Both the position numbers and the translations under genes were made by a program. A stretch of 64,000 bases of DNA from the NCBI GenBank assembly GCA_903828535.1, contig CAIKMN010000022.1, forward strand, positions 46,854 through 110,853, written 5' to 3'. The notes under the pieces are model-generated. The model had not been told where the DNA came from. It did no database searches and saw only the letters and a program-made list of their open reading frames with translations. The DNA comes from an uncultured Curvibacter sp. (GTDB taxonomy: Bacteria > Pseudomonadota > Gammaproteobacteria > Burkholderiales > Burkholderiaceae_C). Below, in pieces: positions 1-64,000 of the stretch (position 1 is its first letter; the number at the start of each line of letters is the position of its first letter).

Positions 1-56
1 TGCCCAGCATGACAGGATACGACCTGGAAATCACGGGCTACCTCAGCAAAGAATGA
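1..56 (+). CDS. 3-prime end of an upstream gene (frame 3: ...[15 protein letters not shown]), possibly ribBA given its position before ribH
   Basis: The frame is open to the window edge. Stop TGA 54-56 overlaps the ribH ATG (ATGA). Identity is guessed only from synteny. Confidence 0.3.
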
Positions 57-616
57 CCCCAAAGTCAGCCAAAGATCAACAAGGATTCACCATGCAAGGC
101 ACAGACAAAGGGGCCTCCCCCCTCTCCAATAACTTGAGCAGCGCCGCGCTGCGCATTGGCGTGGTGCAAGCCCGCTTCAATGAGCCCATCACCGATGCCT
201 TGGCGCAAGCTTGTTTGACCGAGCTACACCGCTTGGGCGTCCCTGCCGATCAAATTCGCCACATCAAGGTGCCGGGCGCTCTTGAAGTGCCCTTGGCCTT
301 GCAAGCGCTCGCAGAACGCCAAGAGTTTGATGCCTTGGTTGCATTGGGCTGCATCATCCGCGGCGAAACCTACCACTTCGAATTGGTTGCCAATGAATCA
401 GGGGCGGCCATCACGCGCATCGGCCTCGATTATGGAATTCCGATTGCCAACGCCATCTTGACGGTAGAAAACACCGAACAAGCCCTTGCTCGCCAGGTTG
501 AAAAAGGCAGAGACGCTGCGGTGGTGGCTGTTGAAATGGCCCAACTCCTGGAAGAACTGCTTGCTGATCTTGACTTTGATGGCCTTAATTTAGACGGCTT
601 GAACGAAACCGCATGA
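53..616 (+). CDS. ribH: 6,7-dimethyl-8-ribityllumazine synthase
   Basis: Lumazine synthase motifs are present ([44 protein letters not shown]). ATGA overlaps occur at both ends. ATG 92 is an alternative start. Confidence 0.92.
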
Positions 617-1131
617 CCCCCCCCTCCTCATCACCCTCTGCTCCTCGCGCCGCCAAGGCATCCGCCGGTGCCCGTCAATCGGCGACCAAATCGGACCGCA
701 GCCGCGCCCGCGAATTTGCCCTGCAAGCGCTTTACCAATACCTGGTGGGCCAAAACCCAGCCGACGAGGTGGACGAATTCACCCGTCAACTGTCCGGCTT
801 TCACAAAGCCGATTCGGCCCATTACGACGCCCTGCTCCATGGCTGCATTGAAATCGGCGCCGACCTGGACGCCTTGATGAAACCCCTGTTGGACCGGCCC
901 CTGCAAGAAATTTCTCCGATTGAACGGGCGGCCTTGTGGATTGGCATCTACGAATTGTTGCGTTGCCCTGACATTCCCTTGCGCGTGGCCTTGAACGAAA
1001 GCATTGAGTTGGCGAAAGAATTCGGCGGGACCGACGGGCACAAATACGTGAACGCGGTGCTGAATGGCTTGGCACCCCAACTGCGTGCCCTTGAATTTTC
1101 TGCATTGCCCGCCGCTTCCAAAGTGGTTTGA
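613..1131 (+). CDS. nusB: transcription antitermination factor NusB
   Basis: It has the NusB-like core ([13 protein letters not shown]..., [29 protein letters not shown]) and the classic ribH-nusB order. Confidence 0.92.
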
Positions 1132-1140
1132 GGTGGCTTC

Positions 1141-2355
1141 GTGAGAGTTTCAGAGCGCGCCCAAAAAATTGAGCCCTTCTATGTGATGGAAGTGGCCAAG
1201 GCCGCGTCAAACCTTCAAGCCCAGCACCCACTCACCGACGAAGGTCGAACGTGGCCCATGCGTTTTTTGAACATCGGAGAGCCCGACTTCACGGCGCCCC
1301 CTTTGGTGCAAGAGGCCGCTGTTCGTGCCATTACGTCCGGCGCCACCGCTTACAGCTCGGCCTTGGGAATTTCATCGTTGCGCGAGCGCATCAGTGCTTG
1401 GTATGCCGAGCGTTGGGGCGTGCAGGTGCCAGCACGGCGAATCGTCATCACCGCGGGGGCTTCTGCGGCTTTGCAATTGGCTTGCTTGGCCTTGATTGAC
1501 CGCGACGACGAGGTGCTGATGTCGGACCCCAGCTATGCCTGCAACCGCCATTTTGTCAGCGCCGCGGAAGGACGTCCGGTGTTGCTGCCCACTTCGGCAG
1601 CGCAGCGCTTCCAGCTCACGGCACAAGCCGTTAAAGCGGCCTGGACCCCGCGCACCAGGGGCGTGTTATTGGCCTCCCCCTCTAACCCGACAGGCACGTC
1701 GATTCACCCCGACGAGCTGCGTCAGATTCACCAATTTGTGCAAGCCCGAGGCGGTGTCACGCTGGTCGACGAAATTTACCTCGGTCTCAGTTTCGACGAG
1801 ACCTATGGGCGCACCGGGTTGGCCATTGACGAACACGTCATCAGCATCAACAGCTTCTCGAAATACTTCAACATGACCGGCTGGCGCTTGGGCTGGATGG
1901 TGGTACCAGACAGTTTGGTGCCCGTGATCGAGCGCTTGGCACAAAACCTCTTTATCTGCCCCAATGTGATTGCCCAACAGGCCGCGCTGGCTTGCTTTGA
2001 GCCCGCGTCCTTGGAAGAATATGAACGCCGTCGCGCTGAATTCAAAACCCGCCGAGATCAATTTATTCCCGCTTTGGAGCAGCTGGGGTTTGAAGTGCCC
2101 GTGAAACCCGATGGGGCTTTTTTTGTTTGGGCCGATGCCCGAGCTTGGTGCGAAAAAATGAAGGTCCGCTCCAGCTGGGAACTGAGCTTTGCCTTGATGG
2201 AAAAAGCCCATTTGGCCATCACACCCGGACGTGATTTTGGGCACTTTGAAACCGCGAATTTTCTGCGCTTCTCAACCGCCTGCGCACCCAGCCATTTGAA
2301 AGACGCCATTGACCGACTGGGCGAGTTGAAACAAAGCGGGGGTGTTTCAACATGA
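1141..2355 (+). CDS. pyridoxal-phosphate-dependent aminotransferase, class I/II
   Basis: It has the PLP-lysine motif SFSKYFNMTGWRLGW, an NPTG motif, and a fold-type I length. The start is GTG. Confidence 0.85.
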   Translation: MRVSERAQKIEPFYVMEVAKAASNLQAQHPLTDEGRTWPMRFLNIGEPDFTAPPLVQEAAVRAITSGATAYSSALGISSLRERISAWYAERWGVQVPARRIVITAGASAALQLACLALIDRDDEVLMSDPSYACNRHFVSAAEGRPVLLPTSAAQRFQLTAQAVKAAWTPRTRGVLLASPSNPTGTSIHPDELRQIHQFVQARGGVTLVDEIYLGLSFDETYGRTGLAIDEHVISINSFSKYFNMTGWRLGWMVVPDSLVPVIERLAQNLFICPNVIAQQAALACFEPASLEEYERRRAEFKTRRDQFIPALEQLGFEVPVKPDGAFFVWADARAWCEKMKVRSSWELSFALMEKAHLAITPGRDFGHFETANFLRFSTACAPSHLKDAIDRLGELKQSGGVST

Positions 2356-2759
2356 GCGACAACCCACCCACCTTCAGCCAACCGATTCGAATTTATTGGG
2401 AAGACACCGACGCCGGCGGCATTGTGTTTTACGCCAATTATTTGAAGTTTTTTGAGCGTGCCCGCACCGAGTGGTTGCGTCATTTGGGCATCGAGCAACA
2501 ACGATTGCGCGAGGCCACCGGCGGCTTTTTTGTGGTCACTGACACCTCGCTCAAATACCGACTCCCCGCCAAGTTGGACGACCTTCTGAACGTCACCGCC
2601 TCGGTGACCCACGCCGGTCAAGCAAGCTTGGTTTTATTTCAACAAGCCTGGCGCGACAACACGCTGCTCTGCGAAGGCACCATCCGCATTGGCTGGGTCA
2701 ATGAGCACCGCTTGAGACCTGCCCGCATTCCTGAATCTGTATTGAAAGCCTTGACATGA
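2352..2759 (+). CDS. ybgC: tol-pal-associated acyl-CoA thioesterase YbgC
   Basis: It is a 4HBT hotdog protein (IRIYWEDTDAGGIVFYANYLKFFE) placed directly before tolQ with an ATGA overlap. Confidence 0.85.
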   Translation: MSDNPPTFSQPIRIYWEDTDAGGIVFYANYLKFFERARTEWLRHLGIEQQRLREATGGFFVVTDTSLKYRLPAKLDDLLNVTASVTHAGQASLVLFQQAWRDNTLLCEGTIRIGWVNEHRLRPARIPESVLKALT

Positions 2760-3457
2760 ACTCCTCTGATTTGTCGATCGTCCATTTGGTGCTCCACGCC
2801 AGCTTTGTGGTGCAAATCGTTTTGGCATTGTTGTTGTGCATTTCGGTGGCGAGTTGGTCGGCCATCATCAGCAAGGTGATTGGGCTCAAACAAGTTCGCA
2901 CCCGCAACGATGAGTTCGAAAAAGATTTTTGGTCAGGCACCAGCTTGAAAGACCTCTACTCGGCCGCCGTCAACAACGCCCGAGTGGCCGGCCCCATGGA
3001 GCGCATTTTTGCCAGCGGCATGCGGGAATTTCAAAAACTGCGCGAGCGCCACATCACCGATGGCGCGACCTTGATCGACGGTGCCCGACGCGCCATGCGC
3101 GCCAGCTACCAACGTGAAATGGATGAGATTGAATCCAACTTGTCCTTCCTGGCTTCTGTGGGTTCGGTCTCACCTTATGTGGGCTTGTTCGGCACGGTTT
3201 GGGGCGTGATGCACTCCTTCACCGGCCTCGCCAGCTTGGCCACCGTCACCCTCGCTACCGTGGCTCCAGGGATTGCCGAAGCCTTGGTGGCAACCGCCAT
3301 TGGCCTCTTTGCGGCCATTCCAGCGGTGGTGGCCTACAACCGCTTTGCACGTCAAATCGACCGCGTGGCCATCCAGCAAGAAACCTTCATCGAAGAGTTT
3401 TCTAATATCTTGCAGCGCAATGTGGGCGCACAAGCAGGCCAGGCCTCGCCGCAGTAA
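2756..3457 (+). CDS. tolQ: Tol-Pal system protein TolQ
   Basis: It is MotA/TolQ/ExbB-like, with three TM segments and the motif GLFGTVWGVMHSF...ATAIGL. Confidence 0.92.
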   Translation: MNSSDLSIVHLVLHASFVVQIVLALLLCISVASWSAIISKVIGLKQVRTRNDEFEKDFWSGTSLKDLYSAAVNNARVAGPMERIFASGMREFQKLRERHITDGATLIDGARRAMRASYQREMDEIESNLSFLASVGSVSPYVGLFGTVWGVMHSFTGLASLATVTLATVAPGIAEALVATAIGLFAAIPAVVAYNRFARQIDRVAIQQETFIEEFSNILQRNVGAQAGQASPQ

Positions 3458-3495
3458 CGCAACGATTCGCCTCAACGCTATCCAAGGAACACCTC

Positions 3496-3921
3496 ATGCC
3501 CGCCATGGCTTCCCGCGGCAAAGGCCGACGCACCATCAACGAAATCAACATGGTGCCCTTCATCGACGTGATGTTGGTGCTGTTGATTATTTTCATGGTC
3601 ACCGCGCCGCTGATTACCCCCAGCGTGATCGACCTGCCCTCGGTGGGAAAAGCCGCCAAGCAGGCCGATCATGTGGTGCAAGTCGTCATCACCCAGAGCA
3701 ACCAGTGGGAGCTGCGCAGCGGTTCACCTGAAACCAAAACCCCTGTCAATGAGTCCAATTTGGTGAGCGCTGTGCAACAAGCGCAAGGCGGCGACGCCAA
3801 CAGCCCCGTGGTCATCAGCGCCGATAAAACCGTGAAATACGAATCGGTGGTGAAGGTCATGGACCTGTTGCAACGCGCTGGTATTCAACGGGTGGGGTTG
3901 GCGGTTCAACTGCAACCTTGA
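3496..3921 (+). CDS. tolR: Tol-Pal system protein TolR (ExbD/TolR family)
   Basis: The N-terminus INMVPFIDVMLVLLIIFMVTAP and its position after tolQ fit TolR. Confidence 0.9.
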   Translation: MPAMASRGKGRRTINEINMVPFIDVMLVLLIIFMVTAPLITPSVIDLPSVGKAAKQADHVVQVVITQSNQWELRSGSPETKTPVNESNLVSAVQQAQGGDANSPVVISADKTVKYESVVKVMDLLQRAGIQRVGLAVQLQP

Positions 3922-3947
3922 TGCCCTCCCTAAAATAAGTTGGCCCC

Positions 3948-4862
3948 TTGAACACGAGCAACCGTCAGCCCGACAACGACCTCTCTGACCTGAGCCCACC
4001 CGAGCATTCAGGCTGGGGGCTGTCATTCTGGCTCGCCCTGTTGGTGCATGTCGTCTTGATCGTGGCCTTGAGCCTGGGCATCAGCTGGCACCACGACGCC
4101 ACACCGGTGGCGATGCAGGCGGAATTGTGGGCAGCGGTTCCTTCTGAAGCGGCCCCGCCTTCCGAACCCCCTTCTGAACCCGCGATTGAGCCACCGACTC
4201 CAGCGCCACCTGAAGTGACCCCACCTCCTGCGCCAACGCCAACCCCCGCCCCTTCACCGCGCCCTGATGCGAAGATTGCTTTGGAAAAAGAGCGAAAGCA
4301 AAAAGAAAAAGAAAAAAAACTTGCGCAAGAGAAACACGAGCAAGAACTGAAGGATAAAAAAGCGAAAGAGGCGAAGGAAGCCGAAAAGCAGGCGAAGTTA
4401 AAAGAACAAGCCAAAGAAAAGGCCAAGGCGGAGGCCAAAGCCAAGGATGAAGCGCTGAAAGCAGAAGCTAAAAAAGCCGAAGCCCTGCGCCAAGAAAATC
4501 TGAACCGCATGCAAAAACTGGCTGGCGCGAACAATGCCTCTGGTCATGGCGCTCCCGGCAGTGCTGGCCAAGCCACGCGGAGCTCGGACCCGTCGGGCAG
4601 CTACGCCGGCAAGGTCAAGCAGCGCGTACAACCCCACATCGCGTTTGACGCCAAAGACACCCCCGGCAACCCCGAAGCCGAGGTCGAAGTGCGCACCGCC
4701 CCCGACGGCACCATCACCCTGACCAAACTGACCCAATCCAGCGGCGTTCCCGCCTGGGACAATGCGGTGTTGCGCGCTTTGGACAAAACCCAAAGCCTGC
4801 CACGAGACGAAGACGGCCGGGTTCCGCCTTCGATGATTTTGGTTTTCCGACCCAAAGACTAA
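3948..4862 (+). CDS. tolA: cell envelope integrity protein TolA
   Basis: It has an N-terminal TM segment, a Pro-rich then Lys/Glu/Ala-rich helical domain, and a TolA-type C-terminal domain. It follows tolR. Confidence 0.85.
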   Translation: MNTSNRQPDNDLSDLSPPEHSGWGLSFWLALLVHVVLIVALSLGISWHHDATPVAMQAELWAAVPSEAAPPSEPPSEPAIEPPTPAPPEVTPPPAPTPTPAPSPRPDAKIALEKERKQKEKEKKLAQEKHEQELKDKKAKEAKEAEKQAKLKEQAKEKAKAEAKAKDEALKAEAKKAEALRQENLNRMQKLAGANNASGHGAPGSAGQATRSSDPSGSYAGKVKQRVQPHIAFDAKDTPGNPEAEVEVRTAPDGTITLTKLTQSSGVPAWDNAVLRALDKTQSLPRDEDGRVPPSMILVFRPKD

Positions 4863-4888
4863 ACTGCACACACTCCAGGAGAAGCACC

Positions 4889-6271
4889 ATGACCCTCAAA
4901 GCCCCTGAACTGCTGTTGCCCGCAGGCTCACTCGACAAGATGCGCGCGGCCTACGATTTTGGCGCCGACGCCATTTATGCCGGTCAGCCCCGTTATTCCT
5001 TGCGCGCCCGCAACAATGATTTCAAGCTCGAACAAATCGGCATTGGCATCGCCGAGGCCCATGCACGCGGTAAAAAGTTTTTTGTCACCAGCAACTTGCT
5101 GCCCCACAACGACAAGGTGCGCACTTATTTGCGCGACATCGAACCGGTCATTGCCATGAAACCCGACGGCATCATCATGGCCGACCCCGGCCTGATCATG
5201 ATGGTGCGCGAGCGCTGGCCCGAAGTGCCGATTCATTTGTCGGTTCAGGCCAATACCGTGAACTTCATGGCGGTCAAGTTCTGGCAAAAAGTCGGGGTGA
5301 CACGCATCATTTTGTCGCGTGAATTGAGCTTGGATGAAGTCGAAAAAATTCGCCAAGAATGCCCCGATATGGAGCTCGAAGTGTTCGTCCACGGCGCCTT
5401 GTGCATTGCCTACTCGGGCCGCTGTTTGTTGTCGGGTTATTTCAACCGACGCGACCCGAATCAAGGCACCTGCACCAACGCCTGCCGCTGGAATTACGCC
5501 ACCACGCCGGCCGTTGATGACCCCAACACCGGCGAAGCCTTGGCCCAAAAAATGGCCGCCGACTTTGACTTTGCCACGGCCCAACAAGAAGCCGAAAGCA
5601 CCTTCTCGGCCTGTGGCGACGGTCAGCGCCACCCTGCTGCCGATCAGGTTTATTTGCTCGAAGAAGCCGGGCGTCCCGGCCAGCACATGCCCATCATGGA
5701 AGACGAGCATGGCACTTACATCATGAATTCCAAGGACTTGCGTGCCGTGGAATACGTAGAACGGTTGGTCAAAATCGGCGTCGATTCGCTGAAAATCGAA
5801 GGCCGTACCAAATCACTTTATTACGTCTCACGAACGGCCCAAGTTTATCGGCGTGCGATTGACGACGCCGTGGCGGGTCGCCCTTTCAATCCGCAGTTAA
5901 TCACCGAATTGGAAGGATTGGCCAACCGGGGCTACACCGCCGGCCTGCTGGACAGACGCCCGGCCAACGATTACCAGAACTACGAAACCGGCCACTCGAT
6001 TGCACAGCGCAGCCAGTTTGTGGGTGAAATTCACGACGCCAAAGACGGCTGGGTGGAAGTCACCACCAAGAACAAATTTTCGGTCGGCGACCACCTCGAA
6101 ATTATCCACCCCAGCGGCAACCACATCGTGCATTTGCAAGACATGCGCAACCCCCAAGGCGAGCCGGTTCAAGTGGCCCAAGGAAACCCAATCAAGGTTT
6201 GGATTCCCCTGGAGGCCCGCTACAACGGCGCCTTAGTGGCCCGCTTGCTCAGCGCGCCTGTACCCGCCTAA
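4889..6271 (+). CDS. peptidase U32 family protein (YegQ/TrhP-like)
   Basis: It has the U32 motifs ELLLPAGSLDKMRAAYDFGADAIY and EVFVHGALCIAYSGRCLLS and is about 460 aa. Confidence 0.85.
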   Translation: MTLKAPELLLPAGSLDKMRAAYDFGADAIYAGQPRYSLRARNNDFKLEQIGIGIAEAHARGKKFFVTSNLLPHNDKVRTYLRDIEPVIAMKPDGIIMADPGLIMMVRERWPEVPIHLSVQANTVNFMAVKFWQKVGVTRIILSRELSLDEVEKIRQECPDMELEVFVHGALCIAYSGRCLLSGYFNRRDPNQGTCTNACRWNYATTPAVDDPNTGEALAQKMAADFDFATAQQEAESTFSACGDGQRHPAADQVYLLEEAGRPGQHMPIMEDEHGTYIMNSKDLRAVEYVERLVKIGVDSLKIEGRTKSLYYVSRTAQVYRRAIDDAVAGRPFNPQLITELEGLANRGYTAGLLDRRPANDYQNYETGHSIAQRSQFVGEIHDAKDGWVEVTTKNKFSVGDHLEIIHPSGNHIVHLQDMRNPQGEPVQVAQGNPIKVWIPLEARYNGALVARLLSAPVPA

Positions 6272-6306
6272 TTAAACTGGATTCATGAGTCTGGCTAAAC
6301 GCCCAC

Positions 6307-6915
6307 TCATCGGCTTGATTTCACGGGCTTGATGTCGGCTACTTCAGAAAGCGACACCAAGACACGCACTTTGTCGCCGACCTTGGCGTCTTTGAAGACA
6401 CTGGGGTTGTTCACTTTGATCCAAGCGGTTTGATCAAATGCATTGTGCAGTTGGATCTTCTTATTGGCTTTGTCAATCGCAAAAACAGAATAGGTTTCTG
6501 CCAATGAAACATTGGTGAAGGAGCCATCGGGCATTCTTTCTTCAGACACTTCGGCCTTGCGCAAGCCCGGGTCAGCGCTGGTCAAAGCGACCAACTCAGA
6601 GACCACAAAACTCACGTCAACCAAATCACCGGCTTTGATGTGGTTGAGCGGCACACTTTGGCGCACGCCAAAACGGATCAGGGTTTCGTCGCCGGTGCGC
6701 AGCACAATCAGGCGTTTTTCGGCGTCCACACTCACCACTTTGAGTTGAGTGGTCAAGGTATCGCTGGTGATGCGAGCGTCTTTGATTTGTACAGGCGGAC
6801 GGCTCCCGTCGTGGGTCTGGGCAAAGGCTGGTGCTGTAAAGACGCCGAAGGACAACAAGGCGGCACTGGCCAATAACAGGCGAACGGGGGTATGCATTTT
6901 TTGTTTCATCTTCAT
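6307..6915 (-). CDS. exported hypothetical protein with an internal two-fold repeat
   Basis: It has a signal peptide (LLLASAALLSFGVFTAPAFA-QT) and two similar ~60-aa halves (IKAGDLVDVSF / AKVGDKVRVLVS). Confidence 0.6.
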   Translation of the reverse strand: MKMKQKMHTPVRLLLASAALLSFGVFTAPAFAQTHDGSRPPVQIKDARITSDTLTTQLKVVSVDAEKRLIVLRTGDETLIRFGVRQSVPLNHIKAGDLVDVSFVVSELVALTSADPGLRKAEVSEERMPDGSFTNVSLAETYSVFAIDKANKKIQLHNAFDQTAWIKVNNPSVFKDAKVGDKVRVLVSLSEVADIKPVKSSR

Positions 6916-7011
6916 TCCTCAAAATCTGGTTGAAAAAATTACCAAGATCAGTCTAGAGGTCAGAAGCCCTAAATGAGGCCCCCTAAAAGCAACGCTTTGA
7001 AACGGTGGAAA

Positions 7012-7057
7012 GCAAAAACAAAAAAACCCCGTTGACCAAAAGCCAACGGGGTTTTTC
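7012..7057 (-). terminator. Rho-independent terminator downstream of acnB
   Basis: The stem CCCCGTTG (7027-7034) pairs with CAACGGGG (7044-7051). It is flanked by an A-run (a T-run on the minus strand) and TTTTT on the plus strand. Confidence 0.7.
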
Positions 7058-7084
7058 AGGGGGCTAAACGCTTGATGAAAGGGC

Positions 7085-9676
7085 TCAAGCGGTGACGCCA
7101 GCTGCCACGTCTGCGTACTCTTGAATTTGGTTGAAATTCAGGTACTTGTAGATGGCGGCGCCGTCTTTGTTCACCACGCCCATGGCTTCATGGTATTCGG
7201 CCACGGTGGGGATGTGCCCCAGCTTGGAAGCAATCGCGGCCAACTCGGCCGAGGCCAAGTAGACGTTGGTGTTTTTGCCCAAACGGTTAGGGAAGTTGCG
7301 GGTCGAGGTGGAGACCACGGTCGCGCCTTCGCGCACTTGCGCTTGGTTACCCATGCACAAAGAGCAGCCTGGCATTTCGGTGCGGGCACCGGCGTTGCCA
7401 AAGGCCGCGTAGTGGCCTTCTTTAATCAGCTCGCTTTGGTCCATCTTGGTCGGCGGGGCGACCCACAGCTTGACAGGAATGTCCCGTTGGTTACCCAACA
7501 ATTTAGCGGCGGCGCGGAAGTGACCAATGTTGGTCATGCAAGAGCCAATGAAGGCCTCGTCAATTTTGGTGCCAGCCACGTCAGACAAGGTTTTGGCGTC
7601 GTCAGGGTCGTTGGGGCAGCACAGAATGGGCTCTTTGATGTCTGCCAGATCAATTTCGATCACGGCGGCGTATTCGGCGTCTTGATCGGCCTCCAGCAGG
7701 TTGGAGTTGGCCAACCAGGCTTCGACCTTTTCAATGCGGCGCGCCAGGGTGCGGGCGTCGGCATAACCATCGGCGATCATGTTCTTCATCAAGACAATGT
7801 TGCTGGCCAAATACTCTTTGACAGGCTCGGGGTTCAGCTTGATGGTGCAGCCCGCGGCAGAGCGTTCGGCGGAGGCATCGGACAATTCAAAGGCTTGTTC
7901 AACCTTCAAGTTGGGCAGGCCTTCGATTTCCAAAATACGGCCCGAGAACACGTTCTTTTTGCCCGCCTTGGCCACGGTCAACAGACCGGCCTTGATGGCG
8001 TACAGAGGAATCGCGTGCACCAAATCGCGCAAGGTCACACCGGGTTGCATTTCGCCCTTGAAGCGCACCAAAACCGATTCGGGCATGTCCAAAGGCATCA
8101 CGCCGGTGGCGGCACCAAAGGCCACCAAGCCAGAACCCGCAGGGAATGAAATGCCGATGGGGAATCGGGTATGCGAATCGCCGCCCGTGCCGACGGTATC
8201 GGGCAGCAACAAACGGTTCAACCAGCTGTGAATCACGCCGTCACCGGGACGCAAGGCCACGCCGCCGCGGTTGCTGATGAAGTTGGGTAATTCACGGTGG
8301 GTTTTGACGTCCACGGGCTTGGGGTAAGCCGCGGTGTGGCAGAAAGACTGCATCACCATGTCGGCGCTGAAGCCCAGGCAAGCCAGGTCTTTCAGCTCGT
8401 CGCGTGTCATGGGGCCCGTGGTGTCTTGTGAGCCCACTGTGGTCATTTTGGGTTCGCAGTAAGTGCCGGGGCGAACGCCTTGGCCTTCGGGCAAACCGAC
8501 CGCACGGCCAACCATTTTTTGCGCCAGCGTGAAGCCGGCTTTGGTGGCAACCGGTGGTGTGGGCAAGCGGAACAAGGTCGACGCGGGCAAGCCCATAAAT
8601 TCACGGGCCTTGGCGGTCAACGAGCGGCCAATGATCAAGTTGATGCGGCCACCGGCGCGCACTTCGTCAAACAATACCTCGCTCTTGAGCTTGAACTCGG
8701 CCACGGTAGTGCCGTCTTTGACCAACTTGCCTTCGTAGGGCAAAACGTCGATCACGTCGCCCATTTCGAGCTTGGACACATCAACTTCAATGGGCAAAGA
8801 GCCTGAGTCTTCTTGTGTATTGAAAAAGATGGGGGCAATTTTGCCGCCCAGCGTCACGCCTCCAAAGCGTTTATTGGGCACGAAAGGAATGTCTTGGCCA
8901 GTGGCCCAAATGACGCTGTTGGTGGCCGATTTGCGGCTTGAACCGGTGCCGACCACGTCGCCCACATAGGCCACCAAATTGCCTTTCTTCTTCAGGTCTT
9001 CTATGAATTGCATGGGGCCACGCTTGCCATCTTCTTCGGGCTTGAAGGCAGCGTCGGGGCGGGTGTTCTTGAGCATCGCCAAATAGTGCAATGGAATGTC
9101 GGGGCGGCTCCAGGCGTCGGGCGCGGGCGACAAGTCGTCGGTATTGGTTTCGCCAGGCACCTTGAAAACGGTGACGGTGATTTTTTTCTCGACTTCAGGG
9201 CGGCTGGTGAACCACTCGGCTTCGGCCCAGCTTTGAATGACTTCTTTGGCCTTGGCGTTGCCGGCCTTGGCCTTTTCAGCGACGTCGTGGAAAAAGTCGA
9301 ACATCAACAAGGTTTTCTTCAGGCCTTCAGCGGCCACACCGGCCACCTCGGGGTCATCCAACAGGTCGATCAAGGGTTTGACGTTGTAACCACCAACCAT
9401 GGTGCCGAGCAGCTCGGTGGCCTTGGCTTTGGAGATCAAAGCGACGGGAAAATCACCATGCGCGACAGCAGCCAAGAAGCTGGCCTTGACCTTGGCGGCG
9501 TCGTCCACGCCGGGGGGCACGCGGTGGGTCAGCAGGTCCAACAAAAAGGCTTCGGTGCCGTGGGGTGGGTTCTTGATCAGTTCGATCAATTCGGCCACCT
9601 GTTTGGCATCCAAAGGCAGTGGCGGAATGCCCAGCGCGGCGCGCTCGGCTTCGTGTTGGCGATAGGCTTGCAACAT
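7085..9676 (-). CDS. acnB: bifunctional aconitate hydratase 2 / 2-methylisocitrate dehydratase
   Basis: The N-terminus [23 protein letters not shown] is AcnB-like, the length is ~860 aa, and the Fe-S Cys motifs are present ([14 protein letters not shown]). The start was moved to ATG 9676. Confidence 0.95.
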
Positions 9677-9724
9677 GGTTTTCTCCTCGTACAAAAACAA
9701 AATAAAAGGGGTAAAAAAAGGGGG

Positions 9725-10246
9725 TCAGTCCAATAAACGGCTGGGCGGTCCGTTGCGCATCGCTTGGGCCACTAAGGCCTGTTGGGGGCTGACACATTCG
9801 TCGGCAATGCGTTGACCCAATTTTTGGTTCAACAACATCGATTTGTGGCCCAACTGAATCCAGAGCGCACCGGCCTTGGGGTCTTCTAAGCGAATCGCAC
9901 CCGTGCTGCTGACAACAGGCGCCATGTGGTAGAGGAAGCCTTTGCCTTTCAGGTCAAAGAAGCCAGGCTGCTTGGCGTCGGCCACGACCTCCACAAAGGC
10001 ACCGAGCTCGCAACTGATACGCCCTGTGTGAATGCTGTTGGCAATGGCTTGGAGTTGGGTGTTGAATTGGGTATTGAGTTGACCATTGATTTCGCTTGCT
10101 TTGACCGAAATGCCGCTGTTGTCGGCGTGGGCGCTCTGAGGCCCAGCGCCGCCCAAAGCCAGCGCACAGGCAGCTAGCCACCGACAAGCACTTGATCTTG
10201 AGGTTGAGCTTGAGGTTGAAGTCAGAAAAGAAGAAATTTGTGTCAT
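9725..10246 (-). CDS. exported hypothetical protein
   Basis: It has a signal-like N-terminus (WLAACALALGGAGPQSAHA-DN). Its ATG overlaps the citE-like stop (ATGA), and it lies 48 bp upstream of the preferred acnB start (24 bp from the TTG-started ORF). Confidence 0.55.
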   Translation of the reverse strand: MTQISSFLTSTSSSTSRSSACRWLAACALALGGAGPQSAHADNSGISVKASEINGQLNTQFNTQLQAIANSIHTGRISCELGAFVEVVADAKQPGFFDLKGKGFLYHMAPVVSSTGAIRLEDPKAGALWIQLGHKSMLLNQKLGQRIADECVSPQQALVAQAMRNGPPSRLLD

Positions 10247-11268
10247 GCCATCACCTCCTGTGGTGACGCCGCGGGGTCAAAGAAAACTTTGACCTCTTTA
10301 GGCAAGCGTCGACCTGTTCCATGGGCCCGCTCCAGAACCTGCCAAAAATAGCGGTAACTGGCGCGGTCGTGTAGTTGCCCCGCATGGCTGATGGGCGCCC
10401 ATTCAGACGCTTGCGCCGCCAAAATGATGTGGGCCGCATTTTCAATTTCGGCTTCATCAGGGGCAAACGCTGACAATATAGGCCTGATTTGGTCCGGATG
10501 GATGCTCCACATGCGTGTAAAACCCAATTCAGTGGCTGCACGGCGGGCCAAAGCCTGCAAAACCGCCGTCTCTTTGAATTCAGTGACCACACAGTGGCTG
10601 GGCACTTTGCCCGCCGCATGGGCAGCAGAGGCGATTTCTAACTTGGCACGCAGCACCAAGGGGTGACTGAACTGGCCCGCCGACGTCATGGCCGAGCCTG
10701 GGATGGCGCCGCCATGGGCAGAAACAAAGTCCATCAGCCCAAAGCTCAAAGATTGCACCTGCGGGTGGGCCGCGATGGCAAAGGCTTGCTGGACAGCACC
10801 GGGGGACTCGATCAAACAATGAAGTGGCAAATCGGGGTGACCGGCCAATCGAACCGCCTCTGCAGCCCGCTCAACATCGGCCACAGACTCCACCTTGGGG
10901 ACCATCACATGGCACAAGCGGTGACCGGCTTGACCGACGATGGTGGCCATGTCGGCATCAAACGAAGGGTGATCTACAGGGTGAACACGAACCGCCACCC
11001 GAGGAACCAAGCTGGTAGACGGAAAAAGCGCCGATTGAAGCGCCAGCTCAGTCACCAAGGCGGCGTGCTCCGCTTCGCCGCCCACGGGCGCACCGTCCTC
11101 ACAATCGAGGGTCACGTCAAAGACGCAGGTGCCCCATTCTTGGGTCATTTCGGCCTGCAACTGCAGGCTTTTTCGCATCCTCACCTCAACGCCACTGTAA
11201 TGGTCACAGACCGGTAGCAGCCCCTGCTTGGCCTGGGGCCCCAACAAAACGGCGCGGGGGTGGTTCAC
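10243..11268 (-). CDS. HpcH/HpaI aldolase / citrate lyase beta (CitE)-like CoA-ester lyase
   Basis: It resembles the CitE family (FDVTLDCEDGAP..., MVPKVES, SFGLMDF). The start is GTG and its exact position is uncertain. Confidence 0.78.
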   Translation of the reverse strand: MNHPRAVLLGPQAKQGLLPVCDHYSGVEVRMRKSLQLQAEMTQEWGTCVFDVTLDCEDGAPVGGEAEHAALVTELALQSALFPSTSLVPRVAVRVHPVDHPSFDADMATIVGQAGHRLCHVMVPKVESVADVERAAEAVRLAGHPDLPLHCLIESPGAVQQAFAIAAHPQVQSLSFGLMDFVSAHGGAIPGSAMTSAGQFSHPLVLRAKLEIASAAHAAGKVPSHCVVTEFKETAVLQALARRAATELGFTRMWSIHPDQIRPILSAFAPDEAEIENAAHIILAAQASEWAPISHAGQLHDRASYRYFWQVLERAHGTGRRLPKEVKVFFDPAASPQEVMA

Positions 11269-11306
11269 GAAATTCAGTGCTGGTTCTGTATCAGGAACAA
11301 GACTGA

Positions 11307-12293
11307 TTACAGCAGGTGGGCCACACCGGCTTGTTCGTCGGTCAACTCTTTCAGCGTCTTGTTGATGCGCTCTTGGCTGAACTCGTCGATGGCCAAGCCT
11401 TCGACGATTTTGTATTCGCCGCCTTGGGTGGTGACGGGGAAACCGAACACCACGCCAGCGGGAATGCCGTATTCGCCGTTAGAGGGAACCCCCATGGTGA
11501 CCCATTGGCCATTGGAGCCCAAGGCCCAATCGCGCATGTGGTCGATAGCGGCATTGGCGGCCGAAGCGGCCGACGACAAACCACGTGCTTCAATGATGGC
11601 CGCGCCGCGCTTGCCCACGGTGGGCAAGAAGGTGTCGGCGTTCCAAACTTGGTCGTTGATGGTGTCTTTGACGCTTTGGCCGTTGACCGTCGCAAAGCGG
11701 TAGTCGGCGTACATGGTGGGCGAGTGGTTGCCCCACACCGTGAGCTTTTGGATGTCGCCCACAGCGCAAGAAATCTTGGCTGCGATTTGACTGGCCGCAC
11801 GGTTGTGGTCCAGTCGCAACATGGCGGTGAAGTTCTTGGAAGGCAGATCAGGGGCGGACTTCATGGCGATGTAGGCGTTGGTGTTGGCGGGGTTACCGAC
11901 CACCAAAACCTTGACATTGCGCGAAGCCACTGCGTTCAAAGCCTTGCCTTGAGCGGTAAAAATTTGGGCATTGGCGGCCAACAAGTCGGCGCGTTCCATG
12001 CCAGGGCCACGCGGACGGGCACCGACCAACAAAGCGTAGTCGGCGTCTTTGAAAGCCACCAAAGGGTCGCCTGTGGGGATCACACCAGCGAGCAAGGGGA
12101 AGGCGCAATCTTCTAACTCCATGATCACGCCCTTGAGGGCTTTTTGTGCTTTTTCGTCAGGAATTTCGAGCAATTGCAAAATCACGGGCTGGTCTTTGCC
12201 CAACATTTCGCCCGAGGCGATGCGAAACAACAATGCGTAACCAATCTGACCAGCGGCACCAGTAACGGCCACGCGAACGGGCGATTTGCTCAT
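11307..12293 (-). CDS. mdh: malate dehydrogenase
   Basis: It has [21 protein letters not shown] and LDHNRA motifs. The start is placed at ATG 12293, which has a GGAG SD. Confidence 0.95.
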
Positions 12294-12372
12294 AGGAAAC
12301 TCCAAAAGTTAAAGAAAAAATGAACCAAAATTTGTAAGGAGTTTAACCGCGAATGACCGCCTCGGTCAATTT

Positions 12373-12393
12373 GTCTTATGTCTTATATAAGAT
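12373..12393. promoter_or_regulatory. putative operator: GTCTTAT-GTCTTAT-ATAAGAT containing the perfect 12-bp palindrome TCTTATATAAGA
   Basis: Read directly from the sequence. It lies 12-32 bp upstream of the GntR-family gene in the mdh/GntR divergent gap and overlaps a TAGAAT -10-like hexamer (12393-12398). Confidence 0.45.
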
Positions 12394-12404
12394 AGAATTA
12401 ATCC

Positions 12405-13205
12405 ATGAATACCAGCGTCACGCCCACGCCCTCGTCAAACCAAGATGCGTCTTCTGCGACGCCGCCGGTTTTGCCCGAAGCCCCGGCTTTCAGCCCTTTG
12501 TATCAACAGATCAAAGACCTGATTTTGCAAGGCTTGCGCTTGGACGAATGGAAGCCTGGCGAGGCCATTCCAAGCGAGATCGAATTGGCCACCCGCTACC
12601 ACGTCAGCCAAGGCACGGTGCGCAAAGCCATCGATGAGTTGGCCGCCGAAAACTTGCTGGTGCGCCGCCAAGGCAAGGGCACTTTTGTGGCCACGCATTC
12701 GGAAGACCATGTTCAGTATCGGTTCTTAAAACTCATGCCCGACCAAGGCAGCGCCTCCGAAGAAGGCCCCGCGCAACGAACCGTCATCGAGTGCAAACGT
12801 TTGCGCGCCAATGCAGAAGTGGCGAAGTCGCTGGCGCTGCGCACTGGCGACTCCGTCTTATTTGTTCGTCGGGTGCTGTCTTTTGGGGGTGTCCCCACCA
12901 TTCTGGAAGACATGTGGTTGCCTGGCGCGGCATTCAAAAATTTAACTGCCGAACAAATGACCACTTACCAAGGCCCTACCTACGCTTTGTTTGAAAAAGT
13001 GTTCGGGGTTCGCATGCTGCGCGCCGAAGAAAAACTCAAAGCCGTTTGCCCTTTGCCAGACCAAGCCAAATTGCTTGGAGTCAAGCCCATCACCCCCCTG
13101 CTGAGCGTCGAGCGTTTGGCGTTCACTTACAACGATGCGCCCATCGAACTGCGCCGCTGCTTGTACCTCACCGATACCCACCACTATCGCAACGATCTAA
13201 ATTGA
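12405..13205 (+). CDS. GntR-family transcriptional regulator (HutC-like, UTRA effector domain)
   Basis: It has a winged-HTH (PSEIELATRYHVSQGTVRKAIDELAAENLLVRRQGKGTFV) and a UTRA-like C-terminal half. Confidence 0.85.
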   Translation: MNTSVTPTPSSNQDASSATPPVLPEAPAFSPLYQQIKDLILQGLRLDEWKPGEAIPSEIELATRYHVSQGTVRKAIDELAAENLLVRRQGKGTFVATHSEDHVQYRFLKLMPDQGSASEEGPAQRTVIECKRLRANAEVAKSLALRTGDSVLFVRRVLSFGGVPTILEDMWLPGAAFKNLTAEQMTTYQGPTYALFEKVFGVRMLRAEEKLKAVCPLPDQAKLLGVKPITPLLSVERLAFTYNDAPIELRRCLYLTDTHHYRNDLN

Positions 13206-13236
13206 TCGGAAATGAAAGCTTCGAGACAGTTTTTGT

Positions 13237-13255
13237 TATTGCACTGCAATAGAAT
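13237..13255 (+). promoter_or_regulatory. inverted repeat TATTGCA-C-TGCAATA overlapping a TAGAAT -10-like hexamer upstream of sdhC
   Basis: Read directly from the sequence. It lies 28-46 bp upstream of the sdhC ATG, and a GGAG SD sits at 13272-13275. Confidence 0.3.
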
Positions 13256-13282
13256 CCAGATGTTTTATTCACGGAGCCTGAC

Positions 13283-13729
13283 ATGAGCCATGTAGAAAAT
13301 CCAGCCGGTAAACAACGGCCTGAATTTCGCAACATCAACGCCTTTAAAGACCTCCCAACCTACCGTTTGCCTGCCGCAGGTTGGGTTTCAATTCTGCACC
13401 GCATCAGCGGGTTGTTGATGTTCCTGTTGCTGCCTTTCATCATTTGGATGTTCGATAAATCGATCTCCTCTGAAATCTCCTTTGCCAAATTCACCAGCGC
13501 TTTCACGCTGGGCTTGGGCTTTGTGCCAGGCGCTTTGGTGAAGTTGGTGGTGTTGGGCTTGATCTGGGCGTTCGTGCACCACCTGATCGCCGGCCTGCGT
13601 CACCTGTGGATGGACACCCACCACGACGCCGTCAGCAAAGAATTCGGCCGCAGCTCGGCCATCGTCACCCTGGCTTTGAGCGTCGGCTTGACCGTGGTCT
13701 TGGGGGCCAAATTGTTTGGTTTGTACTAA
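13283..13729 (+). CDS. sdhC: succinate dehydrogenase cytochrome b556 subunit
   Basis: It is a small three-TM protein (SILHRISG motif) and the first gene of the sdhCDAB order. Confidence 0.9.
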   Translation: MSHVENPAGKQRPEFRNINAFKDLPTYRLPAAGWVSILHRISGLLMFLLLPFIIWMFDKSISSEISFAKFTSAFTLGLGFVPGALVKLVVLGLIWAFVHHLIAGLRHLWMDTHHDAVSKEFGRSSAIVTLALSVGLTVVLGAKLFGLY

Positions 13730-13744
13730 TTTTTAGGAACTGAT

Positions 13745-14110
13745 ATGTCTGTCAATTTTGGTTCTCAACGCACGGTTGTCGGCGCCCACTATGGTTGGCG
13801 CGATTGGTTGGCACAGCGGGTCACCGCCGTGCTGATGGTGATCTTCACTTTGGTGGTGTTACTCAGCCTGATCTTCACGCAAGGCCCTGTCGGTTATGAC
13901 ACTTGGTCGGGCTTGTTTTCGGGTCAATTCATGAAGGCTTTGACGCTGGTGGTCATCATCAGCTTGGGCTACCACGCCTGGGTCGGTGTGCGTGACATTT
14001 GGATGGACTACATCAAGCCCGTCGGTGTGCGCTTGGCGCTCGAAATTTTCTCAATCGTTTGGCTGGTGGCTTGCGCTGGCTGGGCCGTTCAAGTTCTGTG
14101 GAGACTGTAA
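13745..14110 (+). CDS. sdhD: succinate dehydrogenase hydrophobic membrane anchor subunit
   Basis: It is a three-TM protein of 121 aa located between sdhC and sdhA. Confidence 0.88.
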   Translation: MSVNFGSQRTVVGAHYGWRDWLAQRVTAVLMVIFTLVVLLSLIFTQGPVGYDTWSGLFSGQFMKALTLVVIISLGYHAWVGVRDIWMDYIKPVGVRLALEIFSIVWLVACAGWAVQVLWRL

Positions 14111-14113
14111 ATC

Positions 14114-15910
14114 ATGGCGTATACAAAATCCGAAATCTCCACCCGCGCGTTTGACGTGGTGATCATCGGCGCTGGCGGTTCGGGCATGCGTGCTTCTTTG
14201 CAATTGTCGCGTGCGGGCCTGAATGTGGCCGTGTTATCCAAGGTGTTCCCCACCCGCTCACACACCGTCGCCGCACAGGGCGGCATTGGTGCGTCCTTGG
14301 GCAACATGTCGGACGACAACTGGCATTACCATTTTTACGACACCGTCAAAGGCTCCGACTGGTTGGGCGACCAAGACGCCATCGAATTCATGTGCCAAGA
14401 AGCGCCCAAGGTCGTTTATGACCTCGAGCACATGGGCATGCCTTTTGACCGCAACCCCGACGGCACCATTTACCAACGACCCTTTGGTGGCCACACTGCC
14501 AACTACGGCGAAAAGCCCGTTCAACGTGCTTGTGCAGCGGCCGACCGCACGGGTCACGCCATGTTGCACACGCTTTACCAACAAAACGTGGCCGCCAAGA
14601 CCAGTTTCTTCGTCGAATGGATGGCCCTTGACCTGATCCGCGACGCCGATGGCGATGTGGTCGGCGTCACGGCCCTGGAAATGGAAACCGGTGACCTCCA
14701 CATCTTGCGCGCCAAAACCGTGTTGCTCGCCACGGGCGGTGCGGGTCGTATTTTTGCAGCCTCGACCAACGCCTTCATCAACACCGGCGACGGTTTGGGC
14801 ATGGCTGCCCGCGCTGGCATCCCGCTTGAAGACATGGAATTCTGGCAATTTCACCCGACCGGCGTGGCCGGCGCAGGCGTGTTGCTGACCGAAGGTTGCC
14901 GCGGCGAAGGCGCTATTCTGCTGAACAGCGAAGGCGAGCGCTTCATGGAACGCTATGCACCCACTTTGAAAGACTTGGCCCCCCGTGACTTCGTGTCCCG
15001 CTCAATGGACCAAGAAATCAAAGAAGGCCGTGGTTGCGGCCCCAACAAAGACCATGTGTTGTTGAAGCTCGATCACTTAGGCGCTGAAACCATTCACAAG
15101 CGCTTGCCCTCCGTTTACGAAATCGGCATCAACTTTGCCAACGTTGACATCACCAAAGAGCCCATACCCGTGGTGCCCACCATCCATTACCAAATGGGCG
15201 GCATCCCCACCAATGTGTTTGGTCAAGTGGTTGTGCCCAAGGGCGACGATTACAAGGCCGTGGTCAATGGCCTTTACGCAGTCGGCGAATGCTCCTGCGT
15301 GAGCGTGCACGGCGCCAACCGCTTGGGCACAAATTCGCTGCTCGACTTGTTGGTGTTCGGCCGTGCTGCCGGCAACCACATTGTGGAAGCCAATAAAACC
15401 GCCGTCTTGAAGCCTTTGCCGGCGGATGCGGCCGACCAAACCTTGGCCCGCTTGAACCGGTTGGAAAGCAACGCCAAGGGCGAATACGCTCAAAACGTCG
15501 CCAACGACATCCGCGCTTCCATGCAACAACACGCCGGCGTGTTCCGCACGCAAGCGAGCATGGACCAAGGCGTGGTCAAGATGAACGACTTGGCTGAACG
15601 TGTCAAAAACATTGGCCTGGCCGACGACTCGCGCGTCTTCAACACCGCCCGCATCGAAGCGCTGGAAGTTGAGAACTTGATCGAAGCCGCTCAAGCCACC
15701 ATCATCTCCGCCGCAGCTCGCCACGAGAGCCGTGGCGCCCACACCGTGGACGATTACGCCGACACGCCCGAGCACCCCAATGGTCGCAACGACGAACAAT
15801 GGCTCAAGCACACGCTGTGGTACAGCGAAGGCAATCGCTTGGCCTACAAGCCGGTCAACCTGCAACCCAAAACGGTGGAGAGCGTGCCCCCCAAGGTACG
15901 GACTTTCTAA
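14114..15910 (+). CDS. sdhA: succinate dehydrogenase flavoprotein subunit
   Basis: Motifs DVVIIGAGGSGMRA, RSHTVAAQGG, HPTG and GANRLGTNSLLD are present. Confidence 0.97.
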   Translation: MAYTKSEISTRAFDVVIIGAGGSGMRASLQLSRAGLNVAVLSKVFPTRSHTVAAQGGIGASLGNMSDDNWHYHFYDTVKGSDWLGDQDAIEFMCQEAPKVVYDLEHMGMPFDRNPDGTIYQRPFGGHTANYGEKPVQRACAAADRTGHAMLHTLYQQNVAAKTSFFVEWMALDLIRDADGDVVGVTALEMETGDLHILRAKTVLLATGGAGRIFAASTNAFINTGDGLGMAARAGIPLEDMEFWQFHPTGVAGAGVLLTEGCRGEGAILLNSEGERFMERYAPTLKDLAPRDFVSRSMDQEIKEGRGCGPNKDHVLLKLDHLGAETIHKRLPSVYEIGINFANVDITKEPIPVVPTIHYQMGGIPTNVFGQVVVPKGDDYKAVVNGLYAVGECSCVSVHGANRLGTNSLLDLLVFGRAAGNHIVEANKTAVLKPLPADAADQTLARLNRLESNAKGEYAQNVANDIRASMQQHAGVFRTQASMDQGVVKMNDLAERVKNIGLADDSRVFNTARIEALEVENLIEAAQATIISAAARHESRGAHTVDDYADTPEHPNGRNDEQWLKHTLWYSEGNRLAYKPVNLQPKTVESVPPKVRTF

Positions 15911-15979
15911 GCCTTAAAAACGTCGACCCCCTCGTCCACCTTGCAACCTGTTTGAACAAACATTGGAAAGAGCCACACC

Positions 15980-16681
15980 ATGAAACGCACTTTCAACATC
16001 TACCGCTACGATCCCGATAAAGACGCTAAGCCCTACATGCAAACCATTGAGATTGAGCTCGATGGCCATGAGCGCATGTTGCTGGACGCCTTGATGAAGC
16101 TCAAAGCGCAAGACCCCACGTTGTCGTTCCGTCGCTCCTGCCGTGAAGGCGTTTGCGGTTCCGACGCCATGAACATCAACGGTAAAAACGGTTTGGCTTG
16201 CCTGACCAACATGCTGACGTTGCCAGGCGTCATCACCTTGAAGCCACTGCCAGGCCTGCCCGTGATCCGCGACTTGATCGTCGACATGACCCAGTTCTTC
16301 AAGCAATACAACTCCATCAAGCCTTACCTCATCAACGACACCATTCCCCCTGAAAAAGAGCGTTTGCAGTCGCCTGAAGAGCGTGACGAATTGAACGGCT
16401 TGTACGAATGCATTTTGTGCGCCAGCTGCTCCACCAGCTGCCCCAGCTTCTGGTGGAACCCCGACAAATTTGTCGGCCCCGCTGGTTTATTGCAGGCTTA
16501 CCGCTTCATCGCCGACAGCCGCGACCAAGCCACTGAGCAGCGTCTGGACAATTTGGACGATCCTTACCGCCTGTTCCGTTGCCACACCATCATGAATTGT
16601 GTTGATGTTTGCCCCAAGGGTTTGAACCCCACCAAGGCCATCGGCAAAATTAAAGAGATGCTGGTTCACCGCGCGGTCTAA
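15980..16681 (+). CDS. sdhB: succinate dehydrogenase iron-sulfur subunit
   Basis: The three Fe-S Cys clusters are present (SCREGVCGSDAMNING, CILCASCSTSCP, CHTIMNCVDVCPKG). Confidence 0.97.
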   Translation: MKRTFNIYRYDPDKDAKPYMQTIEIELDGHERMLLDALMKLKAQDPTLSFRRSCREGVCGSDAMNINGKNGLACLTNMLTLPGVITLKPLPGLPVIRDLIVDMTQFFKQYNSIKPYLINDTIPPEKERLQSPEERDELNGLYECILCASCSTSCPSFWWNPDKFVGPAGLLQAYRFIADSRDQATEQRLDNLDDPYRLFRCHTIMNCVDVCPKGLNPTKAIGKIKEMLVHRAV

Positions 16682-16684
16682 ACC

Positions 16685-17002
16685 ATGGACGCCGCCCTCC
16701 CCGTTGAACTTGAAACTGACCCGACCCTCGCGGCTCGGGACAGCGCCGAGTCATTGGGTGAGCGCGCTTACAGCAAATTGCGCTGGCGTTGCCGTCGGGG
16801 TTTGTTGGAAAACGACCTGTTCATCGAAAAATTCTTTGCCCGCCATGAAGACCAACTCACGGTGGGCGATGCGCGGGCTTTGTACGCGCTGATGAACTTG
16901 TCTGACAACGACCTGATGGACCTGCTGATGCGGCGCCAGCCCTTGCCAGACGACCTGGCGACGCCCGAGGTGAGCCGCGTCTTGGCGCTCTTCACGCCTT
17001 GA
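16685..17002 (+). CDS. sdhE: FAD assembly factor SdhE (succinate dehydrogenase assembly factor 2)
   Basis: It has the RWRCRRGLLENDL motif typical of SdhE/YgfY and lies after sdhB. Confidence 0.8.
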   Translation: MDAALPVELETDPTLAARDSAESLGERAYSKLRWRCRRGLLENDLFIEKFFARHEDQLTVGDARALYALMNLSDNDLMDLLMRRQPLPDDLATPEVSRVLALFTP

Positions 17003-17052
17003 GCAAAATTTTTTATTAACTTTCCCGGCAAATCTAACCAAAGGAAATCACC

Positions 17053-18363
17053 ATGAAGCTAGCGGACAACAAAGCCACCCTGTCGTTCAGCAACGGCAGC
17101 CCCAACGTCGAACTGCCCGTTTACAGTGGCAGCATCGGCCCCGATGTCATCGACATCCGCAAGCTGTATGCACAAACCGGCATGTTCACCTATGACCCCG
17201 GGTTCCTGTCCACCGCGGCTTGCCAATCGGCCATCACCTACATCGACGGCGACAAAGGTGAGTTGCTCTACCGCGGCTACCCCATCGAACAATTGGCCAC
17301 CAACTGTGATTTCTTGGAAACTTGTCACCTCTTGCTGAATGGCGAATTGCCCAATGCGGCGCAAAAAGCGGCTTTCACCCAAAACGTGACTCAGCACACC
17401 ATGGTGCATGAGCAAATGCAATTCTTCTTGCGTGGCTTCCGCCGCGACGCTCACCCCATGGCGGTTCTGACCGGTTTGGTCGGCGGCATGTCGGCCTTTT
17501 ACCACGACAGCACCGACATCAACAACCCCGAGCACCGTGAAATCACGGCCATCCGCTTGATCGCCAAGATGCCCACGCTCGTCGCCATGGCTTACAAATA
17601 CAGCGTTGGCCAGCCCTTCGTGTACCCCCGCAACGACCTGAGCTACGCCGGCAACTTCCTGCACATGATGTTCGCCACTCCGTGTGAAGAATATAAAGTG
17701 AACCCCGTGCTCGAACGCGCGCTGGACCGCATCTTCATCTTGCACGCTGACCACGAACAAAACGCCTCCACCTCCACCGTGCGTTTGTGCGGTTCTTCTG
17801 GCACCAACCCATTTGCCGCCATCGCTGCGGGTGTGGCTTGCTTGTGGGGCCCCGCACACGGCGGCGCGAACGAGGCTTGCTTGAACATGTTGCAAGACAT
17901 TCAAGCCATGGGCGGCATCTCCAAGGTGGGCGAGTTCATGGAAAAGGTCAAAGACAAAAACTCTGGCGTTCGCTTGATGGGCTTCGGTCACCGTGTTTAC
18001 AAAAACTACGACCCCCGCGCCAAATTGATGCAAGAAACCTGCAACGAAGTGTTGCAAGAACTCGGCTTGGGCAATGACCCCTTGTTCAAACTGGCCAAGG
18101 AAGTCGAGCGCATCGCGTTGGAAGACGACTACTTCGTTTCTCGCAAGCTCTACCCCAATGTGGACTTCTACTCTGGCATCGTGCAACGCGCCATTGGCAT
18201 TCCGGTCGACTTGTTCACCGCCATCTTCGCCTTGGCCCGCACGGTCGGCTGGATGTCACAACTGAACGAAATGATTGGCGACCCCGAATACAAAATTGGC
18301 CGTCCCCGCCAGTTGTACGTCGGTGCCGAACGCCGCGACGTGCCCGCTTTGGCCGCCCGCTGA
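17053..18363 (+). CDS. gltA: citrate synthase (type II)
   Basis: It has [16 protein letters not shown] and [14 protein letters not shown] motifs and is 436 aa. Confidence 0.97.
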
Positions 18364-18394
18364 CTTCAGGCACTCTTTAGAGTGCTGTGAAATA

Positions 18395-18431
18395 AAAAGC
18401 CCACTCAGCATTTGCTGGTGGGCTTTCTTTA
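18395..18431. terminator. Rho-independent (bidirectional-type) terminator between convergent gltA and the nitronate monooxygenase gene
   Basis: The stem AGCCCAC..GTGGGCT (18398-18424) is extended by CAGCA/TGCTG. It has an A-run before and TTTCTTT after. Confidence 0.7.
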
Positions 18432-18476
18432 TTGGCAGAGGAAACAGGGCAGGCGCTCATACCCAAATGCACTTGA

Positions 18477-19430
18477 TTAAAGGCTCAAACGCGCTCGTGC
18501 GGTTTGGTATTCACGCTTCCACTGCGCCACCAACTCGGCCGTGGTTTGCACCTTGTTGATCGCGCCAATGCCTTGGCCGCAACCCCAAATGTCTTTCCAA
18601 GCCTTTTTAGCGTCACCGCCAAAATTCATTTTGCTGGGGTCACTTTCTGGCAAGTTGTCGGGGTCCAAACCAGCGGCCACGATGGAGGGTTTCAGGTAAT
18701 TGCCGTGGACGCCAGTGAACAGGTTGCTGTAAACAATGTCGTCGGAGTTGCTTTGAACAATAGCTTGTTTGTATTCTTCGGCCGCACGGGCTTCGGCGGT
18801 GGCGATGAAGGCGGAGCCGATGTAGGCGAAGTCGGCGCCCATGGCTTGGGCCGCCAAAATGGCCGAGCCACTGGCCATAGAACCCGACAAGGCAACGGGG
18901 CCTTCAAACCACTGGCGAATTTCTTGAATCAGCGCAAACGGGCTTTTGGTGCCTGCATGTCCCCCTGCCCCTGCGGCCACGGCGATCAAGCCATCCGCGC
19001 CTTTTTCGATGGCTTTGTGGGCGAAGGCATTGTTGATGATGTCGTGCAAGACGACGCCGCCGTAAGCGTGAATGGCGTCGTTCACATCGGTGCGCGCACC
19101 CAAGGAGGTGATGATGACAGGCACCTTGTACTTGGCCACCATTTCCATGTCGTGGTCGAGCCGGTCGTTGCTCTTGTGGACGATTTGGTTGATGGCAAAT
19201 GGTGCCGCCGGCGCGTCCGGGTGGGCTTGGTTGTAGGCGGCCAACGTCTCGGTGATTTCAGCCAACCAATCGTCCAGTTGGGCGGCGGGGCGTGCGTTCA
19301 GCGCGGGCATCGAGCCAATCACGCCGGCCTTGCACTGCTCAATCACCAACTTGGGGTTGCTGATGATGAACAGCGGCGAGCCAATGACCGGAAAGGGGCG
19401 ATTTTGAAGAACGGCGGGCAATTTCGACAT
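18477..19430 (-). CDS. nitronate monooxygenase (2-nitropropane dioxygenase-like, FMN-dependent)
   Basis: It resembles the NMO family (IISNPKLVIEQCKAGVIGSMPALN, AGGHAG). Confidence 0.85.
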   Translation of the reverse strand: MSKLPAVLQNRPFPVIGSPLFIISNPKLVIEQCKAGVIGSMPALNARPAAQLDDWLAEITETLAAYNQAHPDAPAAPFAINQIVHKSNDRLDHDMEMVAKYKVPVIITSLGARTDVNDAIHAYGGVVLHDIINNAFAHKAIEKGADGLIAVAAGAGGHAGTKSPFALIQEIRQWFEGPVALSGSMASGSAILAAQAMGADFAYIGSAFIATAEARAAEEYKQAIVQSNSDDIVYSNLFTGVHGNYLKPSIVAAGLDPDNLPESDPSKMNFGGDAKKAWKDIWGCGQGIGAINKVQTTAELVAQWKREYQTARARLSL

Positions 19431-19432
19431 GA

Positions 19433-21223
19433 TTAGAAGGCCTCCAATGAAAGTTCGGTCACCGATTCAGCGCCCTCGACAATGCTGTTGCGCTGTCCAG
19501 GAATGCGGGTCAAGAGGTGGTCGGCATAAAACCGAGCGGTGCTGATTTTGGCGTTCATAAAGGCCACATCGTTGCCCGCTTGGGCTTGCGCTTGCGCCAC
19601 CAACAAGGAGCGCGCCAATTGCCAGCCTGCCATCAGGTTGCCAGCGAGCATCAGGTAAGGCACCGAACCCGAGAACACCGCATTGGGCGAGGCCTTGGTG
19701 TTGCCAGCAACAAAATTCACCACATCCACAAAGGCTTCGCGAGCCGCTTGGAGTCGATGGGCCACAGCGACCGCATGCTCGCTGCCGTTGGCCAATAATT
19801 CGGCTTCGGTTCTTTCAATTTGAGCGGCGATCGCTTTGGCGGTTTGGCCGCCGTCGCGCGCGGTTTTGCGGCCCACCAAGTCGTTGGCTTGGATGGCGGT
19901 GGTGCCTTCGTAAATGGTCAAAATTTTCGCGTCGCGGTAATACTGCGCTGCGCCGGTTTCTTCAATGAAGCCCATGCCGCCGTGAACTTGCACCCCCAAG
20001 GAAGTGGCTTCCAAACTCATTTCGGTGCTGTAGCCCTTGATCAGAGGCACCATGAATTCATAGAAAGCGGCGTTTTGTTGGCGGGCCGTGGCATCGGGGT
20101 GCGCATGGGCGGCGTCGTAGGCGGCGGCGGCGACGGTCGCCATGGCGCGGCAACCTTCTGTCAAGCTGCGGATGGTCATCAGCATGCGGCGCACATCGGG
20201 GTGATGAATGATGGGCGCACTGGTGTTCATGCTGCCATCCACCGGACGGCTTTGCACGCGGTCTTTGGCGTATTGAACCGCGTGTTGGTAAGCGCGCTCG
20301 GCTATCGCGATGCCCTGAAGGCCAACAGCGTAGCGGGCCGCGTTCATCATGATGAACATGTATTCCAAGCCGCGGTTTTCTTCACCGACCAAGTAGCCCA
20401 CGGCACCGCCGTGGTCGCCGTACTGCAAGACCGCCGTGGGGCTGGCCTTGATGCCCATTTTGTGTTCGATGCTGACGCAGTGCACATCGTTGCGCGCCCC
20501 CAAGCTGCCATCGGCGTTCACTAAAAATTTAGGCACCACAAACAAACTGATGCCCTTGACGCCTTCGGGCGCCCCTTGAACGCGGGCCAACACCAAATGG
20601 ACGATGTTGTCGGCCATGTCGTGCTCACCATAGGTGATGTAAATTTTGGTGCCAAAGACCTTGTAGGTCCCGTCAGGTTGAGGCTCGGCGCGTGTCCGCA
20701 CCAAGGACAAGTCAGAGCCCGCTTGCGGCTCGGTCAGGTTCATGGTGCCGGTCCATTCACCAGAGACCAGCTTTTCGAGGTAAACCCCTTTCAAGTCGTC
20801 GCTGCCCGCTGTCAGCAAAGCTTCGGTGGCGCCGTCGGTCAACAAGGGGCACAAAGCAAAGCTCATGTTGGCCGAGTTGAGGATTTCGCAACAAGCGGCC
20901 CCGATGGTTTTGGGCAAGCCTTGACCGCCATAAGCCACGGGGTGTTGCAATGCTTGCCAGCCCCCTTCCACATATTGCTTGAAGGCCTCCTTGAAGCCGG
21001 GCGTGGTGGTGACCACCCCTTCTTTGAAGCTGGAGGGGTTTTGATCGCCCGCCCAATTCAAAGGGGCAATGACCGATTCGTTCAACTTGGCGCACTCTTC
21101 CAGCACCGCTTGGGCGGTGTCCAGACCGGCTTCTTCAAAGCCGGGCAATTGCGCCACTTGGTCGATTTGCGCCAAGTGCTGGATGTTGAACAACATGTCT
21201 TTGACGGGGGCGATGTAACTCAT
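19433..21223 (-). CDS. acyl-CoA dehydrogenase (long form with extra C-terminal domain)
   Basis: It has ACAD motifs (LTEPQAGSDL, IYEGTTAIQANDLVGRK) and is ~596 aa with a C-terminal extension. Confidence 0.88.
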   Translation of the reverse strand: MSYIAPVKDMLFNIQHLAQIDQVAQLPGFEEAGLDTAQAVLEECAKLNESVIAPLNWAGDQNPSSFKEGVVTTTPGFKEAFKQYVEGGWQALQHPVAYGGQGLPKTIGAACCEILNSANMSFALCPLLTDGATEALLTAGSDDLKGVYLEKLVSGEWTGTMNLTEPQAGSDLSLVRTRAEPQPDGTYKVFGTKIYITYGEHDMADNIVHLVLARVQGAPEGVKGISLFVVPKFLVNADGSLGARNDVHCVSIEHKMGIKASPTAVLQYGDHGGAVGYLVGEENRGLEYMFIMMNAARYAVGLQGIAIAERAYQHAVQYAKDRVQSRPVDGSMNTSAPIIHHPDVRRMLMTIRSLTEGCRAMATVAAAAYDAAHAHPDATARQQNAAFYEFMVPLIKGYSTEMSLEATSLGVQVHGGMGFIEETGAAQYYRDAKILTIYEGTTAIQANDLVGRKTARDGGQTAKAIAAQIERTEAELLANGSEHAVAVAHRLQAAREAFVDVVNFVAGNTKASPNAVFSGSVPYLMLAGNLMAGWQLARSLLVAQAQAQAGNDVAFMNAKISTARFYADHLLTRIPGQRNSIVEGAESVTELSLEAF

Positions 21224-21256
21224 GCGGGGCTCCGAAAAAAGGGGGGATGCGTCGCT

Positions 21257-22204
21257 TTAAAGACTGGCGACCAATTCAGGCACTGCCACAAACAAATCGG
21301 CTTCGAGGCCATAGTCGGCAACGCTGAAAATCGGTGCTTCCGGGTCTTTGTTGATGGCCACAATGACCTTGGAGTCTTTCATGCCGGCCAAGTGCTGAAT
21401 GGCACCCGAGATGCCGCAAGCAACATAGAGGCTCGGCGCCACAATTTTGCCGGTCTGGCCCACTTGCCAGTCGTTCGGGGCGTAGCCTGCATCCACGGCG
21501 GCACGGCTGGCACCCATGGCGGCCCCCAGCTTGTCGGCCAAGGGGGTGATGACTTCGGTGAACTTTTCGCTGCTGCCCAAGGCACGGCCACCCGAGACGA
21601 TGATCTTCGCGGCCGTCAATTCGGGGCGGTCGTTTTTGGCAATCTCACTGCGCACAAAAGCGCTCTTTCCAGCATCGGCAACGGCGGCCACAGACGTCAC
21701 AGTGGCGCTACCGCCCGAGGCGGCAGCGGGGTCGAAACCGGTGGTGCGAACGGTGATGACTTTCACCGCATCGGCGCTTTGCACGGTGGCGATGGCGTTG
21801 CCTGCATAAATGGGGCGCTCAAAGGTGTCGGCAGAAACGACTTTGGTGATGTCGCTGATTTGGGCCACGTCCAATTTAGCGGCGACGCGGGGCGAAGCGT
21901 TTTTGCCAGAGGCTGTGGCAGGGAACAAGATGTGGCTGTAGCCGCCGGAGGCCGCTAAACCCAGCACTTGGGCGGACACGGCTTCCGCCAAACCATGGGC
22001 GAGTGATTCACCTTCGGCGTGCAGCACCTGGGCCACGCCGGCCACTTGGGAAGCGGCATGGGCCGCACCAGCGGCATTCAAGCCGGCCACCAAAACGTGC
22101 ACTTCACCGCCCAATTGAGCAGCGGCGCTGATGGTGTTCAGGGTGGCGCCTTTGAGGCTGGCGTTGTCGTGTTCAGCCACGACCAAAGATTTGATGTTGG
22201 ACAT
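21257..22204 (-). CDS. etfA: electron transfer flavoprotein subunit alpha
   Basis: It has the EtfA FAD-binding C-terminus (LYVACGISGAIQHLAGM, INKDPEAPIF). Confidence 0.95.
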   Translation of the reverse strand: MSNIKSLVVAEHDNASLKGATLNTISAAAQLGGEVHVLVAGLNAAGAAHAASQVAGVAQVLHAEGESLAHGLAEAVSAQVLGLAASGGYSHILFPATASGKNASPRVAAKLDVAQISDITKVVSADTFERPIYAGNAIATVQSADAVKVITVRTTGFDPAAASGGSATVTSVAAVADAGKSAFVRSEIAKNDRPELTAAKIIVSGGRALGSSEKFTEVITPLADKLGAAMGASRAAVDAGYAPNDWQVGQTGKIVAPSLYVACGISGAIQHLAGMKDSKVIVAINKDPEAPIFSVADYGLEADLFVAVPELVASL

Positions 22205-22216
22205 GATTCAAGCTCC

Positions 22217-22966
22217 TCAGATGACTTTGGCTTCGTTCTTCAACTTGTCGACCAGGGTGGCCACATCGGGCACCTTGATACCGGCGCCGCGCTTGGGCGG
22301 TTCGCTCACGCTCAGGGTCTTTAAACGGGGCGTGACGTCAACCCCCAAGTCCTCGGGCTTGACGACTTCCAAAGGCTTTTTCTTGGCCTTCATGATGTTG
22401 GGCAAGGTGACGTAGCGGGGCTCGTTCAAACGCAGGTCGGTGGTGACCACGGCGGGCAGGCTCAGGCTCAGCACTTCAAGACCGCCGTCGATTTCACGCG
22501 TCACGTTGACCTTGTCGCCCACCACTTCAACTTGGCTGGCGAAGGTGGCTTGGGGCAAGTCGGCCAAGGCAGCCAACATTTGACCGGTTTGGTTGGCGTC
22601 GTCGTCAATGGCTTGTTTGCCCAAAATGATCAGTCCCGGTTGCTCTTTGTCGACCAAGGCCTTTAACAACTTGGCGACCGCCAAGGGTTGCAACTCCACA
22701 TCGGTTTCGACCAGCACCGCACGGTCGGCGCCAATGGCCATGGCGGTACGCAAGGTTTCTTGGCACTGCGCGACGCCGCAGGAAACGGCAATCACCTCTG
22801 TCACCACGCCCTTTTCCTTGAGACGAACGGCTTCTTCGACGGCGATTTCGTCAAAGGGGTTCATGCTCATTTTGACGTTGGCGATGTCGACACCGGTTTG
22901 ATCCGATTTGACACGGACCTTGACGTTGTAGTCCACCACACGTTTAACAGGGACCAAGACCTTCAT
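22217..22966 (-). CDS. etfB: electron transfer flavoprotein subunit beta
   Basis: It begins [19 protein letters not shown] and has the [11 protein letters not shown] motif. ATG 22966 is preceded by a GGAG SD. Confidence 0.95.
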
Positions 22967-22999
22967 TTGGAGCTCCAAGGGTTGATGTAGCAAAAAATT

Positions 23000-23021
23000 T
23001 AATTGACGTGCACGTCAATTA
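23000..23021. promoter_or_regulatory. perfect 22-bp palindrome TAATTGACGTGCACGTCAATTA upstream of etfB
   Basis: Read directly from the sequence. It is centred ~45 bp upstream of the etfB ATG. A TACAAT -10-like hexamer (minus strand, 23024-23029) abuts it. Confidence 0.5.
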
Positions 23022-23060
23022 TTATTGTAAACATGAAAAATAGAACGATCGTGCTTTTAT

Positions 23061-24422
23061 TTAAAATAAAGTTGAATTTGAGTCACTGGCGGGCGTCGTT
23101 TTCACTGGGTTTTTAAGTGCCTTGGTTGCGCTGGTTTTGGCACTGACGGCGATTGAAGGTCCGGGGGGCACCCCGCCCGCCAACACCACTTTGTATTGAG
23201 GCTCGGGCAGCACAATGCCGGCCGCGCGCAGTCGGCTCAGAATTTCGAAATTCACGGCCGAGACCAGGTTGTCCTTGCCGTTGGCAGGATCGGCGATCCA
23301 AAAGTTCAAGGTCATCTGTAAGCCACCGGCCTGGAAGCCCGACAAATAGGTGATGGGCTCGGGCGTGCGCAAAACGCGATCTTGAGTCAAAGACGCTTGT
23401 TTCAGCAATTCACAAAGCGAGGCAACGTCGACGTCTTGAGGCACCACCACGGACGTGGTCAAGGGGTAGTTTTGATCGAATTTGGTCAGGTTCTCGACCT
23501 TTTGTGAAATCAGGCTCTCGTTGGGCACCAAGTACTCTTTGCCGTTGACCAAATTGATCAGGGTGTAGCGGGTTTTGATGTCGGCCACACGGCCTTCAAC
23601 GCCGTCGACTTTGACCGTGTCGCCAATGTGGACGGAGCCCTCTAAAAGAATGACAAAACCACTGACGTAGTTAGCGGCCAGCTTTTGCATGCCCAAGCCC
23701 ACCCCCACGCCAAGCCCCCCGCCCAAGACCGCCAGTGTGCTGATGTCGACGCCAAAAATCGACAAGCAGGCGATGACGCCCGTTCCCAAACAGGCCGTTG
23801 AAGACAGGTTCACGCAGATGCGCCGTATCGACAAATCTGTCACATACCGGTTGATGACTTGGTATTCCAAAAACCGGGCAAAGCCCAGCGCAAAAGTCAT
23901 CACCACCATCGAAGAAAAGAGGTCTTCGAGGACTGCGCCTAGGTTGAGGGTGGTGCGGCCCATTTTGAACGTGACCCGGTCCAAGGCAGCTTGGATAAAA
24001 GGGATCACACCAAAGGCCCAAAAAATCGAAACCACCCACAACAAGGCGGTCAAGATGCGCTGCCCACGGGGTGTAAATGAAGAGCGCTTGAAGACCAAGA
24101 CCTGGGCAATCAAAATCACCCGGAGCAAGGCCAGGCAACCAAACAACTCCGTCATCACATGCTGTATGGGCAGCTCATGCTCGGCGTAAAACAGGTGCTT
24201 GAGCAGCACCAACAAGAACCAAGACGTGGCTGGGAACAACACACCGCTGACTTCAGACTGGCCCACAAAAGGCGTGTCTGATTTGGGACTCAGAAAGCGT
24301 TTTGTAAACCAACGGGCCAAGCCATAGGCCAGCCCGACCACCACCACCACGGCCAACAAATCAAGCCAAGCATAGGCACTTCGAAACTCTGTCACCAAAC
24401 TGTCCAACAACGACCACATCAT
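23061..24422 (-). CDS. mechanosensitive ion channel family protein (MscS-like)
   Basis: It has multiple N-terminal TM segments and an MscS core (NYVSGFVILLEGSVHIGDTVKVDGVEGRV). ATG 24422 with an AGGA SD is preferred over TTG 24440. Confidence 0.82.
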   Translation of the reverse strand: MMWSLLDSLVTEFRSAYAWLDLLAVVVVVGLAYGLARWFTKRFLSPKSDTPFVGQSEVSGVLFPATSWFLLVLLKHLFYAEHELPIQHVMTELFGCLALLRVILIAQVLVFKRSSFTPRGQRILTALLWVVSIFWAFGVIPFIQAALDRVTFKMGRTTLNLGAVLEDLFSSMVVMTFALGFARFLEYQVINRYVTDLSIRRICVNLSSTACLGTGVIACLSIFGVDISTLAVLGGGLGVGVGLGMQKLAANYVSGFVILLEGSVHIGDTVKVDGVEGRVADIKTRYTLINLVNGKEYLVPNESLISQKVENLTKFDQNYPLTTSVVVPQDVDVASLCELLKQASLTQDRVLRTPEPITYLSGFQAGGLQMTLNFWIADPANGKDNLVSAVNFEILSRLRAAGIVLPEPQYKVVLAGGVPPGPSIAVSAKTSATKALKNPVKTTPASDSNSTLF

Positions 24423-24433
24423 TTTTCCTGACT

Positions 24434-25276
24434 TCACCAAACAGGTGTTCTTTTTTCGACAAATGCCAAAGCCCCTTCTTGAGCCACGGCGTGCGCCATG
24501 TTCACGGCCATGGTCTGAGCCGCCAATTGGTAGGACGCCTCCCAGCCTAAATCACGCTGCTGGTAGACCAAGGCCTTGCCCATGGCCAGCGCCTCTTTGG
24601 GTTGCTTCAACAAACTTTGAAGCAAAGACTCCACTTCGGCGTCTAGGTTGTCGGGCGCCGCGATCCGGTTCAGCAAACCTTGCGCCAAAGCGGTTTCAGC
24701 GCTGATGAACTCGCCCGTCAAGAGCATTTCCATCGCGCGTTTGGCGGGCACATTGAGCAACAAAGGAACACTCGGCGTGGCACAAAACAAACCATAGCGA
24801 ATGCCGCTGGTGGCAAAGGTGGCGGCGTGGCTGGCCACAGCCAAATCCGCTTGCGCCACCAACTGACAGCCTGCCGCCGTGGCCAGGCCTTGCACCTTGG
24901 CGACCACTGGCACCGGCAATTTCAGCAACGACATCATGAATCGACTGCACTGCTGAAACAGCGGTAAATAATGTTCGGGACTGGGCGCTTGGGCGCTCGA
25001 CGCCAATGCGGCCATGGCCTTCAAATCATGGCCCGCACAAAAAGCCTTGCCCTCGGCAGCGATGACCAGCACGCGCAGACCCGGGTCACGGGCAGCTTGG
25101 TCGACGGCCGCCTGCAAGTCGGTGAGCATTTCTGTGCTCAACACGTTAAAACGCGTTGGGTCATTCAAGGTCAAGGTCAGCACCCCCCGCCCGTCTTGCT
25201 GAACCTTCAAACGCGGCAAGGCTTGGCCCGGCTCGGGGTTGGTTATGGCGACAATGGCCGGGTGTTGCTCAGACAT
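24434..25276 (-). CDS. enoyl-CoA hydratase/isomerase (crotonase) family protein
   Basis: It has crotonase motifs (GKAFCAGHDLK, VAKVQGLATAAGCQL). The start is trimmed to ATG 25276. Confidence 0.85.
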   Translation of the reverse strand: MSEQHPAIVAITNPEPGQALPRLKVQQDGRGVLTLTLNDPTRFNVLSTEMLTDLQAAVDQAARDPGLRVLVIAAEGKAFCAGHDLKAMAALASSAQAPSPEHYLPLFQQCSRFMMSLLKLPVPVVAKVQGLATAAGCQLVAQADLAVASHAATFATSGIRYGLFCATPSVPLLLNVPAKRAMEMLLTGEFISAETALAQGLLNRIAAPDNLDAEVESLLQSLLKQPKEALAMGKALVYQQRDLGWEASYQLAAQTMAVNMAHAVAQEGALAFVEKRTPVW

Positions 25277-26234
25277 CTGCCAACACCCGAACATGGGCCT
25301 CCACACTGCGGGCCAGTGCATCCAAGGCGTAGCCGCCTTCCAAGCAGGAAACGAGGCGGCCCTTGGCGTGTCGGTGCGCCGCGTCTTTGATGCGGCTGGT
25401 GATCCAGGCGAAATCTTGATCGTTCATATTGAGTTGCCCCATATCGTCTTCGCGGTGGCCGTCAAAACCAGCGCTGATGAACACCATTTCCGGCTTGAAA
25501 GCGTCAATTCGGGGCATCCAAACATCGTCGACCAACTCCCGCAGCGCCATGCCTTTGGTATAGGCAGGAACAGGCAAGTTGAGCATGTTGTCCGCCGTTG
25601 GGTGGCCCTCGGTGCCTGTGCCCGAATAAGGATAGAAAGGGTGCTGGAAAAAGCCCACCATCAAGACCCGAGGGTCACCGCTCAAAATATCTTCGGTGCC
25701 ATTGCCGTGGTGAACATCAAAGTCCACCACCAAGACGCGCTTCATCTGGTGCCGGTCCAAAGCGTGTTTGACGGCCACGGCCACGTTGTTGAAAAAGCAA
25801 AATCCCATGGCTTTGTTGTGCTCAGCGTGATGCCCAGGTGGGCGCACCGCACAAAATGCGTTTTCAAGGTCACCTGCGATAACGGCATCGGTCGCGGCGA
25901 TCGAGGCACCGGCAGACCTCAAGGCCGCTTGCCAAGTGTGGGTGTTCATGGCCGTGTCGCCATCGATATGAACCAACTCGGGGCCACCGGCTTGCTGATC
26001 ATCGACCAATTGGTCGGTCATGCCGCGCAAAGAGGCAATGTAAAAACGATCATGAGCCAACTCCAAATCAGAGATGGCGGCCAAAGGCGCCTCACGTCGG
26101 TCGACCACATCCGCCACCCCTGTCACCAGTAAACGGTCTTCAATCGCGTCAAGACGCGCCGGGCACTCTGGGTGGTAAGCGCCCATTTGATGCTTCCAAC
26201 AATCTTTGTGTGTGTAGTAACCTGTTTTGCTCAA
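25269..26234 (-). CDS. histone deacetylase-family (class II-like) deacetylase
   Basis: It has the HDAC/AcuC motifs RPPGHHAE, VDFDVHHGNGT and EGGY. Confidence 0.88.
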   Translation of the reverse strand: MSKTGYYTHKDCWKHQMGAYHPECPARLDAIEDRLLVTGVADVVDRREAPLAAISDLELAHDRFYIASLRGMTDQLVDDQQAGGPELVHIDGDTAMNTHTWQAALRSAGASIAATDAVIAGDLENAFCAVRPPGHHAEHNKAMGFCFFNNVAVAVKHALDRHQMKRVLVVDFDVHHGNGTEDILSGDPRVLMVGFFQHPFYPYSGTGTEGHPTADNMLNLPVPAYTKGMALRELVDDVWMPRIDAFKPEMVFISAGFDGHREDDMGQLNMNDQDFAWITSRIKDAAHRHAKGRLVSCLEGGYALDALARSVEAHVRVLADV

Positions 26235-26312
26235 GGCAGCACCTCGGTATGTCTCATTTTTTGACTCAGCTTACCATGGGGTTCTGAATGAAACCCGACA
26301 TTTTTCGACCCC

Positions 26313-27545
26313 ATGGCCAACGTCATCTTCCGCTCCTCCCCATTGACTAAACCAGGGCCTGAACCTCGGCTCAAAACCCCAGGCCCAGTTCTGTCCCTTT
26401 CGACGTGCTACCCAGCGCCGTGCCGCTTCAATTTCCACTTTGGCTTTGCCTTTGCCTTTGCCCTCGCTTTTCCCTTCGCGCTGGCGCTTGCCTTTGCTTT
26501 ATGCGCCGGCTTGCTTTTGCTGCCTTCGCAGGCCAGGGCAGAAGTGCAAAACGGGGCGCCCACCTACGCCCAGCACCCAGAGGCATTGGCCTTTGTTGCC
26601 CAACTTGCGGAGCGCGAACAACTGAGCGCAGCGCAATCCGCCAAGCTACTTGAAACCTTGGGTCAAGCGCATTTTTTGAAGCGTGTGCCCCCCTTGATGC
26701 TGCCCGCCCCCAGCGGCACCGCAAAAAATTGGGCCTTGTACCGAAGTCGATTCATTGAGCCCAAGCGAATTCAGGCCGGCGTCAAGTTTTGGCGACAAAA
26801 CCAGGCCACCCTGAACCGGGCCCAAGCCCGTTACGGCGTCCCACCTGAAATCGTGGTGGGCATCTTGGGCGTCGAAACGCTTTACGGCGAACAGATGGGC
26901 CGCTTTCGGGTGCTGGACGCCTTGGCCACCCTGGCCTTTGACTTTCCGGCCGAGCACCCCAGAGCCGCTGAGCGACAGGCCTATTTTCAAAAAGAACTGG
27001 CGCAATTTTTGTTGCACCAAATGCCCGCACAACGGCTGGGCAGTTACGCAGGGGCCACGGGCTTGCCCCAGTTCATGCCCAGCAGCATTGTGCAATGGGC
27101 GGTGGATTTTGATGGAGACGGGCGCCTCGATTTAGACGATGTTAAAAAGCCCGCTGACGCCATTGGCTCGGTCGCCCACTACTTTCAAGCCTTTGGTTGG
27201 AAAGCGGGCCAGCCCACCCACTGGGCGGTGCAAATTGACAAGGACCGATGGCAACAACCCGAGAACGAAGACAAAGCCACTTTGCTGGCCCCCGACATCC
27301 TGCCCAGTTTCAGCGCCGAACAAATGGCCAGTCACGGCGTTAACGTGAAACGGCCGCAGACCAGTGACCCGAAAGACCGCTTGGCCTTGGTGGAATTGCA
27401 AAACGGGTCAGACGAACCCAGTTACGTCGTCGGCACCGAGAACTTTTACGTCATCACCCGCTACAACTGGTCCAGCTACTACGCCATGGCCGTGATTGAG
27501 TTGGGCGAAGCGGTGGCGAAGGCCAAGCTCAAAAAAGCCCCTTGA
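26313..27545 (+). CDS. mltB: lytic murein transglycosylase B family
   Basis: It has the MltB-type core ([31 protein letters not shown]). The N-terminal ~80 aa are atypical, so the start is uncertain. Confidence 0.82.
26445..26462 (+). repeat. TTTGCC x3 hexanucleotide repeat inside the mltB 5-prime region
   Basis: Read directly from the sequence. It encodes the FAFAFA part of an unusually long hydrophobic N-terminus. Confidence 0.6.
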
Positions 27546-29202
27546 TCCGGCCGGCCTCATCGACATCGATGCCGTTCGCCGCGGGCACTTTGGGCAATCC
27601 GGGCATGGTCATGATGTCGCCACACACGACCACAATGAACTCAGCGCCTGCCGCCAGCCTGACCTCGCGGATGGTCAGCGTGTGCCCGGTGGGCGCGCCT
27701 CGCAAGGCAGCGTCGCCCGAAAAAGAAGATTGTGTTTTGGCGATGCAAACGGGGTAGTGGCCATAGCCGGCTTTTTCGAACTGACTGAGTTTTTCTAAAA
27801 CCGCTCGGTCTGCTTGAACTTGGCTGGCACCGTAAACCTGGGTGGCAATCGCTTTGACCTTGTCGAGCAAAGGCAAGTGATCTTCATAGACAAATTTGAA
27901 GTGGTTTTCACTTTCACTCAGCTTGACCACCGCTTGCGCCAAGGCTTCGGCCCCGGCACCCCCTTGGGCCCAATGTTGGGCCAGCACCACTTCCACACCA
28001 AATTTTTCAGCGGCTGCTTTCAACAAGTCCACTTCGGCTTGGGTGTCTTCAGTGCGGTGGTTGATGGCCACCACGCAAGGCAGGCCATATTGGATTTTGA
28101 TGTTGGCGAGGTGCTTTTCTAAGTTGGACAGCCCTATCTTTAGGGCCTCTAAATTTTCAGTGCCCAACTGTTTAACGTCCACACCGCCGTGGTATTTCAG
28201 GGCACGGATGGTCGCCACCAAGACCACAGCATCGGGCTTTAGCCCCGTTTTTCGGCACTTGATGTCAATGAACTTTTCGGCGCCCAGATCAGCGCCAAAA
28301 CCAGCTTCAGTGACCACGTAGTCGGCCAATTTGAGCGCGCTTTGAGTGGCCACCACCGAATTGCAGCCGTGAGCGATGTTGGCAAACGGTCCACCGTGGA
28401 CGAAGGCGATGTTCCCCTCCATCGTTTGCACCAAATTCGGGGCCAATGCCTCTTTTAAAAGCGCCGCCATGGCCCCCTGCGCCTTTAGATCGGAGGCCAA
28501 AACGGGCTTCATGTCGAAGTTGTAGCCCACCACGATCCGGCCCAAACGGGTTTTCAAGTCTTGCAAATCGGTGGCCAAACAAAAGATGGCCATCACCTCA
28601 GAAGCCACCACAATGTCAAACCCGTCTTCGCGCACAAATCCATTGGCCGGACCGCCCTGTCCGAGGGTGATTTTGCGCAGCGAGCGGTCGTTCATGTCCA
28701 TCACGCGCTTCCAACTGATGCGCCTTGAATCCAATTGCAGTTCATTGCCGTGGTGAAGGTGGTTATCAATCAGGGCCGAGAGCAGGTTGTGCGCAGCAGC
28801 AATGGCGTGAAAATCGCCGGTGAAGTGCAGGTTGATGTCTTCCATGGGAATGACCTGGGCCATGCCGCCACCGGTAGCGCCCCCCTTCATGCCGAAAACG
28901 GGTCCCAATGAAGGCTCTCTAAGGCAGATCAGCGTTGGCTTGCCAATCCGGTTCAGCGCGTCGCCCAAACCCACGGTGGTGGTGGTCTTGCCCTCCCCAG
29001 CGGGGGTTGGGGAAATGGCCGTCACCAGAATGAGTTTTCCGTTCGGCTTGTCCTGGAGTGTCTTGATGAAATCAAGGCTCAATTTGGATTTGTAATGACC
29101 ATAAGGAATGAGCTCATCCGCTGAAATGCCCATTTTTTTTTGCACCAAAGGAATGAGGGGCTGGATGGGGGCTGCTTGCGCAATCTCAATATCGCTTTTC
29201 AT
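27529..29202 (-). CDS. fhs: formate--tetrahydrofolate ligase
   Basis: It begins MKSDIEIAQ and has the P-loop [14 protein letters not shown]. The start is placed at ATG 29202. Confidence 0.95.
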
Positions 29203-29238
29203 ATATGAATATATCAATGATGGGTCATGGAGTCAGGG

Positions 29239-29271
29239 GGTCAGTGAAGGTTCAGTGAAAGTTCAGTTTGA
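29239..29271. repeat. three tandem 11-bp direct repeats (GGTCAGTGAAG / GTTCAGTGAAA / GTTCAGTTTGA)
   Basis: Read directly from the sequence. They lie 37-69 bp upstream of the fhs ATG in the fhs/aminotransferase divergent gap. Confidence 0.5.
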
Positions 29272-29413
29272 GCCCCTTTGGAGCAACTGGCTTCTAATGT
29301 AAACAAGTTTATTCATAAAAACAGCGCTTTGGCGGAGGGGGAACTCCCTAGGAAAACCCATCACAGCGCCGTTGCTTTCTTGCTTAGAATCGAATTCGCT
29401 TTAAGGAAATCAA

Positions 29414-30538
29414 ATGCCCGGCTTATTACCTCACGTTGACCCCGATGGACTCTTAGAGTATTCAGTGGTTTATACCGACCGTTCGCTCAATCACATGTCC
29501 AAAAAGTTCCAGGGCGTGGTGCAGGACATTACCCAAATCTTGAAGGAAGTCTATAACGCAGACGCTTGCACGCTGGTGCCCGGCAGCGGCACTTTTGGTA
29601 TGGAAGCGGTTGCCCGGCAATTTGCCAACAAAGAGAAATGCCTGATTATTCGCAATGGTTGGTTCAGCTACCGCTGGACTCAAATTTTTGAAACGGGACA
29701 ATTCGCGGGTGATTTGGTGGTGGTGAAAGCCCAACGCCAAGGTCAAACCGCGCAGTCGCCCTTTGCGCCCCACCCCATCGAAGACGTGGTGGCCTTCATC
29801 AAAGCAGAAAAACCGGGCGTTGTTTTCGCGCCGCACGTCGAAACCTCTGCAGGCATCATCTTGCCGGACGATTACTTGCGCCAAGTGGGCGAAGCGGTTC
29901 ACTCGGTGGGTGGTTTGTTCGTTCTGGATTGTGTGGCCTCTGGCGCGATGTGGGTCGATATGAAAGCCTGCGAAGTCGATGTTTTGATCACCGCCCCGCA
30001 AAAGGGTTGGAGCAGCTCGCCCTGCTGCGCCATGATTGCCATGAGCAAATTGGCCCGCGAAAGGCTGGACCAAACCACCAGCTCAAGCTACTCAATTGAC
30101 CTTAAAAAGTGGACCCAAATCATTGAGGCCTACGCCAACACCACCTTCGTTTACCACACCACGTTGCCGACCGATGCGCTCAGGATTTTGCGCGACGTGA
30201 TGGTCGAAACGCGTGCCGTTGGATTCGAAAAATTGAAAGCGGCTCAAATGGAGCTGGGCACCAAAATCAGAAAATTGCTGATCGACCATGGCTACCCATC
30301 GGTTGCGGCTGAAGGCTTTCAAGCGCCTTGCGTGATCGTCAGCTACACCACGGATCCCGACATTCAATCGGGCAAAAAGTTCATCGAGCTGGGTCTGCAA
30401 ACCGCGGCCGGGGTGCCCCTTCAATGCGACGAAGGTCCGGACTACCGCTCTTTCCGTCTGGGACTTTTTGGCTTGGAAAAACTGCAAAACGTCGACCGCT
30501 CGGTTGCGTTGTTTGCGCAAGCCCTTGGAAAGCTTTAA
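29414..30538 (+). CDS. aminotransferase class V (alanine/serine--glyoxylate aminotransferase-like)
   Basis: It has the class V layout (TLVPGSGTFGMEAV, LITAPQKGW with the PLP lysine) and is ~374 aa. Confidence 0.78.
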   Translation: MPGLLPHVDPDGLLEYSVVYTDRSLNHMSKKFQGVVQDITQILKEVYNADACTLVPGSGTFGMEAVARQFANKEKCLIIRNGWFSYRWTQIFETGQFAGDLVVVKAQRQGQTAQSPFAPHPIEDVVAFIKAEKPGVVFAPHVETSAGIILPDDYLRQVGEAVHSVGGLFVLDCVASGAMWVDMKACEVDVLITAPQKGWSSSPCCAMIAMSKLARERLDQTTSSSYSIDLKKWTQIIEAYANTTFVYHTTLPTDALRILRDVMVETRAVGFEKLKAAQMELGTKIRKLLIDHGYPSVAAEGFQAPCVIVSYTTDPDIQSGKKFIELGLQTAAGVPLQCDEGPDYRSFRLGLFGLEKLQNVDRSVALFAQALGKL

Positions 30539-31134
30539 TGGCCCTCTTAGTCATCGGTTTGATTCTTTTTTTAGGCGTTCACTCCGTCCGTATCTTTGCA
30601 GATCCTTGGCGCAGCACAGTCATTGAAAAGCGGGGCGAAGGCGGTTGGAAAGGCCTCTACTCCCTGATTTCATTGCTTGGTTTAGGACTGATCATTTGGG
30701 GCTATGGCGAAGCCCAGTCCGAAGGTCTCATGGTCTGGACGCCGCCGCTTTGGACATGGCACATCACCATCGCCTTGATGCTGGTTGCGTTTGTCTTTCT
30801 GACCGCTGCGTATGTTCCCAGAAATGGCATCAAGGCCAAGCTCAAAGACCCGATGATTTTGGGGGTCAAAACGTGGGCCTTGGCCCACCTGTTTTCCAAC
30901 GGCTCGCTCGCAGGCCTTGTTTTGTTTGGCAGCTTTTTAATTTGGGCGGTTCTGGACTTCAAATCGGCGAGGGAAAGAAGGCCTGCGGTAGAAGTTCAGA
31001 GTCCCAAAGCCTCTGGGTTGATGACAGCATTCACCCTCGTTGTCGCCGTGATGGCCTGGGCCTTGATGGCTGTTTATGGGCACGCGCTCTTGATCGGCGT
31101 TGACCCCATCGGCTGGATGAAGGCGCCGTTATAG
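30538..31134 (+). CDS. NnrU family membrane protein
   Basis: It begins MALLVIGLILFLGVHSVRIF and has multiple TM segments. Its ATG overlaps the upstream TAA by 1 nt. Confidence 0.72.
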   Translation: MALLVIGLILFLGVHSVRIFADPWRSTVIEKRGEGGWKGLYSLISLLGLGLIIWGYGEAQSEGLMVWTPPLWTWHITIALMLVAFVFLTAAYVPRNGIKAKLKDPMILGVKTWALAHLFSNGSLAGLVLFGSFLIWAVLDFKSARERRPAVEVQSPKASGLMTAFTLVVAVMAWALMAVYGHALLIGVDPIGWMKAPL

Positions 31135-31166
31135 CCGGCTGTATTGGGGGTCAGGCGTTAACCAGG

Positions 31167-31418
31167 TCACTGGTGCGGTGGGGCGACACAACCACCGGGC
31201 TTCAACTTTCGCTCGGTGGAAGCAGGGTATTTTGCCAATGCCGATGGGGGTCGGATGGGCCTTGTCGTGAATTGACCGCCACAGTTAGGGCAGCGGCCAG
31301 CCAACGTTCCCTTCGCACATTCTGGGCAGAAAGTGCATTCAAAAGAACAAATCAGCGCCTCTGCCTCGGGTGGCAAGTCTTTGTCACAGCATTCACAGTT
31401 GGGGCGAAGTTGCAGCAT
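31167..31418 (-). CDS. DUF1272 domain-containing Cys-rich (zinc-ribbon-like) protein
   Basis: It has the pattern NCECCDKDL...CSFECTFCPEC...CPNCGG. Confidence 0.7.
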   Translation of the reverse strand: MLQLRPNCECCDKDLPPEAEALICSFECTFCPECAKGTLAGRCPNCGGQFTTRPIRPPSALAKYPASTERKLKPGGCVAPPHQ

Positions 31419-31442
31419 GGGCAGGGCCTCTTTCGAATTCGC

Positions 31443-31829
31443 TCAGGCTTTGGGCTGTCTGTACATTGAGCACAGTTTGTTGCCCGAAGGGTCGCGCAGC
31501 CAAGCGATGTAGAGCGTGCCGGCCGGGCCCTCGCGAAATCCAGGCAAACCTTCGCACTCGGTACCCCCGTTCGCCAAACCGGCGGCATGGAAGTGGTTGA
31601 CCTCTTCCACTGACTTGGCCGCAAAGCCGATGGTGCCTCCATTTGCTGCGGTGGCTGGTTTGCCGTCAATGGGTTGGGTGATACAGAAAACGCCCGCGGG
31701 GCTGCGGTAAAAGTAACGACGGTCCTCGTGGATGACGCCGGGTTTGACGCCCACCGTGGCCAAGACCGCGTCGTAGAACTTTCTGGAAGCTTCCAGGTCG
31801 GTCGCGCCGAGCATGATGTGACTGAACAT
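31443..31829 (-). CDS. VOC (glyoxalase/bleomycin resistance/dioxygenase) family protein
   Basis: It begins MFSHIMLGATDLEASRKFYD. ATG 31829 is preceded by an AGGAGA SD. Confidence 0.8.
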   Translation of the reverse strand: MFSHIMLGATDLEASRKFYDAVLATVGVKPGVIHEDRRYFYRSPAGVFCITQPIDGKPATAANGGTIGFAAKSVEEVNHFHAAGLANGGTECEGLPGFREGPAGTLYIAWLRDPSGNKLCSMYRQPKA

Positions 31830-31882
31830 AGGGGTCTCCTTTAGGTCATTTTTTAATTGAGAACGAAGCATAACAACAAGTA

Positions 31883-32566
31883 TCAAGACCGTCTTTTGTC
31901 TTCCAAAATTGTCCCTAAAAGCCGTATTTCCGCTTCATGCGGTTCGTCGCGTTGCACCTCGAGCAGCGCTTGGGCTTGCCACTCTTGAAGGGCAGCAAGC
32001 GCCAAAAGTTGGTTGGCATAGGCTTGGCTCGTTGGACTCAACTCAAGCCCATAGGTTTGCAAACGAAAGGCCACGGGCGCATAAAAGGCGTCAACCGCCG
32101 TGAAGTTTTCACCCGCCAACCAAGGCCCTTGAAAGCGGCTCAAACCATCTTGCCAAAGTTGGTCCAAGCGTGCAAGGTCGGACAACAGGGGCCCACTTTT
32201 TTGATGCAAGGCCATTCGAACTCCAATGTTCATCGAACAATCGTTTCGAAGTGCGCGAAATCCCGCGTGCATTTCCGCGGCGGCACACCGCCCCCAAGCC
32301 CGCGCCACCGGGTCTCGCGGCCAGACACCGTCATGGCGCTCAGCTAAAAATTCTGCGATGGCCAAGGAATCCCAGATCGATTGATGGCCGTCAACCAACA
32401 CCGGCACTTGAGCCGTCGGTGAAAAAAGACTGAATTCAGAGTGGGTCTTTTCTCCAGCAAAGAAATTCATTTTTTCAACAAACGGGATGCCCAAAACTTT
32501 CATCAAAACCCAAGGCCTCAGCGACCATGATGAATAGTTTTTATTGGCTATGTAGAGCTCAAGCAT
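31883..32566 (-). CDS. glutathione S-transferase family protein
   Basis: It has a GST N-terminal thioredoxin-like fold (LYIANKNYSSWSLRPW, VPVLVD, SLAIAEFL) and a C-terminal helical domain. Confidence 0.86.
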   Translation of the reverse strand: MLELYIANKNYSSWSLRPWVLMKVLGIPFVEKMNFFAGEKTHSEFSLFSPTAQVPVLVDGHQSIWDSLAIAEFLAERHDGVWPRDPVARAWGRCAAAEMHAGFRALRNDCSMNIGVRMALHQKSGPLLSDLARLDQLWQDGLSRFQGPWLAGENFTAVDAFYAPVAFRLQTYGLELSPTSQAYANQLLALAALQEWQAQALLEVQRDEPHEAEIRLLGTILEDKRRS

Positions 32567-32665
32567 TCGCGCCTCCTGCTGTTTAAATGAATCAACGACA
32601 TCTTAACGTTTCGGCGAAGTGCTGCGCATTCGAGGTCTGCATTAACGCTCAATGCCCCTGAATTG

Positions 32666-32697
32666 GTTGACCTAAATAAAGGTTTATTTTGGTCAAC
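32666..32697. promoter_or_regulatory. 32-bp near-perfect inverted repeat (GTTGACCTAAATAAA-GG-TTTATTTTGGTCAAC, one mismatch)
   Basis: Read directly from the sequence. It sits in the divergent gap between the GST gene and the small exported protein gene. Confidence 0.35.
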
Positions 32698-32772
32698 ACC
32701 CCAGCCACTGAGGCCGTTGAATGGGTACTCCAAATCGTTGGAGCTTTTGATAACCAACCTCAAGGACTCATC

Positions 32773-33078
32773 ATGAAAAAGACCATCGCCGCCCTCCTCA
32801 TCAGCACCTTGGGTGCTGTCGCCTTCGCTCAAGCACCCCCTGCCACTGCTGCCACTGCTGCAACTGCTGCAACCGCTGCCACGCCAACGGCGGTGGTTGC
32901 CGCTCCGGTCACCCCTCTTGCAGTGGGCGCCAACGCTCAGGGGGCTACAGGGACACCCAACAAGGCCACCGCGGCCCCGAAGGCCAGCAAGGCTGAAAAA
33001 AAGGCCAAGGTTTCTAAGCTAAAAGCCCAAGAAACCAAAGTTCAGGCGGCTGCCAAACTGCCTGCCTCAATCAAGTGA
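32773..33078 (+). CDS. small exported Ala/Thr/Lys-rich low-complexity protein
   Basis: It has the signal peptide MKKTIAALLISTLGAVAFA-QA, an AAGGA SD, (ATA)n repeats and a Lys-rich tail. Confidence 0.55.
   Translation: MKKTIAALLISTLGAVAFAQAPPATAATAATAATAATPTAVVAAPVTPLAVGANAQGATGTPNKATAAPKASKAEKKAKVSKLKAQETKVQAAAKLPASIK
32842..32886 (+). repeat. about 5 tandem copies of a 9-bp unit (GCCACTGCT-like) encoding (A-T-A)n
   Basis: Read directly from the sequence within the small exported protein gene. Confidence 0.7.
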
Positions 33079-33104
33079 TTCGAAAAACCTGAGTCGCATC
33101 TGCC

Positions 33105-34064
33105 TCAAGCCGCTTCAGCCATCAAAAAATCTCGGCTGATGCGGCCGCCCAAATCATTGACCCGGTCTAAGAATCGGGTCAAAAACGCGTGCAGGCCCAT
33201 GACCTCAATTTCATCGATCCGTGCGTATTGAAGTTCCGTCTGCAATTTGCCTGCCCAACGCATGGTTTCGCTGGAGGTGCCAGCCACCACAACAGATAAA
33301 TTTTCAACCACCTCGTTCAAGCATGCGTGCAAGGATCGGGGCATGTCGGCTCGCAAAATAAGCAACTCGGCGACGCGCTCGGGTTTGATGACATCGCGGT
33401 AGACCTTGCGGTAAATCTCAAACGCAGAGACGCTCCGCAAAATCGCACTCCAGTGATAGAAGTCGTACTCTTGGTCTTTGTCGGTGGCGGCACCAAAGAA
33501 GTCACTCTCGACCGCGTGGTACTTCACATCGACCAATCGGGCCGTGTTGTCGGCGCGCTCTAAGAAGGTGCCGAGTCGCATGAAATGCAACGCCTCATCC
33601 ATCAACATGGTGCCGACCGTCACGCCTCGTGATTGATGCGAACGCACTTTGACCCATTCAAAAAACTGGGCTGGGTCTTGCTCAAATTCACCCGCCTTCA
33701 ACATGCGGTTGAGCTCCAACCAGGTTTGGTTTTGAGTTTCCCAAACCTCGGTGGTCAAAGCACCGCGCACGGCCCGGGCGTTTTCACGCGCAGCACGCAA
33801 ACAAGAGACGATGGAAGACGGATTGCTCTCATCCTTGACCATGAATTCCATGACCTTTTCGGGCACGACGTCGCCGTGTTTGCTTTGGTAAGCAGACAGC
33901 AACTCGCTGATGGACAGCAAGCCTTGCCAGCCCACCAAAGCCACCGCGTCGGACTGCGGCAAGAGCGAGGTTTGGTAGTTAACGTCCAACATGCGGGCAG
34001 TGTTTTCGGCGCGCTCGGTGTAGCGAGACATCCAAAACAAGTGATCGGCGGTTCTTGACAACAT
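33105..34064 (-). CDS. alpha-E domain-containing protein (DUF403 type)
   Basis: The N-terminus MLSRTADHLFWMSRYTERAENTARM is the alpha-E hallmark. The gene starts 2 nt after the ATP-grasp stop. Confidence 0.85.
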   Translation of the reverse strand: MLSRTADHLFWMSRYTERAENTARMLDVNYQTSLLPQSDAVALVGWQGLLSISELLSAYQSKHGDVVPEKVMEFMVKDESNPSSIVSCLRAARENARAVRGALTTEVWETQNQTWLELNRMLKAGEFEQDPAQFFEWVKVRSHQSRGVTVGTMLMDEALHFMRLGTFLERADNTARLVDVKYHAVESDFFGAATDKDQEYDFYHWSAILRSVSAFEIYRKVYRDVIKPERVAELLILRADMPRSLHACLNEVVENLSVVVAGTSSETMRWAGKLQTELQYARIDEIEVMGLHAFLTRFLDRVNDLGGRISRDFLMAEAA

Positions 34065-34066
34065 AC

Positions 34067-35548
34067 TTAAACCTCCAAAATCCAAGTGTCCTTGGTGCCG
34101 CCACCTTGCGACGAATTCACCACCAAGGAGCCTTCTTTTAAGGCGACGCGGGTCAAGCCACCGGGTACCATTTGCACGGTCTTACCCGACAACACAAAAG
34201 GCCTTAAATCGATGTGACGCGGGGCGATGCCGGCGTCGACAAAAGTGGGGCAACTCGACAAGCTCAAGGTAGGTTGGGCAATGTAGCGGGCGGGGTCGGC
34301 CAGCAAAGCGGCGCGGAAGTCTTCAATTTCTTGCTGGGTGGCCGCGGGGCCGACCAACATGCCGTAGCCCCCCGCCCCATGGACCTCTTTGACAACCAAC
34401 TCAGACAGATGGTCCAGGGTGTATTTCAGGTCATCGGGCTGGCGGCACAAGTAAGTGGGCACGTTGTTCAGAATCGGTTTTTCGCCCAAATAAAACTCGA
34501 TCATGGCCGGTACGTAGGGGTAAATGGACTTGTCGTCGGCGATGCCGGTACCACAAGCGTTGCAAATGCCCACGTTGCCAGCGCGGTAGGCCCGCATCAA
34601 ACCCGAGACGCCCAAAGTGGAATTGGCGCGGAACACTTCGGGGTCTAAAAAATCATCGTCGACGCGACGGTAAATCACGTCCACTCGCTTCAAACCCCGG
34701 GTGGTACGCATCCAGACAAAGTCGTCTTTGACCACCAAGTCTTGGCCTTCCACCAGTTCCACGCCCATTTGTTGGGCCAAGAACGCGTGCTCAAAATAGG
34801 CACTGTTGTACATGCCAGGCGTCAGCACGACCACGGTGGGTTCGGTATTAGAAGACGGGGCGCTGGCGCGCAGGGTTTCGAGCAACAAATCGGGGTAATG
34901 GGCCACCGGAGCGACCCGGTGCTGACTGAACAAATCCGGAAACAGTCGCATCATCATCTTGCGGTTTTCCAACATATAGGAAACGCCGCTTGGGACACGC
35001 AAGTTGTCTTCGAGCACAAAGTATTCGCCTGCACCTGAGGCGGTGGGTGCCCGCACAATGTCGATGCCGGAGATGTGGGAATAAATTTGATTGGGCACCG
35101 AAACGCCCATCATGACTTGACGAAATTGCGCGTTGTTTTCGACCTGCTCCCGCGGCACGATGCCTGCCTTCAGGATTTCTTGATCGTGGTAAACGTCGTG
35201 GATGAATCGGTTCAGGGCCGTGACCCGCTGCACCAAACCGGCTTCCATGCGGTTCCATTCTTGGGCAGGAATGATGCGGGGAATCAGGTCGAACGGGATT
35301 AAGCGCTCGGTGCCGGCGCCGTCCTCGTCCTTGGCGCCGTAGACCGCGAAGGTGATCCCCACGCGCCTGAAAATCATTTCGGCTTCTGCACGGCGGGCCT
35401 GCATGGTGGCATTGGGCTGTTGTGCCAACCACTGGGCATAGCTGCGGTAATGCTCACGAAGAGGCAGATCAAACGCCAAATGGGAAGAAGTCTCCAACAC
35501 GGCGGACTGACTCTTCAGAGCCTCAAACATTTCATCAAATAGCTTCAT
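34067..35548 (-). CDS. circularly permuted type-2 ATP-grasp protein (DUF404/DUF407 type)
   Basis: It has motifs VSYMLENR, TPGMYNSAYFEHAFLAQQMG and VVKEVHGAGGYGM. ATG 35548 has a GGGAGAG SD. It is paralogous to 43457-46096. Confidence 0.87.
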   Translation of the reverse strand: MKLFDEMFEALKSQSAVLETSSHLAFDLPLREHYRSYAQWLAQQPNATMQARRAEAEMIFRRVGITFAVYGAKDEDGAGTERLIPFDLIPRIIPAQEWNRMEAGLVQRVTALNRFIHDVYHDQEILKAGIVPREQVENNAQFRQVMMGVSVPNQIYSHISGIDIVRAPTASGAGEYFVLEDNLRVPSGVSYMLENRKMMMRLFPDLFSQHRVAPVAHYPDLLLETLRASAPSSNTEPTVVVLTPGMYNSAYFEHAFLAQQMGVELVEGQDLVVKDDFVWMRTTRGLKRVDVIYRRVDDDFLDPEVFRANSTLGVSGLMRAYRAGNVGICNACGTGIADDKSIYPYVPAMIEFYLGEKPILNNVPTYLCRQPDDLKYTLDHLSELVVKEVHGAGGYGMLVGPAATQQEIEDFRAALLADPARYIAQPTLSLSSCPTFVDAGIAPRHIDLRPFVLSGKTVQMVPGGLTRVALKEGSLVVNSSQGGGTKDTWILEV

Positions 35549-35658
35549 AGCGCTCTCCCGCGGATAGCCAAGCAATATACGCGCCAATCATGACTTGCCT
35601 TTGGCCCACCTTAGCAGAGGCGACACGCCACTAAACGGTTCTGGGTTAAAAATCCTGC

Positions 35659-37209
35659 ATGCCCAACTCGAATGAACCCACCCCATCAGAATCCCTGCTC
35701 AACCTGAGCGCCGTGTCCCTTAGCCGCGCCGTGCAAGCCAGAGCGCTGTCTTGCCAAGAGGTGATGCAGGCCACGCTGGCCCAAATTGACCGATTCAACC
35801 CCGAGGTCAACGCCCTTGTTTCACTGCGCGATCCCGAGGTTTTATTAAAAGAAGCCCAAACCAAGGACCAAGTTCTGGCCCAGCACAGTGAACGTCATAC
35901 CCCCAAGGGCTGGCTTTTCGGTCTGCCCCAAGCCCCCAAAGACCTCAGTCCAGTGGCCGGCTTGCTCACCACCCAAGGCAGCCCGTTGTTGGCCACACAA
36001 ACAACGCCCCGCGACAACCTCATGACGGCCCGTTTACGGGCTGCTGGCTGCATTTTTATTGGCAAGACCAACACGCCCGAGTTTGGTCTGGGCTCGCAAA
36101 CCCACAACCCCGTCTTTGGCACCACCCTGAACGCTTGGGACAGCCGACTCACGGCGGGCGGCAGCAGTGGCGGCGCGGCGGTGGCTTTGGCGCTGAATAT
36201 GCTGCCCGTCGCCGACGGCAGCGACATGATGGGCTCGCTGCGCAACCCCGCCGGCTGGAACCACGTTTATGGCCTTCGCCCCAGTCTGGGGCGGGTCCCC
36301 AAGGGACCTGACCCGGATATGTTCTTCCAACAACTCGGCACCGAGGGGCCGATGGCCAGGAACCCTCAAGATTTGGCTTGGCTGCTGGCCACGCAGTCAG
36401 GCTACGACCCGAGTGCCCCCTTGAGCTTGTCTGGCAACGGCGATGAAACTGGTTTCTTCGGCAGCCTTGACGCTGACTTGAACGGCCGCCGCCTGGCTTG
36501 GCTGGGGGATTTGAACGGCTATTTGGCGATGGATCCCGGCGTCCTCGCCTTGTGCGAAGCGGCCTTGCCCCACTTTCAAACGCTGGGCTTGGGCGTCGAG
36601 GCGATGGTCCCTGAGTTTCAATACGAGCGGCTTTGGACCACTTGGCTGCACCTGCGGGGCTTTACCGTGGCAGGGAATTTACGCGAGTTTTACAACAACC
36701 CCAAAACCCGCCCCTTGCTCAAACCCGAGGCCCAATGGGAATCAGAACAGGGACAAGGATTGCTCGCCAGCGACGTCTTCACCGCGTCCGTCTGGCGCAC
36801 CCGCTGGTACCAACGCTTGGTGAAATGCTTTGAGCATTTTGATTACTTGGCGCTGCCCAGCGCCCAAACCTTTCCTTTTTCTGCTGACCTGCATTGGCCA
36901 GCGGAGGTCGGGGGGCGGGCCATGGACACCTACCACCGCTGGATGGAGGTGACCATTTACGCCACCCTGGCGGGGCTGCCCGCCATTTGTCTGCCCGCTG
37001 GGTTTTCTGAGGCCGGTTTGCCGATGGGCATCCAAGTCATTGGCCGCCCCCGCGATGAAGGGTCTTTGCTGCAATTGGCACAAGGATGGCACCAAGCCGT
37101 GCCCTTCATGGATCGCCGTCCGCCTCGGCTGGGTCGGGCAAGTCGTTCGGATCTTTTGGATCGTTCCTATCGTTCCAATAGTGTCGGTTCACCTCACGCT
37201 CGCAAATGA
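35659..37209 (+). CDS. amidase-signature family amidase
   Basis: It has the AS motifs (PKDLSPVAGLLTTQGS, GGSSGGAAVALA, GSDMMGSLRNPA). The C-terminal ~33 aa overlap the comEC tail. Confidence 0.87.
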   Translation: MPNSNEPTPSESLLNLSAVSLSRAVQARALSCQEVMQATLAQIDRFNPEVNALVSLRDPEVLLKEAQTKDQVLAQHSERHTPKGWLFGLPQAPKDLSPVAGLLTTQGSPLLATQTTPRDNLMTARLRAAGCIFIGKTNTPEFGLGSQTHNPVFGTTLNAWDSRLTAGGSSGGAAVALALNMLPVADGSDMMGSLRNPAGWNHVYGLRPSLGRVPKGPDPDMFFQQLGTEGPMARNPQDLAWLLATQSGYDPSAPLSLSGNGDETGFFGSLDADLNGRRLAWLGDLNGYLAMDPGVLALCEAALPHFQTLGLGVEAMVPEFQYERLWTTWLHLRGFTVAGNLREFYNNPKTRPLLKPEAQWESEQGQGLLASDVFTASVWRTRWYQRLVKCFEHFDYLALPSAQTFPFSADLHWPAEVGGRAMDTYHRWMEVTIYATLAGLPAICLPAGFSEAGLPMGIQVIGRPRDEGSLLQLAQGWHQAVPFMDRRPPRLGRASRSDLLDRSYRSNSVGSPHARK

Positions 37210-39721
37210 GCTGATTTGGTGCATTCGAAGCCCAAGTGGCGGCACCACATTGGGGTGAACTCACCAATTCGAGGCCTAAATTTTGGTATCGACTGACCAC
37301 CTTGGGCGCGGGATGGCCAAAACGGTTGCGGTAACCCGCCTGCACGAAGGACCAGCGCGGCGACACCGCCCGCAAAAAAGTTTGGTTGGATGAGGTGTTG
37401 CTGCCGTGATGCGGCACGAGCAAGAAATCGGCTTTCAAAGCGGCCTCGTCACGAATCAGCAAATCTTGCTCCTGGGGCATTTCGATGTCCCCCACCAACA
37501 AAGCGCGCCGAACTGAACCCACACCACTGGAGATCCGAAGGACACAACTGAGGGCATTGGTTTTGACCGGCTTGGCCGACGGATCTCTCGACGAAGCGAG
37601 GTCTTGCAGCAAAGGGTGAAGCACCTCAAAGTCCACCCCGTCCCAGCGCCAATGCTGGCCGGCCATGCAGGGCAACACCGAGCCGGTGCGCCTTGACTGC
37701 CCTTGATTCTCGCCTTGTTTTTCTCCTTGTTTGTCTAGGAGCAACGGGTGTTCGGGTTCCAAAGATGACCACAACGAGGCCTGGGGATAAGCCGCCAACA
37801 CGGAGGCGGCGCCCCCGGTGTGGTCGCTGTCGCGGTGGCTGAGCATGATGCGGTCGAGGGGCTCTTGGGTCCGCTTGAGCAGGGGCACGAGCACACGTTG
37901 ACCGGCGTCACTTTCGCTGGTGTTGCGAGGTCCTGAGTCGTACAAGAGGGTGTGCGTTTGGGTTCGCAAGATCACCGCATTGCCTTGACCGATGTCGGGC
38001 GCGAGCACTTCAAATTCACCCCATGGCGGGCGAGGCGCTTGCCACAAAACCATGGGAAGCACCCAAGGCAGGCCCAACAAGCGCAAACGCCAAGGCCCCG
38101 GAAAAACCAAAATCACAGCACCGCATAAACCCAGCACATCCAACCAAGCCGGTGCCGCCGCGACCGACCAACTGCTCACCGGCCCCGCCGCCAACCCATC
38201 CAACAGCCACAGCAAACCCTGCACCGCAAGCGCCGCCAAATTCCACAAGGGCGACCACAGCACACCCAAAAAAGCCAGCGGCGTCACGACAAAGGTCACC
38301 CAAGGAATGGCGATCAGATTGGCCAGCAAACCCAATACCGAGACCTGACCAAACAAAATCCAGGTCAACGGGGCCAAGGCCAAGGTCATCAGCCCCTGTT
38401 CGCGCAACAACAACGCCCCGTGGTGCTTCAACCAGGCCTTCCCTGAACCGGATTTGGCGCCTGACTTTGACCCCAATGAAGGTGCTGTGCTTTGGGGCGC
38501 ACCCGCCCCGCTGATGAACAAAACGCCCACCGCCAAAAAACTCAGCCAAAACCCCGCTTGCAGCAAAGCCCAAGGATCCCAAAGCACCACCACGGCGGCA
38601 CTGCTCAGCCAGATCAACCCACTCGGCCAGCGCTTGGCGCTGGTCTGCAAAGCCGTCACGACGCCGAGCATCAACACCGTTCGTTGCGCAGGGATGCCCC
38701 ATCCGCAAAATGCCGAGTAGGCCAACGCCACGGCCCAACCGCCCCACCGACCGGCAGTGACCGCGGGGCAATACAACATCAATCGTTCACTGCGACGCCA
38801 ACACCACGCGATGACCCGGCCGCCCAGCCACGCCAGCAAGGTGATGTGCAGCCCTGAAATGCTCATCAAATGGGCGACACCGGTCCGACGAAACAAGTCC
38901 CAATCTTTGCCGTCAATCGCTTGCTGATCGCCGGTGACCAAGGCCACCACCACGCCGGCGCTGCGGCGCTCAGGCAGCGCTTGCCAAATGGCAGACCGCA
39001 CGGACTGACGGGCGCTTTCAATGGGGTGCATCCACGCCGTTGCACCCCGATTCGGGGGTGGATTCAACAGCAAGGGGGGCATCACATTCGAGCCTGTTCG
39101 CACCGTGCCTGTGGCGCCGTAACCCTGCTCCCAAAGCCAAAGCTCACCGTCAAAACCGCCGGGGTTAAAGAGGCTGTGTGGCCGCTTCAGCCGCACGGTG
39201 AAGCGCCAATGGTCGCCCACCTGCAATTCAGGCACCGGCTTATCTGGGCTGTACCAACCCAACCACAACAGGGCGGGAATGGGGGGTTTGAGTCCTTGAT
39301 CTGGATCGCCTTTTGCGTCAGGGGCGAATTCGAAGCGCCAGCCATCCTGTCCCATTTGGGGCAGGCTCACCACCACCCCGCTGACCAACCAGTCCACCGA
39401 CTCGGCGGCCGTCGACAACACCTGGGCGGCCCGAACCGTCGCGCGCCAGCCGGTCCCCCCAAAGGCCATGGCAACGGCCACAAGCCCACTCAAAACCAAC
39501 CCGACCCCCCGCCCGAAAGGGCCCCTTCTAATCAGCCCAAGCAACAGAACAGCGCCAACCATCGCCACACCGAGCACCGTCAAATAAAGGGGCAACGGCC
39601 AAAGCGCCCTTTGCTGCAATTGCAAGGCAGTCCCCAGCAACAGTCCGAGACACCCAGGCCCAACGGAGGGCCAAGGCAGTCGCAGGCGGTCAAACGCCTT
39701 GAGGGCAAAAGGGGCGGTCAT
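37106..39721 (-). CDS. comEC: DNA internalization-related competence protein ComEC/Rec2
   Basis: It has a multi-TM competence domain (VAHLMSISGLHITLL) and a C-terminal metallo-beta-lactamase domain (MLSHRDSDHTGG, LVPHHGS). Confidence 0.9.
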   Translation of the reverse strand: MTAPFALKAFDRLRLPWPSVGPGCLGLLLGTALQLQQRALWPLPLYLTVLGVAMVGAVLLLGLIRRGPFGRGVGLVLSGLVAVAMAFGGTGWRATVRAAQVLSTAAESVDWLVSGVVVSLPQMGQDGWRFEFAPDAKGDPDQGLKPPIPALLWLGWYSPDKPVPELQVGDHWRFTVRLKRPHSLFNPGGFDGELWLWEQGYGATGTVRTGSNVMPPLLLNPPPNRGATAWMHPIESARQSVRSAIWQALPERRSAGVVVALVTGDQQAIDGKDWDLFRRTGVAHLMSISGLHITLLAWLGGRVIAWCWRRSERLMLYCPAVTAGRWGGWAVALAYSAFCGWGIPAQRTVLMLGVVTALQTSAKRWPSGLIWLSSAAVVVLWDPWALLQAGFWLSFLAVGVLFISGAGAPQSTAPSLGSKSGAKSGSGKAWLKHHGALLLREQGLMTLALAPLTWILFGQVSVLGLLANLIAIPWVTFVVTPLAFLGVLWSPLWNLAALAVQGLLWLLDGLAAGPVSSWSVAAAPAWLDVLGLCGAVILVFPGPWRLRLLGLPWVLPMVLWQAPRPPWGEFEVLAPDIGQGNAVILRTQTHTLLYDSGPRNTSESDAGQRVLVPLLKRTQEPLDRIMLSHRDSDHTGGAASVLAAYPQASLWSSLEPEHPLLLDKQGEKQGENQGQSRRTGSVLPCMAGQHWRWDGVDFEVLHPLLQDLASSRDPSAKPVKTNALSCVLRISSGVGSVRRALLVGDIEMPQEQDLLIRDEAALKADFLLVPHHGSNTSSNQTFLRAVSPRWSFVQAGYRNRFGHPAPKVVSRYQNLGLELVSSPQCGAATWASNAPNQLICEREVNRHYWNDRNDPKDPNDLPDPAEADGDP

Positions 39722-39927
39722 GCTTCAGCATGCCGCAGTGCTTTGATTTCAGTGGGCCCTGGGCAAGCCATTGAACCTGCACCGAGCTCCCTTGGTCAGC
39801 CCACAATCCAAATGCTGTCGTTCCCGAGTTTTTAAGTTGCTTTTCTTGACTTCTCGCGACTTTGCAGGGCTTGTCACAGACATTTGGCGCATCTCTTGCT
39901 AGGATAAAGAATCAAGAAGGTTCACCC

Positions 39928-42900
39928 ATGTCCATTCACGCTGCGCTTAACCACATCACCCACTACCGATACGACCGCCCTATCGAGTTGGGCCCACAAG
40001 TGGTTCGTTTGCGCCCTGCACCGCATTGCCGCAGCAAGGTGATTTCTTATTCGCTGAAGATGGAGCCTTCAGATCACTTCATCAACTGGCAACAAGACCC
40101 TTTTTCTAATTACCAAGCGCGTTTGGTTTTCTTGAAGCCGACCACCGAGTTCAAAGTCACGGTGGACTTGGTCGTGGAAATGGCGGTTTACAACCCCTTC
40201 GACTTTTTCTTGGAGCCCGAGGCCGAGAACTTCCCGTTCGCCTACAACGACGAAGTCAAACAAGAACTCGCCCCTTACCTCGCAAAAGCCCCACTCACGC
40301 CCTTGTTGGCCAAGTACTTGGCCCAAATTGACCGCACCGAGCGGCGCACGATTGATTTTTTGGTGGACATCAACCAAAAGCTCCAGCAAGACATTGACTA
40401 CACCATCCGCATGGAACCGGGCGTGCAAACGCCCGAGGAAACCTTGAGCAAAGGATCGGGCTCTTGCCGAGACACGGGTTGGTTGTTGGTTCAACTGCTG
40501 CGTCACTCGGGCTTGGCGGCACGCTTTGTGTCGGGCTACTTGATTCAACTCAAGCCCGACGTCAAATCCCTCGACGGTCCCAGCGGCACCGAGGTTGACT
40601 TTACCGACCTGCACGCCTGGTGCGAAGTGTATTTGCCGGGGGCGGGCTGGATTGGCCTCGACCCCACCTCCGGCTTGATGGCCGGAGAAGGTCACATTCC
40701 GCTCGCTTGCACCCCCCAACCCTCAGGTGCTGCGCCGGTGGAGGGCCTGATCGACGAATGCGAGGTGACCTTCGAGCACCACATGGCCGTGACCCGCCTT
40801 TACGAGTCGCCTCGCGTCACTTTGCCTTACACAGAGGCGCAATGGGCCGCCATACAAGCATTGGGCGAAGCCGTCGACCAAGAATTGGTTGAAGGCGATG
40901 TGCGCCTGACCATGGGCGGCGAACCCACTTTTGTGTCCACCATGGACCGCGAAGGCGCAGAGTGGAACACCGCTGCGCTGGGCCCGACCAAACGTGGCTA
41001 CGCGGGAGAATTGGTGCACAAACTGCGTGAGCACTATGGCCAAGGCGGTTTCTTGCATTTTGGTCAAGGCAAGTGGTACCCCGGCGAGCAACTGCCGCGT
41101 TGGGCCTTGTCGATTTGCTGGCGCGCCGATGGCCAACCGATCTGGCAAAACCCGGCGCTCTTTGCCGACGAGCGCGACCCCCAGCAATACACCGCCGAGG
41201 ACGCCCAACGTTTCATCCAACATTTGGCGACCCGACTGGGCTTGAGCACGCGCTACATCCAACCGGGCTATGAAGATGTTTTTTATTACCTTTGGCGCGA
41301 ACGCCGCTTGCCGGTCAACGTCGACCCGTTTGACGCCAAGTTGGACGACGAACTCGAGCGCGCCCGTTTGCGCCGCGTTTTCGAACAAGGCCTCGACAAG
41401 GTCGTCGGTTATTTGATCCCGATTGAAGCTTTGCCTGGCGCCAACGCCCTGAGCGGCCCCCACTGGCGCACCGGCCCTTGGTTCATGCGCGATGAGCGTT
41501 TGTATTTGATGCCCGGCGATTCGCCCATGGGCTATCGCCTGCCACTCGATTCCTTGCCCTGGGTGACGTCTGCTGACTATCCCTATGCCCAAGAACGGGA
41601 CCCGATGGAGCCCCGTGGCCCGTTGCCCAGCGCCGATGACTTCCAGAGAATGGCGCGCATTTCCCGCGAAGCAGAGGCGCCGCGCGTGACGCAAAGCCGA
41701 AGCAGCGCCAACTCGGGGGTCTCTGAGGTCGCAGGCGACAGGGCCAGCAACAGACAGACGAGCGCTGCACTTGACAAGCCCCCGGCACGTTTTGAGTCGG
41801 CCCATTGGATCACCCGCACCGCGCTGTGCGTGGAGGCCCGTGACCCGGCCCGTGCCAATGGCCCCACTTTGACCGACAGCACGGCCTCCAAAGCCTTGTA
41901 TGTTTTCATGCCGCCTTTGCAACATTTAGAGGACTACTTGGCTTTGCTGGCCGCCGTCGAAGCCACGGCCGAAGCGTTGCAAGTTCAAATCGTGCTGGAA
42001 GGCTACCCACCCCCACGAGACCCTCGCCTAAAGCTCCTTCAAGTCACCCCCGACCCCGGCGTCATCGAAGTCAACATCCACCCCGCCCACAACTGGGGCG
42101 AGTTGGTAGAACACACCGAGTTCCTTTACCAAGCGGCCTTTGAGACCCGATTGACTGCTGAAAAGTTCATGACCGATGGCCGTCACACCGGCACCGGTGG
42201 TGGCAACCACTTTGTGCTGGGTGGCGCCACACCGGCCGACAGCCCCTTCCTGCGCCGACCCGAGTTGTTGGCCTCGCTGATTTTGTATTGGCACAACCAC
42301 CCGTCTTTGAGCTACCTGTTTTCGGGCATGTTCATTGGACCTACCTCGCAAGCCCCGCGGGTGGATGAGGCCCGCAACGACCAGTTGTACGAACTGGAAA
42401 TTGCCCTCGAGCAAATTCACAAAAATCGTGCCATTTATGGCGACAGTTTGCCGCCCTGGTTGGTCGACCGCACACTGCGGAACATCTTGATTGACGTCAC
42501 CGGCAACACCCACCGCAGTGAGTTCTGCATCGACAAGCTCTATTCGCCAGACTCGAGCACCGGTCGCTTGGGCTTGTTGGAACTTCGGGCCTTCGAGATG
42601 CCACCCCATGCCCGCATGAGCATTGCCCAGCAATTGCTCTTGCGCGCCTTGGTCGCGCGTTTCTGGCAAACACCTTACCAAGCGCCGGTAGCGCGTTGGG
42701 GCACCACATTGCACGACCGTTTCTTGCTGCCGAGTTTTGTGAAAATGGACTTTGAAGACGTCATGGAAGACCTTCGCCAAGCGGGTTACGCCTTTGACTC
42801 CTCTTGGTTTGCACCGCACTTTGAATTCCGTTTCCCCCTCGTGGGCAGCCTCAAAATCCTGGGCATGGAACTGACGCTTCGAAACGCTTTGGAGCCTTGG

Positions 42901-43380
42901 CATGTGATGGGCGAAGAGGGCAGCGCCGGCGGCACGGTGCGCTATGTGGACTCGTCCTTGGAGCGCATCGAAGTGCGCGTCAATGGCTTCAATGACCAGC
43001 GTTATGTCATCACCGTCAACGGGCAACCGTTGCCGCTGCAACCCACTGGCGTGCAACAAGAGTATGTGGCGGGTGTCCGCTACAAAGCCTGGAACCCGCC
43101 TTCAGCGCTGCACCCTTCCATTGGCGTGCACGCCCCCTTGGTGATCGACGTTTTCGACACCTGGTCCCAGCGCGCTGTCGGCGGTTGTCAATACCATGTG
43201 GCCCACCCCGGCGGGCGAAACTACGTAACCTACCCTGTCAACGCTTACGAGGCGGAAAGCCGTCGCTTGGCCCGCTTCTTTGAAATGGGCCACACCCCGG
43301 GCGCCGTTCAATGGCCGACCTCCGCGGTGGGACAACCGGGTTCGAAGGAATTTCCGTTCACCTTGGATTTGCGGCGCTGA
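39928..43380 (+). CDS. large transglutaminase-like / DUF2126 family protein
   Basis: The N-terminus (HITHYRYDRPI) is followed by a transglutaminase core with Cys/His/Asp (GSGSCRDTGW, DLHAWCEVY, GLDPTSG) and then ~800 aa I cannot assign. ATG 39928 has an AAGAAGG SD. Confidence 0.87.
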   Translation: MSIHAALNHITHYRYDRPIELGPQVVRLRPAPHCRSKVISYSLKMEPSDHFINWQQDPFSNYQARLVFLKPTTEFKVTVDLVVEMAVYNPFDFFLEPEAENFPFAYNDEVKQELAPYLAKAPLTPLLAKYLAQIDRTERRTIDFLVDINQKLQQDIDYTIRMEPGVQTPEETLSKGSGSCRDTGWLLVQLLRHSGLAARFVSGYLIQLKPDVKSLDGPSGTEVDFTDLHAWCEVYLPGAGWIGLDPTSGLMAGEGHIPLACTPQPSGAAPVEGLIDECEVTFEHHMAVTRLYESPRVTLPYTEAQWAAIQALGEAVDQELVEGDVRLTMGGEPTFVSTMDREGAEWNTAALGPTKRGYAGELVHKLREHYGQGGFLHFGQGKWYPGEQLPRWALSICWRADGQPIWQNPALFADERDPQQYTAEDAQRFIQHLATRLGLSTRYIQPGYEDVFYYLWRERRLPVNVDPFDAKLDDELERARLRRVFEQGLDKVVGYLIPIEALPGANALSGPHWRTGPWFMRDERLYLMPGDSPMGYRLPLDSLPWVTSADYPYAQERDPMEPRGPLPSADDFQRMARISREAEAPRVTQSRSSANSGVSEVAGDRASNRQTSAALDKPPARFESAHWITRTALCVEARDPARANGPTLTDSTASKALYVFMPPLQHLEDYLALLAAVEATAEALQVQIVLEGYPPPRDPRLKLLQVTPDPGVIEVNIHPAHNWGELVEHTEFLYQAAFETRLTAEKFMTDGRHTGTGGGNHFVLGGATPADSPFLRRPELLASLILYWHNHPSLSYLFSGMFIGPTSQAPRVDEARNDQLYELEIALEQIHKNRAIYGDSLPPWLVDRTLRNILIDVTGNTHRSEFCIDKLYSPDSSTGRLGLLELRAFEMPPHARMSIAQQLLLRALVARFWQTPYQAPVARWGTTLHDRFLLPSFVKMDFEDVMEDLRQAGYAFDSSWFAPHFEFRFPLVGSLKILGMELTLRNALEPWHVMGEEGSAGGTVRYVDSSLERIEVRVNGFNDQRYVITVNGQPLPLQPTGVQQEYVAGVRYKAWNPPSALHPSIGVHAPLVIDVFDTWSQRAVGGCQYHVAHPGGRNYVTYPVNAYEAESRRLARFFEMGHTPGAVQWPTSAVGQPGSKEFPFTLDLRR

Positions 43381-43456
43381 GTGTTGGACAGGGGCTGTTC
43401 CCCCTTGCAGCCACTTCAGCAACTTCAGCAACACCTGAACCTGTCAGAATCTGAGC

Positions 43457-46096
43457 ATGGATAAAATCGGCCACAGCCACCCCTTGCTCAGCAGTTTGCC
43501 TTGGCTCAAATCGGCAGCCAATGGCGAATTTGATGAGCTGCTGGGCCGCACCGTTGACGCCAAAACAGCAGCCCGCTCAACGGCGGATGGACTGCAGCTT
43601 TCAGACCTGAGCTTGATTTGGCAGGCTTTCTTTGAGGCCGCCGCCACCGGCGACTTGGCGACACCGGCGGATTTCGATCAACGCCTGGCTCAAATCAAGC
43701 AACAAATTCAAGATAACGGCGTGACCTACAACGTCTACGCCGAAAGCAGTGGGCCGCAACGCGCTTGGGCGGTCGATTTGTTTCCACTCATCATCAGCCC
43801 CGACACCTGGGCCCACATTGAAACCGGCGTCATCCAGCGTGTTCGTGTGCTCGAGCGCCTGATGGCCGATGTGTATGGCCCTCAAACCTTGCTGCGTGAA
43901 GGCTTGATCCCGGCCGCCTTGGTGCAAGGCAACCCTGGCTATTTGCGCGAGATGCACGGCGTCCAACCAGCGGGCGGACATTTTCTGCACTTGGTGGCAT
44001 TCGACATGGCGCGTGGCCCCGATGGTCTGTGGTGGGTCGTCGGTCAGCGAACACAAGCGCCCTCTGGTTTGGGTTATTTGCTGGAAAACCGTCTGGCGGT
44101 GTCACGCCAATTTCCATCGGCCTTTGAGTCCCTCAAGGTGCAGCGCTTGGCCAGCACGTACCGCGCTCTGATCGAAGGCCTTAAAGCCCACAGCCCCGCC
44201 GGTGAAGATGCCCACATTGCGTTGCTCACGCCGGGCCCTTATAGCGAGACCTATTTCGAGCACGCTTATCTGGCCCGCTACTTGGGGCTGACCTTGGTCG
44301 AAGGCAACGACTTGACGGTGCGAGACCAGCACTTGTTTTTGAAGACAGTCGAAGGTTTGATGCCAGTTCATGGCTTACTCAAACGTTTGGATGACGAGTA
44401 TTTAGACCCACTCGAACTAAGGCCCGACTCCAGCCTGGGGGTTCCAGGGCTGTTACAAGCCATTCGCGCAGGCCATGTGTTGGTGGCCAACATGCCGGGC
44501 TCGGCCTTTTTGGAGTCGCCTGCTTTGCTGGGTTTTCTGCCCGCTTTGGCCGAGCATTTAATTGGCGAAGAACTGCAATTGCCGGCCGTGCCCACTTGGT
44601 GGTGCGGCGAACCCGCGGTGCTGAAAGAAGCGCTGGCTGCGTTGCCCGAGTCGGTGATTAAACCCACTTTCCCGTTCAGCTACCACCCCATGAGCACCCG
44701 TTATTCGTTTACTTCTGTGGCGGGTCAAGGCCTGAGCGAAGCCGAGCGAAGCGAATGGGCAGAGCGCATCCGGCGTCAACCCGACGAACACACCATTCAA
44801 AGTGCCATGCCTTGGTCGGCGTTGCCGATTTGGAAAACCGACCCCAGCGCCCCCCCCACCCAACGAGGTCACCTTGAACACCACCCCACGGTGTTGCGCG
44901 TGTTTGCGGTTCGAACTTCTGATGACCAGTGGCGCGTGTTGCCAGGCGGCATGGCGCGGATTGTGGGCGACAACGCCGAAATGGCCTCCATGCAACGGGG
45001 TGGCGGCAGTGCCGATGTGTGGGTTCAAACCCACGGCGTGGTCGACAAAACCACCTTGCTCACCGCTGCGAAAACACCCACCGCGGTGTTGGCCAGCAAA
45101 CGGGTGGTGACCAGCCGCTCGGCTGAAAATTTATTTTGGTTGGGCCGTTACACCGAGCGCAGCGAGAACACCGCCCGCTTGGCCAAACTCGTCTTAATCA
45201 GTCTGAACAGCGGCGCCAGCCGTTCAGAGCCTCTGATGCAATGGCTAAACGACTTGTCCGTTCAGGCCGGACTGGTGTTACCCAGCGTGCCCTCCGCTGC
45301 TTTGTCTAAGCGGGTCTTTGAGCGCTCCTTGATCAACGGGCTCAGCGCTCAACGCAACCGCGACACCCAAAGTGTGGGATTCAATTTGCGCGCCTTAAGG
45401 TCGGCCGCCGACTCGGTGCGGGAGCGTTTGTCACCAGAAACTTGGTCTTTGATTTTGCACACCGAGTCTTCTTTCGAGCAGACCTTGAAAAGTCCACAAA
45501 ACGAAGGCATGAATCCCAACCAAGCCATTCAAGCCTTGGCTGCGGTCAGCATGAACATGGCCGCCATCACCGGGGCTCAAACCGACCGCATGACCCGCGA
45601 CAATGGCTGGCGCTTGATGGCCATTGGCCGTCAACTTGAGCGCATGTGGTTTTTATCGAGTGCCTTGCAAAAGGCCCAAGCCACAGGGCTTTGGGACCAA
45701 GTCGCTGGTTTTGAAGCCCTCTTGGCCCTGTTTGACAGCACCATCACCTTCCGTGCCCAATTCCAACAAAGTCGTGAATTGCTGCCACTGCTGTCCTTGT
45801 TGGTGATGGCCCCAGACAACCCGCGCGCCTTGGCCTGTGTGTGCGACGCCTTGCGACGCCGCGTCAAAGGTTTGACGGGCAGCCAAGCCAACGGGCAATT
45901 GAACACCGTGTCGCTGACGCTGCCCGACCCCAGCAGCTGGACCTTAGAAGGGTTGGTCAGCGCGCCTTCTGACGAAGTGCCCAATTTGGTTCAGGTGCTC
46001 AAAGAATGCCAGGACGCCGCCCTGAACCTCTCTGACAGCAGCAGCGCTTTGTATTTCACCCACTCCCTGAATACCAACAAAATTCTCGGCGCCTGA
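43457..46096 (+). CDS. circularly permuted ATP-grasp :: alpha-E fusion protein
   Basis: The N-terminal half aligns with 34067-35548 (YLLENR, TPGPYSETYFEHAYLARYLG). The C-terminal half has the alpha-E hallmark NLFWLGRYTERSENTARL. Confidence 0.87.
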   Translation: MDKIGHSHPLLSSLPWLKSAANGEFDELLGRTVDAKTAARSTADGLQLSDLSLIWQAFFEAAATGDLATPADFDQRLAQIKQQIQDNGVTYNVYAESSGPQRAWAVDLFPLIISPDTWAHIETGVIQRVRVLERLMADVYGPQTLLREGLIPAALVQGNPGYLREMHGVQPAGGHFLHLVAFDMARGPDGLWWVVGQRTQAPSGLGYLLENRLAVSRQFPSAFESLKVQRLASTYRALIEGLKAHSPAGEDAHIALLTPGPYSETYFEHAYLARYLGLTLVEGNDLTVRDQHLFLKTVEGLMPVHGLLKRLDDEYLDPLELRPDSSLGVPGLLQAIRAGHVLVANMPGSAFLESPALLGFLPALAEHLIGEELQLPAVPTWWCGEPAVLKEALAALPESVIKPTFPFSYHPMSTRYSFTSVAGQGLSEAERSEWAERIRRQPDEHTIQSAMPWSALPIWKTDPSAPPTQRGHLEHHPTVLRVFAVRTSDDQWRVLPGGMARIVGDNAEMASMQRGGGSADVWVQTHGVVDKTTLLTAAKTPTAVLASKRVVTSRSAENLFWLGRYTERSENTARLAKLVLISLNSGASRSEPLMQWLNDLSVQAGLVLPSVPSAALSKRVFERSLINGLSAQRNRDTQSVGFNLRALRSAADSVRERLSPETWSLILHTESSFEQTLKSPQNEGMNPNQAIQALAAVSMNMAAITGAQTDRMTRDNGWRLMAIGRQLERMWFLSSALQKAQATGLWDQVAGFEALLALFDSTITFRAQFQQSRELLPLLSLLVMAPDNPRALACVCDALRRRVKGLTGSQANGQLNTVSLTLPDPSSWTLEGLVSAPSDEVPNLVQVLKECQDAALNLSDSSSALYFTHSLNTNKILGA

Positions 46097-46110
46097 TTCA
46101 GGAAACGACC

Positions 46111-46995
46111 ATGTATTTGGGCATCACCCACGAAACGCGCTACCACTATCAACCTGCCGTTGGCACCGCGATGCACATCGCGCACATGAAGCCGCGCGAG
46201 ACGCAACACCAGCGACTGCTCAGTCACCAACTGAATATCCTCCCCGAAACCGAGCACAAACAAGAGGTGTTGGATGTTTTTGGCAACACCTCGCAGTATT
46301 TTTCACTGCAAACGGTGCACACCGAATTGGTGGTCACCGCGCGCAGCGTCGTTGAAACCATCAACGGCCCGACCCTCGCGCTGGCAGAAAGCCAAGCCTG
46401 GGAATCGGTACGAGCGCATTTTCGCTACCGGGCTGGCGTGGCGTTTGACCCGGCCAATGAGTTTGTTTTTCCCTCACCCTATGTCCCTTGGGCACCTGAA
46501 TTTGCCGCCTTTGCCCAAACGGAATTCAAAGCAGAGAAGCCCCTGTTTTTAGCGGTGCAGGGCTTGATGCAAAAAATTCACGGTGAATTTAAATACGACC
46601 CCAAGAGCACCGAAGTCAGCACACCCGCCCTCGAGGCCTTGCGCCAGCGCAAAGGCGTCTGCCAAGACTTTGCCCACATCATGATTGCTTGCTGCCGGAA
46701 CCTGGGACTGCCTGCTCGCTACGTCAGCGGTTATTTGCTGACCGAGCCACCGCCCGGCCAACCCCGTCTGATTGGCAACGACGCCACCCACGCTTGGGTC
46801 TCGGTCTACGACCCTCAACAAGGCGTTTGGCTGGACTTTGACCCGACCAACAACCGACTGCTCGGCGAGGACTACGTGACCGTTGCGTGGGGCCGAGATT
46901 TCGGCGACGTCTCGCCCATGCGGGGCGTCATCCACGGCGGGGCCAACCACACCTTGGAAGTCGCGGTGACGGTCGAGCCACTGAAGATTGAGTGA
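46111..46995 (+). CDS. transglutaminase-like cysteine peptidase family protein
   Basis: It has a Bact_transglu_N-type N-terminus (ITHETRYHY) and a core with Cys/His/Asp (KGVCQDFAH, THAWVSVY, DFDPTN). It lies 14 bp after the previous gene. Confidence 0.9.
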   Translation: MYLGITHETRYHYQPAVGTAMHIAHMKPRETQHQRLLSHQLNILPETEHKQEVLDVFGNTSQYFSLQTVHTELVVTARSVVETINGPTLALAESQAWESVRAHFRYRAGVAFDPANEFVFPSPYVPWAPEFAAFAQTEFKAEKPLFLAVQGLMQKIHGEFKYDPKSTEVSTPALEALRQRKGVCQDFAHIMIACCRNLGLPARYVSGYLLTEPPPGQPRLIGNDATHAWVSVYDPQQGVWLDFDPTNNRLLGEDYVTVAWGRDFGDVSPMRGVIHGGANHTLEVAVTVEPLKIE

Positions 46996-47070
46996 GGCCG
47001 AGCTCCGTAAAATGGGGCCCTTGTTTGAAATCACTCGACCTCTTTTTTCCTACTGACTCAAAGTCCCGCC

Positions 47071-47526
47071 ATGAACGTCTACGAACAACTCCAATCCCTG
47101 AACATCAATTTGCCCGCTGTGGCGACGCCTGCGGCGGCCTACGTGCCCTTTGTGCGCAGTGGCAACTTGGTTTATTTGTCGGGCCACATTGCCAAAAAAG
47201 ACGGCGTGGTTTGGACGGGTCAATTGGGCAAAAACATCAGCACCGAAGAAGGTAAATTGGCTGCACGTGCCGTCGCCATTGACTTGCTGGGCACCTTGCA
47301 CGCGGCGGTCGGTGACTTGAATCAAATTAAGCGCATCGTCAAAGTGATGAGCTTGGTGAACTCAACAGCCGACTTCACCGAACAGCACTTGGTGACCAAT
47401 GGCTGCAGCGAGTTGTTGGGCCAGGTTTTTGGCGCCGCCGGCGCGCACGCCCGCAGCGCCTTTGGCGTGGCCCAAATCCCCATGGGCGCTTGCGTGGAGA
47501 TTGAGTTGATTGCAGAAGTGGCCTAA
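47071..47526 (+). CDS. RidA/YjgF family protein
   Basis: It resembles the YjgF/RidA family (GNLVYLSGHIA, ARSAFGVAQIPMGACVEIE). Confidence 0.86.
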   Translation: MNVYEQLQSLNINLPAVATPAAAYVPFVRSGNLVYLSGHIAKKDGVVWTGQLGKNISTEEGKLAARAVAIDLLGTLHAAVGDLNQIKRIVKVMSLVNSTADFTEQHLVTNGCSELLGQVFGAAGAHARSAFGVAQIPMGACVEIELIAEVA

Positions 47527-47561
47527 GGCCACCTTCCACCGCTTCAACGGACGTTTTATTT

Positions 47562-49877
47562 TTATTCCACGCGAATCAAGCGCTCGGGCTTGAAGCCCAA
47601 ATCAGCCAACTTGCCCTTGCGTCCCCTGGGCGCTCGGGCATTGTTGAGCGAACGAACTTCCAAGGTTTCATCGCGCGCTTTGCCGCCGCGGCCAGTGCCT
47701 TCAATGCGGACGCTGCGGGTGTAGGCGACCGCACCAGCAAGCCGGTCTTTGGCCTCCAAGTCGATCAACATCAGACCGCGTCCGCCTTTTTCTTGCAGCT
47801 TCAAATCAGAGAGTTCAAAGGTCAAGATGCGCCCCCCCAGAGAGGCGCAAGCCACGTGGGTGGCGCCTTGCGCCAGAGAAGGCGTGCACAAAGTCTCGCC
47901 CTCGGCCACGGTGACAAAAGACTTGCCGCTTTTGTTTCGCGAGACCATGTTCTCGACGGTCGCCAAAAATCCATAACCACCCGAACTCGACAAGAGCAAA
48001 GGCGTCGCCGCAGCGCCAGCAAAGTAATGCGCAGGCTGGGTGCCAGGCTCCAAGTCGATCAAGGTGGTGACCGGTTGACCATCGCCCCGTGCACCAGGCA
48101 AAGCGGCCACAGACACCGAGTAGACCCGGCCCCTGTTGCCGAACACCAACAGGGTGTCGACCGTGCGGCACTCGAAGGTGCCGTAAAGGCCGTCGCCGGC
48201 TTTGAAGGCAAAACTGGCGGCTTCATGCCCATGGCCATTGCGGGCCCGCACCCAGCCTTTTTCTGAGACCACCACCGTGACGGGTTCGTCGACAATTTTG
48301 ACTTCGGCCACCGCGCGTTTTTCTTCTTGAATCAAGGTGCGACGGGGGTCGGCAAATTGCTTGGCATCGGCTTCGATTTCTTTCACCATCAAACGCCGCA
48401 GACTATTGGGGTTGGCCAAAATGTCTTCGAGCTTGCCCTGCTCTTCAAACAATTCTTTCAGCTCTTGCTCGATCTTGATGGCTTCCAAACGCGCCAGTTG
48501 ACGCAATCGAATCTCAAGAATGTCTTCGGCCTGGCGGTCCGACAACTTGAAGCGCTCGATCAAGGCCGTCTTCGGCTCATCCGATTGGCGAATGATGGCG
48601 ATCACCTCATCGAGGTTGAGCAGCACGGTTTGCCGCCCTTCCAAAATGTGGATGCGGTCGCGCACCTTGTCCAAGCGGTGCTGGCTGCGGCGGGTGATGG
48701 TGGTTTGGCGGAACTCAATCCATTCGGCGAGCATTTGGCGCAAGGATTTTTGCGTGGGCCGACCGTCCAAACCGATCAGGGTCAAGTTGATTGGCGCGGA
48801 GGTCTCTAGGCTGGTGTGGGCCAGCAAGGTGGTGATCAGCTCCGTTTGGCTGATCTTGCTGGTTTTAGGCTCAATGACCAAGCGGACCGGCGCGTCTTTG
48901 CTGGACTCGTCGCGTACCGCGTCGACCACCGCCAACACGGTGGCTTTCAGCAGGTTTTGTTCGGAAGACAAGGCTTTTTTGCCGGCCTTGACTTTGGGGT
49001 TGGTGATTTCTTCCACCTCCTCCAAGACCTTTTGCGTGCTCACGCCGGGTGGCAGTTCGTGCACCACCAACTGCCATTGACCGCGCGCCAGTTCTTCAAT
49101 TTTCCAACGCGCCCGCACTTTGACCGAGCCACGGCCGGTTCGGTAAGCCTCGGCCAAGTCGTGCGCCGAGCTGATGATTTGACCGCCGCCAGGGTAGTCG
49201 GGGCCGGGCAAAAAGGCCGCCAAATCGGCGTCGCTGAGTTGCGGGCTTTTGATCAAGGCCACGCAGGCATCGGCCACTTCACGCAGGTTGTGGCTCGGTA
49301 TTTCAGTGGCCAAACCGACTGCAATGCCACTGGCACCGTTCAACAAAGAAAAGGGCAACCGCGCAGGCAAGCGTTGTGGCTCGGTGGTCGAGCCGTCGTA
49401 GTTGGGGCCAAAGTCGACCGTGCCTTGGTCAATCTCGTCCATCAACAAGCCGCTGATTTTGGCGAGGCGAACTTCGGTGTAGCGCATGGCGGCGGCGCCG
49501 TCACCGTCGCGGCTGCCAAAGTTGCCTTGACCGTCGACCAAGAGATAGCGCTGGCTGAAGTCTTGGGCCATGCGAACCATCGCGTCGTAAGCCGCTTGGT
49601 CGCCATGGGGGTGGAATCGCCCCAGCACGTCGCCCACCACCCGCGCGCTCTTGACAGGGCGCGCGGCGGTGTTGCCACTGAAGTCCAAGCCCATTCGGGA
49701 CATGGCATACAGAATGCGGCGTTGGACCGGCTTTTGGCCATCGCTGATGTCGGGCAATGCCCGGCCTTTGACGACGCTCAGGGCATATTCGAGATAAGCC
49801 TGCTGCGCGTAATCGGCCAGGCTCAGGCCGCCGTCGGCACCACCGGAGGCGAGTTCTAAAGTCACTTGTTCAGTCAT
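47562..49877 (-). CDS. parC: DNA topoisomerase IV subunit A
   Basis: It has the GyrA/ParC N-terminal domain with the active-site AAMRYTE. The ~771 aa length and pairing with parE favour ParC. Confidence 0.94.
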
Positions 49878-49915
49878 AGAGATAGGGGCTTGTTCAAAAA
49901 ATCAGCGAGGCCAAC

Positions 49916-51898
49916 TTAAACGTCAATGTCCACGCTGTCGCCGTGCAATTCCATCAACTCACGCCGAGCAGCGGCCTCGCCTTTGCCCATCAGCTGGGTC
50001 ATCAAACCCACGGTTTGGGCAAAACCTTGCGCTCCGAGTTGCACCGGCAACAACCGACGGGTGTCGGGATTCAAAGTGGTGTCCCAGAGTTGCTCGGCGT
50101 TCATTTCACCCAAGCCTTTGAAGCGGCTGATGCTCCAGGCGTTTTCTTTTACGCCGTCCTTGCGCAGCTTGTCCAAAATAGCCTTCAGTTCGCCTTCATC
50201 CAAGGCGTAAAACTTGGCGGCAGGCTTTTTGCCGCGCGCCGGCGCGTCAATGCGGAACAAAGGCGGCCGGGCCACAAACACGTGCCCTGCTTCAATGAGC
50301 TTGGGGAAGTGGCGGAAAAACAAGGTCAACAACAGAACTTGGATGTGCGAGCCGTCGACATCGGCGTCGGACAAAATGCAGACCTTGCCGTAACGCAATC
50401 CCGACAAATCGGGGCTGTCGTCTGGACCGTGCGGATCGACGCCGATGGCCACTGCAATGTCGTGGATTTCGGTGTTGGCAAACAAGCGGTCGCGCTCGAC
50501 CTCCCAGGTGTTCAGCACCTTGCCACGCAAGGGCAAAATGGCCTGGCATTCTTTGTCGCGCCCCATTTTGGCGCTGCCGCCGGCCGAGTCGCCCTCGACC
50601 AAGAAAACCTCGTTGTGGGCGATGTCGCGGCTTTCACAGTCGGTCAATTTGCCCGGCAACACCGCCACGCCAGAGCCTTTGCGCTTTTCCACCTTCTGGC
50701 CTGCCCGTTGGCGGGTTTGGGCGGCCTTGATGGCGAGTTCGGCTAATTTCTTGCCGTATTCCACGTGTTCGTTGAGCCACAACTCCAAGGCGGGGCGAAC
50801 AAAACTTGACACCAATCGCACCGCGTCGCGGGAGTTCAAACGTTCTTTGATCTGGCCTTGAAACTGCGGGTCCAAAACCTTGGCCGACAACACATAGCTG
50901 GCGCGGGCAAACACATCTTCAGGCATCAGTTTGACGCCCTTGGGCAACAAGGAATGCAACTCAATGAAACTTTTGACGGCATTGAACAAGCCGTCGCGCA
51001 AGCCGCTGTCGTGCGTGCCACCGGCGCTGGTGGGGATCAGGTTCACATAGCTTTCTCGCACAGGCGCGCCGTCTTCGGTGAAGGCGACGGCCCAATCGGC
51101 CCCCTCGCCCTCGGCGAAGTCGCCGGCCCCGTCGGCAAAGCCTTGGCCTTCAAACATCGGAATCACCGGGTCAGCGGGCAAGGTTTGCATCAAGTAATCG
51201 CGCAAACCGCCTTTGTAGAGCCACGTTTGGCTGTCCTTGGTTTTTTCTACCACCAAGCTCACCGAAACGCCCGGCATCAAGACCGCTTTGGAACGCAGCA
51301 AATGCGTCAACTCGGCCATGGGTAAGGCAGCTGACTCAAAGTATTTGGCATCGGGCCAGACCCGAACTGTTGTGCCCTGCTTGCGGTCTTGCCCGGCTTG
51401 CGCAGCCCGCAGGGCCAAGGGCTCGACGACTTCTCCGCCGGCAAAGACCAAGCGGGCCACTTTGCCCTCTCTGTAGGAAGTGGCCTCTAAGCGTTTGCCC
51501 AAGGCGTTGGTGACGCTCACGCCCACGCCATGCAAACCACCTGAAAAGCTGTAGGCGCCGCCTTTGCCCTTGTCAAACTTGCCACCGGCGTGCAGCCGGG
51601 TGAACACCAATTCGATCACCGGCGCGTTTTCTTCAGGATGCAGCCCAAAAGGGATGCCGCGCCCATCGTCTTCGATGGTGACCGAGCCGTCGCTGTGCAA
51701 AATGACTTTAATCTTTTTGCCGTGCCCCGCCAGCGCTTCGTCGGCGGCGTTGTCCAGCACTTCTTGAATGATGTGCAGGGGGTTGTCGGTGCGGGTGTAC
51801 ATGCCCGGCCGCTGTTTAACGGGCTCGAGTCCCTTGAGGACACGGATAGAAGATTCAGAGTAAGCAGGAGCAGTCGAGGAAGAAGAATGGGTGGCCAT
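49916..51898 (-). CDS. parE: DNA topoisomerase IV subunit B
   Basis: It has motifs IRVLKGLEPVKQRPGMYT, GGLHGVG, EGDSAGG and PLRGKVLN. The start is placed at ATG 51898 (MATHSSS...). Confidence 0.94.
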   Translation of the reverse strand: MATHSSSSTAPAYSESSIRVLKGLEPVKQRPGMYTRTDNPLHIIQEVLDNAADEALAGHGKKIKVILHSDGSVTIEDDGRGIPFGLHPEENAPVIELVFTRLHAGGKFDKGKGGAYSFSGGLHGVGVSVTNALGKRLEATSYREGKVARLVFAGGEVVEPLALRAAQAGQDRKQGTTVRVWPDAKYFESAALPMAELTHLLRSKAVLMPGVSVSLVVEKTKDSQTWLYKGGLRDYLMQTLPADPVIPMFEGQGFADGAGDFAEGEGADWAVAFTEDGAPVRESYVNLIPTSAGGTHDSGLRDGLFNAVKSFIELHSLLPKGVKLMPEDVFARASYVLSAKVLDPQFQGQIKERLNSRDAVRLVSSFVRPALELWLNEHVEYGKKLAELAIKAAQTRQRAGQKVEKRKGSGVAVLPGKLTDCESRDIAHNEVFLVEGDSAGGSAKMGRDKECQAILPLRGKVLNTWEVERDRLFANTEIHDIAVAIGVDPHGPDDSPDLSGLRYGKVCILSDADVDGSHIQVLLLTLFFRHFPKLIEAGHVFVARPPLFRIDAPARGKKPAAKFYALDEGELKAILDKLRKDGVKENAWSISRFKGLGEMNAEQLWDTTLNPDTRRLLPVQLGAQGFAQTVGLMTQLMGKGEAAARRELMELHGDSVDIDV

Positions 51899-51923
51899 GG
51901 CGCGGATTGTAAGATTCAGCAAC

Positions 51924-52553
51924 ATGACCGATCCCCACCCTGCGCTTCGCGCGCTCTCGCCTTCCCGTTGGCTGGAACTTTGGGCGCACCTTCTGCCCCG
52001 GGATCCCGCAGAAGGCCGAATCTTGGATTTGGCCTGCGGCACTGGCCGACACACCCGTTATTTGCTGGCGCAAGGCCTGAACGTCACGGCCATTGACCGC
52101 GACCCCACGGCGCTGGCGTCGGTCAAGGCCTTGCGGACACCAGAAGAAACACAAGAAAGTGGTGGCGCTGCTCAGCAACTAGAGGTTTTGTCAGGCGACC
52201 TCGAAAACGGCCCCTGGCCGCTCCCTGGTCGGCTTTTTTTGGGGGCCGTGGTCACCAACTACCTGTGGCGCCCTCGCTTCCATGACCTGCTAGACAACTT
52301 GGCGCCCGGCGGTGTGCTGATTTATGAAACCTTTGCGGCGGGCAACGAAACCGTCGGCCGGCCCAGCAACCCCGACTTTCTGTTGCAAAACGGCGAATTG
52401 CTGCGTTTGTGCGAAGGCTTGCGCGTTGTGGCTTTCCAAGAGGTCTTTCTGGACGATCCCGAGCGCTATGTCCAGCGGATTGTGGCCGTCAAGAGGCCGT
52501 TGTCGTTAGAATGCTCCTCAACTTCAAATTACCGTTTTAGACTGCGGACATGA
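51924..52553 (+). CDS. class I SAM-dependent methyltransferase
   Basis: It has SAM motif [16 protein letters not shown]. The start is uncertain (GTG 51891, ATG 51897 or ATG 51924). An ATGA overlap links it to dapA. Confidence 0.72.
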
Positions 52554-53473
52554 CCACCCCCAACCCGCTGCTGACTGGCAGCATCGTGGCGCTTGCCACC
52601 CCCATGCACGAAGACGGCAGCGTGGATTACCCCGCCCTGCGCCGTTTGATTGACTGGCACATTGCCGAGGGCACCGACTGCATTGGCGTGGTGGGCACCA
52701 CCGGCGAATCGCCCACCGTCAATGTAGAAGAGCATTGCGAGATCATCCGCGTCTCCGTCGAACAAGCGGCCCAGCACGGCGAAAAACGCGTCCCCATCAT
52801 GGCGGGTTGTGGTGCGAATTCGACCGCCGAGGCCATAGAGCTGGCCCAGTTCGCCAAATCGGTCGGCGCAGATTCACAGTTGCAGGTGGTGCCTTATTAC
52901 AACAAGCCCACCCAAGAAGGCCAGTATCAACACTTCAAGGCGATCGCCGAGGCCACCGGCGACCTGCCCATTTTTCTGTACAACGTGCCTGGCCGCACCG
53001 TCGCCGATATGGCCCACGACACCGTCATGCTCTTGGCGCAAGTGGACGGCGTCGTCGGCATCAAAGAAGCCACCGGCAACATGGAACGCGCGCAATGGCT
53101 GATTCGTGGCATCCGTGATTTGGGTTTGCAACACCGCTTTGGCATCTACTCCGGCGATGACCCGACCGCGGTGGCTTTGATGCTGTGCGGTGGTCAGGGC
53201 AACATCAGCGTGACGGCGAACGTGGCCCCCAAATTGATGCATGAGTTGTGCGCTGCGGCCCTTCGCGGCGACGTTGAAACCGCCATGGCCATTCAGTTCA
53301 AGTTGATGCCTTTGCACAAAAACCTGTTTGTAGAGGCCAACCCCATCCCCGTCAAGTGGGCGATGACCCGCTTGGGCTTGTGTGGGGGTCACCTGCGCTT
53401 GCCCATGACCCCGCTGTCAGAGCCCTTGCACAGCGTCGTTGAAGCCGCCCTGAAAGCCTCGGGTCTGCTCTGA
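52550..53473 (+). CDS. dapA: 4-hydroxy-tetrahydrodipicolinate synthase
   Basis: It has motifs [18 protein letters not shown] and YNVPGRT, plus the Schiff-base Lys in GIKEATG. Confidence 0.95.
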
Positions 53474-53513
53474 CCCGCCCCATTCCTCCAAGGACTAATT
53501 AAGGACTGCCCTC

Positions 53514-54695
53514 GTGAATCTGACCCCCCTTCAAGTGCCTAGCACCGCCCGACTGAGTTGGGGTGCCGTTTTGGCTTTGAGCTTTTTGACTTCGGCTTGT
53601 ACCTACCTCGAAGGCGAGAAAGTCGATTACAAGAGCGCTTCCAGCCAATCTTCCGCCCCTTCATTGGTGGTGCCGCCTGATCTGGTGCAACTCTCCACCA
53701 CAGGCCGTTACGCCAACTCGACCTCCGTTTCTTTGGCCGACAGCGTGGCCACCCGTTCAGGCAAAGCCGAAACCGGTCAAAAAGCCAACGCCACCGTGGC
53801 GCTGAACCCCATCGGCGACACCAAGATCATTCGGGAAGGGGACCACCGCTGGTTGAAGGTCAACCGCCCACCCGAACAAATTTGGGACTCCGTTCACGCC
53901 TTTTGGCTGGACAACGGGTTTGTCTACACCCGTGACGACCGCCTCTTGGGTTTATTGGAAACCGACTGGGCCGAAAACCGTGCCAAAGTCCCGATGGACA
54001 TCATCCGCAGCACCTTGGGCTCGCTCCTGGATTCTTTGTATTCCACCGATGAGCGCGACCGTTTCATCACCCGAATTGAACGCGACGAAGACGGTCATTC
54101 GCTGATTTTTATCAGCCACCGCGGCATGCTCGAGGTATACAGCGACGGTCAGAAAAGCAGCACGACCTGGCAGCCCCGCCCGGTTGACCCCACATTGGAG
54201 GCTGAGTTTTTGGGCCGCCTGATGGTCAAACTGAACCCCGCTTTGGCGCCCAATGGCGCGTCAACAGCGGATGGCAAAAAAGCCAGCATCGACGGCGCCG
54301 CGATTGCGGGCGCGAACACCACCACCTTGCCCAGCAAGGCCAAGGTGGTTCAGGCCAACAACCTCAAGGTGCTTGAGTTGAGCGAGAGCTTTGACCGCGC
54401 TTGGCGTCGGGTGGGCTTGACTTTGGACCGCACCGGTTTCACCGTAGAAGACCGTGACCGAGCCAAAGGCATTTACTTTGTGCGCTACGTGCCGCCCGAC
54501 CCGAACCGCGCTGAACCCAACTTTTTCAGCAAGCTCTTTGGCGGTGAGAAATCTTTGGCCCCCATCAAATACCAAATGCAGCTGATAGGAGAGGCTGGCG
54601 TGACCCGTCTGACGGTCTTGAACTCAGACGGCAAACCCGACAACTCTAAAAACGTCGATGACATTCTGAATGTGCTGCAAGCCGACTTGAAATAA
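53514..54695 (+). CDS. bamC: outer membrane protein assembly factor BamC (NlpB-type lipoprotein)
   Basis: It has the lipobox LTSAC and the classic position after dapA. It is NlpB/DapX-like (RVGLTLDRTGFTVEDRDR). Confidence 0.8.
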   Translation: MNLTPLQVPSTARLSWGAVLALSFLTSACTYLEGEKVDYKSASSQSSAPSLVVPPDLVQLSTTGRYANSTSVSLADSVATRSGKAETGQKANATVALNPIGDTKIIREGDHRWLKVNRPPEQIWDSVHAFWLDNGFVYTRDDRLLGLLETDWAENRAKVPMDIIRSTLGSLLDSLYSTDERDRFITRIERDEDGHSLIFISHRGMLEVYSDGQKSSTTWQPRPVDPTLEAEFLGRLMVKLNPALAPNGASTADGKKASIDGAAIAGANTTTLPSKAKVVQANNLKVLELSESFDRAWRRVGLTLDRTGFTVEDRDRAKGIYFVRYVPPDPNRAEPNFFSKLFGGEKSLAPIKYQMQLIGEAGVTRLTVLNSDGKPDNSKNVDDILNVLQADLK

Positions 54696-54713
54696 ATCAA
54701 ATCTGGCAAGCCA

Positions 54714-54744
54714 ATAAAAAAGCCACCCGAGGGTGGCTTTTTTG
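54714..54744. terminator. bidirectional Rho-independent terminator
   Basis: The sequence AAAAAAGCCACC-CGAG-GGTGGCTTTTTT lies between convergent bamC and the small lipoprotein gene. Confidence 0.78.
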
Positions 54745-54759
54745 TTGGGAAAAGAAAGC

Positions 54760-54960
54760 TTATTTCTTTTCAGCAGCTGCGGGTTCAGCAGCAGGAGCGG
54801 CAGCAGGTGCAGCAGCAGCAGGAGCGGCAGCAGGTTCAGCGGCAGGAGCAGGCGCAGCAGCTGGTGCTGGAGCAGGTGCAGGAGCGGCTTCTTCTTTTTT
54901 ACCGCAGGCAGCCAAAGCAGCAGCAGCGATCACGGCGGCCAAAACGAGCGACTTGTTCAT
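54760..54960 (-). CDS. small Ala/Pro-rich lipoprotein
   Basis: It begins MNKSLVLAAVIAAAALAAC (lipobox) and then has an (A/P/E)-rich repeat tail. ATG 54960 has an AAGGAA SD. Confidence 0.6.
   Translation of the reverse strand: MNKSLVLAAVIAAAALAACGKKEEAAPAPAPAPAAAPAPAAEPAAAPAAAAPAAAPAAEPAAAEKK
54771..54898 (-). repeat. GC-rich triplet-repeat tract (GCAGCAGG/GCGGCAGC-like) encoding poly-Ala/Pro
   Basis: Read directly from the sequence within the small lipoprotein gene. Confidence 0.6.
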
Positions 54961-55127
54961 TTGAATTTCCTTAAGAGATGTTGACAAAATAAAAAATTAG
55001 TGAGCCCTTAGGACAAACCGAGGACCCCGTGATAAGCACCTAAGCTAGGCAAAATACCTACGCAAAACTACTCAGAAGCTAATTATAGGCACAAATCAAA
55101 ATTCAATAAAAAAGTGACCTGGTGATC

Positions 55128-56270
55128 TCAATCCACCCTCGGTCGTAACCAGCCTGAATCACACCACTCCAGCACCAGTTCCTTTGCCAACGGACTCAAA
55201 GCATTGATTTCTTGGGCTTTCAAATGCCGAACATCAGCCAATTGGCGCATCAGCTTGGCGTCTTTTCCCCCCGCCCGAAAGCCTTCGCCGTTGATAAAGA
55301 AATAACGGGCGTCATAAAGGGCTTTGGTGCGCCTATCCAACACCACGCCACCTTCTACGTCCGCCCATTCCGGGGCCTGCTGAGGCGCATCAAACCAGAC
55401 GCGCGGCTTGGGCTCGGTGAGCCATTCGCCCAATGCCAGGGCCAAAGCCTTTGGGTCTGACAACCAAGCTGAAGTTACCTTTGATGCAAAGTTTTGCAAA
55501 CCTGCCGGAACGCCTGCAGGATGACTCAACGCTTCTTGCTTGGGGTCGCTGTAAAGCGCCGCGTTTTCTTCGCTTTCTGCTTGTTCTGCCAAACGCTGCA
55601 ACAAGCCGTGTGCCAACTCACTTGCCTTGGGGGCCCGAAAACCAATGGAATACGTCATGCATTCGCCGCGGGCGAAGCCGTCGTGGGCATAACGGGGGGG
55701 CAAGTAAAGCAGGTCGCCGGGCGCCAGCAAAAAGGTTTGCTCGGGCTCAAAATGGGCCAGGACTTTGAGTGGCGTGTCGTCTCGCAATGTGAGGTCCTTT
55801 TGCTGGCCAATGCGCCACTCGCGGGTGCCGTGGGCTTGCAAAAGAAAAACGTCGTAGCTGTCAAAGTGTGGGCCCACGCCGCCGCCGTCGGTGGCGAAGC
55901 TGATCATCAAGTCGTCCAAACGAGCGGCTGGCAAAAAACGAAACGCTTGCAAAAGTTCGTGGGCAGCGTCCAGATGCAAGTCGACACCTTGCACCAAAAG
56001 CGTCCAATCCGGGGTTTTAAAGGTCGGCAATTGGCGTCGCTCGAATGGGCCCGAGCGCACTTGCCAGCCCGCATCGCCCTTCATTTTTTTCACCAATCGC
56101 GACTCAACGTCTTCTTGTTCGGCCAACGCCAACAGGTCGGTGCGAGACAACAAGGTTTGAAACTGGGGAATCGCTTGGCGCACCAGCAGGGGCTTTTTTT
56201 GCCAATGCTGTTTCATGAATTGCGCGGGGCTGAGGCCCCCTAAAAGGGGCAAGGCTTGTTGGATGTCCAT
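55128..56270 (-). CDS. cupin/JmjC-domain ribosomal oxygenase-like protein (RoxA/YcfD-like)
   Basis: It has HFDSYDVFLLQAHGTREWRIG and a YAHDG-type Fe(II)/2OG facial triad context. It is ~380 aa. Confidence 0.78.
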   Translation of the reverse strand: MDIQQALPLLGGLSPAQFMKQHWQKKPLLVRQAIPQFQTLLSRTDLLALAEQEDVESRLVKKMKGDAGWQVRSGPFERRQLPTFKTPDWTLLVQGVDLHLDAAHELLQAFRFLPAARLDDLMISFATDGGGVGPHFDSYDVFLLQAHGTREWRIGQQKDLTLRDDTPLKVLAHFEPEQTFLLAPGDLLYLPPRYAHDGFARGECMTYSIGFRAPKASELAHGLLQRLAEQAESEENAALYSDPKQEALSHPAGVPAGLQNFASKVTSAWLSDPKALALALGEWLTEPKPRVWFDAPQQAPEWADVEGGVVLDRRTKALYDARYFFINGEGFRAGGKDAKLMRQLADVRHLKAQEINALSPLAKELVLEWCDSGWLRPRVD

Positions 56271-56328
56271 CTTTTTTTCAGGTTAAAGGGTCTAAAAGTC
56301 GGCTTTGAAACTGCGACAATTCTCGCCC

Positions 56329-56829
56329 ATGGACATCAACAATCAATGCGTGGTCGGCCTGACATGGGTTTTGACCGATACCTTGGGCGAAGAACTCGAC
56401 GTGCTGGAAGCGCCCGTTGATTTCTTGGTGGGCGGAGACGACCTGCTCAAAATCATCGAAGAGCAGCTGCAAGGCCGCGGCCCTGGGGCCAAACTTCAAA
56501 TGCAAATTGAACCTGAGCAGGGCTTTGGCGATTACAACGACCAACTCATTTTCTTGGAACCTCGATCGCTGTTCCCAGCCGAACTGGAAGAAGGCATGAC
56601 CTTTGACGGCCATGCTTTGCCGGCCGGCGTGAATCCTGATGCCCCGAAGGACGCGCTTTACACCGTGGCTGAAATTTACCCCGAACACGTGGTGCTGGAC
56701 GGCAACCACCCGCTGGCTGGCATTGCCCTGCGGCTCACATTGAAGGTGGCGTCGGTGCGCGAGGCCACCTTGGAAGAGGTCGCAGCAGGCACTGCAGGCA
56801 CGGGCTTTTTCAAAATTCAAAGCGCTTGA
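56329..56829 (+). CDS. FKBP-type peptidyl-prolyl cis-trans isomerase (SlyD/FkpB-like)
   Basis: It has an FKBP core with an insert-in-flap layout (VVGLTWVLTD..., GFGDYNDQL, DGNHPLAG). The start is uncertain (TTG 56305 or ATG 56329). Confidence 0.78.
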   Translation: MDINNQCVVGLTWVLTDTLGEELDVLEAPVDFLVGGDDLLKIIEEQLQGRGPGAKLQMQIEPEQGFGDYNDQLIFLEPRSLFPAELEEGMTFDGHALPAGVNPDAPKDALYTVAEIYPEHVVLDGNHPLAGIALRLTLKVASVREATLEEVAAGTAGTGFFKIQSA

Positions 56830-56834
56830 AACCC

Positions 56835-57313
56835 ATGAACCCCGAAATTGAAATCAAAATCTTGGACGAACGACTCCACACTTGGGGTCTGCCGAACTAC
56901 CAAACGGCTTTGGCGGCCGCCATCGACTTGTTCGCTTGCCTAGATGCCCCCTTAGAAATTGCACCACAAGCCCCGGCTGTGTTGGTGCCCACGGGCTTTG
57001 CCATGCACATGAACTCGGCCGAGTTGTGCGCGGTGATCCTGCCCCGTTCGGGTTTGGGCCATAAAAAAGGCCTGGTGCTGGGCAACAGCGCTGGCTTGAT
57101 CGACGCCGACTACACCGCGCAATGTTTCATCAGCGTTTGGAACCGCAACCCAGCCGGTTCGGGCGAAGCCATTGTCATCAACCCCGGCGAGCGCATCGCG
57201 CAAATGTTGTTCTTGCCGGTGGTTCGTCCTCGGTTTCAAGTGGTGAGCGCTTTCAGCACCAGCAGCGAACGCGGTGAAGGCGGCTTCGGCTCCACGGGTG
57301 TGGCGTCAAAGTC

Positions 57314-57317
<4 letters not shown>
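56835..57317 (+). CDS. dut: dUTP diphosphatase
   Basis: It has motifs IKILDERL, RSGLGHKKG, GLIDADY and ERGEGGFGSTG. Confidence 0.92.
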
Positions 57318-61182
<3,865 letters not shown>

Positions 61183-61188
61183 CTTTGA

Positions 61189-62493
<1,305 letters not shown>

Positions 62494-62514
62494 ATTTGCG
62501 TTAATCTTTGGGGC

Positions 62515-62799
62515 ATGCTGAATACCACCGCGGGTCGACTGACGTTGCTGCTGCTGGTCCTGTTGGGCCTGCTGCAGGCTCAGCTTTGGTTTGGCCGTGG
62601 CAGCATTCCCAACGTGGCGTCTTTGCAGCGAAAAATCGAACTGCAAAAAGCCCAAAACGCCGAAGCCTTGCGTGAAAACACCCGCTTGGTGTCTGAAGTC
62701 ACTGACCTCAAAGAAGGCCTGGACCGTGTCGAGCAGCGGGCCCGACTGGAGCTGGGCATGGTCAAGCCCAACGAAATTTTTGTGCAGCTGACGCGCTGA
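62515..62799 (+). CDS. ftsB: cell division protein FtsB
   Basis: It is a small protein with one TM segment and a coiled coil. It has the C-terminus ARLELGMVKPNEIF and lies after eno. Confidence 0.85.
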   Translation: MLNTTAGRLTLLLLVLLGLLQAQLWFGRGSIPNVASLQRKIELQKAQNAEALRENTRLVSEVTDLKEGLDRVEQRARLELGMVKPNEIFVQLTR

Positions 62800-62811
62800 G
62801 GACTTTTCCGT

Positions 62812-63810
62812 TCACTGCACCGTATTCGAGCCGATGACCCATTCGGCTTTGGGGGCAAAGAGTCCCGCAGCATCGACGGCATCAAATGCATATTGCTGAC
62901 CACAAAACTCGCAAGTGACTTCTATTTTTTCGCGTTCAGCCAAAATGCTGTCGGCCTCTTCTTGTCCCAAGCCTTGGATCATGCGGCCCACGCGTTCGTG
63001 GCTGCAACTGCATTGAAAGTGCGGCTGCTTTTCGCCGGTGGCGGGCTCAAAGCGTTGCAATTTTTCTTCCCAGAACAAACGCCTGAGCACCGTGTCCACG
63101 TCCAAATTGAGCAACTCGTCTGAGGTCAAACTGGACGCCAAAATGGCAATCCGGTTGTAGTCCTCGTTGCGGCCAATTTCGTCTTCATTGGCTTGAGATC
63201 GCAGGCTGCCTGCCAAGTTGCCTTCACCCGCCAAGGGCAGGCGCTGAATCAACAAGCCGGCGGCCACTTGGTCATTGGCGGCCAACACCAAGCAGGTATC
63301 AAGCTGCTCGCTTTGCAGCATGTAGTGTTCGAGGACTTGGCTCAGCTTCTCTAACTTTTCGCCTTGGTCACCAAACAAAGGCACGACGCCTTGGTAAGGT
63401 TGTTGACCAGGGAATTTGTCTTTGGGGTCGAGCGTGATGGCGCAACGGCCTTGGTTCTTGACGTTCACCATTTGGCTCAAGGTGGTTTGCGCTTCGATCG
63501 CTCCGGCAGACTCCACCACCGTCGCCGTGGTGCGAACGGCCAAGTCTGTCTGCACTTCAGTGACCGCCACTTTGACGGGGCCATCGCCAAAAATTTGCAA
63601 AATCAAGGCGCCATTGAACTTGATGTTGGCCTGCATCAAAACCCCAGCCGCCGTCATCTCGCCCAACAGGTTTTGCAAGGGCGCGGGGTAGGCACCCGTT
63701 TCGGTGTTGGCCGCACGCCGAGCCAAAATTTCGGTCCAGGCGTCCGTCAAACGAACGATGGCACCGCGGACCGGCAAACCTTCAAATAAAAATTGATGCA
63801 ACTCTGACAC
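62812..63810 (-). CDS. hslO: Hsp33 family redox-regulated chaperone
   Basis: It has the C-terminal zinc centre CSCSHERV...CEFCGQQY and the N-terminus FLFEGLPVRGAIVRL. Confidence 0.9.
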   Translation of the reverse strand: MSELHQFLFEGLPVRGAIVRLTDAWTEILARRAANTETGAYPAPLQNLLGEMTAAGVLMQANIKFNGALILQIFGDGPVKVAVTEVQTDLAVRTTATVVESAGAIEAQTTLSQMVNVKNQGRCAITLDPKDKFPGQQPYQGVVPLFGDQGEKLEKLSQVLEHYMLQSEQLDTCLVLAANDQVAAGLLIQRLPLAGEGNLAGSLRSQANEDEIGRNEDYNRIAILASSLTSDELLNLDVDTVLRRLFWEEKLQRFEPATGEKQPHFQCSCSHERVGRMIQGLGQEEADSILAEREKIEVTCEFCGQQYAFDAVDAAGLFAPKAEWVIGSNTVQ

Positions 63811-63832
63811 AAACGAATCCTGTTCAATAAAT

Positions 63833-64000
63833 TCAAGCCACCCGCTTCAAGCCCTTTTGGAAGCGTTTGGCATTTTCAATGTAATGCTCAGCGCTCTGGC
63901 GCAAGCCCGCAATTTGCTCGGGCGACAGCGTTTTAACCACTTTGGCGGGGCTGCCCAAAATCATCGAGCCATCGGGAAATTCTTTGCCCTCGGTGACCAA
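63833..64000 (-). CDS. gamma-carbonic anhydrase / hexapeptide-repeat family protein, C-terminal part (gene continues beyond the window)
   Basis: The minus-strand translation ...LVTEGKEFPDGSMILGSPAKVVKTLSPEQIAGLRQSAEHYIENAKRF... is typical of the YrdA/PaaY-like C-terminus. The stop is at 63833-63835. Confidence 0.65.
   Translation of the reverse strand: MVTEGKEFPDGSMILGSPAKVVKTLSPEQIAGLRQSAEHYIENAKRFQKGLKRVA

Follow-up and report, generated by a model that had tools for sequence, protein, structure and literature searches.

ORF1-3 probably belong, as its larger half, to a conserved five-gene system that is soluble and cytoplasmic, is controlled by sigma-54 and would make and break amide bonds in nitrogen starvation, a reading that we hold at a probability of roughly 0.55. 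Its smaller half, module A (33105-35548, minus strand), combines an Alpha-E protein with a catalytically intact ATP-grasp ligase of the circularly permuted type, and module B (39928-46995, plus strand) comprises a transglutaminase::DUF2126 protein (ORF1), a dead ATP-grasp::Alpha-E fusion (ORF2) and a second transglutaminase (ORF3); positions are those of the window, i.e. the whole stretch of 64,000 nucleotides that was analysed. The preliminary description of this DNA had put ORF1-3 forward as the best candidate for an undescribed system, which they are not, the whole architecture having already been predicted computationally. It appears in the work of Iyer, Aravind and colleagues from 2008-2009 and in Pfam, the 2009 paper and the Pfam family texts reportedly describing this architecture. 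Moreover, apparent counterparts belong, according to published transcriptome work, to the nitrogen-starvation regulon of NtrC and sigma-54. The accompanying statement that no substrate, product or phenotype had been defined agrees with our literature searches, which found none for the system, nor any orthologue with a defined biochemical function.

The transglutaminase proteins and DUF2126

ORF listing and translation confirmed three co-directional plus-strand genes, separated by 76 bp (ORF1/ORF2) and 14 bp (ORF2/ORF3), and the earlier view of ORF1-3 as a likely operon is upheld for this putative unit. The domains had also been called correctly, all of them scoring far over the curated cut-offs in a profile-HMM (Pfam) check of the three proteins. 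ORF1 (39928..43380) encodes 1150 aa from the ATG at 39928 to the stop at 43380; a longer form starting at TTG-39862 would take in a sigma-54-type promoter motif and is therefore unlikely. The protein opens with Bact_transglu_N (39946-40179, residues 7-84, 90 bits) and Transglut_core (40315-40665, residues 130-246, 65 bits), the latter carrying a C180/H229/D245 triad that is invariant among 63 aligned homologues, and it has more than 8000 homologues, with a count of 6394 clusters at 50% identity. ORF3 (46111..46995, plus strand, 294 aa), a transglutaminase-like thiol enzyme likewise composed of Bact_transglu_N and Transglut_core, is a paralogue of the ORF1 N-terminus with 26% identity, and its C184/H227/D244 are at least 95% conserved (n=70). 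The motifs quoted earlier are all present in these proteins. PDB 3isr is the fold match of the transglutaminase part of ORF1 and is matched by ORF3 with an E of 1e-15, and a sequence scan revealed no hydrophobic segment or signal peptide in either protein.

The remainder of ORF1 (40753-43374, residues 276-1149), which had been described as about 800 unassigned residues, matches DUF2126 with 1350 bits. It is not without an assignment, since Pfam names it a 'putative amidoligase' and the C-terminal domain of the Rv2566 family (DUF2126) was placed in the carboxylate-amine ligase superfamily, which includes PafA (Iyer et al. 2008). The domain looks like an enzyme, judging from some 25 near-invariant Glu, Asp, His and Arg residues among homologues at 33-58% identity. 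The AlphaFold2 model was poor (pLDDT 59.7), and the fold search of ORF1 matched the transglutaminase domain and nothing else. Alignment of DUF2126 with YbdK/GCS2 by hhalign gave a non-significant probability of at most 1%, and the DUF2126 profile recovered only transglutaminases among PDB sequences. A glutamine-synthetase/GCS2-like amidoligase is a candidate identity for DUF2126, the assignment of Iyer et al. (2008) not having been reproduced by these searches.

One dead and one intact ATP-grasp

ORF2 (43457..46096, plus strand, 879 aa) joins a circularly permuted ATP-grasp domain (43784-44962, residues 110-502; CP_ATPgrasp_2/1, 458/313 bits) to an Alpha-E domain (45110-46057, residues 552-867; 185 bits). 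It had been counted as the one ligase of the operon, a role that its residues contradict: E401 and D460 are missing, as are the E-x-N-x-R metal/phosphate motif, the DDK motif and the Gly-rich loop, and E193, N195, R197 and D460 occur in 0/122 fused homologues vs 83/83 unfused ones. Hence, the catalytic residues presumed at the outset are conserved in the transglutaminases and lost in the ATP-grasp domain of ORF2. The residues that took their place are themselves conserved in the fused family (Q197 99%, R198 94%, Q200 100%, E353 99%, S354 100%), which therefore argues for the retention of a non-catalytic role. Judged from these alignments, the domain is a conserved pseudo-enzyme, the loss of the motifs having become fixed in the fused family. 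It still has the adenine-hinge Gln448 and Arg481. With 34-63% identity, ORF2 diverges more quickly than ORF1 (60-77%) and the unfused ligase (~80%). Inactive circularly permuted ATP-grasp forms are typically those with an Alpha-E fusion, as Pfam family texts are said to state. In the fold search with the ATP-grasp of ORF2 the matches were 3n6x (E 8e-25), the glutathione synthetases 2hgs, 8fbz and 3kal (E 1e-9 to 1e-7), YgiC and trypanothione synthetase-amidase 2vps. Alpha-E has neither a structural nor a sequence relative in the PDB, and any role given to it is for this reason a guess.

By the same residues, the catalytically intact ligase of the system is not ORF2 but the unfused ATP-grasp protein (34067-35548, minus strand; 493 aa, 560 bits), which possesses all catalytic motifs and is ~75% identical to PDB 3n6x (E 1e-208), with E193/N195/R197, the G-loop and D460 kept in all 83 unfused homologues. 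Its true start, read from start codon and ribosome-binding site, is ATG 35548 and not TTG 35587. The free Alpha-E gene (33105..34064, minus strand; 319 aa from ATG 34064, 334 bits, two ER-motif repeats) begins 2 nt past the ATP-grasp stop codon. Both genes lie 4-7 kb upstream of ORF1-3 on the opposite strand, the two divergent units being separated by ComEC and amidase genes; the amidase (35659-37209) was found in this window only and not across related loci.

Synteny and probable nitrogen control

The order ORF1, fused ORF2, ORF3 recurs in 100 of the 107 related loci with enough downstream sequence, far beyond chance, and the unfused ATP-grasp/Alpha-E pair lies within ~10 kb of ORF1-3 in 58 of 70 loci with wide flanks. 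Because these two genes, which the three-gene proposal had left outside its bounds, are syntenically linked to ORF1-3, the unit is five genes rather than three. On this gene-order evidence ORF1-3 are part of a five-gene system whose two modules are linked or joined in one cluster across Burkholderiales, and three arrangements were seen, including co-directional clusters of all five genes in some Burkholderiales. The split pair is absent nearby in the other 12/70 loci, and the two modules may therefore not be strictly interdependent. Across related loci the neighbourhood has neither a conserved transporter nor a conserved further catabolic enzyme, and there was no match to a defence system. The source of the window is Comamonadaceae-like, its relatives being mostly environmental isolates and metagenome bins.

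Each module is preceded by a sigma-54-type -24/-12 motif, TGGCGCATCTCTTGCT (39885..39900, plus strand) 27 nt before the ORF1 ATG and TGGCGCGTATATTGCT (35571..35586, minus strand) 22 nt before the ATG of the unfused ATP-grasp gene. The pattern TGGCNCN5YTGCW has four matches on both strands of the window, the one at 39885..39900 among them, vs 1.6 expected. An equivalent motif stands 5' of ORF1 in 79/150 related loci, namely those in which ORF1 heads its own unit, and a GG-N10-GC element at a conserved position precedes the unfused ATP-grasp gene in 65/81 loci at a score of at least 9 of 11, which 2.3% of random 120-nt windows reach. Neither promoter has an enterobacterial-type NtrC box upstream and the window contains no activator gene; the NtrC-type activator is inferred from other genera. 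Published transcriptomes cover apparent counterparts in B. cenocepacia and the related P. putida operon, both matched to this system through annotation and gene order. For BCAM1233-1236 of B. cenocepacia, which also depend on sigma-54, the changes tabulated for an ntrC mutant run from -6 to -9.4; in P. putida, nitrogen limitation raises PP_2686-2688 11-37 fold, and nitrate vs ammonium gives log2 changes of 4.4 for PP_2685 and 4.0 for PP_2688; an RpoN site is also predicted at a Bradyrhizobium CP_ATPgrasp_1 gene. Most likely, then, both modules are under sigma-54 control with an NtrC-type activator in nitrogen starvation.

A proposed make-and-break cycle and its alternatives

In the favoured reading, the unfused ATP-grasp would turn a carboxylate into an activated acyl-phosphate at the expense of ATP and couple it to an amine, yielding a peptide or gamma-glutamyl-type amide, the kind of product suggested because its nearest structural relatives, the glutathione and glutathionylspermidine/trypanothione synthetases, make such amides. 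DUF2126 would be a candidate second amidoligase, glutamine-synthetase/GCS2-like, and the two Cys-His-Asp transglutaminase-fold domains may hydrolyse or transfer the same type of amide via a thioester intermediate, perhaps closing a cycle like that of the GspS synthetase/amidase pair or PafA/Dop. ORF2 and the free Alpha-E would act non-catalytically, in substrate or partner binding, complex organisation or regulation, and the physiological role might be nitrogen scavenging, or proteome and peptide remodelling at low nitrogen.

What would such a cycle act on? It is possible, if well short of probable, that an amino acid or peptide is ligated to a small amine (a polyamine or other nitrogen compound) and hydrolysed later, resembling glutathionylspermidine synthetase/amidase or PuuA/PuuD-type gamma-glutamylation for poor nitrogen sources. 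The fold neighbours (glutathione, glutathionylspermidine and trypanothione synthetases, YgiC), the precedent of bifunctional 2vps for a ligase and a thiol amidase on one polypeptide, as transglutaminase and ligase would be here, and the co-regulation of Burkholderia counterparts with urease and with urea, putrescine and amino-acid uptake genes are all consistent with this. However, the neighbourhood holds no conserved transporter or further catabolic enzyme, the amidase is confined to this window, Rv2567 and Rv2411c gave no GABA-trehalose (the sole reaction tested), and five large proteins with two non-catalytic modules seem too much for a simple metabolite cycle.

Somewhat less probable is a pupylation-like scheme, in which an amino acid or short peptide is ligated to protein side chains or termini as a tag that steers turnover in nitrogen starvation and that the transglutaminase domains take off or pass on. 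Nitrogen starvation does demand protein recycling, large multi-domain proteins with a pseudo-enzyme adaptor fit a macromolecular substrate, the Pup ligase PafA is a member of the superfamily in which Iyer et al. put DUF2126, that of the carboxylate-amine ligases, and in other bacteria the ATP-grasp/Alpha-E/transglutaminase triad shares an operon with the proteasome homologue Anbu (e.g. PP_2685). On the other hand, no Anbu, proteasome or small tag gene is found among the annotated neighbours in the window or the query genes mapped in related loci, Iyer et al. (2008) did not find Pup-like small ORFs next to these ligases, published co-expression of Anbu and its operon partners did not yield a modified form, and the nearest ATP-grasp fold relatives are small-molecule ligases.

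It is quite improbable that ORF1-3 are a self-contained machine, with ORF2 as ATP-dependent ligase serving two thiol enzymes and an unassigned giant domain. Tight spacing, conserved order, the strong CP_ATPgrasp match, the 12 loci without an unfused ATP-grasp within 10 kb and the retained Gln448 and Arg481, which make nucleotide binding possible, speak for it; against it weigh the loss or replacement of the catalytic motifs throughout the fused family and the faster divergence of ORF2, to which Pfam's reported view of Alpha-E fusions as typically inactive may be added.

Finally, according to one paper, the transglutaminase-like protein Rv2569c of M. tuberculosis is a serine protease associated with the cell wall, which counts against a cytoplasmic amide cycle because such an enzyme does not fit one. 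Yet that these proteins are secreted or surface general proteases of the virulence type with unrelated operon partners is scarcely credible, given that ORF1 and ORF3 lack export signals, that the relatives of the Comamonadaceae-like source are mostly environmental isolates and metagenome bins, that Rv2569c activity was blocked with serine-protease inhibitors although neither E-64 nor NEM had this effect, which is hard to square with a conserved Cys-His-Asp fold enzyme, and that strict synteny with ligase genes favours a joint intracellular function.

Comparison with known systems

PafA/Dop, whose homology was undetected by profiles here and which differ also in that no proteasome gene is among the window's annotated genes, follow a similar make-and-break logic on a gamma-glutamyl amide. 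Glutathionylspermidine/trypanothione synthetase-amidase and eukaryotic glutathione synthetase, the latter also circularly permuted, match the ATP-grasp fold at only 10-14% identity. The former enzymes share a logic with the window, in that ATP-dependent amide synthesis is paired with a papain-like thiol amidase, there a CHAP domain on the ATP-grasp polypeptide and here a transglutaminase fold, DUF2126-fused or stand-alone; neither they nor the glutathione synthetases have an Alpha-E or a pseudo-ligase.

The M. tuberculosis set (Rv2566/Rv2567/Rv2569c, Rv2411c-Rv2409c) is, unlike the window, actinobacterial, and Rv2567 presumably has the fused architecture of ORF2. Rv2566 is cited as a transglutaminase plus carboxylate-amine ligase, like ORF1. 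The sole biochemical claims for this set are the disputed serine-protease activity of Rv2569c and the negative GABA-trehalose synthesis test, for which Rv2567 and Rv2411c had been picked as candidate enzymes that were uncharacterised and possessed an ATP-binding domain.

The nitrogen-limitation-induced Anbu operon (P. putida PP_2688-PP_2685: CP ATP-grasp, Alpha-E, transglutaminase, Anbu) shares the triad and differs by its proteasome-like peptidase and by the absence of the DUF2126 giant and the pseudo-ligase fusion. B. cenocepacia H111 I35_5080-5083 (BCAM1233-1236), matched by annotation and architecture, has the same order and is NtrC- and sigma-54-dependent in nitrogen limitation; unlike the window it is a single co-directional cluster, resembling Burkholderia loci L050 and L064, with an extra transglutaminase after Alpha-E. 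The peptide synthesis/modification system predicted by Iyer, Abhiman, Burroughs and Aravind (Mol Biosyst 2009) and Iyer et al. (Biol Direct 2008) includes the NTN-hydrolase Anbu, which the window lacks, and the window is split into two divergent sigma-54 units by ComEC and the amidase. The component list is nevertheless the same, without structural difference: active and inactive circularly permuted ATP-grasps, the inactive one fused to Alpha-E, a free Alpha-E, a transglutaminase, and a transglutaminase N-terminal to a putative carboxylate-amine ligase.

The five-gene unit and its order in related loci

ORF1 (ATG 39928 to stop 43380, plus strand; 1150 aa), ORF2 (43457-46096, plus strand; 879 aa) and ORF3 (46111-46995, plus strand; 294 aa), separated by gaps of 76 and 14 bp, were recovered by ORF listing and translation exactly where the preliminary description had placed them, and Pfam profile searches bore out each of its domain calls. 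The profiles found Bact_transglu_N, Transglut_core and DUF2126 (residues 276-1149, 1350 bits) in ORF1, CP_ATPgrasp_2/1 (110-502) and Alpha-E (552-867) in ORF2, and Bact_transglu_N with Transglut_core in ORF3, all scoring far over the curated thresholds. The Cys/His/Asp triads reported for the two transglutaminases are likewise intact: C180/H229/D245 of ORF1 (Transglut_core, 65 bits) is invariant among 63 homologues, and C184/H227/D244 of ORF3 (84 bits) is at least 95% conserved among 70. PDB entry 3isr is matched by ORF3 in sequence and by the ORF1 transglutaminase domain in fold, and the catalytic Cys is kept in 24 of the 31 distant ORF1 relatives that bear a transglutaminase domain and lost in 7.

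Taking these three genes as the whole unit, by contrast, proved too narrow. The minus strand carries an unfused pair 4-7 kb upstream of ORF1, consisting of a CP ATP-grasp gene (34067-35548; Pfam 560 bits), whose product is ~75% identical to PDB entry 3n6x over its full length (E 1e-208), and an Alpha-E gene (33105-34064), whose ATG, read from the DNA, begins 2 nt past the ATP-grasp stop codon. Between the pair and ORF1 sit an amidase gene (35659-37209) and ComEC (37106-39721), and RidA and parC/parE lie downstream of ORF1-3. The mechanically assigned starts TTG 35587, TTG 34085 and TTG 39862 lie too far upstream; the real ones are ATG 35548 (ATP-grasp), ATG 34064 (Alpha-E) and ATG 39928 (ORF1), with a ribosome-binding site at each, and two of the three spurious extensions (35549-35587, 34065-34085 and 39862-39927) hold sigma-54 motifs.

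For comparison with the window, the genes were mapped by tblastn and blastp in 80 loci from genomes (Comamonadaceae, Burkholderia, Roseateles/Pelomonas, Ideonella, Rubrivivax and others) and in a further 80 from metagenomes. The order ORF1, fused ORF2, ORF3 is found in 100 of the 107 loci whose downstream sequence reaches 4.5 kb or more; of the 70 wide-flank loci, 58 have the unfused pair no farther than ~10 kb away. Its placement takes one of three forms: divergent with ComEC in between, as in the window; immediately upstream in the same direction, with all five genes in one cluster, in the order ATP-grasp, Alpha-E, transglutaminase::DUF2126, ATP-grasp::Alpha-E, transglutaminase (Roseateles, Ideonella, Paucibacter, Burkholderia); or immediately past the end of ORF3 (Rubrivivax, Aquabacterium). 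The true unit thus comprises five genes in two modules, readable as two ligase/Alpha-E/transglutaminase triads, in one of which the transglutaminase bears DUF2126 and in the other of which ligase and Alpha-E are fused. The three-gene block is sometimes non-contiguous, since 1.5-4 kb of extra DNA parts ORF1 from fused ORF2 in seven loci. An extra stand-alone transglutaminase gene follows the split Alpha-E in five loci and lies between Alpha-E and ORF1 in two Burkholderia loci (L050 and L064); these extra transglutaminases are 31-40% identical to ORF3 and complete a canonical ligase/Alpha-E/transglutaminase triad. No third transglutaminase gene or remnant was found after the split Alpha-E in the window.

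Since none of the five proteins has a hydrophobic segment (many are seen in ComEC, used as a control), the system is predicted to be soluble and presumably cytoplasmic. No NCBIfam model matches any of the five, and no Rfam RNA family was found in window positions 31000-48000. An anti-phage defence role was dropped, no known defence protein model in PADLOC matching any of the five. Both Alpha-E modules carry the duplicated ER motif, as RYTERAENTARM and FLERADNTARL in the unfused protein (Pfam 334 bits) and as RYTERSENTARL and RQLERM in ORF2 (185 bits). Searches by fold and by sequence returned no PDB relative and no solved structure for Alpha-E.

Two neighbours fall outside the system, because the position of the one is not conserved and the other travels with ComEC. 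The amidase-signature gene at 35659-37209 (plus strand; NCBIfam PRK07486 subfamily, 707 bits) is flanked by the unfused ATP-grasp gene and ComEC and points away from the sigma-54 promoter across a 110-bp spacer; because it is missing at that position from nearly all of the 160 related loci, it looks like a window-specific insertion and was rejected as a member. It is nonetheless curious to find an amide hydrolase beside an amide-ligase system. The RidA/YjgF-family gene (47071-47526, plus strand) begins 75 bp past ORF3 and could be co-transcribed with it in the window, the hairpin at 47002-47018, sought as an intrinsic terminator after ORF3, being no stabler than shuffled sequence (z-score -0.08). 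The ORF3-RidA adjacency is kept in Comamonadaceae; in Ideonella- and Rubrivivax-type loci RidA stands beside ComEC on the other side, and it too was rejected as a member. A 321-aa ORF antisense to ComEC (38870-39835, plus strand), with no Pfam match, is almost certainly spurious. Composition skews in the window peak at 38-40 kb (GC skew -0.17, AT skew +0.27).

A pseudo-ligase and a competent ATP-grasp

Which of the two ATP-grasp proteins is the ligase? The preliminary description chose ORF2, and the motif that it quoted, YLLENR, is indeed present there; like TPGPY..YFEH..LARYLG, it belongs to the shared, non-catalytic motifs that the ORF2 type retains. The N-terminal half of ORF2 is only ~30% identical to 3n6x, against ~75% for the unfused protein, and alignments of 61 unfused and 68 fused homologues, later enlarged to 83 and 122, separate the two types at the catalytic positions. 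The classical ATP-grasp motif E193-x-N195-x-R197-x-P-S-G of the unfused family, in which E-x-N-x-R reads E-D-N-L-R, is replaced in ORF2 by G196-Q-R198-T-Q200, the loop K400-E401-V-H-G-A-G-G-Y-G by K402-P-T-F-P-F-S (with P403 in place of E401), and D351-D352-K353 by E-S-P; V479 of ORF2 stands in place of D460, a position held by Met, Val, Gly or Leu across the 122 fused homologues, and K499 is mostly Ala in the same census. E-x-N is the Mg2+-binding pair of ATP-grasp enzymes such as D-Ala-D-Ala ligase and the glutathione synthetases. The catalytic motifs are intact in 83 of 83 unfused homologues, whereas E193, N195 and R197 are kept by 0 of 122 fused ones; the sole such feature partly retained among those tested is the ATP-binding Lys (87/122).

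The replacement residues Q197, R198, Q200, E353 and S354 are themselves almost invariant in the fused family, and an AlphaFold2 model of ORF2 (pLDDT 73) matches 3n6x, eukaryotic glutathione synthetases, YgiC and trypanothione synthetase. Because the motifs are replaced, the replacements are nearly invariant and the fold is kept in the model, ORF2 is, as judged from sequence, a conserved, folded and non-catalytic ATP-grasp fused to Alpha-E. This fits the Pfam family texts, in which inactive forms are reportedly said to be often joined, on the N-terminal side, to Alpha-E. The assignment of ORF2 as the ligase therefore fell on the wrong gene, its catalytic residues being lost in all 122 fused homologues; the system's only predicted competent ATP-grasp is the unfused gene, outside the coordinates first considered.

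DUF2126, an enzyme-like domain

For the ~800 aa that follow the ORF1 transglutaminase domain, assignment to DUF2126 was correct; the accompanying statement that no catalytic motif can be recognised there needs amending, given the Pfam name ‘putative amidoligase’. The family is large and very widespread (>8000 close ORF1 homologues); a family-wide search found DUF2126 in 6394 clusters at 50% identity, from which a diverse alignment (33-58% identity) was drawn. In this alignment, ~25 Glu, Asp, His or Arg positions, together with N716, are each conserved in at least 50 of 59 sequences: E332, E387, E714, N716, H761, R811, D813, E814, D856, H862, R863, E865, D869, E885, R887, E890, R906, D930, R968, R985, E989, R1005, D1008, R1013 and R1051. 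Because so many such positions are near-invariant, DUF2126 is very probably an enzyme with a charged active site, and these residues are compatible with the metal- and ATP-dependent active site of the carboxylate-amine ligase superfamily, though not peculiar to it. About half of the distant homologues in the same alignment (~700-850 aa) are devoid of a transglutaminase domain. The best-conserved portion of DUF2126 proteins corresponds to ORF1 residues ~655-1150, split from an N-terminal sub-domain by a variable linker (~residues 575-625) of low model confidence.

The putative ligase identity of the domain comes from the literature, where Iyer et al. (2008; PMC2588565) describe in Rv2566-type proteins the fusion of a transglutaminase with a carboxylate-amine/ammonia ligase domain. 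Fold prediction, which had been proposed for ORF1 residues ~300-1150, contributed little: an AlphaFold2 model of ORF1 built on a shallow input of 63 sequences at 75-90% identity was poor (pLDDT 59.7, pTM 0.47), and Foldseek matched only its transglutaminase domain (3isr). Likewise, hmmsearch of PDB sequences with profiles from two ORF1-family alignments, one of them the diverse one, gave transglutaminase matches only, Pfam searches of DUF2126 sub-segments at E up to 10 returned DUF2126 alone, and neither the PDB sequence nor the fold searches found a solved structure for the domain. Comparison of the diverse alignment with a YbdK alignment by hhalign gave probabilities of 0.2-1%, and comparisons with E. 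coli YbdK/GCS2, as a single sequence or a 38-sequence alignment, whole or by sub-domain, were never significant; the YbdK template alignment was shallow (62-87% identity). In a sub-optimal, non-significant collinear alignment, four core motifs of GCS2 line up with conserved motifs of DUF2126 (CVE.R with GIELE, GVIEVN with MLEIAT, GGGNH with FGQHVH, and LELRAFE with VEVRVMD).

Sigma-54 promoters and probable nitrogen regulation

Each module is preceded by a sigma-54-type -24/-12 motif: TGGCGCATCTCTTGCT (39885-39900, plus strand) stands 27 nt ahead of the ORF1 ATG, and TGGCGCGTATATTGCT (35586-35571, minus strand) 22 nt ahead of that of the unfused ATP-grasp gene. Only four matches to the pattern occur in the whole window on both strands. 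The other two (22020-22035 and 24672-24687, both minus strand), one within or adjoining the gene for an ETF subunit and the other inside that for an enoyl-CoA hydratase, fall in a fatty-acid oxidation cluster (acyl-CoA dehydrogenase, ETF alpha/beta, MscS-like channel) and are probably due to chance. Among related loci, the motif is found upstream of ORF1 in 79 of 150, these being the loci in which ORF1 heads its own unit, and is absent where ORF1 is co-directional behind Alpha-E. Upstream of the unfused ligase gene, a GG-N10-GC element with at least 9/11 consensus occurs within a narrow positional band in 65 of 81 loci, as against 2.3% of 120-nt windows drawn at random from these loci. In these loci, which are not phylogenetically independent, the spacers of the -24/-12 elements vary and the GG and GC blocks stay constant, which argues for selection on the promoter elements.

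What activates these promoters can be inferred from other genera, since no NtrC box (enterobacterial-type TGCACC-N4-TGGTGCA, at least 10/13) was found upstream of either promoter and the window contains no activator gene. In Burkholderia cenocepacia H111, genes I35_5080-5083/BCAM1233-1236, annotated as DUF404/407, DUF403, a transglutaminase and a large transglutaminase protein, rank among those that depend most strongly on NtrC and sigma-54 when nitrogen is limiting (-6 to -9.4; PMC5491218); by annotation and gene order they have the same architecture as the Burkholderia loci L050 and L064. In Pseudomonas putida, the related Anbu operon PP_2685-2688 is 11-37 fold up under nitrogen limitation and is also induced on nitrate versus ammonium (PMC7801951, PMC8050072), and a Bradyrhizobium CP_ATPgrasp_1 gene bears a predicted RpoN site. 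The gene set is among the most strongly nitrogen-starvation-induced in Burkholderia and Pseudomonas, whose members are the only relatives with induction on record.

Possible mechanism and substrate

The inventory consists of five soluble proteins in two sigma-54 units. Of the two ATP-grasps one is intact and the other dead; there are also two Alpha-E modules, two intact thiol triads and one large conserved enzyme-like domain. The unfused ATP-grasp would form an acyl-phosphate and ligate an amine, as its fold neighbours do, with DUF2126 as a possible second amidoligase; the transglutaminase domains may hydrolyse or transfer the same amide via a thioester. The resulting synthetase/amidase cycle would be comparable to GspS/trypanothione synthetase-amidase or to PafA/Dop, with the pseudo-ligase::Alpha-E fusion and the free Alpha-E as candidate adaptors or regulators, and its likely purpose would be nitrogen scavenging, or peptide or protein remodelling, under nitrogen starvation.

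On what substrate might such a cycle act? Some evidence favours a small amine or peptide, namely the fold neighbours of the ATP-grasp, which are makers of gamma-glutamyl-peptide and peptide-amine bonds, and the co-regulation with urea, polyamine and amino-acid uptake. Some also favours a protein, namely the link to Anbu in other bacteria and the large adaptors. In the protein case, it is conceivable, at odds of roughly one in seven by our estimate, that the five genes make up a hitherto uncharacterised post-translational protein-modification cycle triggered by nitrogen starvation, in which proteins could be marked with an amino acid or peptide by two unrelated ATP-dependent ligases, the mark could be erased or transferred by two enzymes of transglutaminase fold, and the pseudo-ligase::Alpha-E adaptor could pick the targets. 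If true, bacteria would have in this cycle a counterpart of pupylation or of tubulin-type amino-acid ligation, and the Anbu operon would be accounted for as well. A quite different activity, that of a surface serine protease, has been reported for Mycobacterium tuberculosis Rv2569c (PMC11081392); it clashes with the chemistry of the fold, and export signals are absent here. Rv2567 and Rv2411c made no GABA-trehalose, and the literature searched described no activity assay for these families beyond these two reports.

Experiments can now be aimed more sharply: the fused ATP-grasp is predicted to be a pseudo-enzyme, the real ligase sits in a separate sigma-54 unit, and the set appears to be part of the nitrogen-stress response. 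The system, predicted over 15 years ago, is linked to the function of the proteasome ancestor Anbu, and the literature searched names no substrate for it.

Comparison with known systems

The earlier interpretation finds partial support; it took the wrong protein for the ligase, drew the unit too small and missed both the regulation and the prior description. The locus is a member of a known, computationally described system that is biochemically unsolved, and not an undescribed one: apparent Burkholderia counterparts, by annotation and gene order, are known as NtrC targets, and the architecture is already described. Iyer and Aravind (2008-2009) and the Pfam texts reportedly describe this same architecture, and Anbu is said to be an optional component in their published description. 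The system as they described it includes this NTN-hydrolase, whereas the annotated window neighbours have no proteasome- or Anbu-type Pfam match. The content of Iyer et al. (2009) is given here after Fuchs et al. (2017) and the Pfam texts. The present analysis adds the assignment of active and inactive ATP-grasps with its census, the five-gene unit, the corrected starts and the conserved sigma-54 promoters; the window copy itself is an ordinary orthologue that offers no special leverage and nothing surprising for the specialist. In its other components it corresponds to the Iyer/Aravind system throughout: the intact CP ATP-grasp gene is present and linked, the inactive CP ATP-grasp fused N-terminal to Alpha-E is ORF2, both Alpha-E modules have the duplicated ER motif, and the transglutaminase::DUF2126 protein and the stand-alone transglutaminase are ORF1 and ORF3, in a neighbourhood conserved across 100 of 107 loci.
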